In this document: piece by piece, positions 1-64,000 of the stretch | How positions within the stretch are numbered: the first letter of the stretch is position 1 | Layout of the letters: each line of letters starts with the position of its first letter | DNA from: an uncultured Verrucomicrobiae bacterium | GTDB taxonomy: Bacteria > Verrucomicrobiota > Verrucomicrobiia > Limisphaerales > UBA1100 | Assembly: GCA_937775205.1 (NCBI GenBank) | Contig: CALKBX010000016.1 | Span: 50,992 to 114,991, forward strand | Reading direction: 5' to 3' | DNA: 64,000 nt | The notes under the pieces: model-generated | Told to the model about the DNA's origin: nothing | Seen by the model: only the letters and a program-made list of their open reading frames with translations | The model's database searches: none | Made by a program: the position numbers and the translations under genes

Positions 1-1
1 G

Positions 2-1234
2 GAGGGCCAACTCGCGCTGCTCCCCACGCTCGGCGGGCAGACGGGCCTCAACACCGCGATGGAACTTTTCCGCACGGGCGTTTTGGAAAAGCACGGCGTG
101 GAAATGATCGGCGCGAAAGCCGACGCCATCGAGCGCGGCGAGGACCGCGCGCGCTTCAAGGAACTGATGCTCGAGATTGGCCTCGACGTGCCCGTGAGCG
201 GCATCGCCCACAACATGGAGGAGGCGTGGGCCGTCGCGGACAAGATTGGAAAATTCCCGCTCATCATTCGCCCCGCGTACACGCTCGGCGGCACCGGCGG
301 CGGCATCGCGTACAATCGTGACGAGTTCGAGGAACTCGCCAAAAAAGGCGTGGATCTTTCGCCGGTGGACGAAATTCTCATCGAGGAATCGCTCATTGGC
401 TGGAAGGAATTCGAGATGGAAGTGATGCGAGACAACGCCGACAACTGCGTCATCATTTGCTCCATCGAAAACTTTGACCCCATGGGCGTGCACACCGGCG
501 ACAGCATCACCGTTGCGCCCATCCAAACGCTCACCGACAAGGAATTTCAAATCATGCGCGACGCGAGCTTCGCCATCATACGCGCCGTGGGCGTGGAGAC
601 CGGCGGCTCGAACATTCAGTTTTCCGTTAACCCCGACAACGGCCGGATGATCGTCATCGAGATGAACCCGCGCGTGAGCCGCAGTTCCGCGCTCGCCTCC
701 AAGGCCACCGGATTTCCGATTGCGAAGATTGCCGCCAAACTCGCCATCGGCTATACGCTCGACGAAATTCCCAACGATATCACGCGCGAAACCCCCGCCA
801 GTTTTGAGCCCACCATCGACTACGTAGTCACCAAAATCCCGCGCTTCGCTTTCGAGAAATTTCCGCAAGCCGACCCCACGCTGAACACCCAAATGAAAAG
901 TGTCGGCGAAGCCATGGCCATCGGCCGCACATTTAAAGAGAGTTTGCAAAAATGCCTGCGCTCAATGGAGATCGGCCGCGCCGGCCTCGGTGGCGACGGC
1001 AAACACTGGCGCGTCGGCGAGGAAATCCACGGCGACCGCGACATCTTTCCGCGCGACCTCATCATCCAGAAACTCACCACCCCCAACGCCGAACGAATTT
1101 TCTACCTCCGCCACGCCCTCCGCGCCGCCTTCACCATCGACGAAATTTTTAGCCTCACCAAAATCGACCGCTGGTTCCTCACCCAAATCCAACAAATCGT
1201 CGACTGCGAAGAAGAGTTGGCAGCGGCGAGTTGA
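2..1234 (+). CDS. carB: Carbamoyl-phosphate synthase large subunit, N-terminal part only; 5' end is off-window and the stop lies inside the oligomerisation domain
   Basis: The frame is open from nt 2 (..[17 protein letters not shown]..). ATP-grasp motifs are present: [62 protein letters not shown]. It ends [27 protein letters not shown], roughly residue 470-500 of a ~1070-aa CarB. Confidence 0.9.
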
Positions 1235-1241
1235 CCGAGAC

Positions 1242-1270
1242 TTGAAGTTTCAACCAATCTCCGCTATGTT
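1242..1270 (+). promoter_or_regulatory. Candidate sigma70-like promoter of the TA pair (TTGAAG-17 nt-TATGTT). The -35 sits in an imperfect palindrome, TTGAA-GT-TTCAA.
   Basis: Hexamers at 1242-1247 and 1265-1270. The ATG at 1277 is 7 nt after the -10, so the transcript would be nearly leaderless. Confidence 0.3.
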
Positions 1271-1276
1271 TTGAAT

Positions 1277-1495
1277 ATGGCAAGCAACGGCGAACAATTT
1301 GTAACTGACGCAGAGGGCAAGCGCGTGGGCGTGATGCTAGACTTGGATACCTACGAGCGCCTGCGCCAAGCCGAAGCCGAGCTGGATGACATCCGCGACT
1401 ACGACGACGCCAAGCCTCAAGTCGATGCGGAAGTAAAGGCGGGTGAATTCAGCACCCTTGCCGAACACAAATTCGACTACGGCAAGGTCAAATGA
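1277..1495 (+). CDS. Type II antitoxin (Phd/YefM- or RelB-like small acidic protein)
   Basis: 72-74 aa with an acidic C-terminal half. Its stop overlaps the toxin start by 4 nt (ATGA). An alternative TTG start lies at 1271. Confidence 0.7.
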   Translation: MASNGEQFVTDAEGKRVGVMLDLDTYERLRQAEAELDDIRDYDDAKPQVDAEVKAGEFSTLAEHKFDYGKVK

Positions 1496-1746
1496 GCTAC
1501 GAGGTCATTCTTCCGCGTTCGGTTCAAAAGGAGTTAAACGCCATTTCTCAGAAAGACCACGACCGAATCATTTCCAGACTAGAATCCCTTGAAGAAAACC
1601 CACGCCCCGCGAATGTGAAGAAATTGAAAAACCGCCCCGCGTGGCGAACTCGTTCAAGCGATTATCGAGTCATTTATGAAATCAATGACACCGATGAAAA
1701 AGTAACCATCATCAAGATAGCCCATCGACGGGAAGTCTATCGTTAA
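1492..1746 (+). CDS. Type II toxin, RelE/ParE family
   Basis: 84 aa. Family hallmarks: LEENPRPANVKKLKN....YRVIYEI.D....V.IIKIAHRREVY. Confidence 0.85.
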   Translation: MSYEVILPRSVQKELNAISQKDHDRIISRLESLEENPRPANVKKLKNRPAWRTRSSDYRVIYEINDTDEKVTIIKIAHRREVYR

Positions 1747-1791
1747 CAAATTCTGGTTCATGCCTCCGCATCCGCATAAACTCCCCCTCCC

Positions 1792-3051
1792 TTGAACCGG
1801 ACGGAAATCACTTATCGCTTCGAACGCCTGCGGGCTGTTGCTTCGGGGATTCTGGAAACGGCGTTCACGACTTTCCTGTTGTTAATCGCAGTGCAGTGGT
1901 TTGACTTCGGATCGACGGCGAAGGCAACCATTGCTGCAGCGGGGGCACTGGGATTTATGCTGGGGCCGGTGGTGGTTTCGCGCGTGGCGGACTTGGGCTG
2001 GACAACCGCGCAGGCAGCCTCACGGCTGGCGCTGGGCGCAGCGGGGTGCTTTGCCTTACTGGCGGTGGTGAGTGATCGTTGGCTTTTCATTGGCGGTATT
2101 ATTATGGCCACCACTTTGGGGACGGCAGCCATTCCGATGGTTACCCAGATTTATCAGGAGAATTATCCGGCAAAACGGCGGGGCAAATATTTTTCCAGGA
2201 CGGCCATGATTCGTATCATTAGCGCGGCTTCGTTTGGATTGTTGGTGGGCTGGATTCTAACCAATGACGACGACAGCCAAAAACTTTCCGGTTATCCGTG
2301 GGGGTTGATGCTGATTTTTGCATTGGCTTTTGCGTGGGCGTCCTTTTGCTTTTCGCGCCTCCCCGGCAAGACTCTCACGGGCGCGAAAGGCACGCACCCC
2401 TTCCGCTCGCTGCGGTTTGTGAAAGAGGATAAACTATTCCGTCACATCCTCATTTGCTGGATGCTCTTTGGAATCGGCAACCTCATGCTCTTTCCGTTGC
2501 GCGTGGAATATCTCGCCAACGCGAGCGAATACGCTGACGTCTACACACTGGGTTTTGATCCCACTCCCGCCCGCATCGCGCTGATTCTCGTTTTCATTCC
2601 GAATGCCGTGAAGCTGATCTTCAGTCCGCTGTGGGGCAGTCTCTTTGACAAAATGAATTTTTTTGTGCTGCGGGTAATCTTAAACTTTTTCTTTGCGGTG
2701 TCACTGGTGCTTTTTTTCCACAGCACTTCAATGGTCGGCCTATGCATTGCGGCGGGGCTCTTCGGCGTGGCCAATGCGGGCGGTGAGGTGGCTTGGAGCC
2801 TTTGGGTCACAAAGTTCGCGCCCGCCAAACACGTGGCTGATTACATGAGCGTGCATTTATTTTTTAATGGCATCCGCAATTTCATTTCGCCTTTCCTGGG
2901 TTTTTGGCTGATTGGATTGATGCCGGCCAGTAACCTCAGCCTCTTCAGTGCCGGGCTCATCGTAGCGTCCAGCTTGGCGTTGCTGTCGGATTATCCCTCC
3001 GGCGAAAAAGCGCGGCGCGGCGCGGCATTGACGGAAGAGATTTCCGACTAA
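1792..3051 (+). CDS. MFS-type transporter
   Basis: 419 aa with about 12 predicted hydrophobic helices and a central basic loop (YPAKRRGKYFSR). TTG start. Confidence 0.7.
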   Translation: MNRTEITYRFERLRAVASGILETAFTTFLLLIAVQWFDFGSTAKATIAAAGALGFMLGPVVVSRVADLGWTTAQAASRLALGAAGCFALLAVVSDRWLFIGGIIMATTLGTAAIPMVTQIYQENYPAKRRGKYFSRTAMIRIISAASFGLLVGWILTNDDDSQKLSGYPWGLMLIFALAFAWASFCFSRLPGKTLTGAKGTHPFRSLRFVKEDKLFRHILICWMLFGIGNLMLFPLRVEYLANASEYADVYTLGFDPTPARIALILVFIPNAVKLIFSPLWGSLFDKMNFFVLRVILNFFFAVSLVLFFHSTSMVGLCIAAGLFGVANAGGEVAWSLWVTKFAPAKHVADYMSVHLFFNGIRNFISPFLGFWLIGLMPASNLSLFSAGLIVASSLALLSDYPSGEKARRGAALTEEISD

Positions 3052-3836
3052 CCCAGCAGCACCAGCAAATGCTCACGTGCCTCGGTGACGTTTTTGTAAT
3101 CCGCAACCTCCTTGGGCATCGTGGCGATGGCGCGGTGCAAGCCGGCTTGGGCCTCGGGGAATTTTTTGAGTTCCGCCAGCGATACATTCACCAGCCGAAT
3201 GCCGAAGAGCAGTGCGCGCGTTTGCGGCAGGCGATAGAGCACTTGATCCTCGATGCGAATCCACGCCTCGTCATCAGTAAACGGCGGCGTGAGGCGCGGA
3301 GTGTCGCGGGAAGGATGCTGGTTGAGTTCCGGCGAACGGCTCAGGCCCCAGTTGGAACGCTCCCACGCCCTGCCGGGTTCGAGCTTGGCGAGGAATTTAT
3401 CAATGCGCGCGCCGAGGGTTTCGTTGAGCGTGGGTACCGGCGAGTGGATGGCGTGTACCGGCAGCCCGATTTTTTCCTCCGGCCGCCATGATGACGGGAA
3501 ACAAACCGCCCCCGCTCGAAAAGTGAACCGCCCATTTTCGTCCGGCAATAGAATCAGAAAATCTGACTCCCAATGCAGCGCCAGTTCGCGGCAACCGCCC
3601 CCGTCCAATCCAGCCCAAGTCAGACATTCAGCAACCGCCTCCGCTGCGGCGGGCTCCTCAAATAAACATTGCGCAGGCCCTTCCTCCAAGGCCGCACGGC
3701 GACTGGCCATAAGTGTGGTGTGCTCGAGTGTGTCCGCAAAGAAAGCCCTCGCATCGCCGGACCGCGCGCCGAAGTGAAATTCAAAATCCTGATCCGGAAA
3801 CAATCCGAGCCAAGCCGGTTGTTGATCGGCGTTCAT
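3048..3836 (-). CDS. DUF3445 family protein (heme-dependent oxidative N-demethylase-like)
   Basis: Motifs FRAGAVCFPSSWRPEEKIG and NWGLSR.PELNQHP. The likely start is MNADQQ, whose ATG shares one nt with the upstream TGA (TGATG). The 3' end overlaps the convergent MFS stop by 4 nt. Confidence 0.65.
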   Translation of the reverse strand: MNADQQPAWLGLFPDQDFEFHFGARSGDARAFFADTLEHTTLMASRRAALEEGPAQCLFEEPAAAEAVAECLTWAGLDGGGCRELALHWESDFLILLPDENGRFTFRAGAVCFPSSWRPEEKIGLPVHAIHSPVPTLNETLGARIDKFLAKLEPGRAWERSNWGLSRSPELNQHPSRDTPRLTPPFTDDEAWIRIEDQVLYRLPQTRALLFGIRLVNVSLAELKKFPEAQAGLHRAIATMPKEVADYKNVTEAREHLLVLLG

Positions 3837-6409
3837 CACTTTTGGCCGATAAGTTTTTTCCAACGGTCGGCCCAGCGATTCCACCATTCGGGCTTATGCA
3901 TGATGCGGAAAATACTCGCATAATCATCCGACCACAACGGCAAGTCCTCTTTTTCCGTGAATTCTACCAGCGGGTATCCCCACATTTCTGGGATGTCAAA
4001 AACCTCAGGGTTGCGCCCCAGCAAAACCCAGGATGAGCCGTACACCCAATGTTCGCTCAAGCCGCCGTTCTGATTTTCCACCACCATCATTGAGAGATCG
4101 AATTCCATTGCCAACCGCCGCACAACCGGCTCCAAATCCAGATAACGATTTGAAATATGAACGGCAAGCACCCCGTTTGGCGCAAGGTGTTTCAGATATA
4201 TTGCCACCGATTCCTTTGTCAATAAATGCACGGGAATGGAGTCACTACTAAACGCATCCAGCGCAAGAACGTGAAAGCCCTGCGGTTGGCCGGCGCGCAA
4301 TTCCGCCTCCATCGACAACCGAGCATCGCCCAGCACTACCTCCACCTCCGCGCCGCGTTTTTTTGCGTCCCGCAAATAGGTGAACATGTCTGCCTTTTGC
4401 GAAGACAAATCCACGACCTGCTGATTAATCTCGTACAATCGATAGTGATCCCCCGTCCGCGCGTAGCCAGCCAGCGTGCCCACACCCAAACCCACCACGC
4501 CCACTCGCATGCCGGTGGCATTTTCGTCCAATGGAAAATACTGCACCGCCAAGCCCACTCCAGTTGGCGACCCGTAATAGGTGGTCACCCGCCCGCTGGA
4601 ACCCTCATCCGTGAACTGGTAACCGTGGGTGATGCGGCCATTGAGCAGCAGGCGATACGGGTCGTCATTGGCAGAATATTCGGTGACTTTCAGCATTCCA
4701 TAAAATCCCCGCTCGCGGTAAACGAGCGTGCCCCCCTCTTTCCGATAAGTATCTTGAGCTTGCGCCACCAGCCCTGCGCCCAGCGCCACCAACACCGGCA
4801 CCCATCCGCCCGCGGCCCAGCCCCAGTGAATGCTCCAGCCGCGCCAATCACGCACGCTGTTCCACACAAACGCATTGAGCGCCAGCAACGCGACAGCTGC
4901 CCACAAGCCGGGATGAAATTGGTTGAGATAATGAAACTTATTATTGAGCGACCAATCGCCCGCGATTACCAAGGCAACGAGCGTGAGGGTCAATGCGCCC
5001 AACGCGCCGAAGATGCCCGAATAAATTCCACGCGGTTCCGTGCGGCGTTTAGGTGCCCACCAGTGGTGAAACACCACGCGCGTCAGCCCGCAGGCCACCG
5101 CAAAGGGTGCCACCGTGGCCAACACCCGCCAAAAATAGCTCAAGCTGGTGTGAGCCAGTAACGCCCAACACACCGCCACCCAGCAGCTCAGCAGCACAAT
5201 CCGCAAGTGCCATTTGCTGAGGCGCCAATCTTCGCGCCCCACCACGCACGCCACGAGGAAGAGCAATCCCACCGCCCAAAGCGCAATGTGGTATTCCCAA
5301 TAGCCATTAAAAAACATTGGCGCCAGCACGGCCACGAACAGCCCGCCCAACGCGCCGCCACCCGAGATGCCCAAAAAATATTGCGTCAACCGCGCCGGCT
5401 CCGGGCGCAGGCGATACAGCTCGCCGTGGCACACCATGCAGCTAACGAAGAGCGCGCCACAGTAAAGGGAAATTTGCAGGACGATATCCATATCCACCCC
5501 TTCATTCAGCGCCCAAAACACACCCAGCCAAAGTGGCACCAGCAGCGGCACAAAATATTCGCGCACATACCAGCGTGGGTTATCGAAGCAGATGATAAAC
5601 GTAATTAAATAAAGAGCCAGTGGCAGCACCCACAAAAACGGCACCACCGCCACATCGAGGCACAGCTTGTTGGTGGTGGCCATCAGCAGAGCGGTACCGC
5701 ACGCGGGAAGCGCCAGCCACAGCGGCCAGCGCATGGCTTTGGCGAGCTTGGTTTCCTCGCGGGATTCCTCCATCTCCATTTTGCCCGCATCCTTGGCGCG
5801 ATACAACCGCCACGCCAGCCAACCACACGCCGCGCCATAAAAAAGCATTCCAAGCGACCAGCCATTCACCTGCGACGTGCGCGTGCTCCACGGTTCCACA
5901 AGAAATGGATACCCCACGAGCGCCAACAACGAGCCGACATTGGAAAGCGCATAAAGGCGATACGGCGAGCGGCCCGGATGGGTGCGCGCAAACCACGCCT
6001 GCATCAGCGGCCCCGTGGCGGAGAGCACCAGATACGGCAGCCCGATGCTCAAGGTGAGCAGCAGCAGGATTTGCAGCGTGGGCGATTCGTTGCCCGTTGG
6101 CTTGAGGCTTTCGCCGGGCGTGATGGGCAAAGTGATCACCGCCAGCGCCAGTAACACGCCGTGGACGATCACTTGTTTGCGCAAGGGCAAAAAATAATTA
6201 AGACAATGCGCGTAAGCATAGCCGCCGAGCAGAAGGCATTGGAAAAATAAAAGGCAAGTCGTCCATACGCCGGGCGTACCGCCGAACCACGGGAGGATGT
6301 ATTTGCCGATGAGCGGCTGCACGAGAAACAGCAAAAACGCGCCCCAGAAAATGGTGACCGCAAACAGTGGCAGCCCCACGGCCGGCGGCTTCGTTTCGTC
6401 TTCAGCCAT
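3836..6409 (-). CDS. Fused polytopic membrane / spermidine-synthase-like (class I SAM-dependent aminopropyl/methyl-transferase fold) protein
   Basis: 857 aa. About 600 aa of TM helices are followed by VGVVGLGVGTLAGY...VLALDAFSSDSIPVHLLTKE (SpeE-like fold). Confidence 0.75.
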   Translation of the reverse strand: MAEDETKPPAVGLPLFAVTIFWGAFLLFLVQPLIGKYILPWFGGTPGVWTTCLLFFQCLLLGGYAYAHCLNYFLPLRKQVIVHGVLLALAVITLPITPGESLKPTGNESPTLQILLLLTLSIGLPYLVLSATGPLMQAWFARTHPGRSPYRLYALSNVGSLLALVGYPFLVEPWSTRTSQVNGWSLGMLFYGAACGWLAWRLYRAKDAGKMEMEESREETKLAKAMRWPLWLALPACGTALLMATTNKLCLDVAVVPFLWVLPLALYLITFIICFDNPRWYVREYFVPLLVPLWLGVFWALNEGVDMDIVLQISLYCGALFVSCMVCHGELYRLRPEPARLTQYFLGISGGGALGGLFVAVLAPMFFNGYWEYHIALWAVGLLFLVACVVGREDWRLSKWHLRIVLLSCWVAVCWALLAHTSLSYFWRVLATVAPFAVACGLTRVVFHHWWAPKRRTEPRGIYSGIFGALGALTLTLVALVIAGDWSLNNKFHYLNQFHPGLWAAVALLALNAFVWNSVRDWRGWSIHWGWAAGGWVPVLVALGAGLVAQAQDTYRKEGGTLVYRERGFYGMLKVTEYSANDDPYRLLLNGRITHGYQFTDEGSSGRVTTYYGSPTGVGLAVQYFPLDENATGMRVGVVGLGVGTLAGYARTGDHYRLYEINQQVVDLSSQKADMFTYLRDAKKRGAEVEVVLGDARLSMEAELRAGQPQGFHVLALDAFSSDSIPVHLLTKESVAIYLKHLAPNGVLAVHISNRYLDLEPVVRRLAMEFDLSMMVVENQNGGLSEHWVYGSSWVLLGRNPEVFDIPEMWGYPLVEFTEKEDLPLWSDDYASIFRIMHKPEWWNRWADRWKKLIGQK

Positions 6410-6413
6410 GAAT

Positions 6414-8144
6414 TTATTCCAGATTGCTCATCAAACTTCGCCGGTTATTTTGGCGATTACGGGCATCATAAAATTCCACCGGATTAAAATTATCAAGCAG
6501 GATGCTGCCTGATTTGGGGTCGTATTTCCTCACCTGAACCCAAGCGAGGCCCAGCTCTTGCCACACCATCTCATGCTCGGAGAAAAACGGGCCCTCTCCC
6601 TTTGCGTGTTGCCACCATTGAGTCCACTCATTCAGAATTGCTTTCTCGTTTACCGTAACAGCCATACGTTCACGCGCAGCATCATCCGGTGCGGCGGGTG
6701 GGCGATACGCTACGAGGCGATCCGCGCGGGTGGCCACAAAAAATACATTTCCATATCCGGACGCATGAACGGTGACGCAGGGATTGCGAAAAACAGAGCG
6801 CAAGGTTTTGTTCAATGATGTGGCAAAAAACCGGCGTGTGTCAGTGGACTCACCAAAACAATTGATCACCAACACCCCTTCGGGAGTGAGATGATTGCGA
6901 ATCGAAGTGAACGCTTCTTTCGTCATCAAATGGCCGGGCGAAGAATCTCCCAAAAATGCATCCAACAAAATGGCGTCATATTTCTTTTTCGATTTATTCA
7001 GAAACTGCCGCCCATCGGAAATGCTCACGTTGACTTTCGAGGAATCGAAACCAAAAAAACGTTCCGCCATTGGGATAACTTCGCCGTTGATTTCCGCGAC
7101 ATCCACGGTGATACCGTCGTCCGCCAACTTCATGGGCACGATGCCTGCCCCCATGCCGATGCAAAGGGCGGTTTCCATTTTGGGAGTATAAGCGTGAGCC
7201 AACCATCGGAGGGCAGCGGTGAAGAGTGCGATGCTCTGTTGTTTTTCCGCGTCATAGGTGTTTTGAATCAGCAAGTCATTCAGATAATGGCGCTCCAGTA
7301 TTCCATCTTGGTTACGAAACTGGATCACTTTCAGCTCACCGTAATTGGAGTTTGCCCGGTAGAGCACCTCGCATGTTCTGCCTCGATATTTCATCGTCTT
7401 GGAAAATTGCCCGCGTAGTCCAGCGTGACCCATGCCGGAGGAAAGCAGCGTCGCTACCACCAACGCGGTGACGGCCGTTTCGCTGCGCCCCCAAATCATA
7501 AAGTAAACTGCAGCCAACGCAACCAAGACTCCCGACGCGATGAGCATGGTGACCGAATTCGGTAAGTTTGGAATGAGAACATACCCAATCAGCACCGCGC
7601 CCGCCACGCTGCCGAGGGTGCTGATGGCGGTAAGTCGGCCCATGTTGCCGCCCACTTTTTCAACCGATTGCGTGAGCACGCGCACGAGGAAAGGGCCGGT
7701 CATCGCCAGCAACGCCAACGGCACGAGGAACAGAAACGCGGAGGCAAATAGCGACGCCCACTCGAGCGGGAGCTTCATGAGTTTGAAACAAATCGGCTGC
7801 ACCATCGACACCGTGCCGGCGAGGTACACGGCGGCGCCCAGAATGGAATAATAAAGAAAATTCAGGCGCGGTGAGCGGTCCACCACCCAGCCACCCACAA
7901 AATAACCCGCGGAAAGCGCGACCAACGTGACCGCGATTTGAGCCGTCCACACAAAATGCGAAGTGCCGAGAAAGGGCGAGAGCATTTTCGCGCCGAGGAT
8001 TTCCACGATGAGAATCACCGCGCCCGTGATGGTGGCGGTGAAGTATAAAAATCGCCGCAGTCCGGCGGACAATTCCCCGGACTCGGCCTCGCTGGAGGTT
8101 TTTTTTTGTTGGTTCACGATGATGCGGCGGCCAAGGCCGGCCAA
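6414..8144 (-). CDS. Second fused membrane / spermidine-synthase-like protein (paralogue of the downstream gene)
   Basis: 576 aa. The N-terminal TM region (VEILGAKMLSPFLGTSHFVWTAQI) is followed by ALCIGMGAGIVP...DAILLDAFLGDSSPGHLMTKEAF. An alternative GTG start at 8117 overlaps the upstream TGA (GTGA). Confidence 0.75.
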   Translation of the reverse strand: MAGLGRRIIVNQQKKTSSEAESGELSAGLRRFLYFTATITGAVILIVEILGAKMLSPFLGTSHFVWTAQIAVTLVALSAGYFVGGWVVDRSPRLNFLYYSILGAAVYLAGTVSMVQPICFKLMKLPLEWASLFASAFLFLVPLALLAMTGPFLVRVLTQSVEKVGGNMGRLTAISTLGSVAGAVLIGYVLIPNLPNSVTMLIASGVLVALAAVYFMIWGRSETAVTALVVATLLSSGMGHAGLRGQFSKTMKYRGRTCEVLYRANSNYGELKVIQFRNQDGILERHYLNDLLIQNTYDAEKQQSIALFTAALRWLAHAYTPKMETALCIGMGAGIVPMKLADDGITVDVAEINGEVIPMAERFFGFDSSKVNVSISDGRQFLNKSKKKYDAILLDAFLGDSSPGHLMTKEAFTSIRNHLTPEGVLVINCFGESTDTRRFFATSLNKTLRSVFRNPCVTVHASGYGNVFFVATRADRLVAYRPPAAPDDAARERMAVTVNEKAILNEWTQWWQHAKGEGPFFSEHEMVWQELGLAWVQVRKYDPKSGSILLDNFNPVEFYDARNRQNNRRSLMSNLE

Positions 8145-9487
8145 AGACGGGCGCTCATGGCCGCGCCGTTGTGGAAACAGGTGAGGTCAAATTTTTCGTT
8201 GGGCGAATGAAGGTTGTCATCCGGCAGCGCCAGCCCAAGCAGCAGCGAATCCGCGCCGAGCACTTTCTTGAATTCCGTGATGATCGGGATGGATCCCCCC
8301 TCGCGAAGGATCACCGGCTCATGCCCAAACGCTTCGCGTAACACGCCCAGCGCCGCCCGCGCCTGCGGGCCGGTGGGCGACACGAGATAAGGCTCCGCGC
8401 CGTGGCCTTCCTCGATTTCCAATCGCACGCCAGGCGGACAGAGTTTTTTCAATTGCTTCTTGAGTAGTAGCAAAATTTCACCCGGCTGCTGGTTGGGGAC
8501 AATTCGGCAGGTGATTTTCACCCGCGCCCATGCGGGCACGATCGTTTTGCTGCCCTCGCCTTGATAGCCGCTGGTGAGCCCGTTGATTTCCAGCGTGGGC
8601 CGCGCGCTGCGTTGCTCGATGGCGGTGAAGCCCGCTTCGCCAAACAGACCGTTCACGCCGAGCAGTTTTTTGTAAGCCGTCTCACTGTACGGCAAACGCT
8701 TGAATTGCTTCCGCTCGTGGGCGGAAAGTTTTTGCACCTTATCGTAAAATCCGGGCACGGCGATGCGTCCTTTTTTGTCGCGCAACGTCGCCAGCATTTG
8801 GCTGAGCGCCATCGCGGGATTTTGCACGCTGCCGCCGTAAATGCCCGAATGCAAATCCGCCTTCGGCCCGCGCACGGTGACCTCCATCGCCGCCACGCCA
8901 CGCAGGGCGTACGTGAGTGCGGGATGTTTTTTGGACGGCATGCCGGTATCCGACACCACCACGGTGTCGCATTCTAACTCGCGTTTTTTCTGGCGGAGAA
9001 ATTTCATCAAACTTTCACTGCCCACTTCTTCCTCGCCTTCGATCACAAAAGTGAGGTCGCACGGCAGCTCGGTGCCCGTTTTCAAAAATGCCTCCACCGC
9101 TTTGAGGTGCGCGAAATGCTGGCCTTTGTTATCCGTGGCCCCGCGCGCGTAAACAGCCCCGTTGCGAATGGTCGGCTCGAAGGGCGGCGAATTCCATTCG
9201 TGCAAGGGCTCCGGCGGTTGCACATCGTAATGGCCGTACACGAGAAAATGCGGACGCCGTCCCGGACGTTTCGGCGTGGTGGCGGTGACGATGGGATGAA
9301 AATCCGTGGCGTGTTTTTTTGCCTTCAGGCCAATGGCGCGACAATGATTCACCACCCAATCCGCCGTGGCCCGAACATCCTTGGCGTGCTTGCTTTGGGC
9401 GGAGACGCTCGGCAAGCGCAGGTATTCGCAAAGCTCATCAACAAAGCGGCCGCGATGGGTTTGGAGGTAATCAAGAACCGGTTGCAT
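8114..9487 (-). CDS. M20 family metallopeptidase (dipeptidase / deacylase-like)
   Basis: HYDVQPPEPLHEWNSPPFEPTIRNGAVYARGATDNKGQ and EGEEEVGS motifs. Start chosen at MQPVLDYL, which avoids overlap with the upstream gene. Confidence 0.8.
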   Translation of the reverse strand: MQPVLDYLQTHRGRFVDELCEYLRLPSVSAQSKHAKDVRATADWVVNHCRAIGLKAKKHATDFHPIVTATTPKRPGRRPHFLVYGHYDVQPPEPLHEWNSPPFEPTIRNGAVYARGATDNKGQHFAHLKAVEAFLKTGTELPCDLTFVIEGEEEVGSESLMKFLRQKKRELECDTVVVSDTGMPSKKHPALTYALRGVAAMEVTVRGPKADLHSGIYGGSVQNPAMALSQMLATLRDKKGRIAVPGFYDKVQKLSAHERKQFKRLPYSETAYKKLLGVNGLFGEAGFTAIEQRSARPTLEINGLTSGYQGEGSKTIVPAWARVKITCRIVPNQQPGEILLLLKKQLKKLCPPGVRLEIEEGHGAEPYLVSPTGPQARAALGVLREAFGHEPVILREGGSIPIITEFKKVLGADSLLLGLALPDDNLHSPNEKFDLTCFHNGAAMSARLWPALAAASS

Positions 9488-9519
9488 GCGCGCGGAGTGT
9501 ACCAAAAGGGGGCTGTCAA

Positions 9520-12500
9520 TCAATCCTCGTCCCCGCCGGGGATGAGCCACCGCAGAAAGCCCAATGGATTCACGACCATATCCTCTTCCTTATTGAGCAG
9601 CGGGATGGGCAGTTTACGAAATAATCCGCCTGGCAATCCCGTCAATTTCCTGCCCGCCATCAATGACAAACCAAATTCGTTTGGCTTAAAGCTCACATCG
9701 TCCAATGGGCCGCTAATTGAAAGGCAATGCGGGGTTTTTATAAATTTTTCCTTTGGGAAAACAATCGGGATCAGGCTGTATTTATTTGCTAAATCCTTGG
9801 CGAACTCGATGGTCAGTTTTTCGTTGATGAGCGATTTACCCCACTTTTCAGCAAGTTGAAAATCGCCCCGAATATTTGCCTGAACGAGTGGCCCCGCCAC
9901 AGTGAAATCGTGGTGGATGATTCCGTTTTTCACGGAAACCAGCAAGTGCCCATAATCCAAATGGCTGGTCCCCAATTCCTTGTCCCCTAATAATGATGCG
10001 ATATTCCCCAGGGCAGACGACAAACCATCCATCGGTAATGACAGGCCCGGGATAAAGTTAACGATGCTGTTCACAGTAGATGGGATGAGATTGGGTTTGG
10101 GCATTTTGCCATCGCGAAAAAATGCCCAATGCGCTTTGGTGGTCGTAAAAGAAGCTCGGCCGTCATCGATTCCGCGCAGCAAAAAACTTTTTTGAAATTC
10201 AGGCCCATTCAATGCATTGGCGGCCACTTGGAATCTAGCATCGAGCAGCCCGTAATTATGCGTGCGTTTTATTTTGAAGTAGTCGTTCAATTGATTCAGC
10301 GGAAGCTGTTCACAGGAAATATTCATCGCGTAGCGCGTGCGGTTGCCCTGCGGCACATACCAGCCTTCGGCCATGACGGGTGCGCCAAAAAGATGCATTT
10401 GCAACGGTTTCAAATGCACCTCGCGACCGTCGCGGACAATGGTGCCCAGCACATTCGTGGCGGTGAGGCCAAACCAGTGCATCTGTTTCACGTCAAAATC
10501 CCACTGGAAATTGTGAAACACCGAGCGCGACACCGCAGGCGCAATGGGTGCAGTCGGGGCAGCGGCGGGTTTGGCACGGCGAAATTGTACAAACATTTTT
10601 TCCAGCGCCGTGATGTCGAGCGACTTGGATGTAACTTTCAAATGACCCGCCGGATCTGCAGGCCGAGAGAAATCCAAAGTGCCCGCCAGATTGAAATTGG
10701 ATTGCCCGCTGAATGCATTGGTGGCCGTTAAACTCGCAGAGCATTCGTTCAGATGATAAATGTGATTGGTCACGCCGCCTTTCAGATTCAGGAACAAGGC
10801 GCGGGCGGGGGCGCGTTCGGGATCGCTCATCAACCGCACACGATCCGCCTGAAGAATAGTTTCCACGTGGCCGCCGCCGCTTTCATCAAGGCGTACGGAA
10901 CCTTTGAGCATTTTAAGGCGAATGGATCGAAAGTCCGGGCCACCGAGCAAATCAGACAGAGGAGCGAGGGCGAGCTGATCCAAGTTGCGGCAGTCCCATT
11001 CCAAATTGCCCTGCCTTCGGAAGGGATTGAAATCGCCTTTCACACTGAAGTCGCCGCTGTGTTTGTTGTTGATGAAAATGAAGCCGCGAGTGCCGTGGGA
11101 TACAATCCGCCATTCGTCCGTGCCGGGCACGGGTTGGCGGGCCAGGTCGAGCGTGGCGGTGGCGGTGAGAATTTTGTCGGGCCATTGTTTGCTCGGATCG
11201 TCCATCCGCACGCCGGCGAGTTCCACATCGCCTTTCAAATGAAAACCGCCTTGGCCGTCACTGGAAATTTCCAGCCGAGCGGGATGCTGCAGCACGCCCT
11301 GCGTGAATTTGCGCGGGGCGAGTTTTTTGCCGAGCAGCGGCTGCAGCAGTTGGTGATTGATGAATCCTTTTTCCTTTGCCGCCGGCGGTTGAAACACCAC
11401 GCGCCAGCGATTGGTGGTCGGCCAGTGTTGGCCGCTGAAACGTAAACGGGCGGCGGTTTTGTCGGGCAACATTAATTTCAGATTAGCATCGCGCACGGTG
11501 TTCACGGGCTGGCCGCCCTTGGGAATTGTCCTGGAAAAATCAAGGAACAGCTCGGCGTTGATGGGTGCCTTGGGCCAGTTAAAATCCCGCGCCTCGGCGC
11601 GCAGTCCGCTGGCGTGGATGAGGCCGCGCCAAGTGCCGCCGCCTTGGCCGTCGAGTTTCAGCTCGGTTTTGCCGGGCCATTTGAGCTTGCCGCCGGTCCA
11701 TTTAATGGGCCCGTCAACCCCGGCCAACCACGGCGCGAGCAGGCGGTGATCCAGCTCGGCGCCTTCCAGCGTGAAGACCGCCGCACCGGTTTGCGGATGC
11801 CAACCGCCGGTGATTTGCAGCTCGCCATCAAGCACATCGCCGCGCGGAAATTCCACACGTAATCCGGCCACCGAAACCGGCCAACGCGCCGCGCGTCCTT
11901 TGTCCACCGTGATTTTCCCGCTGGCGGTGAAGGTCACCGGCACAGGCCAATCGAGCTGGCGGGCGTCGGTGAAGGTTGCCTTGCCGTTCACTTGACTTTG
12001 TTGGCCGGGAAAATGTTTCACCGAAACCGTGGCGGCGAGCACGCCGTTGGTGAAATGTGTGAGGCCGGTCTGGGCGGCGAATGGGCCGAGCTTAAAATTT
12101 TTCAACACGACAGACGAAAGATCAATCGCGCCCGAACGCAAATCCCATTTGCCCTTGGCGGTGAGATACGGGGCAATTTCACGACCGCGCAAGGAGACGC
12201 GAGCGCCCAGGCCGGTGATGGCCAGGCGATGGCCTTTTTCAAGGCGCAGATCGACATTAGCGTGCGTGAAAAGATTGGTGATCCCAAGTTGCCCTATTTT
12301 GGTATTGAATTGGTCCAATCGCAGCTGGCCCTTTGCCGTTTGGAATTGCGGCGCGCGCAGGCCCGCCGTCATTGTGCCGTTGAAATCCAATGCGCCGCTC
12401 AGGGTCTCGGGGGCCCGGTCAAACCACGGGCGCATTTGGGCCAAGTCCGCCAACACCGCGGTGCGGCCGCTTACGGTGCGTTCCTGCAAATCACATTTCA

Positions 12501-14085
12501 TATCGCCGCCGGTGGCGGTGAGCACGGGGGCATTGGAGTGGCCAAGCCGCAATGAATATTTTGCGAGCGTCAACTGGCGAAAGTTTTGCAGCACCCCGTC
12601 CGCGCGCAAGCTGGCGGGCAGAGCGCGGGGAACCGCTTCCTCCAACCGCAAGTCAACGCCTTCGGCCGCGAACGCAAAGCCGATGCGACGGCCGGCTTCC
12701 TGAAAATGAATCCTGAATCCGGCGGATACATGGCCCGCCACGGCGCGTTCCCCCAGCCACGGACGCCAGTCGGCGAGGTTAATATCTTTCGCGGTGAGGG
12801 TAAAAAACGATTCACCCACGGGCGCGCCGCGTTGGCTCCAGTCAAACTGCATCGGCTGATCCAGCTCGCCGGCGAGCAGAGGCCGGCCTTGGTGGGTCGC
12901 GCTTACCTTCAGAGTATTAAGCCGCGCGGTGCGGGCGGGGGTGTCGATGGCGAAAGCATATTCAGCCGTGCCAATTTCCAGCGGCGGCGTGGTGGCTCCG
13001 CCGGAGCTGAGGTGAAAAGGCGCCGCCCGCATTGCGCCGCGCACTTCCAGCGTTTTGCCAAAAGCCGCCACGCGCACGCGGTTGGTGGAGTGCAGCACGG
13101 TGGAATGGAAATCAAGCCCCACCGGACGGCCAAGAAAATTCAGTACGCGCTGATCCACCCGGTGCAGCGCCACGGTGAGCTCCGCCCCGCCCGTGCCGGG
13201 CTGCAATGTGCCGCTCGCCTCCAGCTTGCCCAACGCGTCGCCCGCGTGCGTGAAGCGCAGGACGAAGCGCCGCAACTCATCCGCGGATGCCTCGGCGTCC
13301 AATTCCGCTTTCAGCCCCGAGGCAAAGGCAAACTGTCCCGCGCCCGTGCCCACTTGCAATTGCCCCTTGCCTTCCACCCGCGTGGGCAGTAGGCGGTCAT
13401 CGAGTTGGTGACTGAACCGCAGGCGAAAATCACCTTCCAATCCTTGGGCGGCTTCTTGCAGCAGTTTTAGCGAATAACCCGCGCGACCTTGCACGGTAAT
13501 TTCTCCGGACAGTCCGGCGGCAATTTCACTTGTGGAAAGGGTGAGGCCGGACAAATGCGCGGTCTCCGTGGTGCCGCTTTGATGATCGCGCCGATACTCC
13601 ACGCGCGCGTCTTTGATTAAAATTTTCCCAATGCGAATGAGTTCACCCTCGCTGTCCGACTTGGGGCGCTCGAGCAAGGGGGCGTAATTGGGATTGCCGT
13701 TGCGATCGATGTGAAGAAACAGCTCCGGTTTGTCGCACGCAATTTCCCCAAACTCCATGCGGCCCGCGAGCAAATCGCGCCATTGATAATTCACCTCCAC
13801 GCGAGCCGACTTTAATAGTGGCCGTTCGCCGGTGGCGTGGAGGGTGACGCCTTCGAGCCGTAGTTGGCTGCTGGGCGACCACTCGGCATTTTCAAAATCC
13901 ACCGTGGCATTGAGCGCGTGGTTCATCTTGGGCAGCAGCACCGCGCGCAAGAACCAATTGCTGGTCACCATCGCCCAGCCCAGCAGCAACACCACCGCCA
14001 GCGTGCCCGTGCCCCAAAGCAAACGCCGCCGCCAACGGCTCGGCTTGCGCGGGGAGGACACCTTTTTTTTGGGAAAACTCTCCAT
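9520..14085 (-). CDS. AsmA/TamB-like giant envelope protein
   Basis: About 1520 aa. An N-terminal signal anchor (RRRLLWGTGTLAVVLLLGW) is followed by a long repetitive beta-rich region. Start taken at MESFPKK; the ORF is open up to 14148. Confidence 0.6.
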   Translation of the reverse strand: MESFPKKKVSSPRKPSRWRRRLLWGTGTLAVVLLLGWAMVTSNWFLRAVLLPKMNHALNATVDFENAEWSPSSQLRLEGVTLHATGERPLLKSARVEVNYQWRDLLAGRMEFGEIACDKPELFLHIDRNGNPNYAPLLERPKSDSEGELIRIGKILIKDARVEYRRDHQSGTTETAHLSGLTLSTSEIAAGLSGEITVQGRAGYSLKLLQEAAQGLEGDFRLRFSHQLDDRLLPTRVEGKGQLQVGTGAGQFAFASGLKAELDAEASADELRRFVLRFTHAGDALGKLEASGTLQPGTGGAELTVALHRVDQRVLNFLGRPVGLDFHSTVLHSTNRVRVAAFGKTLEVRGAMRAAPFHLSSGGATTPPLEIGTAEYAFAIDTPARTARLNTLKVSATHQGRPLLAGELDQPMQFDWSQRGAPVGESFFTLTAKDINLADWRPWLGERAVAGHVSAGFRIHFQEAGRRIGFAFAAEGVDLRLEEAVPRALPASLRADGVLQNFRQLTLAKYSLRLGHSNAPVLTATGGDMKCDLQERTVSGRTAVLADLAQMRPWFDRAPETLSGALDFNGTMTAGLRAPQFQTAKGQLRLDQFNTKIGQLGITNLFTHANVDLRLEKGHRLAITGLGARVSLRGREIAPYLTAKGKWDLRSGAIDLSSVVLKNFKLGPFAAQTGLTHFTNGVLAATVSVKHFPGQQSQVNGKATFTDARQLDWPVPVTFTASGKITVDKGRAARWPVSVAGLRVEFPRGDVLDGELQITGGWHPQTGAAVFTLEGAELDHRLLAPWLAGVDGPIKWTGGKLKWPGKTELKLDGQGGGTWRGLIHASGLRAEARDFNWPKAPINAELFLDFSRTIPKGGQPVNTVRDANLKLMLPDKTAARLRFSGQHWPTTNRWRVVFQPPAAKEKGFINHQLLQPLLGKKLAPRKFTQGVLQHPARLEISSDGQGGFHLKGDVELAGVRMDDPSKQWPDKILTATATLDLARQPVPGTDEWRIVSHGTRGFIFINNKHSGDFSVKGDFNPFRRQGNLEWDCRNLDQLALAPLSDLLGGPDFRSIRLKMLKGSVRLDESGGGHVETILQADRVRLMSDPERAPARALFLNLKGGVTNHIYHLNECSASLTATNAFSGQSNFNLAGTLDFSRPADPAGHLKVTSKSLDITALEKMFVQFRRAKPAAAPTAPIAPAVSRSVFHNFQWDFDVKQMHWFGLTATNVLGTIVRDGREVHLKPLQMHLFGAPVMAEGWYVPQGNRTRYAMNISCEQLPLNQLNDYFKIKRTHNYGLLDARFQVAANALNGPEFQKSFLLRGIDDGRASFTTTKAHWAFFRDGKMPKPNLIPSTVNSIVNFIPGLSLPMDGLSSALGNIASLLGDKELGTSHLDYGHLLVSVKNGIIHHDFTVAGPLVQANIRGDFQLAEKWGKSLINEKLTIEFAKDLANKYSLIPIVFPKEKFIKTPHCLSISGPLDDVSFKPNEFGLSLMAGRKLTGLPGGLFRKLPIPLLNKEEDMVVNPLGFLRWLIPGGDED

Positions 14086-14205
14086 TGGGTTGCCGGTTAA
14101 AACCGAGGGACGAAAGTAACAGAGGGAGGAGGAAGTTCCAATGACCAATGACCTTCGGTTCTATTCTCGACTTTCAGTTGCCCTCCGTTCGGGGCACAGT
14201 GCGGC

Positions 14206-14932
14206 GTGTTGATATCCGTTGCCATTCCTGCGTTTAACGAGGAGAAACTTTTGGGCGAAACTTTGGCGGCGGTGGACGCTGCCGGCGCGGCCTTTCGCAC
14301 TCGAGGATGGAAAATGGAGGTGATGGTTTGTGATAATAATTCCACCGACCGCACCGCCGCCATCGCGGAGGCCGCCGGGGCGCGGGTGGTGTTTGAAGCG
14401 GAAAACCAAATCTCCCGCTCGCGGAATGCGGCGGGGAACGCGGCGCGGGGGGATTGGATTATTTTCCTCGATGCGGATTCCACGCCGTGCGAAGGGCTCT
14501 TTGCCGCCACGGCGGATTTGATGGAAACGGAAAGCACCCTCGGCGGCGGCGTGGTGATTCGGATGGAATCGATGCCGTGGTGGGCGGCGATTGGGCTTGG
14601 GATTTGGAATTTGATCAGCCGCGTGTTTCGGTGGCCGGCGGGCTCGTATATTTTTTGCCGCGCGGAAGCGTTTCGGGAGTTGGAAGGCTTCAGCCCCAAA
14701 CTTTATGCGGCGGAGGAAATTGAGTTCGACCACCGCCTCAAACGGCTGGCGCGCCAACGGCAGCAGCGAGATTCACATCATCCGCCGTCCGCCGCTGCTT
14801 TCCTCGAACCGCCGGATGGTGATGTATTCACCCTTCCGGCTGTTGTGGTTCATGCTCGTCTCCACCTTCACAGCGGGCTTCAACCTCCGCCGGCGCGCAA
14901 CGTGCAACTGGTGGTACGATGGCCAGCGCTAA
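14206..14932 (+). pseudogene. Family 2 glycosyltransferase with a +1 frameshift near 14750-14770
   Basis: The N-terminal part is a clean GT2 (ISVAIPAFNEE...DNNSTD...FLDADS). After KRLARQR the frame-1 text degenerates, while frame 2 continues with IHIIRRPPLLSSNRRMVMYSP...CNWWYDGQR. Confidence 0.65.
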
Positions 14933-15079
14933 GCGCCCATGGTTTAGCGACGCGGCCGCTTCAGGAGTTCTTCCAAATTCCGTTCACGCGTGGGTTGAGG
15001 CAGTGAATTTGCCTCCGGCTTGTCCAGGTCGATCCCTGTCCGTTGGAGCAGAACCTTCTTCTTCCGCTCGCGAATCTCT

Positions 15080-16951
15080 TCAAGGTCTACTCCGGTATTT
15101 ATTGCTGAGGAAGCGTTCGGAAAATTGCGCCGCCTCGAAGCCGGGTTTGTTGCTCACCTCACTCAAAGCTTTGGCATAAGCCGCCTCGGGCGTGGCCAGC
15201 ACGGTGGGGCGCATCATCATGATTAACTCACTGCGCTCATTCACATCCACCGTGCGCCGGAAAAGAGCCCCCAACAACGGGAAGTCGCCCAATACCGGCA
15301 CTTTGCTTTCGGTCGCGGTGACTTTGGTTTTGATAAACCCGCCGAGCACCACCATCTCGCCATCGCGCACGTTGACCTTGGCGTTGGCCGAACGATCGGT
15401 GGTGATGGGCACCGCATTGCCGTCAATGACTTGCGAGCCAACGATGTCCTGAACTTGCTGGTTGATCTCCATGGACACCACGCCTTCGTCGTTAATGAAC
15501 GGCAAAACTTCAAGCGTAATGCCGATTTTTTGCATTTGATATTGCGAACTGGTGCCGCCGTTGATATCACGAATGGAGCCAGTAACCACCGGACGCGTGT
15601 CGCCAATGAACAGCTCGGCCTGCGAGGCATGCGTGGTTTGGATGCGCGGGGTGGAAAGAATTTGAACGCGCGTATCATTATTGATCGCTTCGATGGCCAC
15701 TTCCCATTTCAAGCCGAAGGTGTTCCACCACTGAAACCCGGAGTTGGCCCCGCTAACCGAGTTTTCGGCAAACGCAGCCGGGCCCATCGCGGAAGCCAAT
15801 GCGGAAGAAAACTTACTCCTTCCATCACCGACAATCCCCTGTTGTTGCTGACGAATCGACACTCCGAAAGTGGAGTCATCGCCGAGGGCCACATCCATGA
15901 TGATGGCCTCGATGAGCACCTGCGGTTGCACGCGGTCCAGTTTTTCAATGAGCGCCTTGGCCTGCAGCACCTGGGCGGGGTTGCCCACGATGATGACTTC
16001 ATTTCCGCGTTCCCATGAGATGATGGAAGTTTCGCCAAGAATGGCCGCGCCCGTGCCGCTAACGGCCGCGCCCTGAACAACCTGCGAAAGGCGTTGTTGT
16101 AATCCTCCCCGCGAACTGCTGCCCGTGCCGTGTCTGTGCGATAGCCGGCTGGAGGCTTGAGTCGAATCTGTTGCTGCCAGTGCGGCTAGTGGTGCCGCCA
16201 CGACTGGTAGTGCCAGTACTGCCAGGACGCGTGTTGGCGGTGGGGCGTTGAGATGTAGGTCCACTAGCTGTGTACGACCTAATCACTTGCGCGATATCCG
16301 CCGAGAGGGCGTACTTGATTTTCACCACGGCGATTTCCTGATCATTGATTTCCTCCACATCAATATACTCCAACATGGCCAACATGCGCGCGCACGTTGT
16401 TGGAAAAATCGCGGAGCACCAACTTGTTCCGGTGCCCTCAATGGCCGTGACGGATTGAGGCGACTTGGCGAGACGCCACGAGCAGCTCCACTGTGTCGCA
16501 GGCCTTCAAATGTTTGAGCGTATGCACGTAGTGTATGTACACATCGCCTTCGGGCAATTCATCCGTGCGCAGCACGGTGATGGCCGGGGGACTTTTCACT
16601 ACCTCAGCGGAGGGTAGCGCCTGCACCACCTTGGCATTCATCGGCACGATGGCGATCCCGCGCGTGGACATGAGCGTCTCATAAAAGGTGATGGCCTCGC
16701 GCTGGGTGAAGTCGTTCTTGGTGCGGAAGGAAAAAGTCACCTTCGGCAGGTTTTGCGCCGTGATGATGGTTTTGCCACTCAGATCGCTGTACATTTCCAG
16801 CAAAGGCTTCGAGATCGATACCCTGCATCACCTCCCCTTTGGGCACAACGATGGGTTCCGCCTCGGGTGGCTGTGGCGCGGGCGGCGCTTGCTGCGCGCG
16901 AGCTGAGCCGATGAGTGCCAGCAACGCGATGAGTGTGATGGTGTTTTTCAT
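15080..16951 (-). pseudogene. gspD: Secretin (GspD/PilQ family) broken by at least five frameshifts
   Basis: The signal peptide (MKNTITLIALLALIGSARA), N0-like region (LEMYSDLSGKTIITAQNLPKVTF), N1 region (NKLVLRDFSNNV / RMLAMLEYIDVEE..IKYA) and secretin core (STPRIQTTHASQAELFIGD...VPVLGDFPLLGALFR) lie in different frames. Confidence 0.8.
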
Positions 16952-17002
16952 AATTTTGGTCTTTCGTTGGCTAGGTTGAGTTGGGTTGTAAAATTGAGCG
17001 CG

Positions 17003-17584
17003 CTATTTCTTTTTCTTCTTGGGTTTTTTTTTGCCGTATTCGGGGTTGTGGTAGCTGGCAATAAATGACATTTGAACGCGCACGCGTTGGCGATCTCCGG
17101 AGGGGCTGATTTTGTAGTCGCTCACCCGGATCATGGAATCTTTCTTGTCGGCCACCGCCTGCAAAAACTCTACGAGATTGATTAGGCTAGTTTCAAACGT
17201 GGCATTGCGTTTGTGCTCAATAAACGGGTTGTTGTTGCGGCTGGATGAGCGAACCGAATCCAAGCTGATGCCCAAAATGCCGATTCGCTCCGCCTCGTCG
17301 CGAAGGGTCTCGATGACCTTGGTGGCCTGTTCGCTGCCACTGGCCATGCTGGCTTTGGGGTTCAGCTCGTCCACCATTTGTTCTAATTCCCGATGAGTCA
17401 TCTGGGTCATTTCCTCACGCTGCAATTCTGCATCGTGGTTTTCCAGTTGAGTGCGCAGGGCAAATAGTTCCGGCCCAATCCAAAGCCACGCCAAGTTTCC
17501 AACCACCAAGATGCACATCAGAAAAATAATCACCGCCCGGCGCTCCTCTGCTCTCACGCTTAACATATTCAGGATTGCGATCAT
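17003..17584 (-). CDS. GspM/PilO-like bitopic assembly protein (intact)
   Basis: A single TM helix (AVIIFLMCILVVGNLAWLWIG), a coiled coil, then a small alpha/beta C-domain and a poly-Lys tail. The ATGA overlaps the upstream gene. The call rests on position between the GspL-like gene and the secretin. Confidence 0.45.
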   Translation of the reverse strand: MIAILNMLSVRAEERRAVIIFLMCILVVGNLAWLWIGPELFALRTQLENHDAELQREEMTQMTHRELEQMVDELNPKASMASGSEQATKVIETLRDEAERIGILGISLDSVRSSSRNNNPFIEHKRNATFETSLINLVEFLQAVADKKDSMIRVSDYKISPSGDRQRVRVQMSFIASYHNPEYGKKKPKKKKK

Positions 17585-19067
17585 TTCAGCTGGATGTTGG
17601 GGCGCAAGGTGCAAACAATCGTCCAGCGCCCGGGCCCTTCGACGCCGGCCGCGCCGGCTCGCGTATTGGATGTGTTGACCGCGTAAAACAGCTTGCGTTG
17701 CTTCCTGGAAACTGGATCGGCCACCATAATTCTCGCGAGATTGTTGCGATAGACGTCCACTTGTTTGCCCTTCCCGGATCCCATCTGGCCGTTGAGTGTG
17801 ATATTGCTCCCTTCGCCGCGAACCTCCACTGAGTTAATGTAGCTCAATGTCAGTTCTTCGGGCATTTGCTCGGCCACTTCCTTGAGCACCTGCAGGGCGG
17901 TCTTGCGGCTGCTGCGCTGTAGCACCAATAGCTTGTGTTTTTCTTTAAGCAGTTCGACCTCCTCCTCCATCGCCTTCATTTTTTTCAATTGCTGAAATTT
18001 GGCCTCTTCCTTCGTGGCGGTTTGCGAGTTCAAAACGAAATAGCCGACCAGCAACATCACGTAAAGCGCCAGTGCCCACGAGAGAATGCCCCCGAGCACG
18101 CGGTCCACATCCTGACGATGATAGCCTGCCCGGCGTTCGGGCGGCATGAGGTTGCCCTGCTCCAGCGGACGCGTGGCGCGCGTGGCACAGGCCGCCGCCA
18201 AGGCACTGGCATCGGGCGGAGCTTGCACCTGCATCCCTTGCCCGGCCCATTCATTGAGGATCGGCAACCATTGTTCGCCCTGTTCCGAGGCGATGACCAG
18301 ATGCCAGTGCGTGCTGCCGGTGAGCCAGCCTTCCATCTCGCCAGCCCAGATGGTGGCGGTGAGTTGCTCGGTGAGTTCATTGAGATGTTCGGCCGAGGAT
18401 AAGAATAATCTGGGTGATGTTTTGCAACACGCCCTCATCCCACCACGCGACGGTGCACACTACGCGTTCCTCGAGAAAGCGCGGGAAAATCCACGCGCCG
18501 TCGGGCCGTTCGCCGCCCTGTGGCGTGGCCATCACCTGATGCATTACCGCCGCCTCAAGGCGGTCAGGGAAATAACCGGTCTTTTCCAACTCGCCCACGC
18601 ATTCCTCCACCACGGCGCGCTCGGCGAGCATCACCACCACCGTTTGCTGCTCGCGATCCGCGCGATGCGCGGGGACCACCTCGAAGGACCACACCGCGCG
18701 CCCCAGAGGGCAGCGGTGAAATTTTTTCCAACTGCATCTCCACCATGCCCGGCAACTCGCGCGCGTCGCACAAAGGCAAATGCAGCACGCGGAAAAATAC
18801 CTTGTCCGCCGGCAACCACGCATCATTTTGACAATGCGCGCGCCACATTTGGCTGGCATCGCGATCGAGGTGCTTGGGCGGAATTTTTTCGCCCAGATCC
18901 GCTTCGCGCACGTCCACCAGCTTCATTTGGTTTTTGCTGCCGTCAAACCGCCAGAACTGCTGCCGGCCCGAGGAACAATCCACCACATTACACGCCGCGG
19001 GCAACGCCTCAGCGGGCTGCGGCTTGGCTTTGCGCTTGGGCTTCGGTTTGTCTTTGGAATCGGCCAC
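17581..19067 (-). pseudogene. GspL-like / fused PilM-PilN-like protein with two frameshifts (about 18707 and about 18400)
   Basis: Three ORF pieces join as ..MVEMQLEKISPL|PLGRAVWSFEVVP.. and ..WWDEGVLQNITQIILI|LSSAEHLNELTEQ... A TM helix and a PilN-like C-domain (LQVLKEVAEQMPEELTLSYINSVEV) follow. The GTG start overlaps the gspE stop by 1 nt. Confidence 0.6.
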
Positions 19068-20814
19068 TAAAAATTCTCCTGCGGTTCATTGCCGGCATCG
19101 GGCGCTTGCGTCACGCGCAACACTTCTTCAATGGAGGTCTTCCCCGCCAGCGCCTGGCCCCAGCCATATTCGCGCAGGGAAACCATCCCCTCCGCCCGCG
19201 CCTGCGTGCCGATGACGGACGCCGCCGCGCGGTCAATCACCAGCTCCTGCAGAGCCTCGCTGTTGGAAAGCAGTTCGTAAATCCCCGTACGCCCCTGATA
19301 CCCCCGCTCGCCGCACGCATCGCACCCGGTGCCATGCCAAAACTTTGCCTGCGAAATTTGCGTGGGCGGAAAATCCACCTTCAACAGGTAGTCCTTGGAC
19401 ACCTGCTGCTCCACCCGGCACTCCGGGCACAAGGTGCGCACCAGCCGCTGGGCCATGATCGCCTCGATGGCGTCCGCCACAAGGAACGGTTCAGTGCCCA
19501 TGTCAATCAGCCGCGTGAACGCGCTCGGGGCGTCGTTGGTGTGCAGGGTGCTGAAAACGAGGTGGCCGGTATTGGCCGCTTGGATGGCGATCTCGGCCGT
19601 CTCGCCATCGCGAATCTCACCCACCATGATCACATCCGGATCCTGCCGCAAAAAATGCCGCAGCACGTGCGCGAAGGTCCGGCCAATGTCGTTCTTCACT
19701 GACACCTGATTGATGCCTTTCATCTCGTACTCCACCGGATCCTCCACCGTCATGATGCGTTTATCGATGGAGTTGATGGTGTTGAGAAAGGAATAGAACG
19801 AGGTGGATTTACCCGAACCGGTCGGCCCGGTGACCAGCATGATGCCGTGCGGCTTGGTGATGACTTTGCGAATGTCTTTCTCCAAGCCCGCGGTCATGCC
19901 CAAGCTGTCCATCCCCTTGAGCACACTGCCGCGCGTGAGCAGCCGCAGCGAAACGCTCTCGCCATACACCGTGGGCACGGTGGAAACACGAATATCAATC
20001 TCCTCGCCCTTGATGCGCACGTTGATGCGGCCGTCCTGCGGCATACGTTTCTCGGCGATGTTCATGCCGCTCATCACCTTGATGCGCGAGATCAGCGCGG
20101 CCTGCAGTTTCTTCAGCTGCGGCGGCAACGGCATCTGATGCAGAATGCCGTCAATGCGATGGCGGATTTGCAGCTCATCCTCGTGCGGCTCAAAGTGAAT
20201 ATCCGTCGCCCGGCTCTTATGACGCCAGCCAAATAACTTGGTTGACAAATTTAATGATGCTCGCTTCCTGATCGCCCTCGGCGATTTCCTTCTCATCACC
20301 AAACATCAACTCCAAATCATCCTCACTCCTCCGCCTCGTCCTGCGCCAGCTCGTCAATCGTTTCCGCGCCCACGCCGTAATATTTTTCGTAGCTCTTTTC
20401 GATTTCCTCGGACGAAGACAACACAAACCGCACCGGCCCCTTCGCGGCAAAGCGGACGGCATTGAGCAATTCCGTGTTGAACGGATCGGACACCGCCACC
20501 ATCAGCACGCCCTCCTCCACGCTGATGGGCACCACGCGATGCTGTGAGGCGATCTTGGAGGAAATGCGGCGGCGCGCCTCGGCGGTGGGTTTCACGTCGC
20601 CCAGATCAATGCGCTGCCAGTCGAAAGCCTCGGCCACGCGAGAGAGAAAATCGGCCTCGGTCTTGCCGCTGCGTTGGCACAGAAAACCCGGCAAGGCGCC
20701 CACCTCCCCGTCACCGGCACGCTCCGCCCGCCAGTCCGACTGCCATTGGTCAAACTGATCCGGCTCCGCCAATTGCGCGGCGACACAAAAATCCCTGAAT
20801 GAAGTATATGCCAT
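19067..20814 (-). pseudogene. gspE: GspE/PilB-family secretion ATPase with two frameshifts (about 20325 and about 20228)
   Basis: The T2SE_N-like N-domain (frame a), the linker SEDDLELMFGDEKEIAEGDQEASIIKFVNQVI (frame b), and RATDIHFEPHEDELQIRHRIDG...GPTGSGKST...Cys-cluster CPECR...CDACG (frame c) are consecutive pieces of one ATPase. Confidence 0.8.
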
Positions 20815-21069
20815 CCTTACACCCCGCCTGTTTCCAAGCGCCCATTTACCCCCTTTTGCCAATAAATTGGCCGCCACAAGATATTGTGGCCCTGTGGAAA
20901 ACTACCACATTTGGTGGTGTTGGCAAGCCCAAAACGGCGTCACTAGTTCTCACACATCGCGCCAAAATCGGCAAAAACAGAGGATTATACGCCCTGCCCG
21001 CGATGGTGTTGTTTCACCTTGGAGACGCTGTTTTTCGGGGAACGTTACCGTGGATAACTTTTAAAAAAA

Positions 21070-24000
21070 CTAGCTTTCCCGCAATTCCATCACGAGATCT
21101 TTTGCCTCTACCGATTCCCCGATTCCAACGTGGATGACGTCCACCACTCCATCGGTCGCAGCGTACACGGTGGTTTGCATTTTCATTGCCTCCATCGTGA
21201 TCAGTTTGTCGCCCTTCGATACTTTGGCGCCCACGCCCACGGCCAGCTCGGTGATGATGCCCGGGATGGGCGCGCCCACGTGCAGATCGTTGCCGGGGTC
21301 GGCCTTGGCTTGGACTTTTTCCTGCACGTTGAGCGAGGCATCGGCAATCTCCACTTCGCGCGGGTAGCCGTTCAGTTCAAAGGTCAGCGTGCGCAAGCCA
21401 TCCTCATCCGGCGCGCTGATGTTGATAAGCTTGATGTAAAGCGTCTTGCCCACCTCGATGTCCACGGCGATTTCCTCGCCGGTTTTCAGCCCATAAAAAT
21501 AAGTGGAACTCGGCAGCACGGAGACGTCGCCGTATTCGCGACGGAATTTGTTATATTCCCGAAACACCTCGGGATACATCAGGTAACATAACAGCGCATC
21601 GTCACTGGCTTTGCGATGAATTTCGTCCTCGAGCTTTTTGCGCGTGCGCTCGAAGTTGAGCGGTTTTAGATCCGCGCCGGGGCGGCCCTTGAGCGGCTTT
21701 TGTTTTCCGAGCACCACTTGCTGCACTTTGCGCGGCCAACCGCCAATGGGTTTGCCAAGGCGACCTTTCATCATATCAATGACCGATTGCGGAAAGGGCG
21801 TGGCACCGGGCTCGAGGTTTACCACGTCCGCTGGCTTGATGCCGCGCGTGACGAGGAACATTGTCATGTCGCCCACCACTTTGCTGGACGGCGTCACCTT
21901 CACGATGTCGCCGAAGAGATCGTTCACCTCCGCGTACGTGCGCGCCACTTCCTTCCAGCGCGCGCCCAAGCCCATGCTTTCCGCCTGCTCACGCAAATTG
22001 GTGTATTGGCCGCCGGGCATTTCGTGCTCATAAATATCGCCAATGCCACTGCGCGGGCCGGTGTCAAACGGAGCGTATACTTTGCGCACTTGCTCCCAGT
22101 AATCGGAAAATTCATTCAACGTGCCGAGGCTCAAACCCGTCTCGCGCGGCGTGTGGTCCAGCGCGGCCACTACGCTGTTGAGATTCGGCTGACTGGTTGA
22201 ACCGGAAAGCGACGCAATCGCGAGGTCGGCAATATCCACGCCGGCCTCGGCGGCCTTGAGCACCGAGGCGGCATTCACGCCGCTGGTGTCGTGCGTGTGA
22301 AAATGAATCGGCAAACCCACTTCGCCACGCAATGTTTTCACTAGCTTGTGCGCGGCGTACGGACGGCATAGCCCCGCCATATCTTTGATGCAAAGCGTGT
22401 GGGCGCCCATCTTCTCCAACTCCTTCGCGAGTTTCACATAATATTTGAGCGGATATTTGTCGCGCTTCGCATCGAGGATATTGCCGGTGTAACAAATGGT
22501 GCCCTCGCACACCGCGTGCGTCCCGCGCACCGCCTCCATCGCGGCCTTGAGGTTGGGTAAATAATTCAGCGAATCAAAAATGCGGAAAATATCCATCCCG
22601 CTTTCCGCCGCGTGTTTCACAAATGCCCGCACCACGTTGTCCGGATAATCCGAATAGCCCACGGCGTTGGAGCCGCGAAAGAGCATTTGGAAACAAATGT
22701 TGGGGACGGCCTCGCGCAGTTGACGCAGCCGTTGCCACGGGTCTTCGCGCAGGAACCGCATCGCGGTGTCGAACGTCGCGCCGCCCCACATCTCGAGGCT
22801 GAAAAGTCCGGGCGTGCGATGCGCGATGGCGTCGGCGATGTGCAGCATATCCGCCGTGCGCATTCGGGTGGCGAAGAGGCTTTGGTGCGCATCGCGCAGG
22901 GTGGTGTCAGTGACGAGCAACCGCTTTTGCTTGCGCGTCCACTCGGCGAATTTTTCGGGGCCTTGCTCCAGCAAAATCTGCCGCGTACCCGCGGGCGGCT
23001 CGGCATCGCCATTGTGCTCCGGCGACGCGATGGGCTTGAAAGATTCCTTTACCTCAAAGCCTTTCGTCTGCGGATTGCCGTTCACCACCACGTCGCCGAT
23101 GTAATTGAGCAAACGATTCGCCCGATCGCGCCGGCGCTTGAAGGCAAACAATTCCGGCGTGTTATCAATCAACGTCGTCGTCGCCTGCCCACTCCGGAAC
23201 GTTTCGTTTTTGATCACATTTTCCAGAAAAGGAATGTTCGTCTGCACGCCGCGAATGCGAAACTCCTTCAACGCGCGCTTCATCCGATCCAGCGCGAGCG
23301 AAAAATTCATCCCGCTCGCGGTGATTTTCACCAGCAGCGAATCATAAAACGGCGTGATCACACTGCCGGCGTCGCCCTGCCCGCCATCGAGCCGCAGCCC
23401 GAAACCGGCCGCCGAGCGATAGGCGATGATGCGCCCGTAATCGGGCGTGAAATTGTTGGCGGGATCCTCGGTGGTCACGCGGCATTGCACGGCGTGCCCG
23501 ACGCACACCACATTTTTTTGCTTGGGCAACTGCATCACCTTGCCGTGCAGCGCGTGCCCTTGCGCCACTTGAATCTGCGAGCGCACGAGGTCGATGCCCG
23601 TCACCACTTCCGTCACCGTATGCTCCACTTGAATGCGCGGATTCATCTCGATGAAATACCACGCCTTGGAATCCACATCGTACAGAAACTCCATCGTGCC
23701 CGCGTTGTCATACCGGATATGCTTGGCCAATTCCAACGCCGCCGCGCACAGCTCGTTCCGCACCGTTTCATCCAGCGCAACGCTCGGAGCAATCTCCACC
23801 ACCTTTTGATAACGCCGCTGCACCGAGCAATCGCGCTCGTGCAAATGCAAAATATTGCCGTGTTGATCGCCCAGAATTTGCACTTCAATGTGCTTGGCGT
23901 TTTGCACGTACTTCTCGAGGAACACCGCCGCGTTGCCGAACGCGCGGCCCGCCTCGCCTCGCGCTTCATCGAGCAACCGCTCCAAATCCTTGGCTTTATG

Positions 24001-24555
24001 CACCACCCGCATCCCACGCCCGCCACCACCGAAGGCAGCTTTGATGATCAGCGGAAACCCAATTTGCTTCGCGACCTTCATCGCCTTGGCGCGGGTTTTA
24101 ATTGCGTCATCCGTACCCGGAAGCACCGGCACGCCAGCGGCCTTGGCCAACGCGCGCGCCTCGGTTTTGTCGCCCATTTGCCGCAGCAACTCCGGGCGCG
24201 GCCCCACAAATGTCAACCCCGCCTTAATGCACGCCTCGGCGAAATCGGCGTTCTCGGCCAGAAATCCGTAGCCCGGATGCACGAGATTAACCCCGTGCTC
24301 GACAGCCATTCCCACGATACCCTCGATATCGAGATACGCGCCCACCGGCCCCTTGCCCACGCCCACCATATACGCCTCATCAGCCTTAAACCGATGCACC
24401 GCCAGCCGGTCTTCCTGCGCATAAATAGCCACCGTACGCAGATCCATCTCCGTGGCCGCGCGAAAGATGCGAATAGCAATCTCGCTGCGATTGGCCGCCA
24501 ATAACTTCACCGGCGCACGAGACGCCGATGCGTTTGATTTAGTTTTTCTCGCCAT
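21070..24555 (-). CDS. pyc: Pyruvate carboxylase (biotin carboxylase + carboxyltransferase + biotinyl domains)
   Basis: 1161 aa, intact. Contains an ATP-grasp BC domain, a HMGL-like CT domain (FHTHDTSG) and a C-terminal EAMKMQT biotin attachment motif. Confidence 0.92.
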   Translation of the reverse strand: MARKTKSNASASRAPVKLLAANRSEIAIRIFRAATEMDLRTVAIYAQEDRLAVHRFKADEAYMVGVGKGPVGAYLDIEGIVGMAVEHGVNLVHPGYGFLAENADFAEACIKAGLTFVGPRPELLRQMGDKTEARALAKAAGVPVLPGTDDAIKTRAKAMKVAKQIGFPLIIKAAFGGGGRGMRVVHKAKDLERLLDEARGEAGRAFGNAAVFLEKYVQNAKHIEVQILGDQHGNILHLHERDCSVQRRYQKVVEIAPSVALDETVRNELCAAALELAKHIRYDNAGTMEFLYDVDSKAWYFIEMNPRIQVEHTVTEVVTGIDLVRSQIQVAQGHALHGKVMQLPKQKNVVCVGHAVQCRVTTEDPANNFTPDYGRIIAYRSAAGFGLRLDGGQGDAGSVITPFYDSLLVKITASGMNFSLALDRMKRALKEFRIRGVQTNIPFLENVIKNETFRSGQATTTLIDNTPELFAFKRRRDRANRLLNYIGDVVVNGNPQTKGFEVKESFKPIASPEHNGDAEPPAGTRQILLEQGPEKFAEWTRKQKRLLVTDTTLRDAHQSLFATRMRTADMLHIADAIAHRTPGLFSLEMWGGATFDTAMRFLREDPWQRLRQLREAVPNICFQMLFRGSNAVGYSDYPDNVVRAFVKHAAESGMDIFRIFDSLNYLPNLKAAMEAVRGTHAVCEGTICYTGNILDAKRDKYPLKYYVKLAKELEKMGAHTLCIKDMAGLCRPYAAHKLVKTLRGEVGLPIHFHTHDTSGVNAASVLKAAEAGVDIADLAIASLSGSTSQPNLNSVVAALDHTPRETGLSLGTLNEFSDYWEQVRKVYAPFDTGPRSGIGDIYEHEMPGGQYTNLREQAESMGLGARWKEVARTYAEVNDLFGDIVKVTPSSKVVGDMTMFLVTRGIKPADVVNLEPGATPFPQSVIDMMKGRLGKPIGGWPRKVQQVVLGKQKPLKGRPGADLKPLNFERTRKKLEDEIHRKASDDALLCYLMYPEVFREYNKFRREYGDVSVLPSSTYFYGLKTGEEIAVDIEVGKTLYIKLINISAPDEDGLRTLTFELNGYPREVEIADASLNVQEKVQAKADPGNDLHVGAPIPGIITELAVGVGAKVSKGDKLITMEAMKMQTTVYAATDGVVDVIHVGIGESVEAKDLVMELRES

Positions 24556-24677
24556 GAACGCGAGGCTTTTAGCAAAAAACCAGCGAAATGGAAAGTCCGG
24601 GGTGCGCCTCCCGTTGTGCCCAATATAATGAATTCACTTGCCACCTGATTCCTCGCCGCCACAATGCCCTCAACGCT

Positions 24678-27206
24678 ATGAAGAAATTTCTCATTCTCCT
24701 GTTCCTCAATCCCCTCCTCTCCGAAGCCGCCGTGGAAGCCTTCGAAGTGGGCCCGAACAACACCGACCAACTCCCCAAAGGCAAAGAGGCCGACGGCATC
24801 ATCGGCGATTTCATTTTGCGCAATGGTTTCATCACCGCCGTCATCTCCGGCAACCAACCGCTGCGCCGCCCCAACATGAGCACCTTCTACGGCAACGGCG
24901 GCATCACCCCCGGTTGTTTGTACGACCTTACGTTGAACTACCGCGAAAACGACCAGCTCACCATCTTCGCCCCCGGCAGCCAGCGCGGCGATGTATCGCA
25001 CGTGCGCGTGCTGGAAGCAGGAGACGCCAAGGCAAAAACCGCGGCCATCGAGGTGGTCGTTGATGCCGCGCGCAACAACGGGCTCTACAAGCGCCATGTC
25101 TATCGCTTGGATGGAATTGAATCAGGATTGACCATCACCACCACCTACCGGAACGACTCCCAGCAAATTCGCCGAGGCACGGTGGACGACTATTGGAAAC
25201 CTTCCGGCCGAAAAGGCACCTTTCGGAATATGCGCTGGATCGAGTCGGTTGACCCGGACGACCATCAGGCCTACGCCGTGGCATGGCTTGAGAACGGAAG
25301 CATTGTGGGCCCGCCCGGACCCTTAGCCCTGAAGCCCGGCGAGACCAGAACCTTCACCAGATATCTCACCGTGGGGGACTCGCCGGCAGATGCCGTTTCC
25401 AATTTTTTTGACCATAAACATGACATCTCAAAAACATACGTGTTGGATGCCACCTTCCCGGATGATCGAATCAACGGCAAAACCATTCGGGTTAAATACC
25501 ATCTCATTCACAAGGGGCAAAAGCTGCCCGGCTCATCCGAATTCGTTGCCAATAGAAACTACTCCATTTTGAAGTTGCCCGTGGGTGAATATGAACTGGA
25601 AGTGGCCAATCGCGGCCGCAAGACGGTCAAAGGAAAACTGAAATTTGGCCTGAACATTTGCAATGCAACATTCGCGCTCTCGCCCCTATCCGGCGTGGCC
25701 TTCGCCATCACGGATGCGGCGGGCAAAGACACGCCGTGCAAGGTGCAGTTCATCGGCACCGGCAAAACAGCCACGCCCAATCTCGGGCCGCAGAATCGCG
25801 CGCATGGCTGCGTGGACCAGTGGCACTCGGAGACCGGTAAGTTTAACGTGGCGCTGGATCCGGGCACGTATCGACTGGTGATCACGCGCGGGATTGAGCA
25901 CAACCATCTTGTGCGCGAAGTGACCGTGAAAACCGGGGCGTTTACCCCCGTCAAAGGTGCGCTGCAACGCGTGGTGAACACACGCGGTTGGGTGAGCACG
26001 GATTTTCATAACCACTCCACGCCAAGCGGCGACAACCAATGCGGCACCGACGACCGCATCATCAACCTCGCCGCCGAGCACATCGAGTTTGCGCCGACCA
26101 CCGAGCACAACCGCATTTATGATTGGGCGCCTCACATCAAAAAGCTCGGGCTTGCCGAACACCTCAGCACCGTGATCGGGCTGGAGCTCACCGGCGCCGG
26201 TGCGGGATCGCATCACAATGCCTTTCCCTTGCCCGCGCCAAAACCCTTCGCGCAGGACGGCGGCGCGCCGGTGTTTCAAAACGACCCGAGGCTCAACGCC
26301 ATTTCCCTGCAAAACTTCGGCGGGTGGAATCCCGATCGTTGGGTGCACGTGAATCATCCCCACCTCACGGAAAAATTTTGGGATCGCAATCTCGACGGCC
26401 AAGCCGACGGCGGGTTCCGCGGTTATGAAAAATACATCCACGCCTTGGAGACTCAAAACTATCTCGGCAACGACATCCTCGCCACCGCGCCGTGGAAACT
26501 CGCGCGGCGCGGCACCAGCGAATCAGTCCGCGAAGTGCGGGAATTTGTGTGGCTGCAAATGCTCAATCAAGGCCATCGCATTCCCGCCATCGCGGTCGCC
26601 GATGCCCACTCTGTTTACGGCAACGGCGTGGGCGGCTGGCGCACTTACATCCCCAGCAGCACCGATGCCCCCGCCAAAATCGACCCCAAGGAAATCATCC
26701 GCCACGCCAAGGCCGGCCGCCTCATGCTCACCACCGGCCCCTTCCTCCAAGTAACCCACCGCGATTCGGGCCCCGGCGATACGGTGGTTGCCAAAGGCCG
26801 CGCGGTGACGCTCAAGGTAAAAGTGCAATGCGCCGATTGGGTGGAAATTGACCGCGTGCAAATCTTGGTGAGCGGCCGACAAGCGCTGGAATATAATTTC
26901 ACGCGCCAAAGTCACCCGAAATTTTTTGGCAATGGAGTGGTGAAATTTGACCGTGCGATTGAGGTGAAGCTAACTGAAGACGCCCACCTCATCGTCGTGG
27001 CGATGGGCGAACACTCCACCATGAAAACCGGCTACGGCACCAGCAGCTACGCCGGCCTGAAACCGTGCGCCTACATCAACCCCATTTGGGTGGACGTGGA
27101 TGGCGGCGGCTTCAAACACAACGGCGACACCCTCGGCTGGGATCTGCCCGTCGGCCGCCAAAACCCCAAAACCATCCGCGCGCTGCTGAAGGCAAAGGGG
27201 GAATAA
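24678..27206 (+). CDS. Secreted PHP-domain metallohydrolase (CehA/McbA-like)
   Basis: Signal peptide MKKFLILLFLNPLLSEAA. Motifs DFHNHSTPSGDN...EHIEFAPTTEHN and AVADAHS. Confidence 0.55.
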   Translation: MKKFLILLFLNPLLSEAAVEAFEVGPNNTDQLPKGKEADGIIGDFILRNGFITAVISGNQPLRRPNMSTFYGNGGITPGCLYDLTLNYRENDQLTIFAPGSQRGDVSHVRVLEAGDAKAKTAAIEVVVDAARNNGLYKRHVYRLDGIESGLTITTTYRNDSQQIRRGTVDDYWKPSGRKGTFRNMRWIESVDPDDHQAYAVAWLENGSIVGPPGPLALKPGETRTFTRYLTVGDSPADAVSNFFDHKHDISKTYVLDATFPDDRINGKTIRVKYHLIHKGQKLPGSSEFVANRNYSILKLPVGEYELEVANRGRKTVKGKLKFGLNICNATFALSPLSGVAFAITDAAGKDTPCKVQFIGTGKTATPNLGPQNRAHGCVDQWHSETGKFNVALDPGTYRLVITRGIEHNHLVREVTVKTGAFTPVKGALQRVVNTRGWVSTDFHNHSTPSGDNQCGTDDRIINLAAEHIEFAPTTEHNRIYDWAPHIKKLGLAEHLSTVIGLELTGAGAGSHHNAFPLPAPKPFAQDGGAPVFQNDPRLNAISLQNFGGWNPDRWVHVNHPHLTEKFWDRNLDGQADGGFRGYEKYIHALETQNYLGNDILATAPWKLARRGTSESVREVREFVWLQMLNQGHRIPAIAVADAHSVYGNGVGGWRTYIPSSTDAPAKIDPKEIIRHAKAGRLMLTTGPFLQVTHRDSGPGDTVVAKGRAVTLKVKVQCADWVEIDRVQILVSGRQALEYNFTRQSHPKFFGNGVVKFDRAIEVKLTEDAHLIVVAMGEHSTMKTGYGTSSYAGLKPCAYINPIWVDVDGGGFKHNGDTLGWDLPVGRQNPKTIRALLKAKGE

Positions 27207-27238
27207 TTTGGCAGGTCGCTCGGAGCGCGCGCCCTACC

Positions 27239-28405
27239 CTATTTATGCCGCAGCAAATAATGCTGCCTCAACAAATCCTTGCCATAATCGTTGCCATTCG
27301 GAGTGCGAACGACGGTGTGGATGTGTTGCCGCGTAGGCGTACGTGAACGCGCCAACGCAATCGGACGTTGGTGGTCAAACTCAATCAACGCCACGGGGCT
27401 TTGGATGCGGTAATAAAAAACGCTGTCCTTTTTCGTGCCGCCCATCCAGCCAAAGTACGTGGCATCGAGATGCTTTTTCATATCGGCCATTTTCACCTTG
27501 GCATGGCCATCGGCGAGATTCCCGATGTACACTTCAATGAGCCCATGCAACTGCGTTTTTTGTTTGGCGGTCAACTCACTGCAGCGAATGCCAATGTAAT
27601 CGAGTACCTGATTGTCGCGAAACGCTTCACCGATGTTGTTGGTCGGGCCTTTGTCGTTGGCGACGATCGCTTTGGCCCGTTGGGTTTTGTTCAGTGAATT
27701 AATGAACGCGAGACCCTTGTCCTGCTCGGCTTGGCAGATAACAGTACCCTTGAATTTGCCACTCTCGGCTTTCACCGGCTCAGAGCCCATAAAGACGGGA
27801 CTCATCACGACTTGATCGCCGAGAATAAAGTAGTTGATAACGACATGATGTCCATCTAGCTGCCAACCCCATGGCTTGGTGGCACTTGGCTCGCCCATGA
27901 TGGTGATCCAGTAAAGCCATTCGCCATATTCATCAAAGCGGTTGGTCAACTCGGCCAACGTGCCATTGAGCTTCATGATATCCTGCGTTTGCTTAAGTCC
28001 CCGGGCACTGAGGCTGGTGCGCAGTAGGTTGAAGGCGAGTTCGCGTTGGCCTTTGGTCATCTTGTCAAAGCCTGCACCTTGGCGCGCATAACGATGTCGG
28101 TTATCCCACTTGCGCCACTCAATATCATCCACGGGAAAGACAGTCTTCTTGCGGTCCTCAGCATTAAGACTGGAGAGGAATGCCTTCGCTGCCCACCGTA
28201 CAGGCTCAGTGTTCACGCCAGTTTTTTTGACCGGAAACAGGTTGGCCGGCGGAACATCAAGGAAGAACACACCCTTAAAAGGTTGAGCAAGGGCAGCTTC
28301 ACGTTGATTATCAAATCGACCGCGCGGTGGACCTTGCTGGGCGTCAACAGTCTCAACGAAAAAAATAGCTACCACAGCAATCGAGTACATTAATTTTGTT
28401 TTCAT
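27239..28405 (-). CDS. DUF3500 family protein
   Basis: [32 protein letters not shown] and a C-terminal [22 protein letters not shown]-terminal signal peptide. Confidence 0.7.
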
Positions 28406-28418
28406 AAAATCGTTTATG

Positions 28419-29753
28419 CTAAGGCCGGCGACCTCCACCCTGACGAGCCCCTCTCTCTTGATTAGAAATATTCAATTTACTGAACGGCGCGAGGTTGTCG
28501 GCCAATTTTGCCGCAGTTTCCGGGTGATTCAAGATCACGTCCTTGGATTCGGTAGGGTCATCTTTCACGTTATATAGGCTGACCTGTCCCTGACCCCAAG
28601 TCAGTTTCCATTGATCGTGGAGAACAGCAAAGTCGCCGGAGGGCCCGGCCACAATCACTGGTGGCCGTTTCATCGCCTTGTTTTGGACAATTGCCGGCCA
28701 ACAGTTTACGCCATCGAGCGGTTTTTGGTTGGCTGGCTCGATGCCCGCCGCAGCAGCGAATGTTGGGAAAAGATCCTGCGCAGAAATCAGCTGACTGCAG
28801 GTCGTCCCCGCGCGAATCACTCCCGGCCAGCGAAGGACTGCAGGCACACGGATGCCGCCCTCGAGCACGCTGCCCTTGCCACCGCGCAATGCCAATTGAC
28901 CCGGCAACGCGGTCGACCCACGTCGGCCTCCGCCAGATCCATTGTCGCAAAAAAACATCACAAGCGTCTCCTTAGAGATGCCCTCGGCTTCAATTGTGGC
29001 AAGCACTCGGCCGATCGCTGCATCCATTGCCTCGATTGCTCCCGCTTGCCCAACTCGCCGGCCAAAAAATCCAAGCTTACGATATTTCTCAAGCAATCGT
29101 TCGGAGGCCTGCGCTGGTTGATGTGGTGCGTTAAAAGGCAGATACAAAAAAACAGGCTTTATCTTGTTTCGGTTTTTCAAAAGTTTAATGGCCTCATCGG
29201 CCAGAAGATCAGTAGAATAGCCTTGAGGAGCCACCGACTGACCGTTGCGAAACCACCCACGCGCACGTGAACCATCGGTGGTGTAGTAATTAATTCCGCC
29301 ACCATGGAAACCAAAAAAATGGTCAAAGCCCCGAGCGTTGGGCGCGTAGTCATCACTACGCTCGCCAAGGTGCCACTTACCCACCATGAAAGTTTGATAA
29401 CCGGCTTTCTGAAAAGTTTGCGGCAGAAAATGTTCGCCCAGCGGAACGACCCCGCGGCCGATGGCTCCGGTAATGCCAAAGCGCGCGGGCGATCGGCCGG
29501 TCATCAACGCCGTACGCGTGGGGCTGCAAATAGGGTGCACATAAAAGCGGTCAAGCTGCACACCCTCCTTGGCAAGTCTATCGATGTGAGGGGTGGCGAT
29601 TTTGCTGCCGTGATAACCGACCTCGTTCCAACCCATGTCATCGGAGACAAACAGAATGATATGAGGCTTGGGAGAGGTCGCAGCCGATTGAGCCGAAACC
29701 ACAGTCGGGCATACAGCCAGAAATAAAAACAGAAAACAGGCTTTCCTTTTCAT
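28419..29753 (-). CDS. Arylsulfatase (formylglycine-dependent, type I)
   Basis: Signal peptide, then [19 protein letters not shown]...[14 protein letters not shown] (CxPxR motif). Confidence 0.88.
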
Positions 29754-29765
29754 GTGATGATAAGA

Positions 29766-30806
29766 CTAACGCTGAGGACGCCGACCGACTCCTCGACGAC
29801 TTAAACCATCGGTATTGGGAGTTGCACTTTGCCAACGGGCACCGGCTCGACTGCCCGCCTGGCGATGTTGGTCATAGGTCAGTTGACTGGGTTTATGTTT
29901 ACCCAGTGCCTCAGCCAGAGGTCCAGCAAGCTTCCCAGCTGAAGCAGCAGCATCAATGACCTCAATAACCTCACCGGTTAAACCAAAGGTTCCGGGCTGA
30001 ATCACCACAAACCCAGAGGTCGCTTTAAAATTCTTTACCGACTTAAATTCGGAAGCATCACTTGCCGGCACATACTGAGCCTCCCCGATAAATTGATCAG
30101 ACCATGCGACCTTTGAAAGTTCCTGTTCCATCTTCTTGCGCTGCTCGGCACTCTTCGAATAGACCACAATCAGGGGTTGACGATCTGCTGCGGTTACATT
30201 TAGCGCGAGGCGCAAATCTGCAAGATAAGGCAAGGGTGGAAATCCTTTTGCCGCTTTACCTTTACCCGGATAAACCAAAGCAATCGCTTCCATGGTCTGG
30301 CCCATTTTCTTCATGGACTCCTCGGGTTGAGCATTGATGCCAGGCCCATTGACTCCGCCGAACGCCCATACCGGACTACGACCTGCCGTGACCAGCTTGG
30401 TTTTTCCATCAGGGGTTAGGAGGGTGAAAACGGTATTCTCTAGATTACCTCCACGCGCATAAAAACCTTTCAACACCTCATTCTCTTCGGCGTTTTCGTA
30501 AGTTGCCAAACGAATGCAGACAAACTTACGAGAAGCGGAGATAACGTCTTTGTCGGCCAGGAAACTCCTGTCCATTCCGGTTTTACCCGGTCACCAGACT
30601 CCAGGGACTGAGTGGCACTGGGGAACAGCCGAAACCAGCATGATTGGCTTGGCAGTACGTTTCGCCTCAGCCAAACCACCTTTCCATGTGCCATGCCAAG
30701 CGATTTTTTCAGCTTTAGCTGTAGCCTTTGGAGCCTCAGTTTGTGCATTGGAAAAGAAGGGCACCGCCAAAAAAGCACCGGCTAGTAATATGCTGCGATT
30801 CATCAT
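29766..30806 (-). CDS. Secreted thioredoxin-fold protein interrupted by one in-frame TGA (30591-30593) at the position of the first CxxC cysteine. Candidate selenoprotein or nonsense pseudogene.
   Basis: The 71-aa ORF (signal peptide ...KPIMLVSAVPQCHSVPGVW) and the 269-aa ORF (MDRSFLADKDVISASRKFVCIRL...) are in the same frame, separated only by TGA plus 5 sense codons (PGKTG). Confidence 0.6.
30555..30573 (-). other. Small hairpin 17 nt downstream of the in-frame UGA (possible bacterial SECIS-like element)
   Basis: RNA GGACAGGA-GUU-UCCUGGCC: 7 bp with one A/G mismatch and GU in the apical loop about 26 nt after the UGA. A 4-bp CCGG/CCGG hairpin also follows the UGA directly. Confidence 0.25.
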
Positions 30807-30965
30807 CTTATATTTTCCCAGACGTTACCTTAAGAGGTTGGTTACAATCAATTGCATTTCTCATTCGAGATTTTTCATGTGAAACCTTTTCCCGTGGGGT
30901 ACGTCATTACAATTGACGCGAACGGCCTTGAACGGCATCGTGAGTCAACAGCAACCCTATATTTT

Positions 30966-32012
30966 ATGATGAAAAAACAAATACTAATCCCCGCCTTTCT
31001 CGGCGGGCTAATGACATTCAGTCTGACTACACAAGCCCAAGATCGCCCAGGACAAGGTGGCCGTGGTGGCGAAGGTGGCCGTGGTGAAGGTATCCGGGAA
31101 GCCATGATCAAGAAATATGATAAGAATGGTGACGGCAAGCTTGATGAAGATGAGCGCCCTTCCCGCGAAGAAATGCAGGAGTTTTTCCGTGCCCAACTTG
31201 GCGGTGGTCAAACCAGACCCAGCGGTGGTCAAACCAGACCCAGCGGTGGTCAAACCAGACCCAGCGGTGGTCAAACCAGACCCAGCGGTGGTCAAACTAG
31301 GCCCGGCGGCGGTCAAACCAGGCCTGGTCAGGGTGGTCGTGATGCAGCACCGCAGCAGAATATGCGCGATGCCATGCTCAAAAAGTTTGATAAAAATGGT
31401 GACGGCAAACTCGATGAAGATGAGCGCCCTTCCCGTGAAGAAATGCAGGAATTTTTCCGCTCGCAACTTGGAGGCGGACAAGGCGGCAGGCCTGGCGGTG
31501 GTCAAGGTGGCCCAGGTCAAGGACGGCCAGGTGCTGGTGAACCCGGACAAGGACGGCCGGGTCAGGGCGGCGGCTTTGGCGAAAGAGGTCAAGGTGGACG
31601 CGGCGGCTTCAGGCCACCTAATCCCGTAATGGAAGCCATTGACAAAAACAAGGACGGCACTCTAAGTGCGGAGGAATTAAAAAACGCCGCTAAGGCACTC
31701 TCTGCTTTAGATAAGAACAAAGACGGCAAGATCGACCAGGAAGAAATGCGTCCGCAATTCAATCGCGGCCAAGGTGGTCGTGAAGGCTTCAGCCGACCGG
31801 GACAAGGCGGCCAAGGTGGCGAAGGTCGCCCCGGACAGGGCGGACGTGAAAACCCACGCGGATCTGGTACTGGCGGACGTGAAAACCCACGCGGACCTGG
31901 TGCTGGCGGACGTGAAAACCCACGCGGACCTGGTGCTGGCGGACGTGAAAACCCACGCGGACCCCGCGAGGGCGATCGGAATCAACCTCGTCCTGAACGC
32001 AGTGATGCCTAA
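30966..32012 (+). CDS. Secreted EF-hand calcium-binding protein with low-complexity Gly/Arg/Pro repeats
   Basis: Signal peptide MMKKQILIPAFLGGLMTFSLTTQA. Four DKNGDGKLD / DKNKDG(T/K) EF-hand loops sit between repeat tracts. Confidence 0.8.
   Translation: MMKKQILIPAFLGGLMTFSLTTQAQDRPGQGGRGGEGGRGEGIREAMIKKYDKNGDGKLDEDERPSREEMQEFFRAQLGGGQTRPSGGQTRPSGGQTRPSGGQTRPSGGQTRPGGGQTRPGQGGRDAAPQQNMRDAMLKKFDKNGDGKLDEDERPSREEMQEFFRSQLGGGQGGRPGGGQGGPGQGRPGAGEPGQGRPGQGGGFGERGQGGRGGFRPPNPVMEAIDKNKDGTLSAEELKNAAKALSALDKNKDGKIDQEEMRPQFNRGQGGREGFSRPGQGGQGGEGRPGQGGRENPRGSGTGGRENPRGPGAGGRENPRGPGAGGRENPRGPREGDRNQPRPERSDA
31203..31328 (+). repeat. 6 x 21-nt in-frame tandem repeat (GGQTRPS); the first four copies are identical
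   Basis: ggtggtcaaaccagacccagc repeated head to tail. Confidence 0.95.
31839..31961 (+). repeat. About 3.7 x 33-nt in-frame tandem repeat (GGRENPRGPGA)
   Basis: ggcggacgtgaaaacccacgcggacctggtgct repeated head to tail. Confidence 0.95.
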
Positions 32013-32035
32013 AGCTTATTGATAACCAAAATCAG

Positions 32036-32063
32036 AAAGAGCGGCCTGTGGCCGCTCTTTTTT
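32036..32063 (+). terminator. Rho-independent terminator after the EF-hand gene
   Basis: aaagagcggcc-tgt-ggccgctcttt stem followed by a T-run. Confidence 0.85.
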
Positions 32064-32128
32064 CATCTCCAGTTATCAAATTCCCTGCAACTTTTTTGTT
32101 TTACATCCGTCTCTATAGAAGAATCGCC

Positions 32129-33430
32129 ATGAGAAAAATCCTATCTGCCCTCATTATAATTCCCTTCGCTGCAACAGCAGCCGAAAAGACCGCTAACTGG
32201 CCTCAGTGGCGCGGACCTAATGGAGACGGAACCGCACTTGAAAATAAGGTCCCAACTACTTGGAGTGAAACAAAAAATCTTAAATGGAAACTCAAACTGC
32301 CAGGCTATGGGGCATCGAGCCCGATCGTTTGGAATGAACGTGTTTACCTAACCTGTTATACGGGATACGGCTCGGGAAATCGCGGAGGAAGCCCGGCAAA
32401 CATGATGCGGCATCTCGTTTGTGTTGATGCCAAAACAGGCAAATCAGTTTGGCAGAAGGAACTCAAGCCCACAAAATCTGAAGATAGCTATAGTGGAATG
32501 GGGGTTCCTGAACACGGCTATGCCACCAGCACTCCGGCCACCGATGGCAAGGCAATCTATGTTTTTTTGGCGAAGTCCGGCATGGCTGCTTTTGATCTCA
32601 AGGGCAAAATACTCTGGCAAACAAGTGTTGGAAGCAGCTCCAGCCGCAAGCGCTGGGGATCCTCCAGCAGCCCGATCATCCACGGTGACTTGGTTTTTAT
32701 CAATGCCCTGCAGGAAGGCCACAAGATTTTTGCCCTGAACAAAACAGATGGAAAGATCGCGTGGCAATGGGGACCGGATGCCTATTCTTCATATCAGGAC
32801 GCCTACGGCACCCCTTCCTTGGTAAAAGCCAAGGATAAAACAGAGTTGGTCTTGGCCGTGCCGGGGGAAATATGGAGCTTTGACACAAAGAAGGGCGACA
32901 TTGTTTGGTATACCTACACAAACGTTGGAGCCGGACGGGGAAATGTCTCCCCCAGTGCCATAACCGGAGGTGACGCCCTGTATGTCTTTGGTGGTCGCCC
33001 CGGTTCGGGAGTAGCCATCAAGTTAGGAGGAAAAGGTGAAGTGAAAGAATCCTCCCAACTATGGACTTCACGTAATTCACCTTATGTTGCCTCCCCCGTT
33101 TACCATGAAGGCCATCTCTACTGGATGGACCGCAGCGGCTATGCCGTTTGCCTTAATGCAAAGACCGGCAAAGAGACTTACCGGGAACGCCTTCAGAGCT
33201 CAGGTCGCACTCCACAATTTTACGCCTCACCCGTGGTGGTTGACGGAAAGATTATTTCAGTCAGCCGCAACGCCGGCGCATTTGTGCTGGAAGCAAAACC
33301 AAAATTCAAGCAGCTCGCGCAAAACACTTTTGCCAGCGATCGCAGCGTCTTTAACGCGAGCCCCGCCGTCAGCAACAATAGGTTATTCCTTCGCTCGGAC
33401 ACGCACCTCTACTGCGTCGCTGGCGAATAA
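32129..33430 (+). CDS. PQQ-like / BamB-like beta-propeller repeat protein (secreted)
   Basis: Signal peptide MRKILSALIIIPFAATAA followed by NWPQWRGPNGDG and repeated propeller blades. Confidence 0.75.
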   Translation: MRKILSALIIIPFAATAAEKTANWPQWRGPNGDGTALENKVPTTWSETKNLKWKLKLPGYGASSPIVWNERVYLTCYTGYGSGNRGGSPANMMRHLVCVDAKTGKSVWQKELKPTKSEDSYSGMGVPEHGYATSTPATDGKAIYVFLAKSGMAAFDLKGKILWQTSVGSSSSRKRWGSSSSPIIHGDLVFINALQEGHKIFALNKTDGKIAWQWGPDAYSSYQDAYGTPSLVKAKDKTELVLAVPGEIWSFDTKKGDIVWYTYTNVGAGRGNVSPSAITGGDALYVFGGRPGSGVAIKLGGKGEVKESSQLWTSRNSPYVASPVYHEGHLYWMDRSGYAVCLNAKTGKETYRERLQSSGRTPQFYASPVVVDGKIISVSRNAGAFVLEAKPKFKQLAQNTFASDRSVFNASPAVSNNRLFLRSDTHLYCVAGE

Positions 33431-33503
33431 GCATTCAAATTCATTTACAGTATGCTACGTGCAGGCAACAATCCGCCCGCACCATTCAATCCCATTAACA
33501 TCC

Positions 33504-34775
33504 ATGAATACCTCACGTCGCCAATTCCTTAAGACCACCGCAGCAACTGCCGTGGTTGCCCCCAACATAATCTCCAGCCAAGCCTGGGCCAATAAACCGA
33601 GCGAAACGATCAACCTCGGTTTCATCGGCATTGGCAAAATGAGCGGAGGCCACCTTGGATTTTTCCTCGGACAAAAGGACTGCCGCGTGCTCGGACTCGC
33701 TGAAGTGGCCAAGGTGCGACGCGATCATGCAATGAACCGCGTGAATACAAAGTACGGCGCGGACAATGGATGTAAGGCGCACAACGATTTTCGCGAGGTG
33801 CTTGCCGACAAGCGCATTGACGCCGTGGTAATCGGAACGCCCGACCACTGGCACGCCACCCCATCCATTATGGCTGCCGAAGCAAAGAAAGATGTGTATT
33901 GCGAGAAGCCACTTACCGTTACCATCCATGCCGCTCTGGAGACGTTGAAAGCGGCGCGCAAAAATAATATCGTTTATCAGGTCGGCAGCCAGCAACGCAC
34001 GGAGTTCGGCGGTCATTTTCGAAAAGCAGTTGAATGCATCCGAAACGGACGCATCGGCAAGGTAACCAAAGTCAAAATCGGGGTTGGAAACCCGGCCATC
34101 CCCTGCAACCTTCCAACAGAGAAAAAACCCGATGAGATTGATTGGGATATGTGGACCGGAGCAGCTCCAATGCGAGGCTTTAACCACGTCCTGTGCCCAA
34201 CCAATGTGCATGGTCATTTCCCGCAATGGCGTTCTTACCGCGAATACGCCGGCGGAGGACTAAGCGACATGGGGGCACACCATTATGACATCGCCAAGTG
34301 GGCACTGGACTTGGATGAAACCGGGCCAACCAAGATCATCCCGCCCAAGGAGGGAAACAGCGGCCTGCGCATGATCTTTGCAAACGGGATCGAGATCATC
34401 CATGAACAAACCAAAGACCCCCTGAACGACGTGATCTTTTACGGCAGCGAAGGAACCCTGTACGTGGATCGTCGCGGCATCACCGCCGATCCAAAGAGCG
34501 CGGTGGATTCACCGTTCAGCGGCAAGGATTGGCGCTTGGAGAACATCGGCGGCAGCCATCGCCGCAACTGGATCGACTGCATCCGCAGCCGTAAACGCCC
34601 CGTGGCTGACGTGGCATTTGGAGCGCACACCTCAATTATCTGCAGCCTCGGAAATCTCGGCTACCAACTGCAGCGCGAGCTAAAGTGGGATCCCAAGAAA
34701 TACAAATTCCTAGGCGACAAGGAAGCCAACACCCTCCTTAGTCGCCCTGGCCGGGGCCCATGGAAGCTGGCTTAA
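33504..34775 (+). CDS. Gfo/Idh/MocA family oxidoreductase with twin-arginine signal
   Basis: MNTSRRQFLKTTAATAVVAP (TAT motif), a Rossmann GFIGIGKMSG, and EKP motif (VYCEKPLT). Confidence 0.85.
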   Translation: MNTSRRQFLKTTAATAVVAPNIISSQAWANKPSETINLGFIGIGKMSGGHLGFFLGQKDCRVLGLAEVAKVRRDHAMNRVNTKYGADNGCKAHNDFREVLADKRIDAVVIGTPDHWHATPSIMAAEAKKDVYCEKPLTVTIHAALETLKAARKNNIVYQVGSQQRTEFGGHFRKAVECIRNGRIGKVTKVKIGVGNPAIPCNLPTEKKPDEIDWDMWTGAAPMRGFNHVLCPTNVHGHFPQWRSYREYAGGGLSDMGAHHYDIAKWALDLDETGPTKIIPPKEGNSGLRMIFANGIEIIHEQTKDPLNDVIFYGSEGTLYVDRRGITADPKSAVDSPFSGKDWRLENIGGSHRRNWIDCIRSRKRPVADVAFGAHTSIICSLGNLGYQLQRELKWDPKKYKFLGDKEANTLLSRPGRGPWKLA

Positions 34776-34795
34776 CCCCGACTTTTCAACCTCAT

Positions 34796-34830
34796 AAAAA
34801 AAGCCCGCGCTAAATAAGGCGCGGGCTTTT
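34796..34830. terminator. Bidirectional Rho-independent terminator between convergent genes
   Basis: aaaaaaagcccgcgc-taaataag-gcgcgggctttt: an A-tract, a 9-bp GC stem and a T-tract. Confidence 0.85.
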
Positions 34831-34846
34831 AGAATTTCTAGGTAGC

Positions 34847-37800
34847 CTACTTTTCCATTTTCACGCCGAGGCGGATTTTGCCGGTAGCTCCGCCTACGCC
34901 ATCGACCATGAAGTAAACTCGGTCGCCGGCGTTGAGGGTGAGTTGGGGCACGATGACGGTGCTGAAGGGGCCCACGCCGCCGGGGGCGTTGTTGTTCCAC
35001 TTGAAGTATTGGTTGTTGAGCGGCACTTGCGCGGCGAGTTGGCCCTTGGGCACGTACATCACGCCGAGGGTGGTGTCGAAGGTGCTGCCTTTGGTGGTGG
35101 CTTCGAGTTCTTTTAGTTTGACGGGATCCGGGCCGGGCCATTCGATGTACCACCACACGGATTTGCCGTGGAAGGCGGGGTGATTGCGCTCGGTGTTTTC
35201 GCGTGTGGCCCCGTTGTTGTGTCCGTTAATTACGGTGGCAAAGACGGTGTTGTTATTTGCCCAACGGCCGCCAAACCATTTAGTGGCGGAATATCGATGG
35301 TCATTGGGCACAGCGGGATTGATGGGTAGATTGGGCACGGTGTTAGTGCCGCCGGGGGGGAGACCTCCGCCACCGCCGGTGCCCAGCCCGCCGCCTTTGT
35401 TGGGCATCCCGCCGCCGCCTTTGGGGAAACTGGGGTTGCCGCCATTGTTTTGATTGGTGTTCGTTGTGCCACCACCTCCACTACTACCGCCGCCGAGCCC
35501 CTTGCCTGGTTTTTTTGCGGTGCCAATGTTGATTTGGTTTGGGTTGGCGGGATTGCCCGCAAATTGGGTGCCCGCGCCACTACCGGCTTGAGTACTTCCA
35601 CCCGTCCGACTGCCGCCACGGGCGAAATTGTTGGGGCGTTCGCCGGGCAATCCTTTGGGGGGGGATGGCCGGGTGGAGGTGCGGGAGGAGGCGCGGCCGG
35701 AACCGTTTGAATCACGGAAGAAAGCGGCGTGATGGCCCACGGCCGAAATGGTGCGTGCGTGATCCAAATACAAGGGTTTGTCGTAGGAGGACAAGGGTGG
35801 AGGCAGGAACATACCGCGCAGCAGACCGGTGGGTTCGCCTTTCCAATAGGCGACCGGGCTGCTGAAAAGCGGTACTGTGGTGCTACCTCGGGTGGATGCG
35901 TAGGCCATTATGGTGCAGTATTTTGCGCCAAAGCCATCGCTTCCCCAGGATGAGAAATGATTGCCCACGGCTAGAAACTCATCAGCCACGCCGTTGGAAT
36001 TTGTGTAGGCGTAGGGGCTGAAGGTGATGCCTGTGTCGTGCGGGTGTAGTCCGGGCGTGCCCGGAGGTGAGCCGGCGCCCACATCGCCCAAACCGTGGGC
36101 GCAGCCGAGCACGTGGCCCAGTTCGTGTTGAAAGGTGTAGCCGCCGCCAAGATATTGCCCCTGTAGTGAGAGGTTGCGAACACTGTCGCGATTGCTGAGC
36201 ACTTGTGAGGAGTTGAAGTCCACACCATCGGGCCGGGTGGTGCCGGACATCAGATTTGGCGGCGGGTTTGGTCCGCGCATGGTGAGTTTCTGAGCTAAAC
36301 CAGCGGCGGCGCCGCCCACGTTTTCGGTGAGAATGCATACTAGGTCGGCACGGGCTGATGAAACGCCCATGGCAAAGTCTCCAAAAGCTCCGTGCAGGTT
36401 TGGATAACGCTGGCCTCTTCCTCCGTTGATGTCCATTCGCAGTGCGCCCACATCCACTCCGTTGGTTCCCACCACGGGCATTACGTTGGCTGGATTTGGT
36501 GGCTGATATGCTTGGCCGTAGGAGATGTCTCCCGTGGTGCTGCGCACCATCATGACGTTGAATCCGGTTCCATTGAAATCAATTTTATTGAGGCCCTTCA
36601 CCGCCTCGCCCATGCTGGAGTGAATGTTAATCTTAGTGGCATCCACCCGACTCACATAATAATCCGTGTTCAAAACAAGCCGCACGCCCGTGCCTCCGGT
36701 GTAGTCGCCATCCGCAGTGATCCCGCGGTTGTTGAATGCGGTTTGGATGGAATTGGTATGGACACCGGAATAAAGACTGATATCGGCATTGTTTAGAGAC
36801 AACGCCGCCGTCCGCATGGTGGCGCCGGCGGGCAAACCAAAATGATGCTGCAAAATAAGGCGATCGGCAACGGAAGCGTTGCCATCCGAGGCGACGATGG
36901 CGGCGCGGATATCCCAAAGGGCGCGGCTCCAAATTTCTCCGTCGTCATGTACGGACCCCACCAAATCGGCGGGGTACATTTTATTGCCGTCAATCCGCCG
37001 CACCATGGGGGGATCAATCGGCGGCCCACCAAAGCATTTGCGAATTCGCAGCCCACCGGCGGCAGTTTTGCCCAGCGAATAAACCTGACTCGCGACGTCC
37101 ACCGCAATGGATTTCACCGGCCCGATAACGGCATTGGCGGTCGCTCCGCCATCCCCCGGATCCGTCACTCCGCCGCCGGATACAACGGAGAGGGTGGAGT
37201 AGGTTTTGTTGCCAAAAAAATTTACTGTAGCTTCCACCCGCCGTACTTTTTGACCCCCTCGATCACCAAAATACAGTCGGCCCGAACCATCAAAAGCAAT
37301 GCCATCCACGTTGGTGAGCAATGCGTTGACCGCATTGACGGGGGTGCCGCCGGCGTCGGGGTTTATTCCACCCACAATGCCAGCCACGGTGCTAATGGTA
37401 CGCAGAGCGGCATTGTCATCCACCAAAATTCTGCGAATGCGCATACTGTTTGCGGTGGAGTTAGCGTCCACATAAACGAAGCGGGTGGTTCCCAAAAAAC
37501 CGGTCTCAATATCCGTAGCCAAAGTGTGTGTGCCACCTAGCCGGGAGCTGGTGGCTGGCTGGTTTTCCAGTTCTGAGGTGCCGCCGCCGCCGAAAAGGAT
37601 GATGGAGCCATTTGTCTCCAGCCGCCAAACCCGTTGCCCCACGGTGCTGCTCAGGTAAAGGCGATTAAGGTCATCAAAGGCTATATCTTCAATGCTGGAA
37701 AAATCCAAAGTGGTGGCCATGGGCGAGGCAGCCCCGGGCTCATTACTAATGGAATTGGGATCCGTTACCCCGCCACCGGCCACGGTGGTGAGTGAGCCAT

Positions 37801-40800
37801 TGGTGTCGATGCGCCGAATACGGCAGGAGCCGGTTGAGTTTTTATCCACGAAGAATATGCCTTCAGTGGAGTTATGATCGATCGCGCCCAGAGTGCCGAG
37901 GCTTTGCTGTAGAGCCACATTGGCCGCGGACGCATTGGCATCCGGGTCTTGCACTCCCCCACCGGCTATAATGGTGAAGGATGAATTTACATCAACCGTG
38001 GTGCCGAAGGTGGCATTAAAATCCATCCGCCGCACGCGGCTACCGTTGTTGTCGGTGAAGTAGAGCTTTTGCCAGTTGGTGGATTCGATGACGAAATCCT
38101 CCACGCTGCGTATCTCAACATCGGTTGAGCGCGCCGAGGAATTGTCGTCGATGAAATTGCCGATGGTGCCGCCGCCTAGGATGGTCTTAATTTCCCCTTT
38201 CGAAACATCGAGTGAATTATCAAAAGTATCAAACCCCATTCCGAACCATTCGCCAACCACGGCGGCATGATGTGTCTGATAAAGCGAATTCCCGTCGTTG
38301 AAGAAGGTGGTTACGGCTAGATAATCGCCAAACCCCTCGCCCATTGCGCCAAATTCTCCGCCAAGGCCCCAGTTGATATTTTGGTCGTATGTAATTGCGT
38401 GACCGTATTCATGAGCCACCACATCGGAATCCTCTGCCGAATCAATGACACCGGTACCAAAATGCAACGAGTTGTTGGCCGACGAGTAAAATGCGTTTTG
38501 AGACCCATCCCATTGAGCACAACTTCGGGTGGCGTTTGCGTCGCGGATGCCATTGGGCGGTGTATTGCTGCTGGAGAATCCCAGTGAACTGATGTGAGCG
38601 CCTACACGATCAATGGTGTAGTAAACATTGGCCTGCTCAAAGCGCACATCGTTGCGGCTATAGTTGTAAATTCGGCCGGCATCATTGGCAAGAGGCACCG
38701 GAGGAGCAGTGCCATTGTCAAGGCGCACCATATCGGCATATGTACCCACAAGCACTCCAGAGCCGGCACTTAGGCGGGGCAAACTCACGTTGGTCATATA
38801 CCCGTCTAACTCGGTGCTGTTATTATCAGCAATTCCTGCGGGATCATCCCTCAGAGTGCCGTCGGCATTCCCGCCTTTTCTCTGGTAAGGGTTGGGGATA
38901 AAAACATTGCCTACGCCCGTGGCGAAGCAGATGCGGTTTTCCTGCGACAACACCCGGCCCGATTGGGCATCCACCACCGTATGAAAATCACCCAGCGGTT
39001 TAAGTGCACAAATCGTTACTTCCCAAGCGAGCTTGGCCCCGCCCCTTTCGTCCGGCCACCACACAAGCTTGCCGGAGCCGGGCATACGCGGGCGCGTCAC
39101 CCCGCCTTTCCGATAAGCCGCCGCCTTGGCTGAGGTTATGGAAATAGCCGGACGAGCCTGAGCATCCACCGATAACGAATGGTGATACTTCGTATGCAAA
39201 GCGTGAATGGCACCGCTAGGTCGCTGATGCACTGAAACATATCCGCCATAAACCGGAATGCCGTGGAGCACTTGCTGGAACCGTGCGTGGCCGGTGCCCA
39301 GCCCATGCTTTACCTCGAGCAATTGTAAATCTGAAGTGTCAGCCTTCATCCGCAGTTGTTGAGCCATCGCACCCAAAAAGGCTCGCGCGCTCTTTTCCGG
39401 ATCCGCCACATCGCCCGGATAATCGAGATACCAATAACTCGCCCGGCCCCCTTCGAACATGGGTTGAGTGGTGCGTTTCCCAATCAACAGCCTCGGATAA
39501 TGTTGGGCGCGGGTGAATACTCCGTTGAATCCGGCCACCACCGGATAGGTCACCTTCGGAATCCCGGGGCCTTCCGGTTTGGGAGCGCCCTTGCCAACGC
39601 TGTCGCCAGGCTTTGGCTGAGGCTTTGGCTGAGGCTTTGGCTGAGGCTTTGGCTGAGGACGCCCGCCCGCTGCTCCGCCTTCGGCGGACTGCACCTGTAC
39701 TTCGGCAAGTTTTGCGGGCTGCTGATACACATTCCAAATCGGGATCGCACTCGCGTTCGTGTCCGGTGCCGTGCCCCATGACTCAAAATAAACCACTGAG
39801 CCGGTGGCCAAACCATGATCCGTGCCGCCAAGCCACTCAATAGTGTCAGCGCCAATATCCACCATTACCAAACCCTTTGCTGGGCCCGTCAAATCGTGAT
39901 ATTGCTGCACTGGTATGTGCGACATGGCAGGCACTCCAGCAGGAAGCGTGGTGACTGGATTACCCGGCACGCCCACATTGGGGTCTGTAAGCCCATGGCT
40001 GGATTCGCCATGCTCCACTGGGCCGGTGTTCAGCTCGGGAGCCTCCTCGTTGCTGTACGTAAAACTGGCAGCATTATCCCCAGCCGCCGGAGACATATCC
40101 ACAATCGGCACCAGCACCCAAGCAATATTGCTTGGCAAATTATTGTGCGGCCATTGCTCGGCCCCTCCGGCTGCCTCAAAGGTGCCCAACCCCCAGTATT
40201 GATCGCCATAAAGCAGGCTGTTGCTATTCTGCCCAATCCACGACAAGGCGTCGCCCAATTCACCCGGCGGCGTCAGCTTGCTGGGATTGTACATCTCATA
40301 CTTGGGTCTGTAGACACCCACCTTTGCGCCATTGGTCCAATCCTTGGTATACGCGGGCGGGTCGGAATCAGTATTAAAAACGGGCCGGACGGGGGCCTGC
40401 ACCTCTTCCCATGCCGCACCACTCGGGCCACCGCTTGATGCAAGCGTGGCATCGCCGCCCGACATGGCCCGCCATCGGGCCAGCGTGACATCCGCCGTGC
40501 GCACTTCAAGGGGGATATGGCAATTTGAAAAAATGGCGTTCGTCAGCTCAATCGTGCGAGTGATGGAAAGCTTGAGGTTCTCAAGCTGATCCTCTGGAGT
40601 CGCGCCGGTCTGGGCCGCCCGTAGATCATCGGTATAAACAAAAAGGACATCGATGATTTCCACATCGCCCCCGCGCAGATGTTCCAAAATGCCGGGCGAT
40701 GAGGGGCCCGTGGATTGGATGGCGGACCCGCCCCGACCCCAGAGACCGAAGCTGCGGGTATTATCAATCGCAGCCAAAATAGGTTGGCTGAACCTCACGG

Positions 40801-41809
40801 CATCGAGCAAATCATGCGAGCCGGTGTTCACTGGGTTTCCCGGTCTAACTGACGCCGAAGGCGCCGTGGTCACGGTCGAGTCGCTCTTCGGGGGATTCGA
40901 GCGAACTTTTACTTGTTTGAATTTTTCCTTGATCGAAGCAAACGAACGGCATTTTTTACAAGCCACCCCCGCTTGATGGGAATGATCGCCAGTGCCGATG
41001 AGCGCCTGTGCCTCTTCGGTGCCGCGCAATATCCGCTGCATTGCCCTCGCCTCGGGCGTGGATTGCGCGGCAGGTTTTGCCGCTGCAGTTTTCACCGGCT
41101 GCTTTGCCGCCCCCAGCTCGATGACGCCGCCGCAGCCGGGAATCTTCGATTGATCCACCTCCACGATAACGTGTTTGCCATCGATCTCGTGTGAAATTAA
41201 ATATTGCGTGCCGAACGTATCCACCAACACGCCCATCAACTTCCCTGGCTGGGTGGTTTTGCGGCACATCAACATCAGCGTGTCCGGATCATTATCCAGC
41301 CGACCGACCGAGGTTTCCGCGCCCCCATCAATAAACCGCCGCACCACCACCTCGGTGCTCACCTGAAGATCATCAAACAGATTCAGCCGAATCTTGCCGC
41401 CCAGCGTATTCAACCGCTCCAACGCATCGGGCGAAAGCTTCACCCAACGATGGCGCTTGGCAAGGTTGGATTCAAAAAACGTTTCCGGCCGTTCGCTCTC
41501 CGGCACGTCCACAAACAACTCCGGCCCGTTCTTCCAAAGATCATATTGCCAGTAGCCCACCAAACCCAAAATCACAATCACCATCGAAACCAAGCCCGCC
41601 ACCAATGCGCGCTTGTTCGCCACCGCCAATCCCTCGATGGGCTCGTCGATTTCGCGCAGGGCATACTCCTCATTTTCCCAACGACGACAAATCACCATCG
41701 CCTCATCTTTATCAATAGTGCCCGTGCTGCGCTGCGTCCGCCGCCCATCCGCCGTGGCGTAGCAGCAAACCCAATTATCACTTTTTAGTCGTTTACGTAA
41801 ACTGGCCAT
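34847..41809 (-). CDS. 2320-aa membrane-anchored multidomain protein: integrase-arm-like N-terminus, TM helix, reprolysin-like metzincin, M36/M4-like metallopeptidase with FTP/PepSY propeptide, NHL-like beta-propeller, Gly-rich linker, C-terminal beta-sandwich
   Basis: One uninterrupted ORF. HEYGH (38399-38413) plus GEGFGD. HELGHVLGCAH (36095-36127) plus Met-turn CTIMAY. Propeller motifs GGGV.DP / R.RR.D x6-7. C-terminal SVWWYIEW...FDTTLGVMY...GDRVYFMVDG. Confidence 0.85.
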   Translation of the reverse strand: MASLRKRLKSDNWVCCYATADGRRTQRSTGTIDKDEAMVICRRWENEEYALREIDEPIEGLAVANKRALVAGLVSMVIVILGLVGYWQYDLWKNGPELFVDVPESERPETFFESNLAKRHRWVKLSPDALERLNTLGGKIRLNLFDDLQVSTEVVVRRFIDGGAETSVGRLDNDPDTLMLMCRKTTQPGKLMGVLVDTFGTQYLISHEIDGKHVIVEVDQSKIPGCGGVIELGAAKQPVKTAAAKPAAQSTPEARAMQRILRGTEEAQALIGTGDHSHQAGVACKKCRSFASIKEKFKQVKVRSNPPKSDSTVTTAPSASVRPGNPVNTGSHDLLDAVRFSQPILAAIDNTRSFGLWGRGGSAIQSTGPSSPGILEHLRGGDVEIIDVLFVYTDDLRAAQTGATPEDQLENLKLSITRTIELTNAIFSNCHIPLEVRTADVTLARWRAMSGGDATLASSGGPSGAAWEEVQAPVRPVFNTDSDPPAYTKDWTNGAKVGVYRPKYEMYNPSKLTPPGELGDALSWIGQNSNSLLYGDQYWGLGTFEAAGGAEQWPHNNLPSNIAWVLVPIVDMSPAAGDNAASFTYSNEEAPELNTGPVEHGESSHGLTDPNVGVPGNPVTTLPAGVPAMSHIPVQQYHDLTGPAKGLVMVDIGADTIEWLGGTDHGLATGSVVYFESWGTAPDTNASAIPIWNVYQQPAKLAEVQVQSAEGGAAGGRPQPKPQPKPQPKPQPKPGDSVGKGAPKPEGPGIPKVTYPVVAGFNGVFTRAQHYPRLLIGKRTTQPMFEGGRASYWYLDYPGDVADPEKSARAFLGAMAQQLRMKADTSDLQLLEVKHGLGTGHARFQQVLHGIPVYGGYVSVHQRPSGAIHALHTKYHHSLSVDAQARPAISITSAKAAAYRKGGVTRPRMPGSGKLVWWPDERGGAKLAWEVTICALKPLGDFHTVVDAQSGRVLSQENRICFATGVGNVFIPNPYQRKGGNADGTLRDDPAGIADNNSTELDGYMTNVSLPRLSAGSGVLVGTYADMVRLDNGTAPPVPLANDAGRIYNYSRNDVRFEQANVYYTIDRVGAHISSLGFSSSNTPPNGIRDANATRSCAQWDGSQNAFYSSANNSLHFGTGVIDSAEDSDVVAHEYGHAITYDQNINWGLGGEFGAMGEGFGDYLAVTTFFNDGNSLYQTHHAAVVGEWFGMGFDTFDNSLDVSKGEIKTILGGGTIGNFIDDNSSARSTDVEIRSVEDFVIESTNWQKLYFTDNNGSRVRRMDFNATFGTTVDVNSSFTIIAGGGVQDPDANASAANVALQQSLGTLGAIDHNSTEGIFFVDKNSTGSCRIRRIDTNGSLTTVAGGGVTDPNSISNEPGAASPMATTLDFSSIEDIAFDDLNRLYLSSTVGQRVWRLETNGSIILFGGGGTSELENQPATSSRLGGTHTLATDIETGFLGTTRFVYVDANSTANSMRIRRILVDDNAALRTISTVAGIVGGINPDAGGTPVNAVNALLTNVDGIAFDGSGRLYFGDRGGQKVRRVEATVNFFGNKTYSTLSVVSGGGVTDPGDGGATANAVIGPVKSIAVDVASQVYSLGKTAAGGLRIRKCFGGPPIDPPMVRRIDGNKMYPADLVGSVHDDGEIWSRALWDIRAAIVASDGNASVADRLILQHHFGLPAGATMRTAALSLNNADISLYSGVHTNSIQTAFNNRGITADGDYTGGTGVRLVLNTDYYVSRVDATKINIHSSMGEAVKGLNKIDFNGTGFNVMMVRSTTGDISYGQAYQPPNPANVMPVVGTNGVDVGALRMDINGGRGQRYPNLHGAFGDFAMGVSSARADLVCILTENVGGAAAGLAQKLTMRGPNPPPNLMSGTTRPDGVDFNSSQVLSNRDSVRNLSLQGQYLGGGYTFQHELGHVLGCAHGLGDVGAGSPPGTPGLHPHDTGITFSPYAYTNSNGVADEFLAVGNHFSSWGSDGFGAKYCTIMAYASTRGSTTVPLFSSPVAYWKGEPTGLLRGMFLPPPLSSYDKPLYLDHARTISAVGHHAAFFRDSNGSGRASSRTSTRPSPPKGLPGERPNNFARGGSRTGGSTQAGSGAGTQFAGNPANPNQINIGTAKKPGKGLGGGSSGGGGTTNTNQNNGGNPSFPKGGGGMPNKGGGLGTGGGGGLPPGGTNTVPNLPINPAVPNDHRYSATKWFGGRWANNNTVFATVINGHNNGATRENTERNHPAFHGKSVWWYIEWPGPDPVKLKELEATTKGSTFDTTLGVMYVPKGQLAAQVPLNNQYFKWNNNAPGGVGPFSTVIVPQLTLNAGDRVYFMVDGVGGATGKIRLGVKMEK
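39609..39656 (-). repeat. 4 x 12-nt tandem repeat encoding a (PQPK)n linker in the giant protein
   Basis: ggctttggctga x4 on the plus strand, corresponding to residues 717-734. Confidence 0.95.
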
Positions 41810-41814
41810 GATGT

Positions 41815-41917
41815 GGTAACAACTTGTTTTTTAATGTGAACACAAGGGTAACAACGCCTCGTTGCCCAATCTCTACCACGACTTCCCGTTTTAAGCAAAT
41901 TATTTTTTGGTAACAAC
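41815..41917 (+). repeat. Three direct copies of GGTAACAAC (41815, 41847, 41909) immediately upstream of the giant gene start
   Basis: Exact 9-mers on the same strand, spaced 32 and 62 nt (about 3 and 6 helical turns), within an AT-richer intergenic region. Confidence 0.6.
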
Positions 41918-41995
41918 ACAACCTTTTTTATTCACAGGTTTTGGGCGGTTTTTTAAATTTTCAAACTTTTGCAGGAAATTTTCCGTACTCGCAAG

Positions 41996-42042
41996 CTCAT
42001 CCCTCCATTCAAAGTCAAAACCGCATCGATTGGAGGGACGAG
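41996..42042 (+). other. 12-bp (one mismatch) inverted repeat / stem-loop in the intergenic region upstream of the MoxR operon
   Basis: ctcatccctcca...23 nt...tggagggacgag. Confidence 0.4.
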
Positions 42043-42119
42043 CTTGCAGGTCCAAACCCAAAACAAAATTAACCGACAAACCCAAAAATCAAACACCCCA
42101 AACCCACAACGAACTCCCC

Positions 42120-42148
42120 TTGACAGAATTGAAAACCGCATTATCTTC
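42120..42148 (+). promoter_or_regulatory. Candidate sigma70-like promoter (TTGACA-16 nt-TATCTT) for the MoxR/vWA operon
   Basis: A consensus -35 at 42120-42125. The -10 ends about 13 nt before the ATG at 42161, implying a very short leader. Confidence 0.3.
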
Positions 42149-42160
42149 ATCCCAGTAGCG

Positions 42161-43567
42161 ATGAACCCATCCGACCGATCACTTCAATCATTTTCACGAC
42201 GTGTTTACGCCATGATGTTCCGGCGCACTGCCCTGCGTTGGATGGGGGTGTGGCTGATGGGGCTGGGTGTGCTGGCTTTGGTGGTGCGACTCACAGCGAG
42301 TTTGCCGCCGTATTGGTGGGCGTATGGATTGGGGTCGCTGGTCATTTTGTTGGGCGCGGCATGGCAGCGCGAATTGAAGCGCCGACCGAGTGCGGAACAA
42401 TTGCGCGCCACCTTCGATAAAGAAAACAAGGCCGGCGGTTTGGTGATGGCCGATGCCGAAGTGAACACGGAGGCGTGGGCGGAACGACAAAATAATTTGC
42501 GCCTTCCCAATCTGCGCTGGCGCGGGGGTCGCGCGTATGGTGGGCTGATGTTAGCGTTAATTTTTCTGGCGGTCACCCTGCTCGTCCCCACGCGCTTTGC
42601 CAAACTGCTCGCTGAGCCGCCACTGGAGATTGGCCAAACTATTGAGCAAGCGCGCGAACAGGTGAATATTTTGGAGGAGGAAAATATTCTGTCCGAACAG
42701 GAAGCCGAAGTGAAGCGTTCGGAACTGGAACGACTCAAAGAGGATGCCACCGGTTTTAATCCAGCCAAAACTTGGGAGGCGCTCGACCACCTCAAGCTCT
42801 CCAATCAAAACCTCGCCGAACAAGCCGCGCAGGAAGCCCTGGAAAAAATGGCCGCCCTCACCGAAGCCGAGTTGCTCGGCAATGCCGTCGACAAAATGCC
42901 GGCCGATGCCGCGCCTGATTCGGAAGAAAAAGCATTGAAGGAACTGGGCGCGTTATTGAATGACCTGTTAGATAACGAAGCGCTGGAAAATCTCGCGCCG
43001 GAAATCCAAAAGGCCCTCCAGCAAGCCGGCCAAAAAAACCTGCCGATGGATCCCGAACAACTCGCGCCGCTGCTCAAGGCGTTGCGCGAAAATAAAGACG
43101 CCCTCCAAAAGCTCGCGCAAAAGCTCGCGCAAAATAATCTCATCCCGCCCGGGCTAGCCGAGCAACTCAAAGGCGCGGGCGAATTGCCCGGTGGCCAAGC
43201 CCTCAAGGATTTATTGGCCAAGGGCGGCTTTCAACAGGAAGAACTGCGCGAGTTTTTGGAGCAAATGGGCCAGGGCCAAGGCGGCCTCGAACGCGGCCCC
43301 GGCGCAGGCCCAACCCAATACGGCCAACCCACGGACGAAGCGGGCGCGGCGTTTAAGGAGGAAAAACTTTCACCCAGCGTGAGTCTCAATCAGGCGCGCC
43401 TCGCGGGGGTGACCTCCAGCGCGCCGGAAGTCACTGGCGGCGAAGCGGTGCTCGGCCGCGATGCATTGCAAAACACCCAAGCCGGCGGCGGCAGCGCGCT
43501 GACCGCCCCCGTCCTCCCCCGCCATCGCGGCACAGTAAATCGCTTTTTCCAACGCGGGGAAGATTGA
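42161..43567 (+). CDS. Membrane protein with a long acidic coiled-coil region (first gene of the MoxR/vWA operon)
   Basis: 468 aa. Three N-terminal TM helices, E/L/K/Q-rich heptad-like stretches, and a C-terminal ..LPRHRGTVNRFFQR tail. Confidence 0.6.
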   Translation: MNPSDRSLQSFSRRVYAMMFRRTALRWMGVWLMGLGVLALVVRLTASLPPYWWAYGLGSLVILLGAAWQRELKRRPSAEQLRATFDKENKAGGLVMADAEVNTEAWAERQNNLRLPNLRWRGGRAYGGLMLALIFLAVTLLVPTRFAKLLAEPPLEIGQTIEQAREQVNILEEENILSEQEAEVKRSELERLKEDATGFNPAKTWEALDHLKLSNQNLAEQAAQEALEKMAALTEAELLGNAVDKMPADAAPDSEEKALKELGALLNDLLDNEALENLAPEIQKALQQAGQKNLPMDPEQLAPLLKALRENKDALQKLAQKLAQNNLIPPGLAEQLKGAGELPGGQALKDLLAKGGFQQEELREFLEQMGQGQGGLERGPGAGPTQYGQPTDEAGAAFKEEKLSPSVSLNQARLAGVTSSAPEVTGGEAVLGRDALQNTQAGGGSALTAPVLPRHRGTVNRFFQRGED

Positions 43568-43634
43568 TTGGTAGGGACACGCCTTTTTTGCGTGAATGGC
43601 CCGTCCGGTGCGGTTAGGGTTTCCACACATTCCT

Positions 43635-44678
43635 ATGAGTGAAACTACCCGCCTACTCAAACCGGAAGAACTGACTCCGGCCACCGAACTCACCCGGCAA
43701 GTGCTGGAACAACTCGATCGCAGCCTGCTCGGGCGCGCGGAGCTGCATCGGCTCGTGCTCATCGGCCTGCTCAGTCGCGGCCACATTTTATTGGAAGGCC
43801 TTCCCGGCTTGGGCAAAACCGCGCTGGTGCAAACCATCGGCAACGTGATGAAGCTGCAATTCAGCCGCGTGCAGTTTACGCCGGACCTCATGCCGGGCGA
43901 TGTGCTGGGCACGCATATTTTGCAGGAGACGGACACGGGCAAACGCGAAATGATTTTTGAACCGGGCCCGGTGTTCACTAATATTTTGTTGGCGGACGAA
44001 ATCAACCGCGCCTCGCCCAAAACCCAAAGCGCGATGCTCGAGACGATGCAGGAACACTCCGTCACTTTGCGCGGCCAAACGCGGCCGTTGCCCGATCCGT
44101 TCTTCGTGCTCGCCAGCCAAAACCCCATCGAGATGGAGGGCACGTATCCGCTGCCCGAGGCGCAACTGGACCGCTTTCTTTTTCGCGTGATGTTCGATGC
44201 GGTGGATGCGTCGGTGCTGCAAAACATCATCACCGGTCGGCGCCGCGGCAATGTGCCCGCGCCGGAATGGCAGCTCGACGCCGATGACCTCAACTATCTT
44301 TTCAGTGTAATGGAACATATTTTCCTGCCCAAACCGGTGGCGAGTTATATCGCGCGATTGGTTTCGGCCACGCATCCGGACAACGCCGAGGCACCGGAGC
44401 CGGTTGCGCGCTACGTTCAATACGGCGCTTCCCCACGCGCCGCCATCGCCATGGCCGAGGCGGCGCGGGCCCACGCGCTGGTGGATGGCCGCCCCACCGT
44501 CGGCTTTGAAGATGTGCGCGCCATCGCGCGGCCGGTTTTGAACCATCGGTTGATTTTGAATTATCAAGCGCGCTTCGACCGCGTGGATGCCCACGGCGTG
44601 CTCGATCAATTACTCGAAGCCCTCGACGACACCGGCCTGCATTTGCCCGAGGATGTTTCCCTGCAACCCACCAGATGA
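43635..44678 (+). CDS. moxR: MoxR-family AAA+ ATPase
   Basis: LLEGLPGLGKT (Walker A), LLADEINRASPKTQSAMLE (Walker B region), PEAQLDRF. Confidence 0.9.
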   Translation: MSETTRLLKPEELTPATELTRQVLEQLDRSLLGRAELHRLVLIGLLSRGHILLEGLPGLGKTALVQTIGNVMKLQFSRVQFTPDLMPGDVLGTHILQETDTGKREMIFEPGPVFTNILLADEINRASPKTQSAMLETMQEHSVTLRGQTRPLPDPFFVLASQNPIEMEGTYPLPEAQLDRFLFRVMFDAVDASVLQNIITGRRRGNVPAPEWQLDADDLNYLFSVMEHIFLPKPVASYIARLVSATHPDNAEAPEPVARYVQYGASPRAAIAMAEAARAHALVDGRPTVGFEDVRAIARPVLNHRLILNYQARFDRVDAHGVLDQLLEALDDTGLHLPEDVSLQPTR

Positions 44679-46604
44679 TCCGTCTTTGGCAAATCGTGTG
44701 TGTCGTGCCATTGCTAGCCTTTAGCCTATTGGGCGGTGAGCTGACGTTCAAAAATGTGCACATCCGCACGCGCACCCTCGCCGATGCGCAACATTCCCAT
44801 GGATACACGGCGCACCAGTTTGAGCTGGAAAACCTTTCCGGAAAAAAACACACGGTTACGATCCAATTCCCGTCAGAAGATCACCACGACGGATCCAACA
44901 TCACAGATCTGCGCCGCACCGTGGCACTCGGCCCAAATAGCCGTAAAGTGGTTTCGCTATATCAACCACCCCTTTCCATCGACTCTTATGCCCGCAGCGC
45001 ATTCATCACCGTGGATGGCGAAACACGCCGGCTAGCTGATGCCTTTGGCGGCCATGTGAACAGCCTCGCCAATCTGGGCATCCACCAGCCGGCGGTGGTG
45101 CTGGCCAGCCGTTCGTGGAACGGCAAGTTTGCCTCGAACCCAACATACGAGGTGAACATCGCCGAAGGACTCATCACCCAGTGGGCGCGCCATTGGCTAG
45201 CATATAGCGGGTTTGACGTGGTGGTGGTGCGCGCGAACGAATGGAACGCGGCTCCGACTGAGGTTCGGATGGCCATTGTGCAATACGTGCGCGCGGGTGG
45301 ACGACTGTTCGTACTGGGATCCATCACTTTACCGCCGGACGCCCGAAAGCTGAACACCACCCAACTGGCCGCCCGGCAGCAGTCGGCAAGCGCTCTGTTA
45401 GAAAAAGTGAACATCATTAGCGTCTCCAAATCCTCCGGAAGGGAAGACTATCCGGAAGAAAACATGGGGCATGAAGAACATGAGGGACATAAGCAGCCTG
45501 GAAACCGGCCAGACACAGAATCCCTCCGCAGTCGCGAGCTCCGTGTATACTCTGGGGTGGGGGCTGATCCGAGTACTGGACCCTACGGTCACCGAAATGA
45601 GAAACCATCGGAGCATGCTAGAGGCAATTGAAAATCTCCGCTCCAACGAACAAGTCCGGATGCCAGCTTTGTCATCCGTAATGGCCGGCGCTCGGAATTT
45701 GCATACCGAAGATAAATATTCTTATTATCAGGAATCTTCGGGCAGCTTCGACGATTACTTTCCCATCGTGGAAGACTCCGGTGTGCCGGTGCGATTAATG
45801 ATTGTGATTTTAATTGGGTTTGTAGTTTTGGCGGGGCCGGTGAATTTGGTATTGCTGCACAAGCTTAAGCGGCGGACGTGGTTTTTGTGGACTCTCCCGG
45901 CAATATCAATACTCACCAGTGCAGTGGTGTTTGCCACAGCGCTGCTCAACGAGGGCTTCACGCCCACAGTGCGGCGTGATGTCATCACAATTCTTGATCA
46001 CCAATCCCAACAGGCAACCACCGTCGGCGCGCTGGGCATTTACGCGCCGGTAGCTCCGGGGAATCTGGAATTCTCCGCACACACAGAGGTGACCCCGTTG
46101 CTCAGTTCCCGCGGTCAGGATTCCGGTAGTAATCGCGGAATAAACTGGACGAAAGGGCAACTCTTTACTGGGAAATGGATAGCCTCGCGCGTACCAGCAC
46201 ATTTTGCGGTACGAAAAAGTGAGTCGCGCAAGGAACGCCTCAGTGTCACGTGGAAAAGTGGCACGCCCACGGTGGTGAACAGCCTCGGCACGGACATCAC
46301 CTACTTGTGCTTGGCGGATGCACAGGGAAACATTTTTGAAGCCACCCACCTTCGCGCCGGGCAACGCGCCGAACTCCAACGTGTCGCGGGCAAACAAACG
46401 GTCATCAATTATTTGAACACCAACTTTTTGTTGTCTACCGACAAGGATACCCCGGAAAGTGAGTACCCGAAAAACCTCTCGGCGGGCACCTACCTCGCGC
46501 GGCTGGATGACTCCCCCTTTATGGAAAACCCCATCGGCCGCGGGCAGCTCAAGACACACGCGGTGGTGCTGGGCGTACTCACAAAATCGGAGGCCGGCCC
46601 GTGA
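44675..46604 (+). pseudogene. Signal-peptide/TM protein of unknown function, probably one ~640-aa gene split by a frameshift near 45465
   Basis: ORFs 44675-45631 and 45471-46604 overlap by 160 nt in different frames. The frame-2 tail is low-complexity, whereas frame 0 reads YTLGWGLIRVLDP... ATGA/GTGA coupling at both ends. Confidence 0.5.
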
Positions 46605-47530
46605 AAATTCGTGTGCAAAATCTGCGGCGTGAGTTTGGCAAAACAATCGCGGTAAACTCCGTTTCCTTTGAGTTTGAGTCCGGCCAAATCTACGCCTTCG
46701 TCGGCCCCAACGGCGCGGGCAAAACCACCACCATGCGCATTATGGCCACGCTCGATGAGCCCAACGCCGGTGATGTGTTTATGGACGATCTCTCGGTGGT
46801 GGAGTATCCGGAAAAGGCGCGCCAGATCATCGGTTTTGTGCCCGATGAATTGAAGCCGTATTGGGACACCACCGTGCACGAGTACCTTGATTTTTTCGCG
46901 CGCGCCTACGGACTGCGCGGCACTCAACGCACCGAAGCCGTGGCCAGCGTGGAGGAATTCACCAACGTAGCGGGCATTCGCGAGAAGACGTTGCGCTCGT
47001 TGTCCAAAGGAATGAAACAGCGCGTCAGCCTCGGGCGCGCGTTGGTGGCCGATCCGCAGGTGCTCATTCTCGACGAGCCCGCCGCCGGATTGGATCCCCG
47101 CGCGCGGGTGGAACTGCGCGAACTCCTCACCCTCCTCGCCAAGCAAGGCAAAGCCATTCTCATCAGCTCGCACATTCTCACGGAGCTGACGGAAATTTGC
47201 GACGGCGTCGTCATCATCGAACAGGGCAACCTGTTGGAGAGCGGCAACATCGATGACGTCATGGCCAAGCGCACGCCGCGCCGCACTTACGCCCTGCGCG
47301 TGCTGGGCGAGCCACGGGATTTACTGCGCGAGCTGCTGCAAACCGCCCACGTGGAAAACCCGCGCATGGCCGGCACTGAATTGCATTTCGAAGTGGAAGG
47401 CGGCGAGGACGAAGCCTTTGGCGTGCTCAACGCCCTCATCGTCGCCGGCCATCGCGTGGTGGAATTCCGCCAAACCAAAGCCAACCTCGAGGACATTTTT
47501 ATGAACGTCACCACCGGAGGCGTCCAATGA
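46601..47530 (+). CDS. ABC transporter ATP-binding protein (ABC-2 subfamily type)
   Basis: GPNGAGKTT (Walker A), LSKGMKQR (signature), LILDEP (Walker B). The GTG start overlaps the upstream TGA. Confidence 0.9.
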   Translation: MKIRVQNLRREFGKTIAVNSVSFEFESGQIYAFVGPNGAGKTTTMRIMATLDEPNAGDVFMDDLSVVEYPEKARQIIGFVPDELKPYWDTTVHEYLDFFARAYGLRGTQRTEAVASVEEFTNVAGIREKTLRSLSKGMKQRVSLGRALVADPQVLILDEPAAGLDPRARVELRELLTLLAKQGKAILISSHILTELTEICDGVVIIEQGNLLESGNIDDVMAKRTPRRTYALRVLGEPRDLLRELLQTAHVENPRMAGTELHFEVEGGEDEAFGVLNALIVAGHRVVEFRQTKANLEDIFMNVTTGGVQ

Positions 47531-49117
47531 GCGAGGCGGTGAAATCCACGCGCTTCGCTTGGCTGCGCAGCATCGAGCCCAACGCCGTGTTGGTGAAAGA
47601 CCTCCGCCAAGCCGCGCGCAACTGGTCGGTCACCGGCGCGGTGCTGTTGATGATGGCCATTTTCTTCGTCGTTTCGCTGGGCTTCCTGCTTACTGACGAA
47701 ATGGCCGGACGCGGCAATTACCTTGGCGCGCAACTCTTCGGTTCCATCGCAGGTGTGATGATGGCGGTCACCTTTATTTTCCTGCCCATTTACGTAGGCA
47801 TCCGCTCCATCGCCGAGCGCGCTAGCGCTAGCGCGGATTTGCTGTACATCACCACCATGAGCCCTGCGCGCATCATCGCCGGCAAATTCCTCAGCGGCGC
47901 AGCCTTGGTGGGGATCTTCTTCACGGCGGCGCTGCCCTTCATGGTGTTCAGCTATTTACTACGCGGCATTGATCTACCAACCATCTTGCTGACAGTGAGG
48001 CTACCTGTATGTATTGAACTGCCTGCTTCTACTGGCGGCAATGATGCTGGCTTCAATGGGGATTCATTTCATTTTCAAAATCCTCATCGCATTGTTCGTT
48101 GGGTTGCCGTTGATATTTTACACCATGGCTGCGGTTCTCGGCACGGCAATGATTGCCGGATTTGGCGGAGCTCTTTCGGGTGGCCGATTCTTGGCGGAGG
48201 CCCTGCCCATCATCCTTACCATACTGCTGAATATCGGCCTCGCGGCCGGGTTGCTATTTTTCCTGTGTGTTTCCTTTATCACCCCGCGCACTGCCAATCG
48301 CGAGTTTCCGCTGCGCGTGTATTGCGCGGTGATGTGGGCGGTAATCGGGCTGGAGGCCGGCGTGTGGACTTTGGTGAAAGATGATTGGGAAATATTTGGC
48401 TACGTATTTGGAGCCTTCTGCGGACTGCTGGGGGCACTGGGGATTTTTTACGCCATCGGGCAGGAGGATCACCTCAGCGTGCGAGTGCGTCGTGATATCC
48501 CGCGTAATCCCCTTCGCCGTGCGGTGGCATTTTTATTTTTCAACGGCGCACTCGGTGGGTTAATCCTGAGTTGTCTGTTCAGTTTTGGAGGATTACTGCT
48601 CATATTCGCTAGCTTGGAGGCGTGGCCCATGCTCACGGGAAGTTCCTCGAGCACACATGATTGGAGTGAATTTTGTTCCGGCTTCATAATACTGGGATTG
48701 TACCTCATCGCCCATGCGCTAATGTCGCTGTGGATCCACCGCACATGGCTACCAACCCGCAGCCCGATGTGGTCGCGCCTGTTTTTTTTGGTGAGTATCG
48801 TGATTCCGTATTGCGCCACTTATGTGATTTACTATCTGTTCACCCAGGATTTTCTCGAGGACGGAACGATCCCCGGTATCATGCTCAATTCTTTCTATGC
48901 CATCGCCGATGGGGATGAGGAGAGTGTATACGCCCACCTAATTGCCGCGCTGGTGTTGGCGGTGGGGGCTCTGGTGTTGAATGCAAAATGGATTTTCGAG
49001 CGCCTCAAGGATTTCAAACCCTACGAACGCCCGACGACTCCCGTGCCTCCCACGCCACCCGTAACCCAAACTGCACCAGCAGCCAATGAAAACCCCATTC
49101 CGCCAAAGCTTGGTTGA
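47527..49117 (+). pseudogene. ABC-2-type polytopic permease with a frameshift near 47997
   Basis: ..RGIDLPTILLTV (frame 1) continues as GYLYVLNCLLLLAAMMLASMGIHF.. (frame 2). One extra base is present at gtg-a-ggc. Confidence 0.6.
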
Positions 49118-49952
49118 TGGCGAACAGGCAGGGATGCGTTACGCGCTGTGCCTGCCCAACTCGCCGATGAGCGGCGTGCGCGGCGAACGCCTCGGCCGCC
49201 GCGCGGGCAGCTCGGTGGATTTCCAGGATTACCGCGAGTACCAACCGGGCGATGACCTCCGCCACATTGACTGGAACGCTTACGCCCGCAGCAATCAACT
49301 CATCGTCAAACTGCATCGCGAGGAAGTGCAGCCGCATCTCGATCTCATTCTCGATACCTCCGCCTCGATGAATTTGCCCGATACCGACAAGCCCGCCGCG
49401 CTGCATCAACTCGCCGCGCTGCTCGCCACCGCCGCCGCCAACGCGCGTTGCTCGCAGGCGCTGTGGATGACCGGCGAAGGCTTCCAACGTGTCCGCAACG
49501 ACACCCAACCGCCTGGCGCGTGGGGCGAGCTGCCGATGGGCGGCGCGCGGTCATTTGAGGAAGCCCACGGATTGCTGCCCCCGCGCCTGCGCCGTCAAGG
49601 AATGCGGGTGATCATCAGCGACCTGCTGTGGCCCGGCGATCCGCTACCCACGCTGCGCAAACTCGCCGAGGGCGCGGCCAGTTTGCACGTCATCCAATTG
49701 CTCGCGCGCACCGATGCCACCGCGCCCGAGCCGGGCAACGTGCAGTTGCAGGACACCGAGACCGGCGAGATGCTCTCCATTTATGTCGACGCGAGCATCA
49801 GGGAAACCTACCGCGACACCCTCCGCCGCCTGCAACAAAGCTGGCACAACGCCTGCAAACAAACCGGCGCGCAACTCACCACCCTCATCGCCGAAGACCT
49901 CGGTCAGTCGCTGTCCGCGCTGGAGGAAATCCAACTGCTGGAGCCCGCCTGA
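49086..49952 (+). CDS. DUF58 family protein (vWA-like fold, MoxR partner)
   Basis: GSSVDFQDYREYQPGDDLRHIDWNAYARSNQLIVKLHREE. An alternative start at 49134 lies after the permease stop. Confidence 0.85.
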   Translation: MKTPFRQSLVDGEQAGMRYALCLPNSPMSGVRGERLGRRAGSSVDFQDYREYQPGDDLRHIDWNAYARSNQLIVKLHREEVQPHLDLILDTSASMNLPDTDKPAALHQLAALLATAAANARCSQALWMTGEGFQRVRNDTQPPGAWGELPMGGARSFEEAHGLLPPRLRRQGMRVIISDLLWPGDPLPTLRKLAEGAASLHVIQLLARTDATAPEPGNVQLQDTETGEMLSIYVDASIRETYRDTLRRLQQSWHNACKQTGAQLTTLIAEDLGQSLSALEEIQLLEPA

Positions 49953-51721
49953 TGCCGACGATCACTTATCCCCTCGCGTGGCTCGCGGCCATCAGTTTGC
50001 CTTTGTTGGCGGCGATTTATTTTTTGCGGCATCGTTTTCGCAAACAGCCGGTGTCCAGTTTGTTGCTGTGGCAAATGCAAAAGGAATCGCGCGAAGGCGG
50101 CCGCCGCATTGAGACGCCCAAGTTTCCGCCCATCTTTTTTATCGAGCTGTTCATCCTCGCGCTGCTCGTCTTCGCCGCGCTTGGCCCGCGCTGGCAATTG
50201 CCGCACACCACCCGCCCGCTCATCGTGGTGCTCGATGATTCGCTCTCAATGAGCGCCGGCCCCGCCGGCCAACAACCGCGCGATGAGGCGCTGAAATTAT
50301 TAAATGAAATTTTGGCCAAACGCGATTTTGCCAGCTACCAACTCATCGCCGCCGGCGCCGGCCCGCGTTTGCTCGGCGACACCGTGCCGCATCCGGATCA
50401 ACTCAAAGACCAAATCTCGCTCTGGACTTGCACCGCCCACGCCGCTGATCTCGATGCCGCGCTGGCCCTCGCGCGCAATCTCCGCAAAGGCGATGCCGAT
50501 GTGCTCGTGCTTACCGACCACGCCCCCGCCGAAACCGATCTCCCGCCAGGCCGCATTCGTTGGGAAGCGGTTGGTAAACCGCGTGTGAATTTTGCCTTCG
50601 TCAACGCCGCGCGTACACCGCACGGCGCGGGCGATCGTTGCCTTTTTGAAGTCGCCAACCTTTCCGCCAGCGCCGCCACCAATACTTTGCGCATCACTGC
50701 CGGCCAACAGGTCGTTTATGAAAAGCGGTTGCTTTTGGAAACCAATCGCACGCACCGCGTCACTTTGCCCGTGCCCGCGACGATGGGCACGCTGCGCGCG
50801 GAGCTGGGCGGTGATGCGTTGGCGGGCGACAACCACGCCGCGCTCGTGCGCCCGCGGCGGCGGCAGGTGCGCGTGCAAATGTCCGTTACCGATACCAACC
50901 TCGCGCGGCTCATCACCGAAACATTGGCGTCGACCGGCCTGCGCGCGCCGACGAATCAACCGCCGGAACTGGTCATCCACCAAAGCGACGCCCCGCCCGC
51001 CGGACGCGAGGCGTGGGGCTTGCGCCTGGCGCCGATGCCCGAAAAAGCCGAACGCTTCACCGGCCCGTTTGTGATGGACACCACCCATCCACTCACGCAC
51101 GGCCTCACGCTGCCGGGCATCGTGTGGGGTGCCAATGCCACGGCCACCAATGCGCCCGGGCATTTGCCCATCATCACTGCCGGCAACGTACCGTTGGTCA
51201 CCACCCGCACCGACCGCCGCGGGCGTGAACAAGTGACGCTGCACTTCGCTCCCACGCAGTCCACCGTGCAGGACACCCCGCAATGGCCCGCGCTGTTTTG
51301 GAATTTACTCCACTGGCGCGCGCGCGCGCAGCCGGGTTTGCCGGAAAACAATCTGCGCCTCGGCGCGGAAGTGCCCTACCGCCCGCGCGGTAAAACTGCG
51401 ACGCTCACGTTTCCTGATAAAACAGAACAGCAAATCGACACACCCAGCGGTGAAATCCGTTTGCCGGTCAAGCAACCGGGCGTGTACACGGTGGTTTCCG
51501 GTGCACAAACGAATCGGCTGCGTGAATCATTTGCGGTCAATTTCCTCGCGGGCGCAGAATCCAATCTCTCGGCTGCGGTCACCGACAAGTGGGGCGCTTG
51601 GGGCACGGAAGAAGAGGTGCGCTACGAATACGCTTCGGTTTTGCCTTATCTAATTCTGTTGGCCCTCGCCGGTGCGTTGGCGCATTTGTGGATGATTGCA
51701 CGCCAAAGGGGGCGCACTTAA
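49952..51721 (+). CDS. BatA-N-terminal-domain / vWA-like membrane protein
   Basis: MPTITYPLAWLAAISLPLLAAIYFLRHRFRKQPVSSLLLWQ (aerotolerance-regulator N-terminal motif), a second TM helix, then RPLIVVLDDSLSM. The ATG overlaps the DUF58 TGA. Confidence 0.8.
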   Translation: MPTITYPLAWLAAISLPLLAAIYFLRHRFRKQPVSSLLLWQMQKESREGGRRIETPKFPPIFFIELFILALLVFAALGPRWQLPHTTRPLIVVLDDSLSMSAGPAGQQPRDEALKLLNEILAKRDFASYQLIAAGAGPRLLGDTVPHPDQLKDQISLWTCTAHAADLDAALALARNLRKGDADVLVLTDHAPAETDLPPGRIRWEAVGKPRVNFAFVNAARTPHGAGDRCLFEVANLSASAATNTLRITAGQQVVYEKRLLLETNRTHRVTLPVPATMGTLRAELGGDALAGDNHAALVRPRRRQVRVQMSVTDTNLARLITETLASTGLRAPTNQPPELVIHQSDAPPAGREAWGLRLAPMPEKAERFTGPFVMDTTHPLTHGLTLPGIVWGANATATNAPGHLPIITAGNVPLVTTRTDRRGREQVTLHFAPTQSTVQDTPQWPALFWNLLHWRARAQPGLPENNLRLGAEVPYRPRGKTATLTFPDKTEQQIDTPSGEIRLPVKQPGVYTVVSGAQTNRLRESFAVNFLAGAESNLSAAVTDKWGAWGTEEEVRYEYASVLPYLILLALAGALAHLWMIARQRGRT

Positions 51722-51730
51722 ACACGACCG

Positions 51731-54616
51731 ATGACGTTGATGAGTCCAATTTGGTTGTTGCTGCTCGTGCCGCTGGGCGCGGCGCTGGTGGCGTGGCCGC
51801 TGCCCGGGCGCGGGTTGAACATTGTACGCGCCATCACGCTCGGCCTGTTGGTGCTGGCAATGGCACAACCGGCGGTGCGGCTGCCTGATCGCCATGGGGT
51901 TTTGGTGGTGGTGGCCGATCGCAGCGCGTCGATGCCCGCGCGCGCCGGGGCGGATCAACTCGAGGCCATCAAACAATTGCACAGTGAGATGAGCGAAGGC
52001 GACCGCTTGGCGGTAGTGAGTTTCGGGCGCGAAGCGGGCATCGAACGCGCGCCGGGCTCGGATGGGCTTGATGAGTTTTCCGGCAAAGTGGATGGCCAAC
52101 ATTCGCGCCTCGCGCACGCGCTGGACCGCGCGCTAGCGTTGATCCCGCCGGGCAAGGGCGGGCGAATTTTGGTATTGTCCGACGGTCACTGGACGGGGCG
52201 AGATCCCGTAACCGTTGCAGCCCGCGCGGCGGGTCGCGGCATTGCGATTGACCACCGTTGGATGAGCCGATCGCGCGGCGAAGATCTCGCCATCAGTAGT
52301 TTGCAAGCGCCGGGCGATGTGCTGCCGGGGCAGGCGTTTATGATTTCCGGCTGGGTGAATTCGCCGCGCGCGCAGGAGATTGCGTACGAACTGCGTCGGC
52401 ACGACCAAGTCATCTCCGCCGGCAAACGCACGGTGCCGATGGGATTGTCGCGACTGCTTTTTCGCGACCGCCCTTCGCTGCCCGGCACGGCGGCGTATTC
52501 GCTAAACATCCGCGCCACAGCCACCGAGGCAATCGACGCCATTCCGGAAAATAATACGGCCCGCGCGTTGGTGGGTGTGCGCGGGCGTAAGCCGTTGTTG
52601 TTGGTTTCCAACTTCGGCGCGCAGAGCGGTTTGGCGCGGTTGCTCGTGAAGGGTGGTGCCACGCTGGTGGCGCGAACGCCGGCACAATGCAATTGGAGCC
52701 TCGAAGATTTATCGCGTTGGTCAGCGGTGATTTTGGAAAACGTAATGGCCGGCGACCTCGGCCTCGATGGAATGGAGGCACTGCGCGATTGGGTGCGCGA
52801 AACCGGTTCGGGGATGATGATGACCGGTGGCGAAAAATCCTACGCGCCTGGCGGTTACTATCAATCGCCTATCGAACCCATCCTGCCGGTAACGCTGGAA
52901 AGGCGGAATGAAATCCGAAAACTACAGACGGCTATCGTGGTGGTAATGGATCGTTCCGGCTCAATGGGAATGGGCGTAAGCGGCGGCAAAACCAAAATGG
53001 ACCTCGCCAACCTCGGCGCGGCGCAGGTGTTGGATTTGCTTTCGCCCACGGATGAGTTCGGCGTTATCGCTGTGGATAGCGCGCCCAACACCGAGCTGCG
53101 GCTGGACACCGCGGAACGAAATCAAACGCCCTTTTTCCGCCGGAAAATCCTGAGCATCCAACCGGGCGGTGGCGGCATTTATGTGTACGTCGCGCTGGAG
53201 GCGGCGGCCAAAATGCTGCAGCGCGCTAAGTCGGCGAACAAGCACGTGATTTTGTTTTCCGATGCGCAGGATTCCGAGCAGCCGGGTAATTACAAAGACC
53301 TCGTCGGGAAAATGCGCAAAGCCGGCATCACCATCAGCGTCATCGGCCTCGGCACGGATAAGGATGTGGACGCGGATTTATTGAAGGACATCGCCAAGCT
53401 TGGTGAAGGGAATGTTTATTTCACCGACCGGCCCACGGAAATTCCGCGCATCTTCGCGCAGGACACCTTTGCCGTGGCGCGCAACACCTTCATCAAGGAA
53501 GCCACCGCCGTGAAAATCCTCACGGACTTCAGCACGCTCGGCGCGCAAGGGCAATGGGCGCCACCGGCGTTGGGCGGCTACAATCTCACGTACGCCCGCA
53601 AACGCGCCAGCGTTGGAATGATGACACAGGACGAATACAACGCGCCCGGCGTGGCGTGGTGGCAAGTGGGCGCGGGGCGCGTGGTGTGTTTCACCGGCGA
53701 AGCGGATGGCACCTACGCGGGCGACTTCGCGAAATGGAAGGACGCCGGCGATTTTTATGCGACGCTCGCGCGCTGGGCGGCGGGGAGCCCCACGGAGTTG
53801 CCGGACAACATGTTGCTCACGCAGGAAGTGCGCGATGGCGTTTGTGTTGTGCAACTGCACTTGGATCCCGCCCGCGCAGAGCGAATTACCGAACGCCCCA
53901 AGCTCACCACATTGCGTGGTTTGCCCGGTGAAGCACCGCGCAAAACGACCGGCCATCTCAACTGGAAAACCGCCGACCTGCTTGAAGCCACCCTGCCCCT
54001 GCAAGGTGGCGAGACATTACTGAGCAGCGTGGACTTCGGCCAAAACCTCGTGCAAACGCTTGCGCCCGTTTGCCTGCCGTATTCGCCGGAGTTCGCGCCC
54101 GACCGCCCCAACCGCGGCCGCCTCGCGCTGGCCGGCCTCAGCCGCACCTCCAACGGGCAAGCCCGCCTCGCGCTGGCGGATATTTGGGACACTCTCCCGC
54201 GCCAACCGCGTCATTTGCCGCTTGCCGTTTGGCTGGTGCTCGCAGCGTTGATTTTATTTTTGCTCGAAGTCTTCCAACGGCGCACCGGTTTCTTTGGCAC
54301 AAAACTCCGCGCGACCAGTTCCGAAGACGGCATCCTCGCCGGCCCCACTCAAAAACGCACACGCACCACCCTCGCCAGTGCCGCCACCGAGTCCGAGGAA
54401 GAAACCGGCCTCAAACTCCCCAAACGCAAACGCACCCGAAAACGTGCCGACGAAGGCCCGCCTGTGGTCGCCCCCCCTGTCCTCAGCCAAACCGAAGCAA
54501 CGGACGACCCCAGCAAGCCCCCCGTCATCGGCCCGCCCCAAGCCTCCACCCTCGACGCCCTCCAAGCCGCCCGCCAACGCGCCAAAGATCGCGAAGGCCG
54601 TGCGCGGGAAGATTAA
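51731..54616 (+). CDS. Large double-vWA membrane protein with a central GATase1/ThuA-like domain
   Basis: Two vWA MIDAS-like stretches (VVVADRSASM, VVVMDRSGSM). A SAVILENV...GGYYQSPIEPILPV segment lies between them. C-terminal TM helix and basic/Pro-rich tail. Confidence 0.8.
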   Translation: MTLMSPIWLLLLVPLGAALVAWPLPGRGLNIVRAITLGLLVLAMAQPAVRLPDRHGVLVVVADRSASMPARAGADQLEAIKQLHSEMSEGDRLAVVSFGREAGIERAPGSDGLDEFSGKVDGQHSRLAHALDRALALIPPGKGGRILVLSDGHWTGRDPVTVAARAAGRGIAIDHRWMSRSRGEDLAISSLQAPGDVLPGQAFMISGWVNSPRAQEIAYELRRHDQVISAGKRTVPMGLSRLLFRDRPSLPGTAAYSLNIRATATEAIDAIPENNTARALVGVRGRKPLLLVSNFGAQSGLARLLVKGGATLVARTPAQCNWSLEDLSRWSAVILENVMAGDLGLDGMEALRDWVRETGSGMMMTGGEKSYAPGGYYQSPIEPILPVTLERRNEIRKLQTAIVVVMDRSGSMGMGVSGGKTKMDLANLGAAQVLDLLSPTDEFGVIAVDSAPNTELRLDTAERNQTPFFRRKILSIQPGGGGIYVYVALEAAAKMLQRAKSANKHVILFSDAQDSEQPGNYKDLVGKMRKAGITISVIGLGTDKDVDADLLKDIAKLGEGNVYFTDRPTEIPRIFAQDTFAVARNTFIKEATAVKILTDFSTLGAQGQWAPPALGGYNLTYARKRASVGMMTQDEYNAPGVAWWQVGAGRVVCFTGEADGTYAGDFAKWKDAGDFYATLARWAAGSPTELPDNMLLTQEVRDGVCVVQLHLDPARAERITERPKLTTLRGLPGEAPRKTTGHLNWKTADLLEATLPLQGGETLLSSVDFGQNLVQTLAPVCLPYSPEFAPDRPNRGRLALAGLSRTSNGQARLALADIWDTLPRQPRHLPLAVWLVLAALILFLLEVFQRRTGFFGTKLRATSSEDGILAGPTQKRTRTTLASAATESEEETGLKLPKRKRTRKRADEGPPVVAPPVLSQTEATDDPSKPPVIGPPQASTLDALQAARQRAKDREGRARED

Positions 54617-54666
54617 TCGCCAGATCAGCCTTTACCCAAACTCCATTGTGCGTAGGGTTGGGGCAG

Positions 54667-55012
54667 ATGAAACCCACACTGTATTTTCTCGTCGCTCGGT
54701 TTGTTGGCCAGTGCTTGCGGCGATCAGCCGGAGCCGGACATCAATGATAATTCTTCAGGCAATCCCGCGACCGCGCCGGTGGATTATTTGGGCGCGGTAA
54801 ACAAAGGCCGCAACAAAGCCATCATCGACGCCGGCTTATTGCAGGTGAACAGCGCCATCAACCAATTCAAAGCCACGAGCAGCCAACCGCCGGCCAGTTT
54901 GCAGGAACTCATCACCGAAGGCCTCCTCGCCGAATTGCCCGCCGTGCCCAACGGAATGAAATGGCAGTACAACCCGCAAACAGGTGAGGCTACGGTGGTG
55001 CCCGCCCAATAG
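54667..55012 (+). pseudogene. Small lipoprotein; the signal peptide start is out of frame with the mature part
   Basis: The ATG at 54667 gives MKPTLYFLVA.., and a frame change near 54695 gives LLASAC-GDQPE.. (lipobox-like). Otherwise only a TTG start at 54701 with no signal peptide. Confidence 0.4.
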
Positions 55013-55026
55013 TGAATTTTCAGAAT

Positions 55027-55062
55027 CCACCAAACGCTTGATTTCGTTGGTCGCGTTGGTGG
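55027..55062 (+). terminator. Hairpin after the lipoprotein gene (no clear U-tract)
   Basis: ccaccaaacgc ... gcgttggtgg (10-11 bp with one bulge). Confidence 0.3.
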
Positions 55063-55106
55063 GGTGTGGGACTAACATGCAAACAATACTGCCCTAGCGA
55101 GAGAAG

Positions 55107-55381
55107 ATGCCTATGCGCTCAAGAATGTGGATTTGCCCAAGCTGCGGGAAGAATGGTGTAGAAATACTGACGGACTACCTCCCTCACGAGGATAGCAGCA
55201 AGAGACCTGCTCAAATTAAACCGTGCAAATTTTGCGGAAAGGAAACCACTCCACTCAAAAGTAGCTCTTTCTCTGTAAAAAATATTGGTGGGTATTAGTT
55301 CCTACATTGATTGCGCTAATCGTATTTTTGGTGAAGGTGGTTTGGCCATGGGCACTGAAAAATCCGAATTTTTATGAATAA
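55107..55381 (+). pseudogene. Zinc-ribbon protein whose C-terminal TM anchor is out of frame after an A6 tract (55277-55282)
   Basis: CPSCG...CKFCG in frame 1 stops at 55298. With one extra A the frame reads KKYWWVLVPTLIALIVFLVKVVWPWALKNPNFYE-stop at 55381. Confidence 0.45.
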
Positions 55382-55444
55382 AGTTAACCCCCCTTACCTC
55401 CTCCCTCCCTTCCTGTTATATTTCTTCTATGATTTATAACGCAG

Positions 55445-55533
55445 GATGGGCCAATCAAAATCACCGCCGCGGTGTGGCTGAACTGCAAAAGGCGTTGCCG
55501 AACTGCGACATCCGCAGCAACCCCACGAAGTAA
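55445..55533 (+). pseudogene. C-terminal remnant of a leucine-rich-repeat-type protein
   Basis: ..(K)ITAA | GVAELQKALPNCDIRSNPTK-stop, a typical PVC LRR C-terminus. There is no upstream ORF and an internal frame change. Confidence 0.4.
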
Positions 55534-55614
55534 CCCGCTCCTCCCTTCCGCCTCTTCTCCAGCCTCCCCCAACAGCATTTACACCAGTGCCGGTGAGGCG
55601 TAGGGTGGTCGGGC

Positions 55615-56784
55615 ATGAACCACTTTTTTTTGATGTTAGCCCAAAGCAAAAGGCACCTTGCATTCATCTTCATCACCTTGTTCTTTTCCGTGCCAAACCC
55701 CACGCGCGCGGCGGATGAAGGGGCAAAGGTTGTTGTGCTGAAGCCTGATGCAACCGGCTTGCCTCAAGATGGAGCTGCACTGATTAAAATACTTGAGCCT
55801 TTCAAGAAAACCGGCGGGGAAGTGCTGATCGATGGTGGGGTTTGGCTCATTCATGAACGGGTGAGGTTGCCGAGCAATGTTACCATCCGCGGAAGGAATC
55901 AGCCGGTATTGAGGCAACCCGGCCCAAGACTCGTGGCCAAGCCAGCCAAGGCCGGTGAAAAAATCCTTATCATCAATGCCGACTCCGAATACCGGGCAGG
56001 CGGTGAACTCGCCATACTCCCTCCCGAAGAGAGTGCTAAGAGAATCGCCACCGTGCGCATTAAGTCAGTTGAGGGCCGAACCCTTAATCTGGTTGAACCT
56101 CTGCCAGACATGGTGCCCGTAGGCAGTCGGGTGGGTTATTTTCATAACATGTTTTCGGGGCATTTGGTGAGCAACATAAGCATTGAGAACCTTACGATTG
56201 ACGGCGGACGCGACAAAGCCATCCCCATGCCCGGCCATGCCATGCGAACGGCAATCTGGATAACCGCACCTTATTCATACGCGAACGGGCCGACTGGAAA
56301 ACCCTCCAGTCATGTTACCGTGCGTCACTGCTCCATTAATAATTGCTACGGCCGCGCAGTCGCTTTTTACCATGTTGTTGATAGTGCTGTTATCGGGTGT
56401 CACATCGGCAACCTGAATGATGAAGCGATCGATTTCGATCATTTCACAAGACGGTGTCGGGCGATCGGCAATACGGTTGAAGACGTAACCATTGGAGTAG
56501 AGCTCAATGATGCCTCTGACTGTGAGGTGCTCCACAACCGTATTCGGGGGGCACGGGTTGGAGTACGAATCTGGTGGTACAGCAGGATTAAGCCAATCAA
56601 GCTCAATGAAGGGAACCTGATCCAACACAATTCCATTCGAGATGTTTCCCGACTTGCCATCTATATTGGCCCCAAATGCCACCGGAACCAAGTGGTGCAG
56701 AATTTCTTCAGTGGGAGAATTAATGTCATCGAGCCAGACAACAAGATCGCTGATAACACTCACCAAAAGAAAGATTCCCCATAG
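55615..56784 (+). CDS. Secreted right-handed parallel beta-helix repeat protein
   Basis: A signal peptide, then repeated ..N..I.N..I.. turns (NISIENLTIDGG, VRHCSINNCYG, VIGCHIGN, IGNTVEDV, VLHNRIRG). Confidence 0.7.
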   Translation: MNHFFLMLAQSKRHLAFIFITLFFSVPNPTRAADEGAKVVVLKPDATGLPQDGAALIKILEPFKKTGGEVLIDGGVWLIHERVRLPSNVTIRGRNQPVLRQPGPRLVAKPAKAGEKILIINADSEYRAGGELAILPPEESAKRIATVRIKSVEGRTLNLVEPLPDMVPVGSRVGYFHNMFSGHLVSNISIENLTIDGGRDKAIPMPGHAMRTAIWITAPYSYANGPTGKPSSHVTVRHCSINNCYGRAVAFYHVVDSAVIGCHIGNLNDEAIDFDHFTRRCRAIGNTVEDVTIGVELNDASDCEVLHNRIRGARVGVRIWWYSRIKPIKLNEGNLIQHNSIRDVSRLAIYIGPKCHRNQVVQNFFSGRINVIEPDNKIADNTHQKKDSP

Positions 56785-56960
56785 CTTACAACGCCCGGAA
56801 GCAACCCTTTCCGCCTCTACCGACTCGCCGTACGTTTTCCGAGGGCGCTGGCGAACCGCTGGATATTGCGTTTCCTTTCGATCAACTGTGTTAAACACAG
56901 ATATTTCGCTGAGCGCACGGCGGCATGATGAAAGAAACGCAGTTTACCAGAAAAGAAGAA

Positions 56961-57037
56961 TGGCGGGAGTGACGAGACTCGAACTCGCAACCTCTGGCGT
57001 GACAGGCCAGCGCTCTAACCAATTGAGCTACACCCCC
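56961..57037 (-). tRNA. tRNA-Asp (GTC), CCA encoded
   Basis: Folded by hand: acceptor GGGGGTG/CACTCCC (one G-U), D stem GCTC/GAGC, anticodon stem CTGGC/GCCAG with loop CTGTCAC, T stem GCGAG/CTCGT with loop TTCGAGT, discriminator G plus CCA. Confidence 0.9.
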
Positions 57038-57047
57038 GCAAAATTCT

Positions 57048-57149
57048 GCGGGCGGCAAGCTAATCCAAGCTGCCGATCAGGGACTTGCAGAAGCGCAATA
57101 CAACCTTGGGCAGATGTATCGCGAAGGCCAAGGAGTGGAGCGGCTTTAG
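57048..57149 (+). pseudogene. Sel1-repeat (SLR) gene fragment abutting the tRNA
   Basis: ..KLIQAADQGLAEAQYNLGQMYREGQGVERL-stop: one SLR unit only, with no start codon or upstream ORF. Confidence 0.5.
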
Positions 57150-57163
57150 TCTCCGCCGCAGAC

Positions 57164-57364
57164 CGACCGAATATCTTACCATTAACTGTGGATGATATGA
57201 GTGCTGATTCGGTCGGTGTATTTGGCAGTAAACTGGCTGGCACAACTCCAAATATGGATAAGCTGGCTTCTCAATCACTCCGTTTTGCCGACGCACACGT
57301 CACCGTTGGAAACTGCATGCCCTGCCGAAACGTGCTGCTCTCCGGCCTGTACTCACACAATAAT
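57164..57364 (+). pseudogene. N-terminal sulfatase gene fragment
   Basis: RPNILPLTVDDMSADSVGVFGSKLAGTTPNMDKLASQSLRFADAHVTVGNCMPCRNVLLSGLYSHNN. There is no signal peptide, homology ends after about 67 aa, and the active-site motif reads C-M-P-C-R instead of C-x-P-S-R. Confidence 0.6.
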
Positions 57365-57470
57365 AAAACAAAAAAAATTATAGTACCCTTTTGGAGAAAA
57401 TCGGAGACTATTTGCTTTCACTTTTTCTCGCTTTCAGATGGTTTTTACGTACAATCCCCGCCTCACGTGC

Positions 57471-58919
57471 ATGGGCGCGGGGAGGGGGATTTTGAACCGA
57501 TTTCTAGTCAATTATCTGGCGCTGAGCGCAGTGATATTCGGAGGAGGAACTGCATGCGTTTCCCCTGCCCCCGATGCGCCGGAGGCTTGGGCGGGTTTGG
57601 CGTTACCTTCGGCTTTTGGTGAGGGCGGAAGTTCCACCAACATCCCGGCGGGGGCGGGCTGGCTTGCGGATTTTAACGACGCCACGCTGAACGCGCTGGT
57701 GCGGGAGGCGATGACGAATAACCCCGACCTTCGGGTGACTGCCGCGCGCCTACAAACAGCCCAAGCCAATCTGCGCATTGCTGGTGCTGATTTGCGGCCC
57801 TCCCTCACCGCCGAGGCAGTGGCTTCGCGCACCAAGCGCAGTTCTTCCAGCGGCTTTCGTATTTCCTCCAGCCGCTCGTACCGCTATTCGCCGCAACTGA
57901 ATCTCGCGTGGGAATGGGATGTATGGGGGCGACTTGCGGACACGCGGGCGGCGGCGCGGCTGGATGCCGGCGAGGCAGCGGCCAATTTACACGCCGCACG
58001 CCTGAGTCTCGCTGCCAACACGGCCAAAGGCTGGTTCAACCTTGCCGAAGCGGAACTGCAATCGCAATTAGCCGGTCAGTCATTGCAGAGTTATACCAAT
58101 AACCTCGCGGTGCTGGAGGAAGGCTTGCAGCGCGGGTTGACCAAAGCGCTGGATGTGCGGCTGATGCGCACCAACGTGCGCAATGCGGAGAACGCGGTTC
58201 ACCTTCGCCTTCGCCTTCGCGACGGGGCACGGCGTTCTCTGGAAATTTTACTGGGGCGATATCCGAAAGGCGAAGTAGCGTTAACAAGCGCGCTGCCCAC
58301 ACTGGCCGCGACCGTGCCGGCGGGATTACCCGCGCAGTTGCTGGAACGCCGCCCGGATGTATTAGCGGCGCAGAACAAGTATCTCGCCAGCCATCGGCGC
58401 GTGAATGCCGCGCGCAAGGATCGTCTGCCGCAAATCAAGTTGACCGCCAGCACAGGCACGTCGAGCGATGAATTGAAGGATGTGCTGGATATCAATAACA
58501 ATATCTGGAGCCTCGCGGCCAACCTCACGCGGCCAATTTTGGATGGTGGTAAAATTAAATCACAAATCGAACGCGCCGAAGCCCAGCGTGAAGAGGCTCG
58601 CTATCTGTATGTGCAAACGGCGCTACAGGCTTTTGCCGAGGTGGAAACAACGCTGGCTGCGGAGCAGTTTTTGGTGAGACAAGAAACCGCCCTGCGCGCC
58701 GCGGTGACCGAGGCTGGAGGAGCACAAGCACTCGCTCTAGAAGATTACCAGGCTGGGCTTGCGGATATTGTCACGGTACTGGAATCGCAACGGCGAATGT
58801 TTGATACCAAACGCTCTTTGCTGGAGTTACAAAATTTGCGTCTACAAAATCGCATCGACCTTTATCTCGCCCTCGGGGGTGAATTTACCCGACCTGAAAC
58901 TGAACCCAACAAGGAATGA
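57471..58919 (+). CDS. RND efflux outer-membrane factor lipoprotein (NodT/TolC family)
   Basis: Lipobox GGTAC, and two repeats of the OEP motif (..WEWDVWGRLADTRAAA.. / ..LDGGKIKSQIERAEAQ..). Confidence 0.85.
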   Translation: MGAGRGILNRFLVNYLALSAVIFGGGTACVSPAPDAPEAWAGLALPSAFGEGGSSTNIPAGAGWLADFNDATLNALVREAMTNNPDLRVTAARLQTAQANLRIAGADLRPSLTAEAVASRTKRSSSSGFRISSSRSYRYSPQLNLAWEWDVWGRLADTRAAARLDAGEAAANLHAARLSLAANTAKGWFNLAEAELQSQLAGQSLQSYTNNLAVLEEGLQRGLTKALDVRLMRTNVRNAENAVHLRLRLRDGARRSLEILLGRYPKGEVALTSALPTLAATVPAGLPAQLLERRPDVLAAQNKYLASHRRVNAARKDRLPQIKLTASTGTSSDELKDVLDINNNIWSLAANLTRPILDGGKIKSQIERAEAQREEARYLYVQTALQAFAEVETTLAAEQFLVRQETALRAAVTEAGGAQALALEDYQAGLADIVTVLESQRRMFDTKRSLLELQNLRLQNRIDLYLALGGEFTRPETEPNKE

Positions 58920-60427
58920 GCGAAGCCGAAAAATTATCCGAAACTGAATCCGAAGAAACCCCTCCACCACGGGACGGCATGGCGCGAACGCTCGTAGGTG
59001 CGCTGGTGGGGGGAGGCATTCTCGCTGGCAGTTTTTTAGCCGCGCAATTTTTTTGGACGCATCAGGAAGAAGCCGAACGCAAAAAGCCCAAGCGGCAGGT
59101 GACAGTGGTACAGGCCATTCGCCTGCAGCCGCAGAGTTTTGTCATCAAAGTTCCCAGTCAAGGCCGCGTACGTGCGCGTGCACAGAGCAGCATCATCCCG
59201 GAAATAAGCGGCCGAATTATTTCCATTGAGCAGGTGTTTCGCGAGGGTGGGTTTTTTCAGCCCGAACAAGTGCTGCTAACCCTGGATAAGACGAATCCTT
59301 CCAATGACATCGCTCGTGCCGAAGCCACGCTAGCGCAATTAGACGCAAAGCTGGCGTTGCAAAAACTTGAGCGCTCCGCGTATTCCAACGCCGTGGTCGT
59401 GGCGCAGGCCAATCTTGCACAGGCCGGTGCGGCACTGGAACTGGAGGAAGCCCGCCGCTCTGCGGCCATCGCCAATCTCAAGCGGCTGAACACGTTGGAC
59501 AAATCCAGCCCCCTCGCACGCAACGAGCCGCAAGTGGCAGAAGCCGCCGCAAAGGCCAAAGCCAAGGAAGCCGAATTGGCCAAGGCCAAGGAAGATCTCG
59601 CGTTGCGGCCGGACCAATTAGAAGCCGACCTCGAGGCACAGATTCGCGCGGCGGACGTCACGCTCGCGCAAGCAAATATCGACCTCGCCCGCACCGTGGT
59701 GCGGGCACCTAAATACCCGGGACGTATAATTGCGAAGAACGCGGACATTGGCCAGTATGTCACCTCCGGCACCGTGCTGGCTATGGCAATTGCCACGGAT
59801 TACGCGGAGGTACACCTGCCTGTTTCCAATGCCCGCCTGCAGCACATCCGTGTGCCCCTGCACCGCGCAAATACCAACGAGACGCAGGCCACGCAAATTG
59901 AAGTACCCATCGATCCGCCGGCGGTGGAAATCCGCATGCAAATCGGCCGTAATATGCATCGTTGGCAGGGCCACATTTCACGTGACAGCGGCCGGCACGA
60001 TGCCACCAGCCAACAACTTGCGTTGATCGCGCACATCGACAAGCCCTACGGCGATACACCTTACCTTCGAGCGGGACTCTTCGTACAAGCCACCATTACC
60101 GGCGATACTTTGGAAAATGTATTCGTGCTCCCACGCCACGCCGTGCGGCACGGGAACGAAGTAGCCCTAGCGATGCAAAAAGATGGCCAATCAACCCTTA
60201 AACGCCAGATCATTGAAATCTTATGGAGCAATGAAGCGGTGATGATCACCCGCTCACTGAAGTCGGGCGATGTAATCATTACCACGCCTATCGACTACGC
60301 TACCAATGGTCAATCCCTGCAAGTGCGTGTTGACGGTGAAGCCGCACCACCGCCCTTCAACGGAAAACCGAAGAGCAAAAAGGGGAAACAAGGCAAGAAC
60401 GGTAAAGGCAAAACAAAACGGCCATGA
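58916..60427 (+). CDS. RND efflux periplasmic adaptor (HlyD/MFP family)
   Basis: A TM anchor, a long coiled-coil hairpin, beta-barrel segments and a Lys-rich tail. ATGA overlaps on both sides. Confidence 0.8.
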   Translation: MSEAEKLSETESEETPPPRDGMARTLVGALVGGGILAGSFLAAQFFWTHQEEAERKKPKRQVTVVQAIRLQPQSFVIKVPSQGRVRARAQSSIIPEISGRIISIEQVFREGGFFQPEQVLLTLDKTNPSNDIARAEATLAQLDAKLALQKLERSAYSNAVVVAQANLAQAGAALELEEARRSAAIANLKRLNTLDKSSPLARNEPQVAEAAAKAKAKEAELAKAKEDLALRPDQLEADLEAQIRAADVTLAQANIDLARTVVRAPKYPGRIIAKNADIGQYVTSGTVLAMAIATDYAEVHLPVSNARLQHIRVPLHRANTNETQATQIEVPIDPPAVEIRMQIGRNMHRWQGHISRDSGRHDATSQQLALIAHIDKPYGDTPYLRAGLFVQATITGDTLENVFVLPRHAVRHGNEVALAMQKDGQSTLKRQIIEILWSNEAVMITRSLKSGDVIITTPIDYATNGQSLQVRVDGEAAPPPFNGKPKSKKGKQGKNGKGKTKRP

Positions 60428-63400
60428 ATGGTTTAATCGAATGGTTCGCCCGCAACCGGGTGGCCGCCAATTTGTTAATGGTGTTCATCATTTTGATGGG
60501 CGTCAACGGCATCGTGAATCGTTTGCCAGTGGAGGTGTTTCCCGATTTCGCGCCAGACGAGGTGGAAATTCGCGTGACCTATCGCGGTGCCACACCGGAG
60601 CAGATGGAGGAATCCATCATCATCCCGCTTGAGAATAGCATCGCCGACCTGCCCGGCATCGAGGAAATCCAAAGCTCCGCTAGCGAGGGCAGCGCACGCA
60701 TCGAGGTGGAGGTGGCGAGCGGGCACGATCCAAGAGAGTTGAGGGATGAAGTAAAGAGCCGCGTGGATGCGGTGAATAATCTGCCCGAGGGCATCGAACC
60801 GCCCGTAGTCAAGCTTGAGGAAAGCCTGCACGAGGTGGTGACGCTCATTATCCATGGCGACATGAGCGAGCACGACCTGCGCCAACTCGGCGAACGTGTG
60901 CGCGATGAAGTCGGCCGATTAGACGGTATTTCACGCGTGGTGATGCGCGGCCTTCGCAACTATGAAGTCAGTATCGAAATCCCCGAGCAAGTGCTGCGCG
61001 AACATCAGCTCACCTTGCAGACCGTGGCCGATGCGGTGCGCAATTCGGCGGTGGATATTCCCGGCGGCGCCATCCGCAGTCGCAACGGCGAGGTGTTGGT
61101 GCGCACTGAGGGCCGCGCGTTTGACAAGGCGGCGTTTGAAAAAATCATTGTGCATTCGCGCGAAGACGGCTCACATCTCACACTGGGTGAGCTCGCCAAC
61201 GTGACCGATGCGTTCGAGGAGGATCGAGTGTTAATGCGCTTCAACGGGAATCGCTGTGCGGTGGTACATGTGGCGCGCACAGGCGACCAAAATGCGCTGG
61301 AGATTGAGGGTATCGTGAAGGACTACCTCGCGCGCCTCACTCCGCAACTGCCAGAAGGGGTTTCCATCGATGTATGGAATAACCGCGCGGACATAATCAA
61401 AAAACGCATTGTCACTCTTAACGACTCGGCGTTCATGGGTATCGGATTCATTATCGTATTGCTCGGATTATTCCTGCGGCCCGCAGTAGCACTGTGGGTC
61501 TGTGTGGGTGTGCCTGTGGCCTTTATGGGAGCCTTTGCGCTGATGCCGTATCTCGGCGTAACTATCAATCTCTTCACGCTGTACGGATTCCTTCTTGTCC
61601 TGGGCATCTTAGTGGATGACGCCATTGTCACCGGCGATTGCATCCATGCCCACCAACAACGCGGTGGCAACGCATTAACCGGAGCCATCAAGGGCACGCA
61701 GGAAGTCGCCGTGCCGGTGATCTTCGGCGTACTCACCACCGCAATCGCCTTTGTGCCGCTGCTCATGGTGGAAGGGAGGCGCGGGCTTATCTTCGCGCAA
61801 ATTCCATTGGTAGTGATTCCCTGCCTAATATTTTCATTGGTGGAATCAAAATTGATTTTGCCAGCACACCTCAGCCGCCTCTCCACCGGCAAACCCAAGC
61901 GCAGCACACTCGGCCCGTTGGCCCGCATGCAACGAGGATGCGCCGATGGTCTTGAGTGGGTCATCGACCATATTTACCGCCCCATCCTCTCACACGCCTC
62001 TGTCTATCGATATATAACACTCTGTGTTTTTATAGGCGCTGCAACTATGATATGCTTCTATAGTTTTAGCGGACGATTGCAGATGGTTTTCTTTCCGCCC
62101 ATTGACGCAGAGATTGCCACCACGCGGCTCGTGATGCCGCAGGGTACCGCACATGAGGTCACTGCTGAAAAACTCAAGGTAATGATTGCCGAGGCCAATC
62201 AGTTAAAGGCGAAATACACCAGCGCATTTGACGATCCCGAAACCGGCCAAGTGACGCAGCGTAGCCTCATCGGCAACATCATTAGCACCATTGGCGGCCA
62301 GAATATAGCCGGCGTGCGCGGGCGCGCAGAGAGTGGCGTGGCTCATCTCGGCGAAGTGCAGATACAAATCATGGCGCCGGAAGATCGCATTCATTTTCAT
62401 AATGCCAGTTATTTGGAACTCAAAACACGTGATCTTGCCAGTGAATGGCGTAAAAACATCGGCCTCATCGAAGGTGCGCAGGAAGTGACCACGCGCGCGG
62501 TGATAGGTCGCACGCGTGACCCCGTTGCCATCAAGCTCGCCATGCCAGCGCTGGACACCTCGCTCAAAACCACTGCGGTACTTAGTGAAGTCTCCAGCCA
62601 AATCCAAGCCGAGCTGGAAACCTATACGGGCCTGTTCGACATCCACGACACCTTCGAGCGTACCAAGGAGGAAGTACGCCCCACCCTCCGTCCCGATGCC
62701 CTCCAGCGTGGACTCACGCGCGCGATGGTGGGTCGGCAGGTGCAAGGCGGTTTTTTTGGCCACGAAGCCCAACGCATCCAGCGCGGGCAAAATGAAGTGC
62801 GCGTTATGGTGCGGTATCCACTCGCCGAACGCGAAGCGTTTGCCAGTCTGGAAAACATGCATATCCTCACGACCGATGGTGCGTCGATGCCGCTCACTGC
62901 TGTGGCCGATTTGAAAATGGCCGAGAGCTTTCCCTCCATCCGCCGTACCGACCTGGCCCGCACCCTCTACGTGGTTGCCGATGCCGACAAGTATAACCCC
63001 GCGCTTGATCTTGAGAAAATCCGGGTAGACCTCGAGCCCAAGGTCGCAGCACTGGTGGAAGCACACCCTGGCATGAGTTATAGTTTTGATGGCGAAAGCC
63101 GCGAACGCGCTGAATCCTTTGCTGCACTACGCATCGGCGGCATCATTGTCCTGCTCGGCATTTATGCCATGCTCGCCATTCCTTTTAAGAGCTACTCACA
63201 ACCACTCATCGTGATGGCCATTATTCCCTTCAGCATCACGGGCGCGCTGCTGGGTCACATGATCATGGGAGCCACCTTCAGTATCATGAGTGCCTTTGGC
63301 CTGCTCGCCATGGCCGGAGTGGTGGTGAATGACAGCCTCGTGATGGTGCACTACATCAACCGAAAACGCGCTGAAGGCTTGCCGATACTCGAAGCGGTAC

Positions 63401-63669
63401 GCAATGCCGGCGGGGCACGCTTCCGGCCAATCTTGCTGACAAGCCTCACCACTTTCGGCGGCATCCTGCCCACCATGTTCGAGAAAAGCACCCAAGCTCA
63501 ATTCGTAGTGCCCATGGGCATCAGCCTCGCATGGGGCGTGCTCTTCGCCACCTTCATCACGCTCATCCTCGTGCCCATTTGTTACCTCATTTTGGAAGAC
63601 ATAAAGGGCGCGCTCAGTAATTATTGGGGTTGGCAAACCGGCCGCAAACCAGAGCCGAAAGCGGCATGA
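60424..63669 (+). CDS. RND efflux permease (AcrB/HAE family)
   Basis: 1081 aa with a 12-TM topology and two large periplasmic loops. N-terminus MNGLIEWFARNRVAANLLMVFIILMG. Confidence 0.9.
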   Translation: MNGLIEWFARNRVAANLLMVFIILMGVNGIVNRLPVEVFPDFAPDEVEIRVTYRGATPEQMEESIIIPLENSIADLPGIEEIQSSASEGSARIEVEVASGHDPRELRDEVKSRVDAVNNLPEGIEPPVVKLEESLHEVVTLIIHGDMSEHDLRQLGERVRDEVGRLDGISRVVMRGLRNYEVSIEIPEQVLREHQLTLQTVADAVRNSAVDIPGGAIRSRNGEVLVRTEGRAFDKAAFEKIIVHSREDGSHLTLGELANVTDAFEEDRVLMRFNGNRCAVVHVARTGDQNALEIEGIVKDYLARLTPQLPEGVSIDVWNNRADIIKKRIVTLNDSAFMGIGFIIVLLGLFLRPAVALWVCVGVPVAFMGAFALMPYLGVTINLFTLYGFLLVLGILVDDAIVTGDCIHAHQQRGGNALTGAIKGTQEVAVPVIFGVLTTAIAFVPLLMVEGRRGLIFAQIPLVVIPCLIFSLVESKLILPAHLSRLSTGKPKRSTLGPLARMQRGCADGLEWVIDHIYRPILSHASVYRYITLCVFIGAATMICFYSFSGRLQMVFFPPIDAEIATTRLVMPQGTAHEVTAEKLKVMIAEANQLKAKYTSAFDDPETGQVTQRSLIGNIISTIGGQNIAGVRGRAESGVAHLGEVQIQIMAPEDRIHFHNASYLELKTRDLASEWRKNIGLIEGAQEVTTRAVIGRTRDPVAIKLAMPALDTSLKTTAVLSEVSSQIQAELETYTGLFDIHDTFERTKEEVRPTLRPDALQRGLTRAMVGRQVQGGFFGHEAQRIQRGQNEVRVMVRYPLAEREAFASLENMHILTTDGASMPLTAVADLKMAESFPSIRRTDLARTLYVVADADKYNPALDLEKIRVDLEPKVAALVEAHPGMSYSFDGESRERAESFAALRIGGIIVLLGIYAMLAIPFKSYSQPLIVMAIIPFSITGALLGHMIMGATFSIMSAFGLLAMAGVVVNDSLVMVHYINRKRAEGLPILEAVRNAGGARFRPILLTSLTTFGGILPTMFEKSTQAQFVVPMGISLAWGVLFATFITLILVPICYLILEDIKGALSNYWGWQTGRKPEPKAA

Positions 63670-63706
63670 GGCTTGTCGCGCCTTTGTCCTCTATTAAACT
63701 GCATAA

Positions 63707-64000
63707 ATGATGTTGGGAGTTGTTGAATTACTGTTTGAATTCATTATTGAGATAGTTTTCGAAGGTGCCATCTGCGGATTCTTCGGGCTGCTCGGTGAAT
63801 TTATTTCCGCTATCTTTGAGAAAACGAGCGAAGCCATCGAGGGTGCCACCGAAGCAGCGGTCAAAGCCAAGTTCGGTTTTCTCATACTCTTAATCATGCT
63901 GATCATGGGCGCAGCCGCCGGGTATGTGATTTCATTGGCTTTCCCCGAACGCATTTTTCAAACGATTCCGGTAACGGGCATCAGCCTGCTGATCACCCCC
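63707..64000 (+). CDS. Small membrane protein, 3' end off-window
   Basis: Own translation: MMLGVVELLFEFIIEIVFEGAICGFFGLLGEF...FGFLILLIMLIMGAAAGYVISLAF.., which is hydrophobic and helix-like. The listed antisense 86-aa ORF looks less protein-like. Confidence 0.4.
   Translation, partial: MMLGVVELLFEFIIEIVFEGAICGFFGLLGEFISAIFEKTSEAIEGATEAAVKAKFGFLILLIMLIMGAAAGYVISLAFPERIFQTIPVTGISLLITP

Follow-up and report, generated by a model that had tools for sequence, protein, structure and literature searches.

Does the in-frame TGA that interrupts the minus strand between positions 29766 and 30806 end one gene, or does it encode an amino acid within a longer one? The earlier note on this DNA had described two ORFs in the same frame with a single TGA between them and had proposed the codon as a candidate selenocysteine (Sec). 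Frame analysis of the window (the whole 64-kb stretch of DNA that was analysed) bears out the first point: 29766-30806 on the minus strand is one reading frame whose sole interruption is the TGA at 30591-30593, with ...KPIMLVSAVPQCHSVPGVW-TGA-PGKTGMDRSFLADKDVISASRKFVCIRL... at the junction, just as given in the note. Gene callers split this frame into an ORF of 71 aa (30591..30806, ending in the TGA at 30593-30591) and an ORF of 269 aa (29766..30575). The second point is supported by the distribution of TGA and Cys in homologues, by a SECIS-type hairpin with covariation and by the presence of selB, tRNA-Sec and selD next to relatives of the gene. The TGA almost certainly encodes Sec, as an active-site residue of a secreted protein with two thioredoxin-fold domains, and we consider it very likely that the whole of 29766-30806 specifies a single exported selenoprotein of 346 residues, with Sec inserted at UGA72 by means of the hairpin.

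Reading frame and coding evidence

Read through, the CDS (29766..30806, minus strand) comprises 346 codons and a TAG stop, with Sec as codon 72; for analysis, the read-through translation carried an X at the UGA codon. Codon 72 (30591..30593, minus strand) lies at the nucleophilic-Cys position, at the N-terminus of helix alpha-1 of a thioredoxin fold. The earlier placement of the TGA on the first Cys of WCxxC, with Lys on the second, agrees with a by-eye, gap-free comparison with the Thioredoxin_7 pattern and with the range of the Pfam match. In the comparison of homologues, the 40 codons upstream of the TGA contained 8181 differences at third positions versus 1855 at first and 1293 at second positions, and third-position differences dominated likewise downstream, in the same pattern. 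Judged by these substitutions, both sides of the TGA are under purifying selection and are coding in one frame. When same-frame ORF pairs split by TGA were scanned for a second selenoprotein in the window, only noise was obtained, mostly off-frame or antisense ORFs.

Conservation of the TGA and Cys forms

Scanning a set of species-representative genomes gave relatives in 223 stretches, from which the 80 best loci were retained. The earlier note had suggested aligning orthologues at this column, and the outcome favors Sec: the stop is TGA in 86 of 86 stop-bearing homologous copies (79 distinct sequences, representing at least five phyla) and never TAA or TAG. Phyla with TGA copies are the Verrucomicrobiota, Planctomycetota, Melainabacteria/Obscuribacterales, Vulcanimicrobiota/Xenobia and Omnitrophota, and the family has a wide distribution among marine Verrucomicrobiota and Planctomycetota. 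Full-length homologues without Sec are rare, an exhaustive search yielding four (P0181, P0191, P0243 and P0253), all of which carry Cys exactly at the TGA column. The codon at this column is TGC in the Cys-form locus L086 and TGT in the Cys-form locus L087. Cys forms make up ∼3% of the top representatives, and the family is otherwise almost exclusively Sec containing.

A SECIS-like hairpin within the coding sequence

A hairpin with a GU loop at SECIS spacing had been proposed from the letters of the window, and such a structure is found at 30555..30573 on the minus strand, inside the CDS (codons M-D-R-S-F-L-A). Its 5′ arm spans 30573-30566, its GUU loop 30565-30563 and its 3′ arm 30562-30555, and the distance from UGA to loop in the window is 25 nt. 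Published criteria for bacterial SECIS elements specify a loop of 3 to 9 nt, a stem of 4 to 16 bp, a G in the first two loop positions, a distance of 16 to 37 nt from the UGA and a minimum free energy (MFE) of −7.5 kcal/mol or lower (PMC13188914, Fig. 2A). The window hairpin lies within all of these, with an MFE of −8.3 kcal/mol. The family stem is 8 bp long; that of the window consists of 5 + 2 bp with one A/G mismatch, a feature shared by its clade. An MFE of −7.5 kcal/mol or lower is reached by 76 of 79 family hairpins, and three close relatives reach only −5.9 kcal/mol, a value for the 24-nt hairpin alone. All family loops open with G-U or G-G in their first two positions, and in most members the loop is the minimal 3-nt GUU.

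Across homologues the stem positions pair in 93% of cells versus 32 to 59% in slid controls, six of eight pairs show compensatory changes in which both sides are altered, and the observed pairing and covariation values were matched in none of 500 shuffles. RNAalifold predicted the identical stem. Taken alone, the 81 nt of the window are uninformative in a shuffle test (z = 0.93), the signal arising only in the comparison. Codon usage points in the same direction: the loop Ser codon is AGT in 77 of 77 sequences (a nearby control Ser is TCN in 74, AGC in 2 and AGT in none), and the stem Arg codon is AGR in 57 of 58 (control Arg: CGN in 63 and AGR in 12). Synonymous codon choice is fixed within the hairpin and free outside it, which indicates strong constraint. 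The peptide that the hairpin encodes, DRSFL, shows no conservation in the Cys forms. The hairpin itself has decayed in L086, while L087 keeps a strong hairpin with a CGCGA loop at the equivalent position, so that hairpin loss is seen in just one of the two Cys forms examined.

In its general design the element resembles the fdhF-type SECIS of Escherichia coli and the bSECIS model, being a hairpin in the CDS right after the UGA with a small apical loop that starts with G-U; the 8-bp stem, the 25-nt spacing and the MFE of −7.5 kcal/mol or lower also agree, making four shared criteria. It differs from the curated SECIS families in having no sequence similarity to them and no Rfam match. Rfam SECIS models matched nothing across the whole window at the gathering threshold and nothing in 30400-30700 at E values up to 10; we discount this result as evidence against the hairpin, because the models are lineage specific and cover few lineages. 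A second structure, a CCGG-GUAAAA-CCGG hairpin directly after the UGA, was considered as the SECIS and rejected, since it occurs in the clade of the window only and, at 4 nt from the UGA, lies too near to it.

Sec machinery and decoding of the UGA

Within the 64 kb of the window, ARAGORN found tRNA-Asp only and thus no tRNA-Sec, and tblastn searches with E. coli SelA, SelB and SelD gave no selA, selB or selD. Relatives of the gene have such neighbors. A full-length SelB is encoded directly upstream of the family gene in two metagenome-assembled genomes of Verrucomicrobiales (L010 and L011), the family protein of which is 87% identical to that of the window. A tRNA-Sec lies 1.8 kb upstream of the family gene in a planctomycete (L069), and the Cys-form gene of L087 adjoins a selD that itself contains Sec and carries a SECIS-like hairpin. 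No selA was seen in any locus examined.

These observations bear on whether the UGA might be decoded as an amino acid other than Sec, either through a lineage-wide reassignment of UGA to Trp or through near-cognate read-through (Trp, Cys or Arg) stimulated by the hairpin. A C after UGA makes for weak termination, and this would favor such decoding, as would a downstream hairpin, which could stimulate read-through generally. UGA-to-Trp reassignment is, moreover, known in some Verrucomicrobiota (PMC13462651). Nevertheless, TGA is an ordinary stop in the window, as had been claimed before, and ends 14 of 29 long ORFs there; genome-wide recoding, as in genetic codes 4 and 25, is therefore discarded. 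Homologues without Sec carry Cys, not Trp, at the column, the apical loop is of the G-U type expected for SelB and stands at canonical spacing, and the genes that adjoin family members are selB, tRNA-Sec and selD, all of which make non-Sec decoding highly unlikely.

One gene or two

Public databases treat the locus as two ordinary genes, i.e., one for a secreted 71-residue peptide and one for an independent cytoplasmic protein of 269 residues that starts at an ATG 15 nt downstream. In the first database search all 119 homologues begin just after the UGA, being cut at the same point, and ∼146 of the top 150 cluster representatives are likewise annotated as starting after it; an ATG does follow the TGA in most members. 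Yet 12 of 80 sequences lack this ATG, the start codon that gene callers assign to the second ORF, and the downstream part therefore cannot be an independent gene. Two separate genes would also leave it puzzling that none of 79 distinct sequences has TAA or TAG here, given that TGA provides no more than roughly half of the window's stops. The split would further sever a single thioredoxin fold, separating strand beta-1 from helix alpha-1, whereas the full-length Cys forms unite both halves in one protein. We consider two genes extremely unlikely. A nonsense pseudogene, in which a thioredoxin-like gene was inactivated in this genome by mutation of TGC or TGT to TGA, requires a single change at the Cys position and would fit the other disrupted genes reported for the window in the earlier note, but its probability is negligible, and we exclude it because the same TGA is found in 86 of 86 copies over several phyla with purifying selection on either side, and because a copy that really is decaying (L067) has two extra TAG stops at unrelated, nonconserved positions, while the window gene has none.

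If the locus is a single selenoprotein gene, the annotations have consequences of their own. Being cut at the UGA, nearly all database entries examined have lost the signal peptide and the active site, and what remains is labeled a cytoplasmic hypothetical protein; the family affected extends over hundreds of genomes of the PVC group and others.

Protein architecture and active site

The first ∼22 residues (MMNRSILLAGAFLAVPFFSNAQ; 30741..30806, minus strand) read as a signal peptide with an approximate cleavage site. The N-terminus is hydrophobic in homologues as well and is a low-confidence, unstructured region in the structural model; export of the protein is predicted from these sequence features. 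Domain 1 (residues ∼34 to 180; 30267..30707, minus strand) is of the Thioredoxin_7/AGR type and contains the motif C64-x7-U72-P-G-K and an invariant Cys97, which is found in all 81 sequences. Domain 2 (residues ∼190 to 305; 29787..30239, minus strand) is thioredoxin-like and has no redox motif, in the manner of a PDI b-domain, with its structural elements at 198 to 302 in the model. A conserved C-terminal tail (H314, G318, G322, W325 and P330) comes after it.

The match of Domain 1 to Pfam Thioredoxin_7 (PF13899) is weak (16.6 bits, E = 0.0085, residues 36 to 106), below the gathering score of 27. The predicted structure (pLDDT 88, pTM 0.84) gives Domain 1 a beta-alpha-beta-alpha-beta topology, and its best structural matches are AGR2/AGR3 (probability 0.99 to 1.0, target TM 0.50 to 0.56). 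The best matches to the whole chain are PDI abb′xa′, the Trx1-Trx2 fragment of QSOX1, ERp44 and ERp57 (E about 1e-4). The model thus confirms a thioredoxin fold for Domain 1 despite the weak sequence match, with the active-site loop (residues 61 to 80) as its least confident part (pLDDT ∼50 to 80).

The motif is unusual in having Lys in place of the resolving Cys, together with a conserved Cys upstream, as had been pointed out. The Cys reported 8 residues before the TGA is real: it is Cys64 (codon 30615..30617, minus strand), part of the C-x7-U motif before Sec72 and a candidate resolving residue, and every Sec form and each of the four Cys forms retains it. In a paralogue subfamily with the motif W-U-K-G-K, the upstream Cys is shifted by one residue. 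Cys64 would probably form a selenenylsulfide with Sec72.

Proposed mechanism and possible role

We propose that the hairpin (8 bp, GUU loop, 25 nt past UGA72) would recruit SelB with GTP and Sec-tRNA(Sec), that Sec would be inserted at UGA72 in place of termination and that translation would end at the TAG at 29766. Two thioredoxin-fold domains would then make up the mature protein, the first with Sec at the nucleophile position of CxxC. With Lys replacing the resolving Cys, Cys64 would probably pair with Sec72, and the protein may act as a periplasmic selenol/thiol oxidoreductase. What we infer from the evidence presented above is that Sec is inserted in this organism, that the protein is exported and that C64 and U72 form a redox couple.

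Sec-machinery genes (selB, tRNA-Sec and selD) adjoin the family in three independent lineages, the number expected by chance being ∼0.5 among ∼85 loci by a rough estimate. The hints cited for a role in selenium handling are this adjacency, the near-exclusive use of Sec and a recurrent EF-hand neighbor that may be fused to the domain in one homologue. A function such as periplasmic capture or reduction of selenium species to feed SelD may be imagined, although we regard it as doubtful. For reasons of regulation or history, selenoprotein genes are often found in clusters with sel genes, so that a selenium-handling role is not required.

Comparison with known selenoprotein families

No NCBIfam or Pfam model matched the window protein at its threshold, nor does the protein match any of the 119 selenoprotein families of a 2026 review. 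We regard it as representing a genuine selenoprotein family with canonical Sec insertion, absent from current selenoprotein catalogues and apparently undescribed.

Several families come near it in fold or motif. VPGUxxT types 1 and 2 (NF041382 and NF041383), listed as “hypothetical protein OS_HP5” in Table 1 of PMC13188914, are likewise bacterial thioredoxin-like selenoproteins of unknown function; both they and the window family have a V/S-P-G tripeptide just before Sec and no CxxC-type partner Cys after it. They differ from the VPG-x-W-U-P-G-K found here, in which Sec stands two residues later and Lys rather than Thr is at +3. NF041383 is the best NCBIfam match of the window protein, with 15.6 bits versus a cutoff of 275 and coverage of the N-terminal ∼100 residues only, and the Cys forms score 10.9 to 14.1 bits with the VPGUxxT models (cutoffs of 275 for NF041383 and 350 for NF041382). 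VPGUxxT is at most a distant relative within the same fold.

The Trx7/PDZ (seleno)protein NF041199 of the GOS metagenome shares with the window family a Sec in a Thioredoxin_7-type catalytic domain and an occurrence in marine metagenomes, and it is the most consistent weak match for the Sec form and the Cys forms (11.5 to 15.2 bits versus a cutoff of 300). In NF041199, however, Sec is second in the motif (CxxU) and a PDZ domain is present, while in the window family Sec is first and Lys second, and a second thioredoxin-like domain stands where NF041199 has PDZ; Pfam finds no PDZ in it. Membership in VPGUxxT, Trx7/PDZ or TsoB was rejected on scores far under the cutoffs. Parallels in active-site design are the single-cysteine thioredoxin-fold proteins AGR2/AGR3 (CxxS) and ERp44 (CRFS) of the PDI family, which also keep only the N-terminal nucleophile of CxxC and are exported to an oxidizing compartment, as is predicted for the window protein. 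These are eukaryotic, Cys-containing proteins with just 10 to 15% sequence identity to it, and the window family differs from them in the use of Sec, in Lys instead of Ser at +3 and in a further conserved Cys, located in the loop between beta-1 and alpha-1.

Recognition of the family would add to the ∼119 known prokaryotic selenoprotein families and would extend the documented use of Sec in marine Verrucomicrobiota, Planctomycetota, Melainabacteria and candidate phyla. Its clean, strongly constrained minimal SECIS (8 bp, GUU loop) could serve as a training set for predictors of SECIS elements and selenoproteins, and the combination of C-x7-U-x-x-K with a PDI-like two-domain scaffold, in which replacement by Cys is rare, lends itself to the study of why Sec is preferred over Cys.

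Gene neighborhood

Immediately downstream of the selenoprotein gene lies a sulfatase gene (28419..29753, minus strand; Pfam Sulfatase, E = 3e-62), a recurrent neighbor with homologues in the flanks of 28 loci. Next comes a DUF3500 gene (27239..28438, minus strand; E = 2.5e-102), a homologue of which is present in 16 loci, and the order selenoprotein, sulfatase, DUF3500 is the same in L011. A gene for an EF-hand repeat protein is transcribed divergently (30852..32012, plus strand; EF-hand families, E = 1e-15 to 1e-17) and has homologues in 21 loci. The Cys form P0181 has an N-terminal EF-hand-like extension, identified by weak matches only, and the EF-hand neighbor is possibly linked to the selenoprotein family by gene fusion.

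Predicted selenocysteine at the in-frame TGA

The family gene (window 29766 to 30806, minus strand) comprises an upstream ORF of 71 amino acids (30591 to 30806, minus strand), which ends in TGA at 30593 to 30591, and a downstream ORF of 269 amino acids in the same frame (29766 to 30575, minus strand). The junction, ...KPIMLVSAVPQCHSVPGVW-TGA-PGKTGMDRSFLADKDVISASRKFVCIRL..., is identical to that from which the earlier note had proposed a candidate selenocysteine at a single TGA separating two ORFs, and the read-through frame of 346 codons is closed by a TAG at 29766. The proposal is strengthened by conservation of the TGA, Cys in homologues and a SECIS-type hairpin, and we predict from these sequence features that the TGA is a genuine selenocysteine (Sec) codon with a canonical bacterial SECIS element. 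The recoding mechanism is ordinary; the novelty lies in the protein family and in how its active site is built.

When the read-through protein was used as a database query, 119 homologues were returned, all of ∼214 to 276 amino acids and covering only the C-terminal ∼75% of the query, and each had therefore been called from directly after the TGA position. Annotations of this family are cut at the UGA in essentially all cases examined. Relatives were found in 223 stretches in a scan of a species-representative genome set, of which the best 80 were used, and the DNA of 85 related loci was compared. These belong to Verrucomicrobiota, Planctomycetota, Melainabacteria/Obscuribacterales, Vulcanimicrobiota/Xenobia, and Omnitrophota; the closest to the window are the Verrucomicrobia single-cell genome AH-558-L06 (97% amino acid identity) and Limisphaerales/Verrucomicrobiales MAGs.

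The earlier note had singled out Cys or TGA in orthologues as the informative states of this column, and the alignment gives these two: TGA in 86 of 86 gene copies with a stop (79 distinct sequences; TAA and TAG, none) or Cys in all four full-length homologues (P0181, P0191, P0243, and P0253). One locus truncated by a contig end (L017) is outside the 86-copy count. The Cys forms came to light when 1.84 billion cluster representatives were searched exhaustively with HMMER (E up to 0.001): nearly all of the 707 relatives start at query residue 78 and only four span the Sec column, with Cys exactly at the column (e.g., GVSGMW-C-PGK) and a further Cys retained seven residues before it. Cys forms are rare (∼4 among the top 150 representatives). 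Selenoprotein families are classically recognized by a UGA that aligns to the Cys of homologues.

Two adjacent genes or a pseudogene could also present as two ORFs separated by a stop. The sequence 5′ of the TGA is conserved in the same frame and consists of a putative signal peptide followed by KIAWxGTWxxGLxEAxRTGKPILLxSAAPxCxxxPGxW. Differences upstream of the TGA fall mainly in third codon positions (8,181, versus 1,855 in first and 1,293 in second positions), the same pattern as downstream (6,923 versus 2,177 and 868), and the upstream region therefore evolves as coding sequence. The ATG used by gene callers to start the downstream ORF is missing in 12 of 80 sequences. Taken together, the TGA-only column, the upstream conservation and coding pattern, and the missing ATG exclude both the two-gene arrangement and a pseudogene. 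TGA ends 14 of 29 long ORFs in the window, so there is no genome-wide reassignment; the earlier note had likewise described TGA as a normal stop in neighboring genes. Reassignment of UGA to Trp, which occurs in some Verrucomicrobiota (PMC13462651), was rejected on account of this normal use of TGA as a stop and of the Cys that homologues have at the column.

Additional copies of the family gene were also observed. One decaying copy (L067, 2770 to 3800) has two additional in-frame TAG stops at unrelated positions, a degenerate motif (W-U-PGFQTMTRSFW) and a hairpin that is shifted in register. Because an intact copy (L026) is present in the same MAG, L067 is probably a second copy that has become a pseudogene. 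A Verrucomicrobiota MAG carries a tandem pair on one contig (L012, at 669 and 1791), both with TGA and hairpin. A paralogous subfamily (L036, L040, L041, and L042) is marked by W-U-K-G-K; its upstream Cys is moved by one residue (ACLHQVPGIW-U), and both TGA and hairpin are retained. It is found as a second copy in MAGs with the W-U-P-G-K form (L034/L040, L035/L042, and L033/L041).

SECIS-like hairpin

A hairpin starts 18 nt past the UGA, with 25 nt from UGA to loop; in the window (minus strand), its 5′ arm is G30573 to A30566, its loop is GUU and its 3′ arm is U30562 to C30555. The codons that span it specify (M)-D-R-S-F-L-S/A. Across 79 sequences aligned without gaps, 93% of hairpin cells were paired, versus 32 to 59% when the 3′ arm was slid, six of eight pairs had changed on both sides (17 cells), and none of 500 shuffles reached the observed values. 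RNAalifold independently gave the identical stem. Synonymous codon choice is fixed within the hairpin and free outside it: the loop Ser is AGT in 77 of 77 sequences, compared with TCN (74), AGC (2), and AGT (0) for a control Ser 11 codons downstream, and the stem Arg is AGG or AGA in 57 of 58, compared with CGN (63) and AGR (12) for a control Arg.

The earlier note had proposed a SECIS check. The hairpin agrees with all four criteria of the published bacterial model (PMC13188914, Fig. 2A); Rfam SECIS families gave no match. Stems are 5 to 8 bp at the 25-nt spacing. Most loops are GUU (65 sequences) and the remainder AGUUA (9) or close variants; every loop has G-U or G-G in its first positions. 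Folded alone, the hairpin has a minimum free energy of ≤−7.5 kcal/mol in 76 of 79 sequences (−8.3 kcal/mol in the window).

The hairpin-encoded peptide DRSFL is not conserved in Cys forms, and the element has been lost in one of the two cases examined. In the Cys-form locus L086, the hairpin has decayed (−3.4 kcal/mol). In L087 (TGT codon, 3760 to 4956), a strong hairpin (−12.9 kcal/mol) with a different loop, CGCGA, persists at the SECIS position of Sec forms. It could be a fossil SECIS, if Sec was recently replaced by Cys, or a chance structure in a GC-rich gene.

A second small hairpin (CCGG-GUAAAA-CCGG, window 30577 to 30590, minus strand), directly 3′ of the UGA, occurs only in the window's clade and was rejected as a SECIS, being too near the UGA for the bacterial model.

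Selenocysteine machinery

The search for Sec genes suggested by the earlier note succeeded in relatives only: tRNA-Sec, selA, selB, and selD were all absent from the 64-kb window, and selA from every locus compared, but selB, tRNA-Sec and selD each lie beside other family members, indicating that genomes carrying the family use Sec. In two Verrucomicrobiales MAGs (L010 and L011; family protein 87% identical to that of the window), a full-length SelB gene (tblastn E values of 1e-64 and 1e-66; Pfam GTP_EFTU, SelB beta-barrel, and SelB winged-helix domains) is directly upstream on the same strand. In both MAGs, Transglut_core, selB and the family gene lie head to tail on one strand (L011, 60 to 3810), and sulfatase and DUF3500 genes come next; the last three of these five genes have the same order in the window. 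A Transglut_core gene was noted earlier within a planctomycete Sec-insertion operon (PMC4807772). In these Verrucomicrobiales, the Sec-insertion locus may include the family gene or be cotranscribed with it.

In a Planctomycetota MAG (L069), the family gene is preceded at a distance of 1.8 kb by a tRNA-Sec gene (anticodon TCA, 1098 to 1197), with a 3-dehydroquinate synthase gene in between. In L087, a selD homologue (E value of 1e-51; 5296 to 6375) directly follows the Cys-form gene (P0253). With an in-frame TGA at the catalytic position (UGA at 5341; ...DYAACAG-UGA-AAKMPLG) and a 7-bp hairpin (loop GGUCU) at 32-nt spacing, this selD is itself a predicted selenoprotein. Its database gene call begins after the UGA and is thus truncated. 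By rough estimate, chance would give ∼0.5 sel-gene adjacencies in ∼85 loci, versus three independent cases observed, which is suggestive and no more.

Predicted protein and active site

Pfam Thioredoxin_7 matched weakly (E value of 0.0085; 16.6 bits versus a gathering score of 27; residues 36 to 106). An AlphaFold2 model from 81 sequences, with the Sec position entered as X, had a mean pLDDT of 88 and a pTM of 0.84, with low confidence only at the N terminus and the active-site loop (∼61 to 80; shallow alignment, residue X), and contains two thioredoxin-like alpha/beta modules. Foldseek matched the whole protein to PDB structures of multidomain thioredoxin-fold proteins, namely PDI abb'xa', the QSOX1 Trx1-Trx2 fragment, ERp44, ERp57, and calsequestrin (E values of ∼1e-4 to 1e-3) and domain 1 alone to AGR2/AGR3 (probability of 0.99 to 1.0).

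In a gap-free comparison by eye with the Thioredoxin_7 pattern, Sec72 takes the first, nucleophilic Cys position of WCxxC and Lys75 takes the second, in agreement with the earlier note. Candidate partners of Sec72 are Cys64 (C-x7-U) and Cys97, the latter invariant in 81 sequences. The hydrophobic N terminus looks like a signal peptide, and the protein would be a periplasmic selenol/thiol oxidoreductase cycling via a Cys64-Sec72 selenenylsulfide.

The family appears to be undescribed. NCBIfam release 20 (June 2026), with models for most cataloged selenoprotein families, gave nothing close to cutoffs: the window protein scored 15.6 bits with VPGUxxT type 2 (cutoff of 275) and 11.5 bits with Trx7/PDZ (cutoff of 300), and the four Cys forms scored 10.9 to 15.2 bits with any selenoprotein-family model (cutoffs of 275 to 805). 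No thioredoxin-type motif of the form W-U-P-G-K or C-x7-U in a protein of this architecture is present among the 119 selenoprotein families and subfamilies in Table 1 of a May 2026 review (PMC13188914).

Gene neighborhood and other features of the window

Recurrent neighbors are a sulfatase (28 loci), PSCyt/PSD1 proteins (28 loci), an EF-hand repeat protein encoded divergently (21 loci, one of them the window, at 30852 to 32012, plus strand), and DUF3500 (16 loci). PSCyt/PSD1 proteins are abundant across Planctomycetes generally. The Cys form P0181 has an EF-hand-like N-terminal extension (weak NCBIfam matches only, to lanmodulin and XopAW), which, with the EF-hand adjacency, hints that the family could be functionally connected with calcium or metal binding. 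The EF-hand protein of the window contains tandem GGQTRPS repeats.

Elsewhere in the window, the first of two plus-strand ORFs (59 to 1234 and 1792 to 3051) ends at a TGA at 1232, shortly after a 15-residue peptide that may resemble the mid-region of the carbamoyl-phosphate synthase large subunit. What follows this TGA does not read as an extension of the ORF, which may represent a carB that is naturally split or truncated. Runs of long ORFs overlapping by a few to ∼160 nt occur at 6414 to 14148 (minus strand) and 43596 to 49952 (plus strand), and some of these are ordinary ATGA-type operon overlaps.

What the first reader, a model, noticed from the sequence alone, without database searches (positions are those of the whole stretch)
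34847..41809. Giant membrane-anchored protein with apparently nested metalloprotease domains (metzincin split by an M36/M4-like protease that is itself split by a beta-propeller)
Seen in sequence. Residues ~115-560 look like the propeptide and N-terminal half of a bacterial reprolysin-type domain (IIDVLFVYTDDL....ITRTIELTNAIFSNCHIPLEVR). The matching C-terminal half appears only ~1300 residues later: ARADLVCILTE..., HELGHVLGCAH (an exact HExxHxxGxxH) and the Met-turn CTIMAY, at residues ~1815-1975. The intervening segment holds a PQPK linker, an FTP/PepSY-type propeptide and an M36/M4-like site (HEYGH...GAMGEGFGDY at 1133-1162). The expected C-lobe of that site (VHDDGEIWSRALWD...ADISLYSG...AFNNRGI, 1619-1697) is in turn separated from it by ~400 residues of 6-7 NHL-like blades (GGGV.DP / R.RR.D). 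The inference is three domains inserted into one another, giving two different zinc-protease active sites on one tail-anchored polypeptide, plus a Gly-rich linker and a C-terminal beta-sandwich. I do not know of a described family with this arrangement.
Basis: partly seen in the sequence, partly recalled or inferred. Interest (0 to 1): 0.72.

Follow-up and report, generated by a model that had tools for sequence, protein, structure and literature searches.

The report
Protease nested inside a split protease
One 2320-residue membrane-anchored protein of a marine Verrucomicrobiota bacterium has a zinc-protease domain cut in two by about 1370 residues that hold a second, complete zinc protease, itself interrupted by a six-bladed propeller. 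This architecture is real and conserved, and I found no description of it.

Summary

- **ORF.** Window 34847-41809 (-) is one 2320-aa ORF with a single N-terminal membrane helix, so it is not tail-anchored.
- **Inner nest.** Removing residues 1198-1598 (six NHL-like blades) gives an M36 sequence that aligns end to end with thousands of ordinary M36 peptidases and with solved fungalysins.
- **Outer nest.** Residues 383-444 are the beta1-alphaA-beta2 start of a reprolysin-like metzincin domain. The rest (RADLV, HELGHVLGCAH, CTIMAY) lies at 1820-1970.
  - An HMM of this N-lobe alone finds the start of the catalytic domain in 88 of 120 ordinary contiguous metzincins, against 0 of 120 reversed controls.
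  - Its start sits 140-159 residues before HExxH in 82 of 95 of them. In this protein the distance is 1522.
- **Relatives lacking the inserts.** Some lack both (P0004, P0005, P0136), some lack only the propeller (P0132, P0145), and one has a propeller but no M36 (P0006).
- **Refinements.** The M36 module sits inside a family-specific insert of about 400 aa, not directly in the metzincin loop. Some relatives carry their giant insert in a second metzincin loop (beta4/beta5), with up to about 2650 aa between beta3 and HExxH.

Function is inferred only. No structure shows the two lobes packing.

The parts
34847..41809 (-). Whole ORF, 2320 aa plus stop codon. It is monocistronic: the flanking genes are on the + strand on both sides.
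41630..41809 (-). Residues 1-60: cytoplasmic N-terminal segment. It is far more conserved than the rest of the protein (about 82% identity to P0006 by my count on the alignment, against 32% in the adjoining BLAST segment). It matches no known family.
41546..41614 (-). Residues about 66-88: the only transmembrane helix, acting as an N-terminal signal anchor.
   Evidence: Kyte-Doolittle score above 1.6 only here
41090..41533 (-). Residues 93-240: conserved N-terminal ectodomain of unknown fold (80-91% identity to orthologues).
40454..40693 (-). Residues 373-452: metzincin N-lobe (beta1, alphaA, beta2; core 383-444).
39731..40453 (-). Residues 453-693: family-specific insert with the motifs PAW..V.APVRP, NSLxYGDQYW and PE..TGPV. 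It ends with the first half of the small HGLATGSVVYF element.
39500..39730 (-). Residues 694-770: PQPK-rich linker, poorly conserved (39-45% identity).
38927..39499 (-). Residues 771-961: M36 propeptide (FTP at 836-868; weak PepSY at 889-957).
38219..38926 (-). Residues 962-1197: first part of the M36 catalytic domain (HEYGH at 1133, the zinc-ligand Glu in GEGFGD at 1158).
37016..38218 (-). Residues 1198-1598: six-bladed NHL-like beta-propeller inserted in the M36 catalytic domain.
   Evidence: TEN_NHL 28.6 bits against a cut-off of 27.1
36695..37015 (-). Residues 1599-1705: second part of the M36 catalytic domain (VHDDGEIW ... AFNNRGI).
36374..36694 (-). Residues 1706-1812: second half of the small element (LVLNTDYYVSRVDATKINIH...), then YGQA..GALRMD..QRYPNLHG, which leads back into the metzincin. 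The PNLHG..GD stretch aligns with helix alphaB of contiguous relatives.
35690..36373 (-). Residues 1813-2040: the remainder of the metzincin catalytic domain (beta3 RADLVCILTE at 1820, HELGHVLGCAH at 1895, Met-turn CTIMAY at 1965, C-terminal helix).
35315..35689 (-). Residues 2041-2165: Gly/Asn/Pro-rich low-complexity linker.
34850..35314 (-). Residues 2166-2320: conserved C-terminal domain of unknown fold (72-82% identity to orthologues; no Pfam or NCBIfam match).

Best explanation
**What it is.** The gene encodes a membrane-anchored, extracytoplasmic protein with two zinc-endopeptidase domains, in a marine Verrucomicrobiota bacterium. It belongs to an undescribed family of split reprolysin-like (Pfam Reprolysin_5 type) metzincins.

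**The family architecture.** In this family the catalytic domain is interrupted after beta2, ahead of the stretch that aligns with helix alphaB of contiguous relatives, by a family-specific insert of about 400 aa. Lineage-specific cargo modules are nested inside that insert.

**The cargo here.** It is a complete M36 (fungalysin-type) zymogen: an FTP/PepSY propeptide plus a catalytic domain. Its catalytic domain is in turn interrupted by a six-bladed NHL-like beta-propeller. The propeller sits between the helix carrying the zinc-ligand Glu and the C-terminal subdomain carrying the conserved His. The sequence order is A1-B1-C1-D-C2-B2-A2.

**Shown.** Both sets of catalytic residues are intact: HEYGH, E1158 and H1620 for M36; HELGHVLGCAH and the Met-turn for the metzincin. 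All folded modules are equally conserved among orthologues.

**Inferred, not shown.**
- Both proteases are active on proteinaceous or glycoprotein substrates outside the cytoplasm.
- The propeller, like the LamG, FG-GAP, PQQ and Ig modules of relatives, serves as a substrate-binding exosite.
- Nesting keeps the modules attached even if a linker is cut. Autoprocessing of the M36 propeptide would leave two chains held together by the metzincin fold.
For: **ORF and motifs:**

**Inner nest:**. Ordinary M36 proteins and solved fungalysins align across the 1197/1599 junction with no gap on their side.

**Outer nest:**
- 200 representatives at E<=1e-3.
- 111 of 149 carry both N-lobe and C-lobe matches.
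- the distant hits are bona fide Reprolysin_5/4/3 domains, and the N-lobe match coincides with profile position 4-5.
- 88 of 120 against 0 of 120 reversed; spacing of 140-159 aa in 82 of 95.
- the reciprocal HMM from 86 contiguous domains hits Q383-444 and Q1877-1996.
- splice test with controls.
- the alignment shows IIDxxxVYT...TNxxFxNSxIPLxxRL shared with contiguous relatives.
- AlphaFold2 gives pLDDT 93-97 for the N-lobe and pTM 0.65.
- 47 of the top 50 Foldseek hits are adamalysin, ADAM or ADAMTS chains; the other three are chains of one unrelated entry (6o38).

**Homologues without the inserts:**

**Other cargo in relatives:**

**Selection on every module:**. Modules are 59-91% identical to orthologues; linkers are 39-54%.

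**Independent assemblies with the same architecture:**

**Taxonomy:**; all 13 loci come from Verrucomicrobiota assemblies.
Against: - No coordinates of the model were available, so packing of the N-lobe against the C-lobe is inferred from pLDDT and pTM. It was not seen directly.
- Foldseek matches are short local alignments (57 columns, E about 0.01), and I cannot tell which segment they cover.
- For the window protein itself, splicing the N-lobe onto the C-lobe did not raise the Pfam score (17.3 against 17.4 bits). Its Reprolysin matches stay below Pfam's gathering thresholds.
- The contiguous relatives used were selected with a profile that contained the N-lobe. This is an ascertainment bias, mitigated by the positional consistency and by the independent Pfam annotation.
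- The middle insert is predicted with low confidence (pLDDT 25-45).
- There are no expression or activity data.
- One relative (P0004) has Arg in place of the third zinc His.
- In a diderm cell an N-terminal anchor would place the protein in the periplasm rather than on the surface, so localisation is open.
Confidence: 0.82

Rival explanations
1. This is an ordinary tandem multidomain protein. Residues 383-452 would be an unrelated or relic beta-alpha-beta unit, and the C-terminal metzincin would be complete or degenerate on its own.
For: Pfam alone sees only profile positions of about 60-160 in the C-terminal part. It finds nothing at 383-452 in the whole protein. Splicing did not improve the window protein's own Pfam score.
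Against: - N-lobe HMM tests in both directions, with reversed controls and constant spacing.
- The N-lobe match coincides with the start of the Pfam domain in contiguous relatives.
- No second N-lobe-like match anywhere in ten family members.
- The N-lobe is never missing from complete family members.
- High pLDDT for the N-lobe.
Confidence: 0.04
2. This is an assembly or gene-calling artefact: separate genes (a metzincin, an M36 and a propeller protein) fused by misassembly or frameshift into one ORF.
For: The window comes from a metagenome assembly. One relative, P0008, ends in frameshifted sequence.
Against: - The same uninterrupted architecture occurs in independent assemblies at 65-75% identity: P0001 on a 187-kb contig, P0002, P0003 and P0135.
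- Junctions are precise at residue level relative to contiguous M36 proteins.
- A misassembly cannot place the C-lobes back in register after the inserts.
- The ORF has no stop codon in 6.96 kb.
Confidence: 0.02
3. The nested architecture is real, but one or both protease domains are not working endopeptidases. They would serve as binding or scaffold pseudo-enzymes, or act only in self-processing, and the protein would be mainly an adhesin or a surface display scaffold for variable modules.
For: - The cargo of relatives is dominated by binding modules: LamG_3, FG-GAP, PQQ, NHL and Ig.
- P0004 lacks the third zinc His.
- The metzincin has unusually long loops, for example 60 aa between the third His and the Met-turn.
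Against: - All catalytic residues of both sites are conserved in the window protein and its orthologues.
- The M36 module keeps its inhibitory propeptide, which makes sense only for an active enzyme.
- The metzincin C-lobe is among the best conserved parts, at 79-82% identity.
Confidence: 0.12

Closest known systems
Bacterial reprolysin-like metzincins (Pfam Reprolysin_5/4/3; MEROPS M12B-like), e.g. representatives P0167, P0175 and P0180
   Same: They share the beta1-alphaA-beta2 N-lobe, the ADLV beta3 strand, HExxHxxGxxH, the Met-turn (T.MAY) and the C-terminal FSNP..Y.G..TG...DNA helix region. All of these align.
   Different: Their catalytic domain is contiguous: the N-lobe starts 140-159 aa before HExxH. 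Here the distance is 1522 aa, and 522 aa in the minimal family members. The residue after the third His is Gly here, not Asp.
Pappalysin-1 (PAPP-A), a metzincin with two LNR modules inserted in its catalytic domain (PMC9579167)
   Same: It is a metzincin catalytic domain that hosts inserted modules. Disrupting Ca2+ binding in its LNR modules abolishes cleavage of one substrate (IGFBP-4) but not another (IGFBP-5).
   Different: From my own knowledge, not tested here: the LNR inserts are small, and none of them is an enzyme. Here the insert is 375 to about 2900 aa and contains a complete second protease. PAPP-A belongs to a different metzincin family (M43), and the insertion site was not compared.
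M36 fungalysins and bacterial M36 peptidases (PDB 4k90, 7qfy; B. cereus M36, P0114)
   Same: FTP propeptide, HExxH, the GEGxxD Glu ligand and the C-terminal His. Identity is 29-48% over the whole zymogen once residues 1198-1598 are removed.
   Different: None of the 120 best M36 relatives is longer than 593 aa, so none of them carries the propeller. Here a 401-aa propeller sits between 'VGEW...' and 'RRIDGNKMYP'. The whole zymogen is internal to another protein and has no signal peptide of its own.
Nested domain insertions in general (A1-B1-C-B2-A2 patterns; six-level nesting in cyanobacterial RNA polymerase; PMC13114784)
   Same: The same formal architecture. Insertions occur in about 20% of multidomain proteins, and recursive nesting is documented.
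   Different: That survey does not mention proteases or propellers, and it reports inserts as consistently smaller than their hosts. Here the inserted material (about 1370 aa) is about six times larger than the host domain, and one enzyme is nested in another of the same catalytic class.

Membership tests
Metzincin, reprolysin-like (Pfam Reprolysin_5/3/4) | Extended zinc-binding motif HExxHxxGxxH | tested here: met
   HELGHVLGCAH at residues 1895-1905. It aligns with the HE..GH..G..H of 62 out of 62 contiguous relatives.
Metzincin, reprolysin-like (Pfam Reprolysin_5/3/4) | Met-turn downstream of the zinc motif | tested here: met
   CTIMAY at 1965-1970. The Met column is shared with 61 of 62 contiguous relatives.
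Metzincin, reprolysin-like (Pfam Reprolysin_5/3/4) | N-terminal beta1-alphaA-beta2 subdomain homologous to the family | tested here: met
   Q383-444 matches positions 3-58 of an HMM of 86 contiguous domains (27.4 bits; reversed controls below 0). The N-lobe HMM finds the domain start in 88 of 120 relatives.
Metzincin, reprolysin-like (Pfam Reprolysin_5/3/4) | Contiguous catalytic domain of about 200 aa | tested here: not met
   1522 aa separate the start of the N-lobe from HExxH, against 140-159 aa in relatives.
Metzincin, reprolysin-like (Pfam Reprolysin_5/3/4) | Score above Pfam's gathering threshold | tested here: not met
   Reprolysin_5 scores 24.0 bits (cut-off 27) and Reprolysin_3 scores 21.6 (cut-off 22.4) on the native protein. 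The spliced relative P0006 reaches 31.9 and 26.3.
Metzincin, reprolysin-like (Pfam Reprolysin_5/3/4) | The two sequence halves fold into one catalytic domain | tested here: inconclusive
   The AlphaFold2 model of P0005 has confident N- and C-lobes and pTM 0.65. No coordinates or PAE were available, and Foldseek gave only 57-column local matches to adamalysins.
Peptidase M36 (fungalysin) | Pfam Peptidase_M36 and FTP above their gathering thresholds | tested here: met
   M36 scores 37.0 bits (cut-off 23.3) and FTP scores 37.2 (cut-off 21).
Peptidase M36 (fungalysin) | HExxH plus the downstream Glu ligand and the C-terminal catalytic His | tested here: met
   HEYGH at 1133, GEGFGD at 1157-1162 and VHDDGEIW at about 1619 align with HEYTH, GEGWGD and VHAIGTYW of 7qfy.
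Peptidase M36 (fungalysin) | Full-length collinear alignment with canonical members | tested here: met
   This holds only after removing residues 1198-1598: 97% coverage and 36-48% identity. The junction maps to a single residue of P0015 and P0114.
NHL-type six-bladed beta-propeller | Six sequence repeats of about 60-70 aa, with a family HMM match | tested here: met
   Six repeats at regular spacing. TEN_NHL scores 28.6 bits against a cut-off of 27.1 when the insert is scanned alone.
NHL-type six-bladed beta-propeller | Closed propeller fold with adjacent termini | not tested
Nested domain insertion (A1-B1-C-B2-A2) | Homologues of the host exist without the insert, at each level | tested here: met
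   P0004, P0005 and P0136 lack the M36 and the propeller. P0132 and P0145 have an M36 without the propeller. Contiguous metzincins lack everything.

The most novel reading that the evidence does not exclude
The metzincin fold of this family acts as a hyper-permissive, non-covalent clasp.
- Two different loops of one small catalytic domain accept inserts of 0.4 to nearly 3 kaa: one after beta2 and one between beta4 and beta5.
- Because both ends of each insert are locked in the folded host, cargo stays attached after linker cleavage.
- Autoprocessing of the nested M36 propeptide would turn the single chain into a two-chain enzyme. The metzincin core alone would hold the two chains together, and through them the link to the membrane anchor.

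The family would then be a natural display platform for enzymes and binding modules, and a ready-made template for domain-insertion engineering.
Probability: 0.25. Interest if true: 0.78.

Novelty: new variant of a known kind. Interest (0 to 1): 0.66.

Why it matters
- **Tolerance of the fold.** A roughly 200-residue metzincin catalytic domain can apparently carry an insertion several times its own size, at two different loops. That insertion can even hold a complete zymogen of another metalloprotease, which is itself split by a propeller.
- **Rarity.** I know of no other protease nested inside a protease. This rests on my own knowledge and three literature searches, not on an exhaustive survey. 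Inserts are normally smaller than their hosts (PMC13114784).
- **Annotation.** The family is invisible to current tools. Pfam sees only fragments of the metzincin, below threshold, so such proteins are filed as 'M36' or as hypothetical.
- **Biology and engineering.** It offers natural examples for studying folding of discontinuous domains, for insertion-site engineering, and for how marine Verrucomicrobiota attack protein or glycoprotein substrates.

Tried and rejected
- **First AlphaFold2 run failed.** P0005 residues 355-1064 with a 14-row alignment (A3) gave mean pLDDT 32.
- **PDB sequence searches found little.** The family profile gave nothing. The spliced N+C profile gave only weak HExxH matches to fragilysin.
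- **Splicing did not help the window protein itself.** Its Pfam Reprolysin score did not rise. The effect is seen only for P0005 and P0006.
- **Foldseek was limited.** The second model gave only 57-column local matches at E about 0.01. No coordinates were available to measure contacts between the lobes.
- **No family match for five regions**, in Pfam, NCBIfam or PDB: the N-terminal 60 aa, the 93-240 ectodomain, the 453-693 insert, the small HGLATG/YYV element and the C-terminal domain.
- **No paralogue** of the protein or of its N-terminus exists in the window.
- **Literature searches** found nothing on this architecture.
- **Rejected ideas:** an artefactual gene fusion, and a tandem rather than nested arrangement (see the rival explanations).
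Full report
**Observation**

The finding's coordinates are exact. Window 34847-41809 on the minus strand is a single ORF of 2320 codons. Pfam on the intact protein gives these matches:
- FTP at 836-868.
- Weak PepSY at 889-957.
- The end of the M4 catalytic profile at 1101-1140.
- Peptidase_M36 in two stretches, the better one at 1618-1698 against profile positions 273-365 of 368.
- TEN_NHL at 1247-1345.
- Reprolysin_3 and Reprolysin_5 at 1820-1908, just below threshold.

The only hydrophobic helix is at about 66-88. The protein is therefore anchored by its N-terminus and is not tail-anchored.

The gene lies in an ordinary chromosomal neighbourhood: sulfatase, DUF3500, a TAT-signal oxidoreductase, a PQQ-repeat protein, a MoxR/BatA/VWA cluster, pyruvate carboxylase and AcrB. 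Genes on the opposite strand flank it on both sides. Relatives occur only in Verrucomicrobiota assemblies, several of them marine by their record titles. The window's own contig is from an ENA metagenome assembly.

**Inner nest: M36 interrupted by a propeller**

I removed residues 1198-1598 and searched with the spliced M36 sequence.
- It matched 3504 proteins. The best 120 are all between 207 and 593 aa long and mostly carry Peptidase_M36 and FTP annotations, with 36-48% identity over about 97% of the query.
- In pairwise alignments the two halves abut on a single residue of the ordinary enzymes. For P0015, Q802-1197 aligns to 61-444 and Q1599-1700 to 444-540. For the B. cereus M36 P0114, Q771-1197 aligns to 2-407 and Q1599-1700 to 407-503.
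- Solved fungalysins (7qfy, 4k90) align across the junction. HEYGH, GEGFGD and VHDDGEIW fall on their HEYTH, GEGWGD and VHAIGTYW.

The module at 771-1705 is thus a complete M36 zymogen without a signal peptide. The 401-residue insert has six regularly spaced blades. Scanned alone, it passes the TEN_NHL threshold.

**Outer nest: metzincin interrupted by everything else**

Close relatives already show that residues 694-1705 are an insertion. P0004 and P0005 align with Q1-680 and Q1711-2320 and have nothing in between.

The harder question was whether residues 383-452 belong to the metzincin domain. A profile search of 1.84 billion representatives returned 200 proteins at E<=1e-3. Re-scoring the best 149 locally showed that 111 carry both an N-lobe match and a C-lobe match. 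The distant ones are ordinary Reprolysin_5/4/3 proteins, and the N-lobe match falls exactly at the start of their Pfam domain. In P0180, for example, Reprolysin_5 covers 177-362 (profile 5-190) and the N-lobe match covers 176-232.

Further tests gave the same answer.
- **N-lobe HMM.** An HMM built from the N-lobe alone (80 columns, 7 family sequences) scores 10 bits or more on 88 of 120 of these proteins, with a maximum of 35.2. On the reversed sequences it does so on 0 of 120, with a maximum of 1.7. Its start lies 140-159 residues before the next HExxH in 82 of 95 cases. In the window protein that distance is 1522.
- **Reciprocal HMM.** An HMM of 86 contiguous catalytic domains, with no family member, hits the window protein twice. 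Positions 3-58 match residues 383-444 (27.4 bits) and positions 122-209 match residues 1877-1996 (42.0 bits). It hits all ten family members tested in the same split way. Reversed controls score below zero.
- **Splice test.** Joining the true N-lobe to the C-lobe raises the Pfam Reprolysin_5 score of P0006 from 22.7 to 31.9 bits and of P0005 from 16.1 to 23.0. It also extends the match to profile position 5-6. Reversed, shuffled or other segments of the same length change nothing. The window protein's own score did not rise.
- **Alignment.** The shared pattern is visible directly: IIDxxxVYT ... TNxxFxNSxIPLxxRL.

**Structure**

A first AlphaFold2 run with a shallow alignment failed, at pLDDT 32. 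A second run used 43 natural family fragments and 62 contiguous relatives (alignment A6, checked). It gave pTM 0.65.
- The N-lobe has pLDDT 93-97: beta1 at 31-39, alphaA at 51-71 and beta2 at 76-85 of the P0005 fragment.
- The core of the C-lobe has pLDDT 83-97: beta3 at 466-471 and the HExxH helix at 536-547.
- Most of the insert is below 50.

Foldseek against the PDB returned adamalysin, ADAM or ADAMTS chains for 47 of the top 50 places, with probability up to 1.00. The other three are chains of one unrelated entry (6o38). The matches are only 57-column local alignments at E about 0.01. No coordinates were available. Packing of the two lobes is therefore inferred and was not observed.

1. 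The M36 module is not inserted directly in the metzincin loop. All family members carry a specific insert of about 400 aa between beta2 and the stretch that aligns with helix alphaB. In the window protein this is residues 453-693 plus 1706-1812. The cargo of the window protein sits in a small 'HGLATGSVVYF | LVLNTDYYVSRV' element of that insert, which is contiguous in P0004 and P0005. That makes at least three, and formally four, levels of nesting.
2. The cargo is variable.
   - None in P0004, P0005 and P0136.
   - A propeller without M36 in P0006.
   - LamG_3 and NHL in P0007.
   - LamG_3, PQQ propellers, Ig and Fib_succ_major in P0131 (3539 aa).
   - LamG_3, FG-GAP and a contiguous M36 in P0132.
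   - Six LamG_3 and ten FG-GAP stretches in P0138 (3847 aa).
3. In P0132, P0137 and P0138 the giant insert lies in a different loop, between beta4 and beta5. RADIV is at 620 but HELGH at 2524 in P0132. RADLV is at 768 but HEIGH at 3416 in P0138.
4. P0132 and P0145 carry an M36 zymogen that lacks the propeller. It is 34-35% identical to the window's over the main alignment. The propeller insertion is thus specific to the window's sub-clade: Q, P0001, P0002, P0003 and P0135.

**Is it functional?**

Among orthologues, every folded module is 59-91% identical while the linkers are 39-54% identical. The catalytic residues of both sites are conserved. The same architecture occurs in several independent assemblies. 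This argues against an artefact or a decaying fusion. Activity, localisation and substrates were not testable here.

My mechanistic proposal is inference. It has three parts: two cooperating endopeptidases with a propeller exosite; nesting as a way to keep modules attached in a proteolytic environment; and propeptide autoprocessing yielding two chains clasped by the metzincin fold.

**Comparison and novelty**

Domain insertion is common and recursive nesting is documented (PMC13114784). A metzincin with small inserted modules is also known: PAPP-A carries two LNR modules in its catalytic domain (PMC9579167).

What I did not find described is the following combination:
- A metzincin domain split by 375 to about 2900 residues.
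- Giant inserts at two different loops of that domain.
- A complete second metalloprotease zymogen inside it.
- That zymogen itself split by a propeller.

The component families are known and the architecture is new. I therefore rate it a new variant of a known kind, with interest 0.66.

Noticed in passing
window 41645-41809 (-), residues 1-55: The cytoplasmic N-terminal segment (MASLRKRLKSDNWVCCYATADGRRTQRSTGT.DKDEA...) is nearly invariant across the family: about 82% identity to P0006, by my count on the alignment, where the adjoining ectodomain is about 32% identical. From memory only, it recalls the N-terminal arm-type motif of tyrosine integrases. Pfam, NCBIfam and PDB gave no match.
   Followed up: partly
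relatives P0132, P0137, P0138 (no window coordinates): These family members carry their giant insert (up to about 2650 aa between beta3 and HExxH) between beta4 and beta5 of the metzincin rather than after beta2. One small catalytic domain therefore has two different insertion sites.
   Followed up: yes
window 36590-36694 and 39731-39790 (-); contiguous in P0004 at about 645-722: The small element 'HGLATGSVVYF ... LVLNTDYYVSRVDATKINIHSS..A..G..IDF.G.G' hosts the cargo insertion. From memory, it resembles a short repeat seen in phage tail-fibre-like proteins. It has no Pfam match.
   Followed up: partly
relative P0004, residues about 866-876: The third zinc-binding His of the metzincin motif is replaced by Arg (HELGHMLGASR). 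This insert-free relative may be inactive or may bind zinc differently.
   Followed up: no
window 41969-43567 (+): The divergently transcribed neighbour (532-aa ORF, called as 451 aa in the source assembly) has no Pfam match. Whether it is functionally linked to the giant protease is unknown.
   Followed up: no
window 43596-54616 (+): A MoxR AAA ATPase is followed by BatA/VWA-domain proteins, which is a Bat-type 'aerotolerance' cluster, directly upstream of the protease gene on the other strand.
   Followed up: no
window 3836-6409 (-) and 24588-27206 (+): Two further large ORFs (857 and 872 aa) have no Pfam match at E<=1e-5. The second overlaps other listed ORFs and may not be a gene.
   Followed up: no
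L013 1167-4226 (contig CAMDJP010000012.1): A distant family member (28% identity over the whole 710-aa query, spread over about 1020 codons) lies in a MAG labelled Akkermansia muciniphila. The family may extend beyond marine Verrucomicrobiota, or the bin may be mislabelled.
   Followed up: no
representatives P0164 and P0168: Among the ordinary contiguous relatives, these two carry two tandem reprolysin-like catalytic domains in one protein.
   Followed up: no
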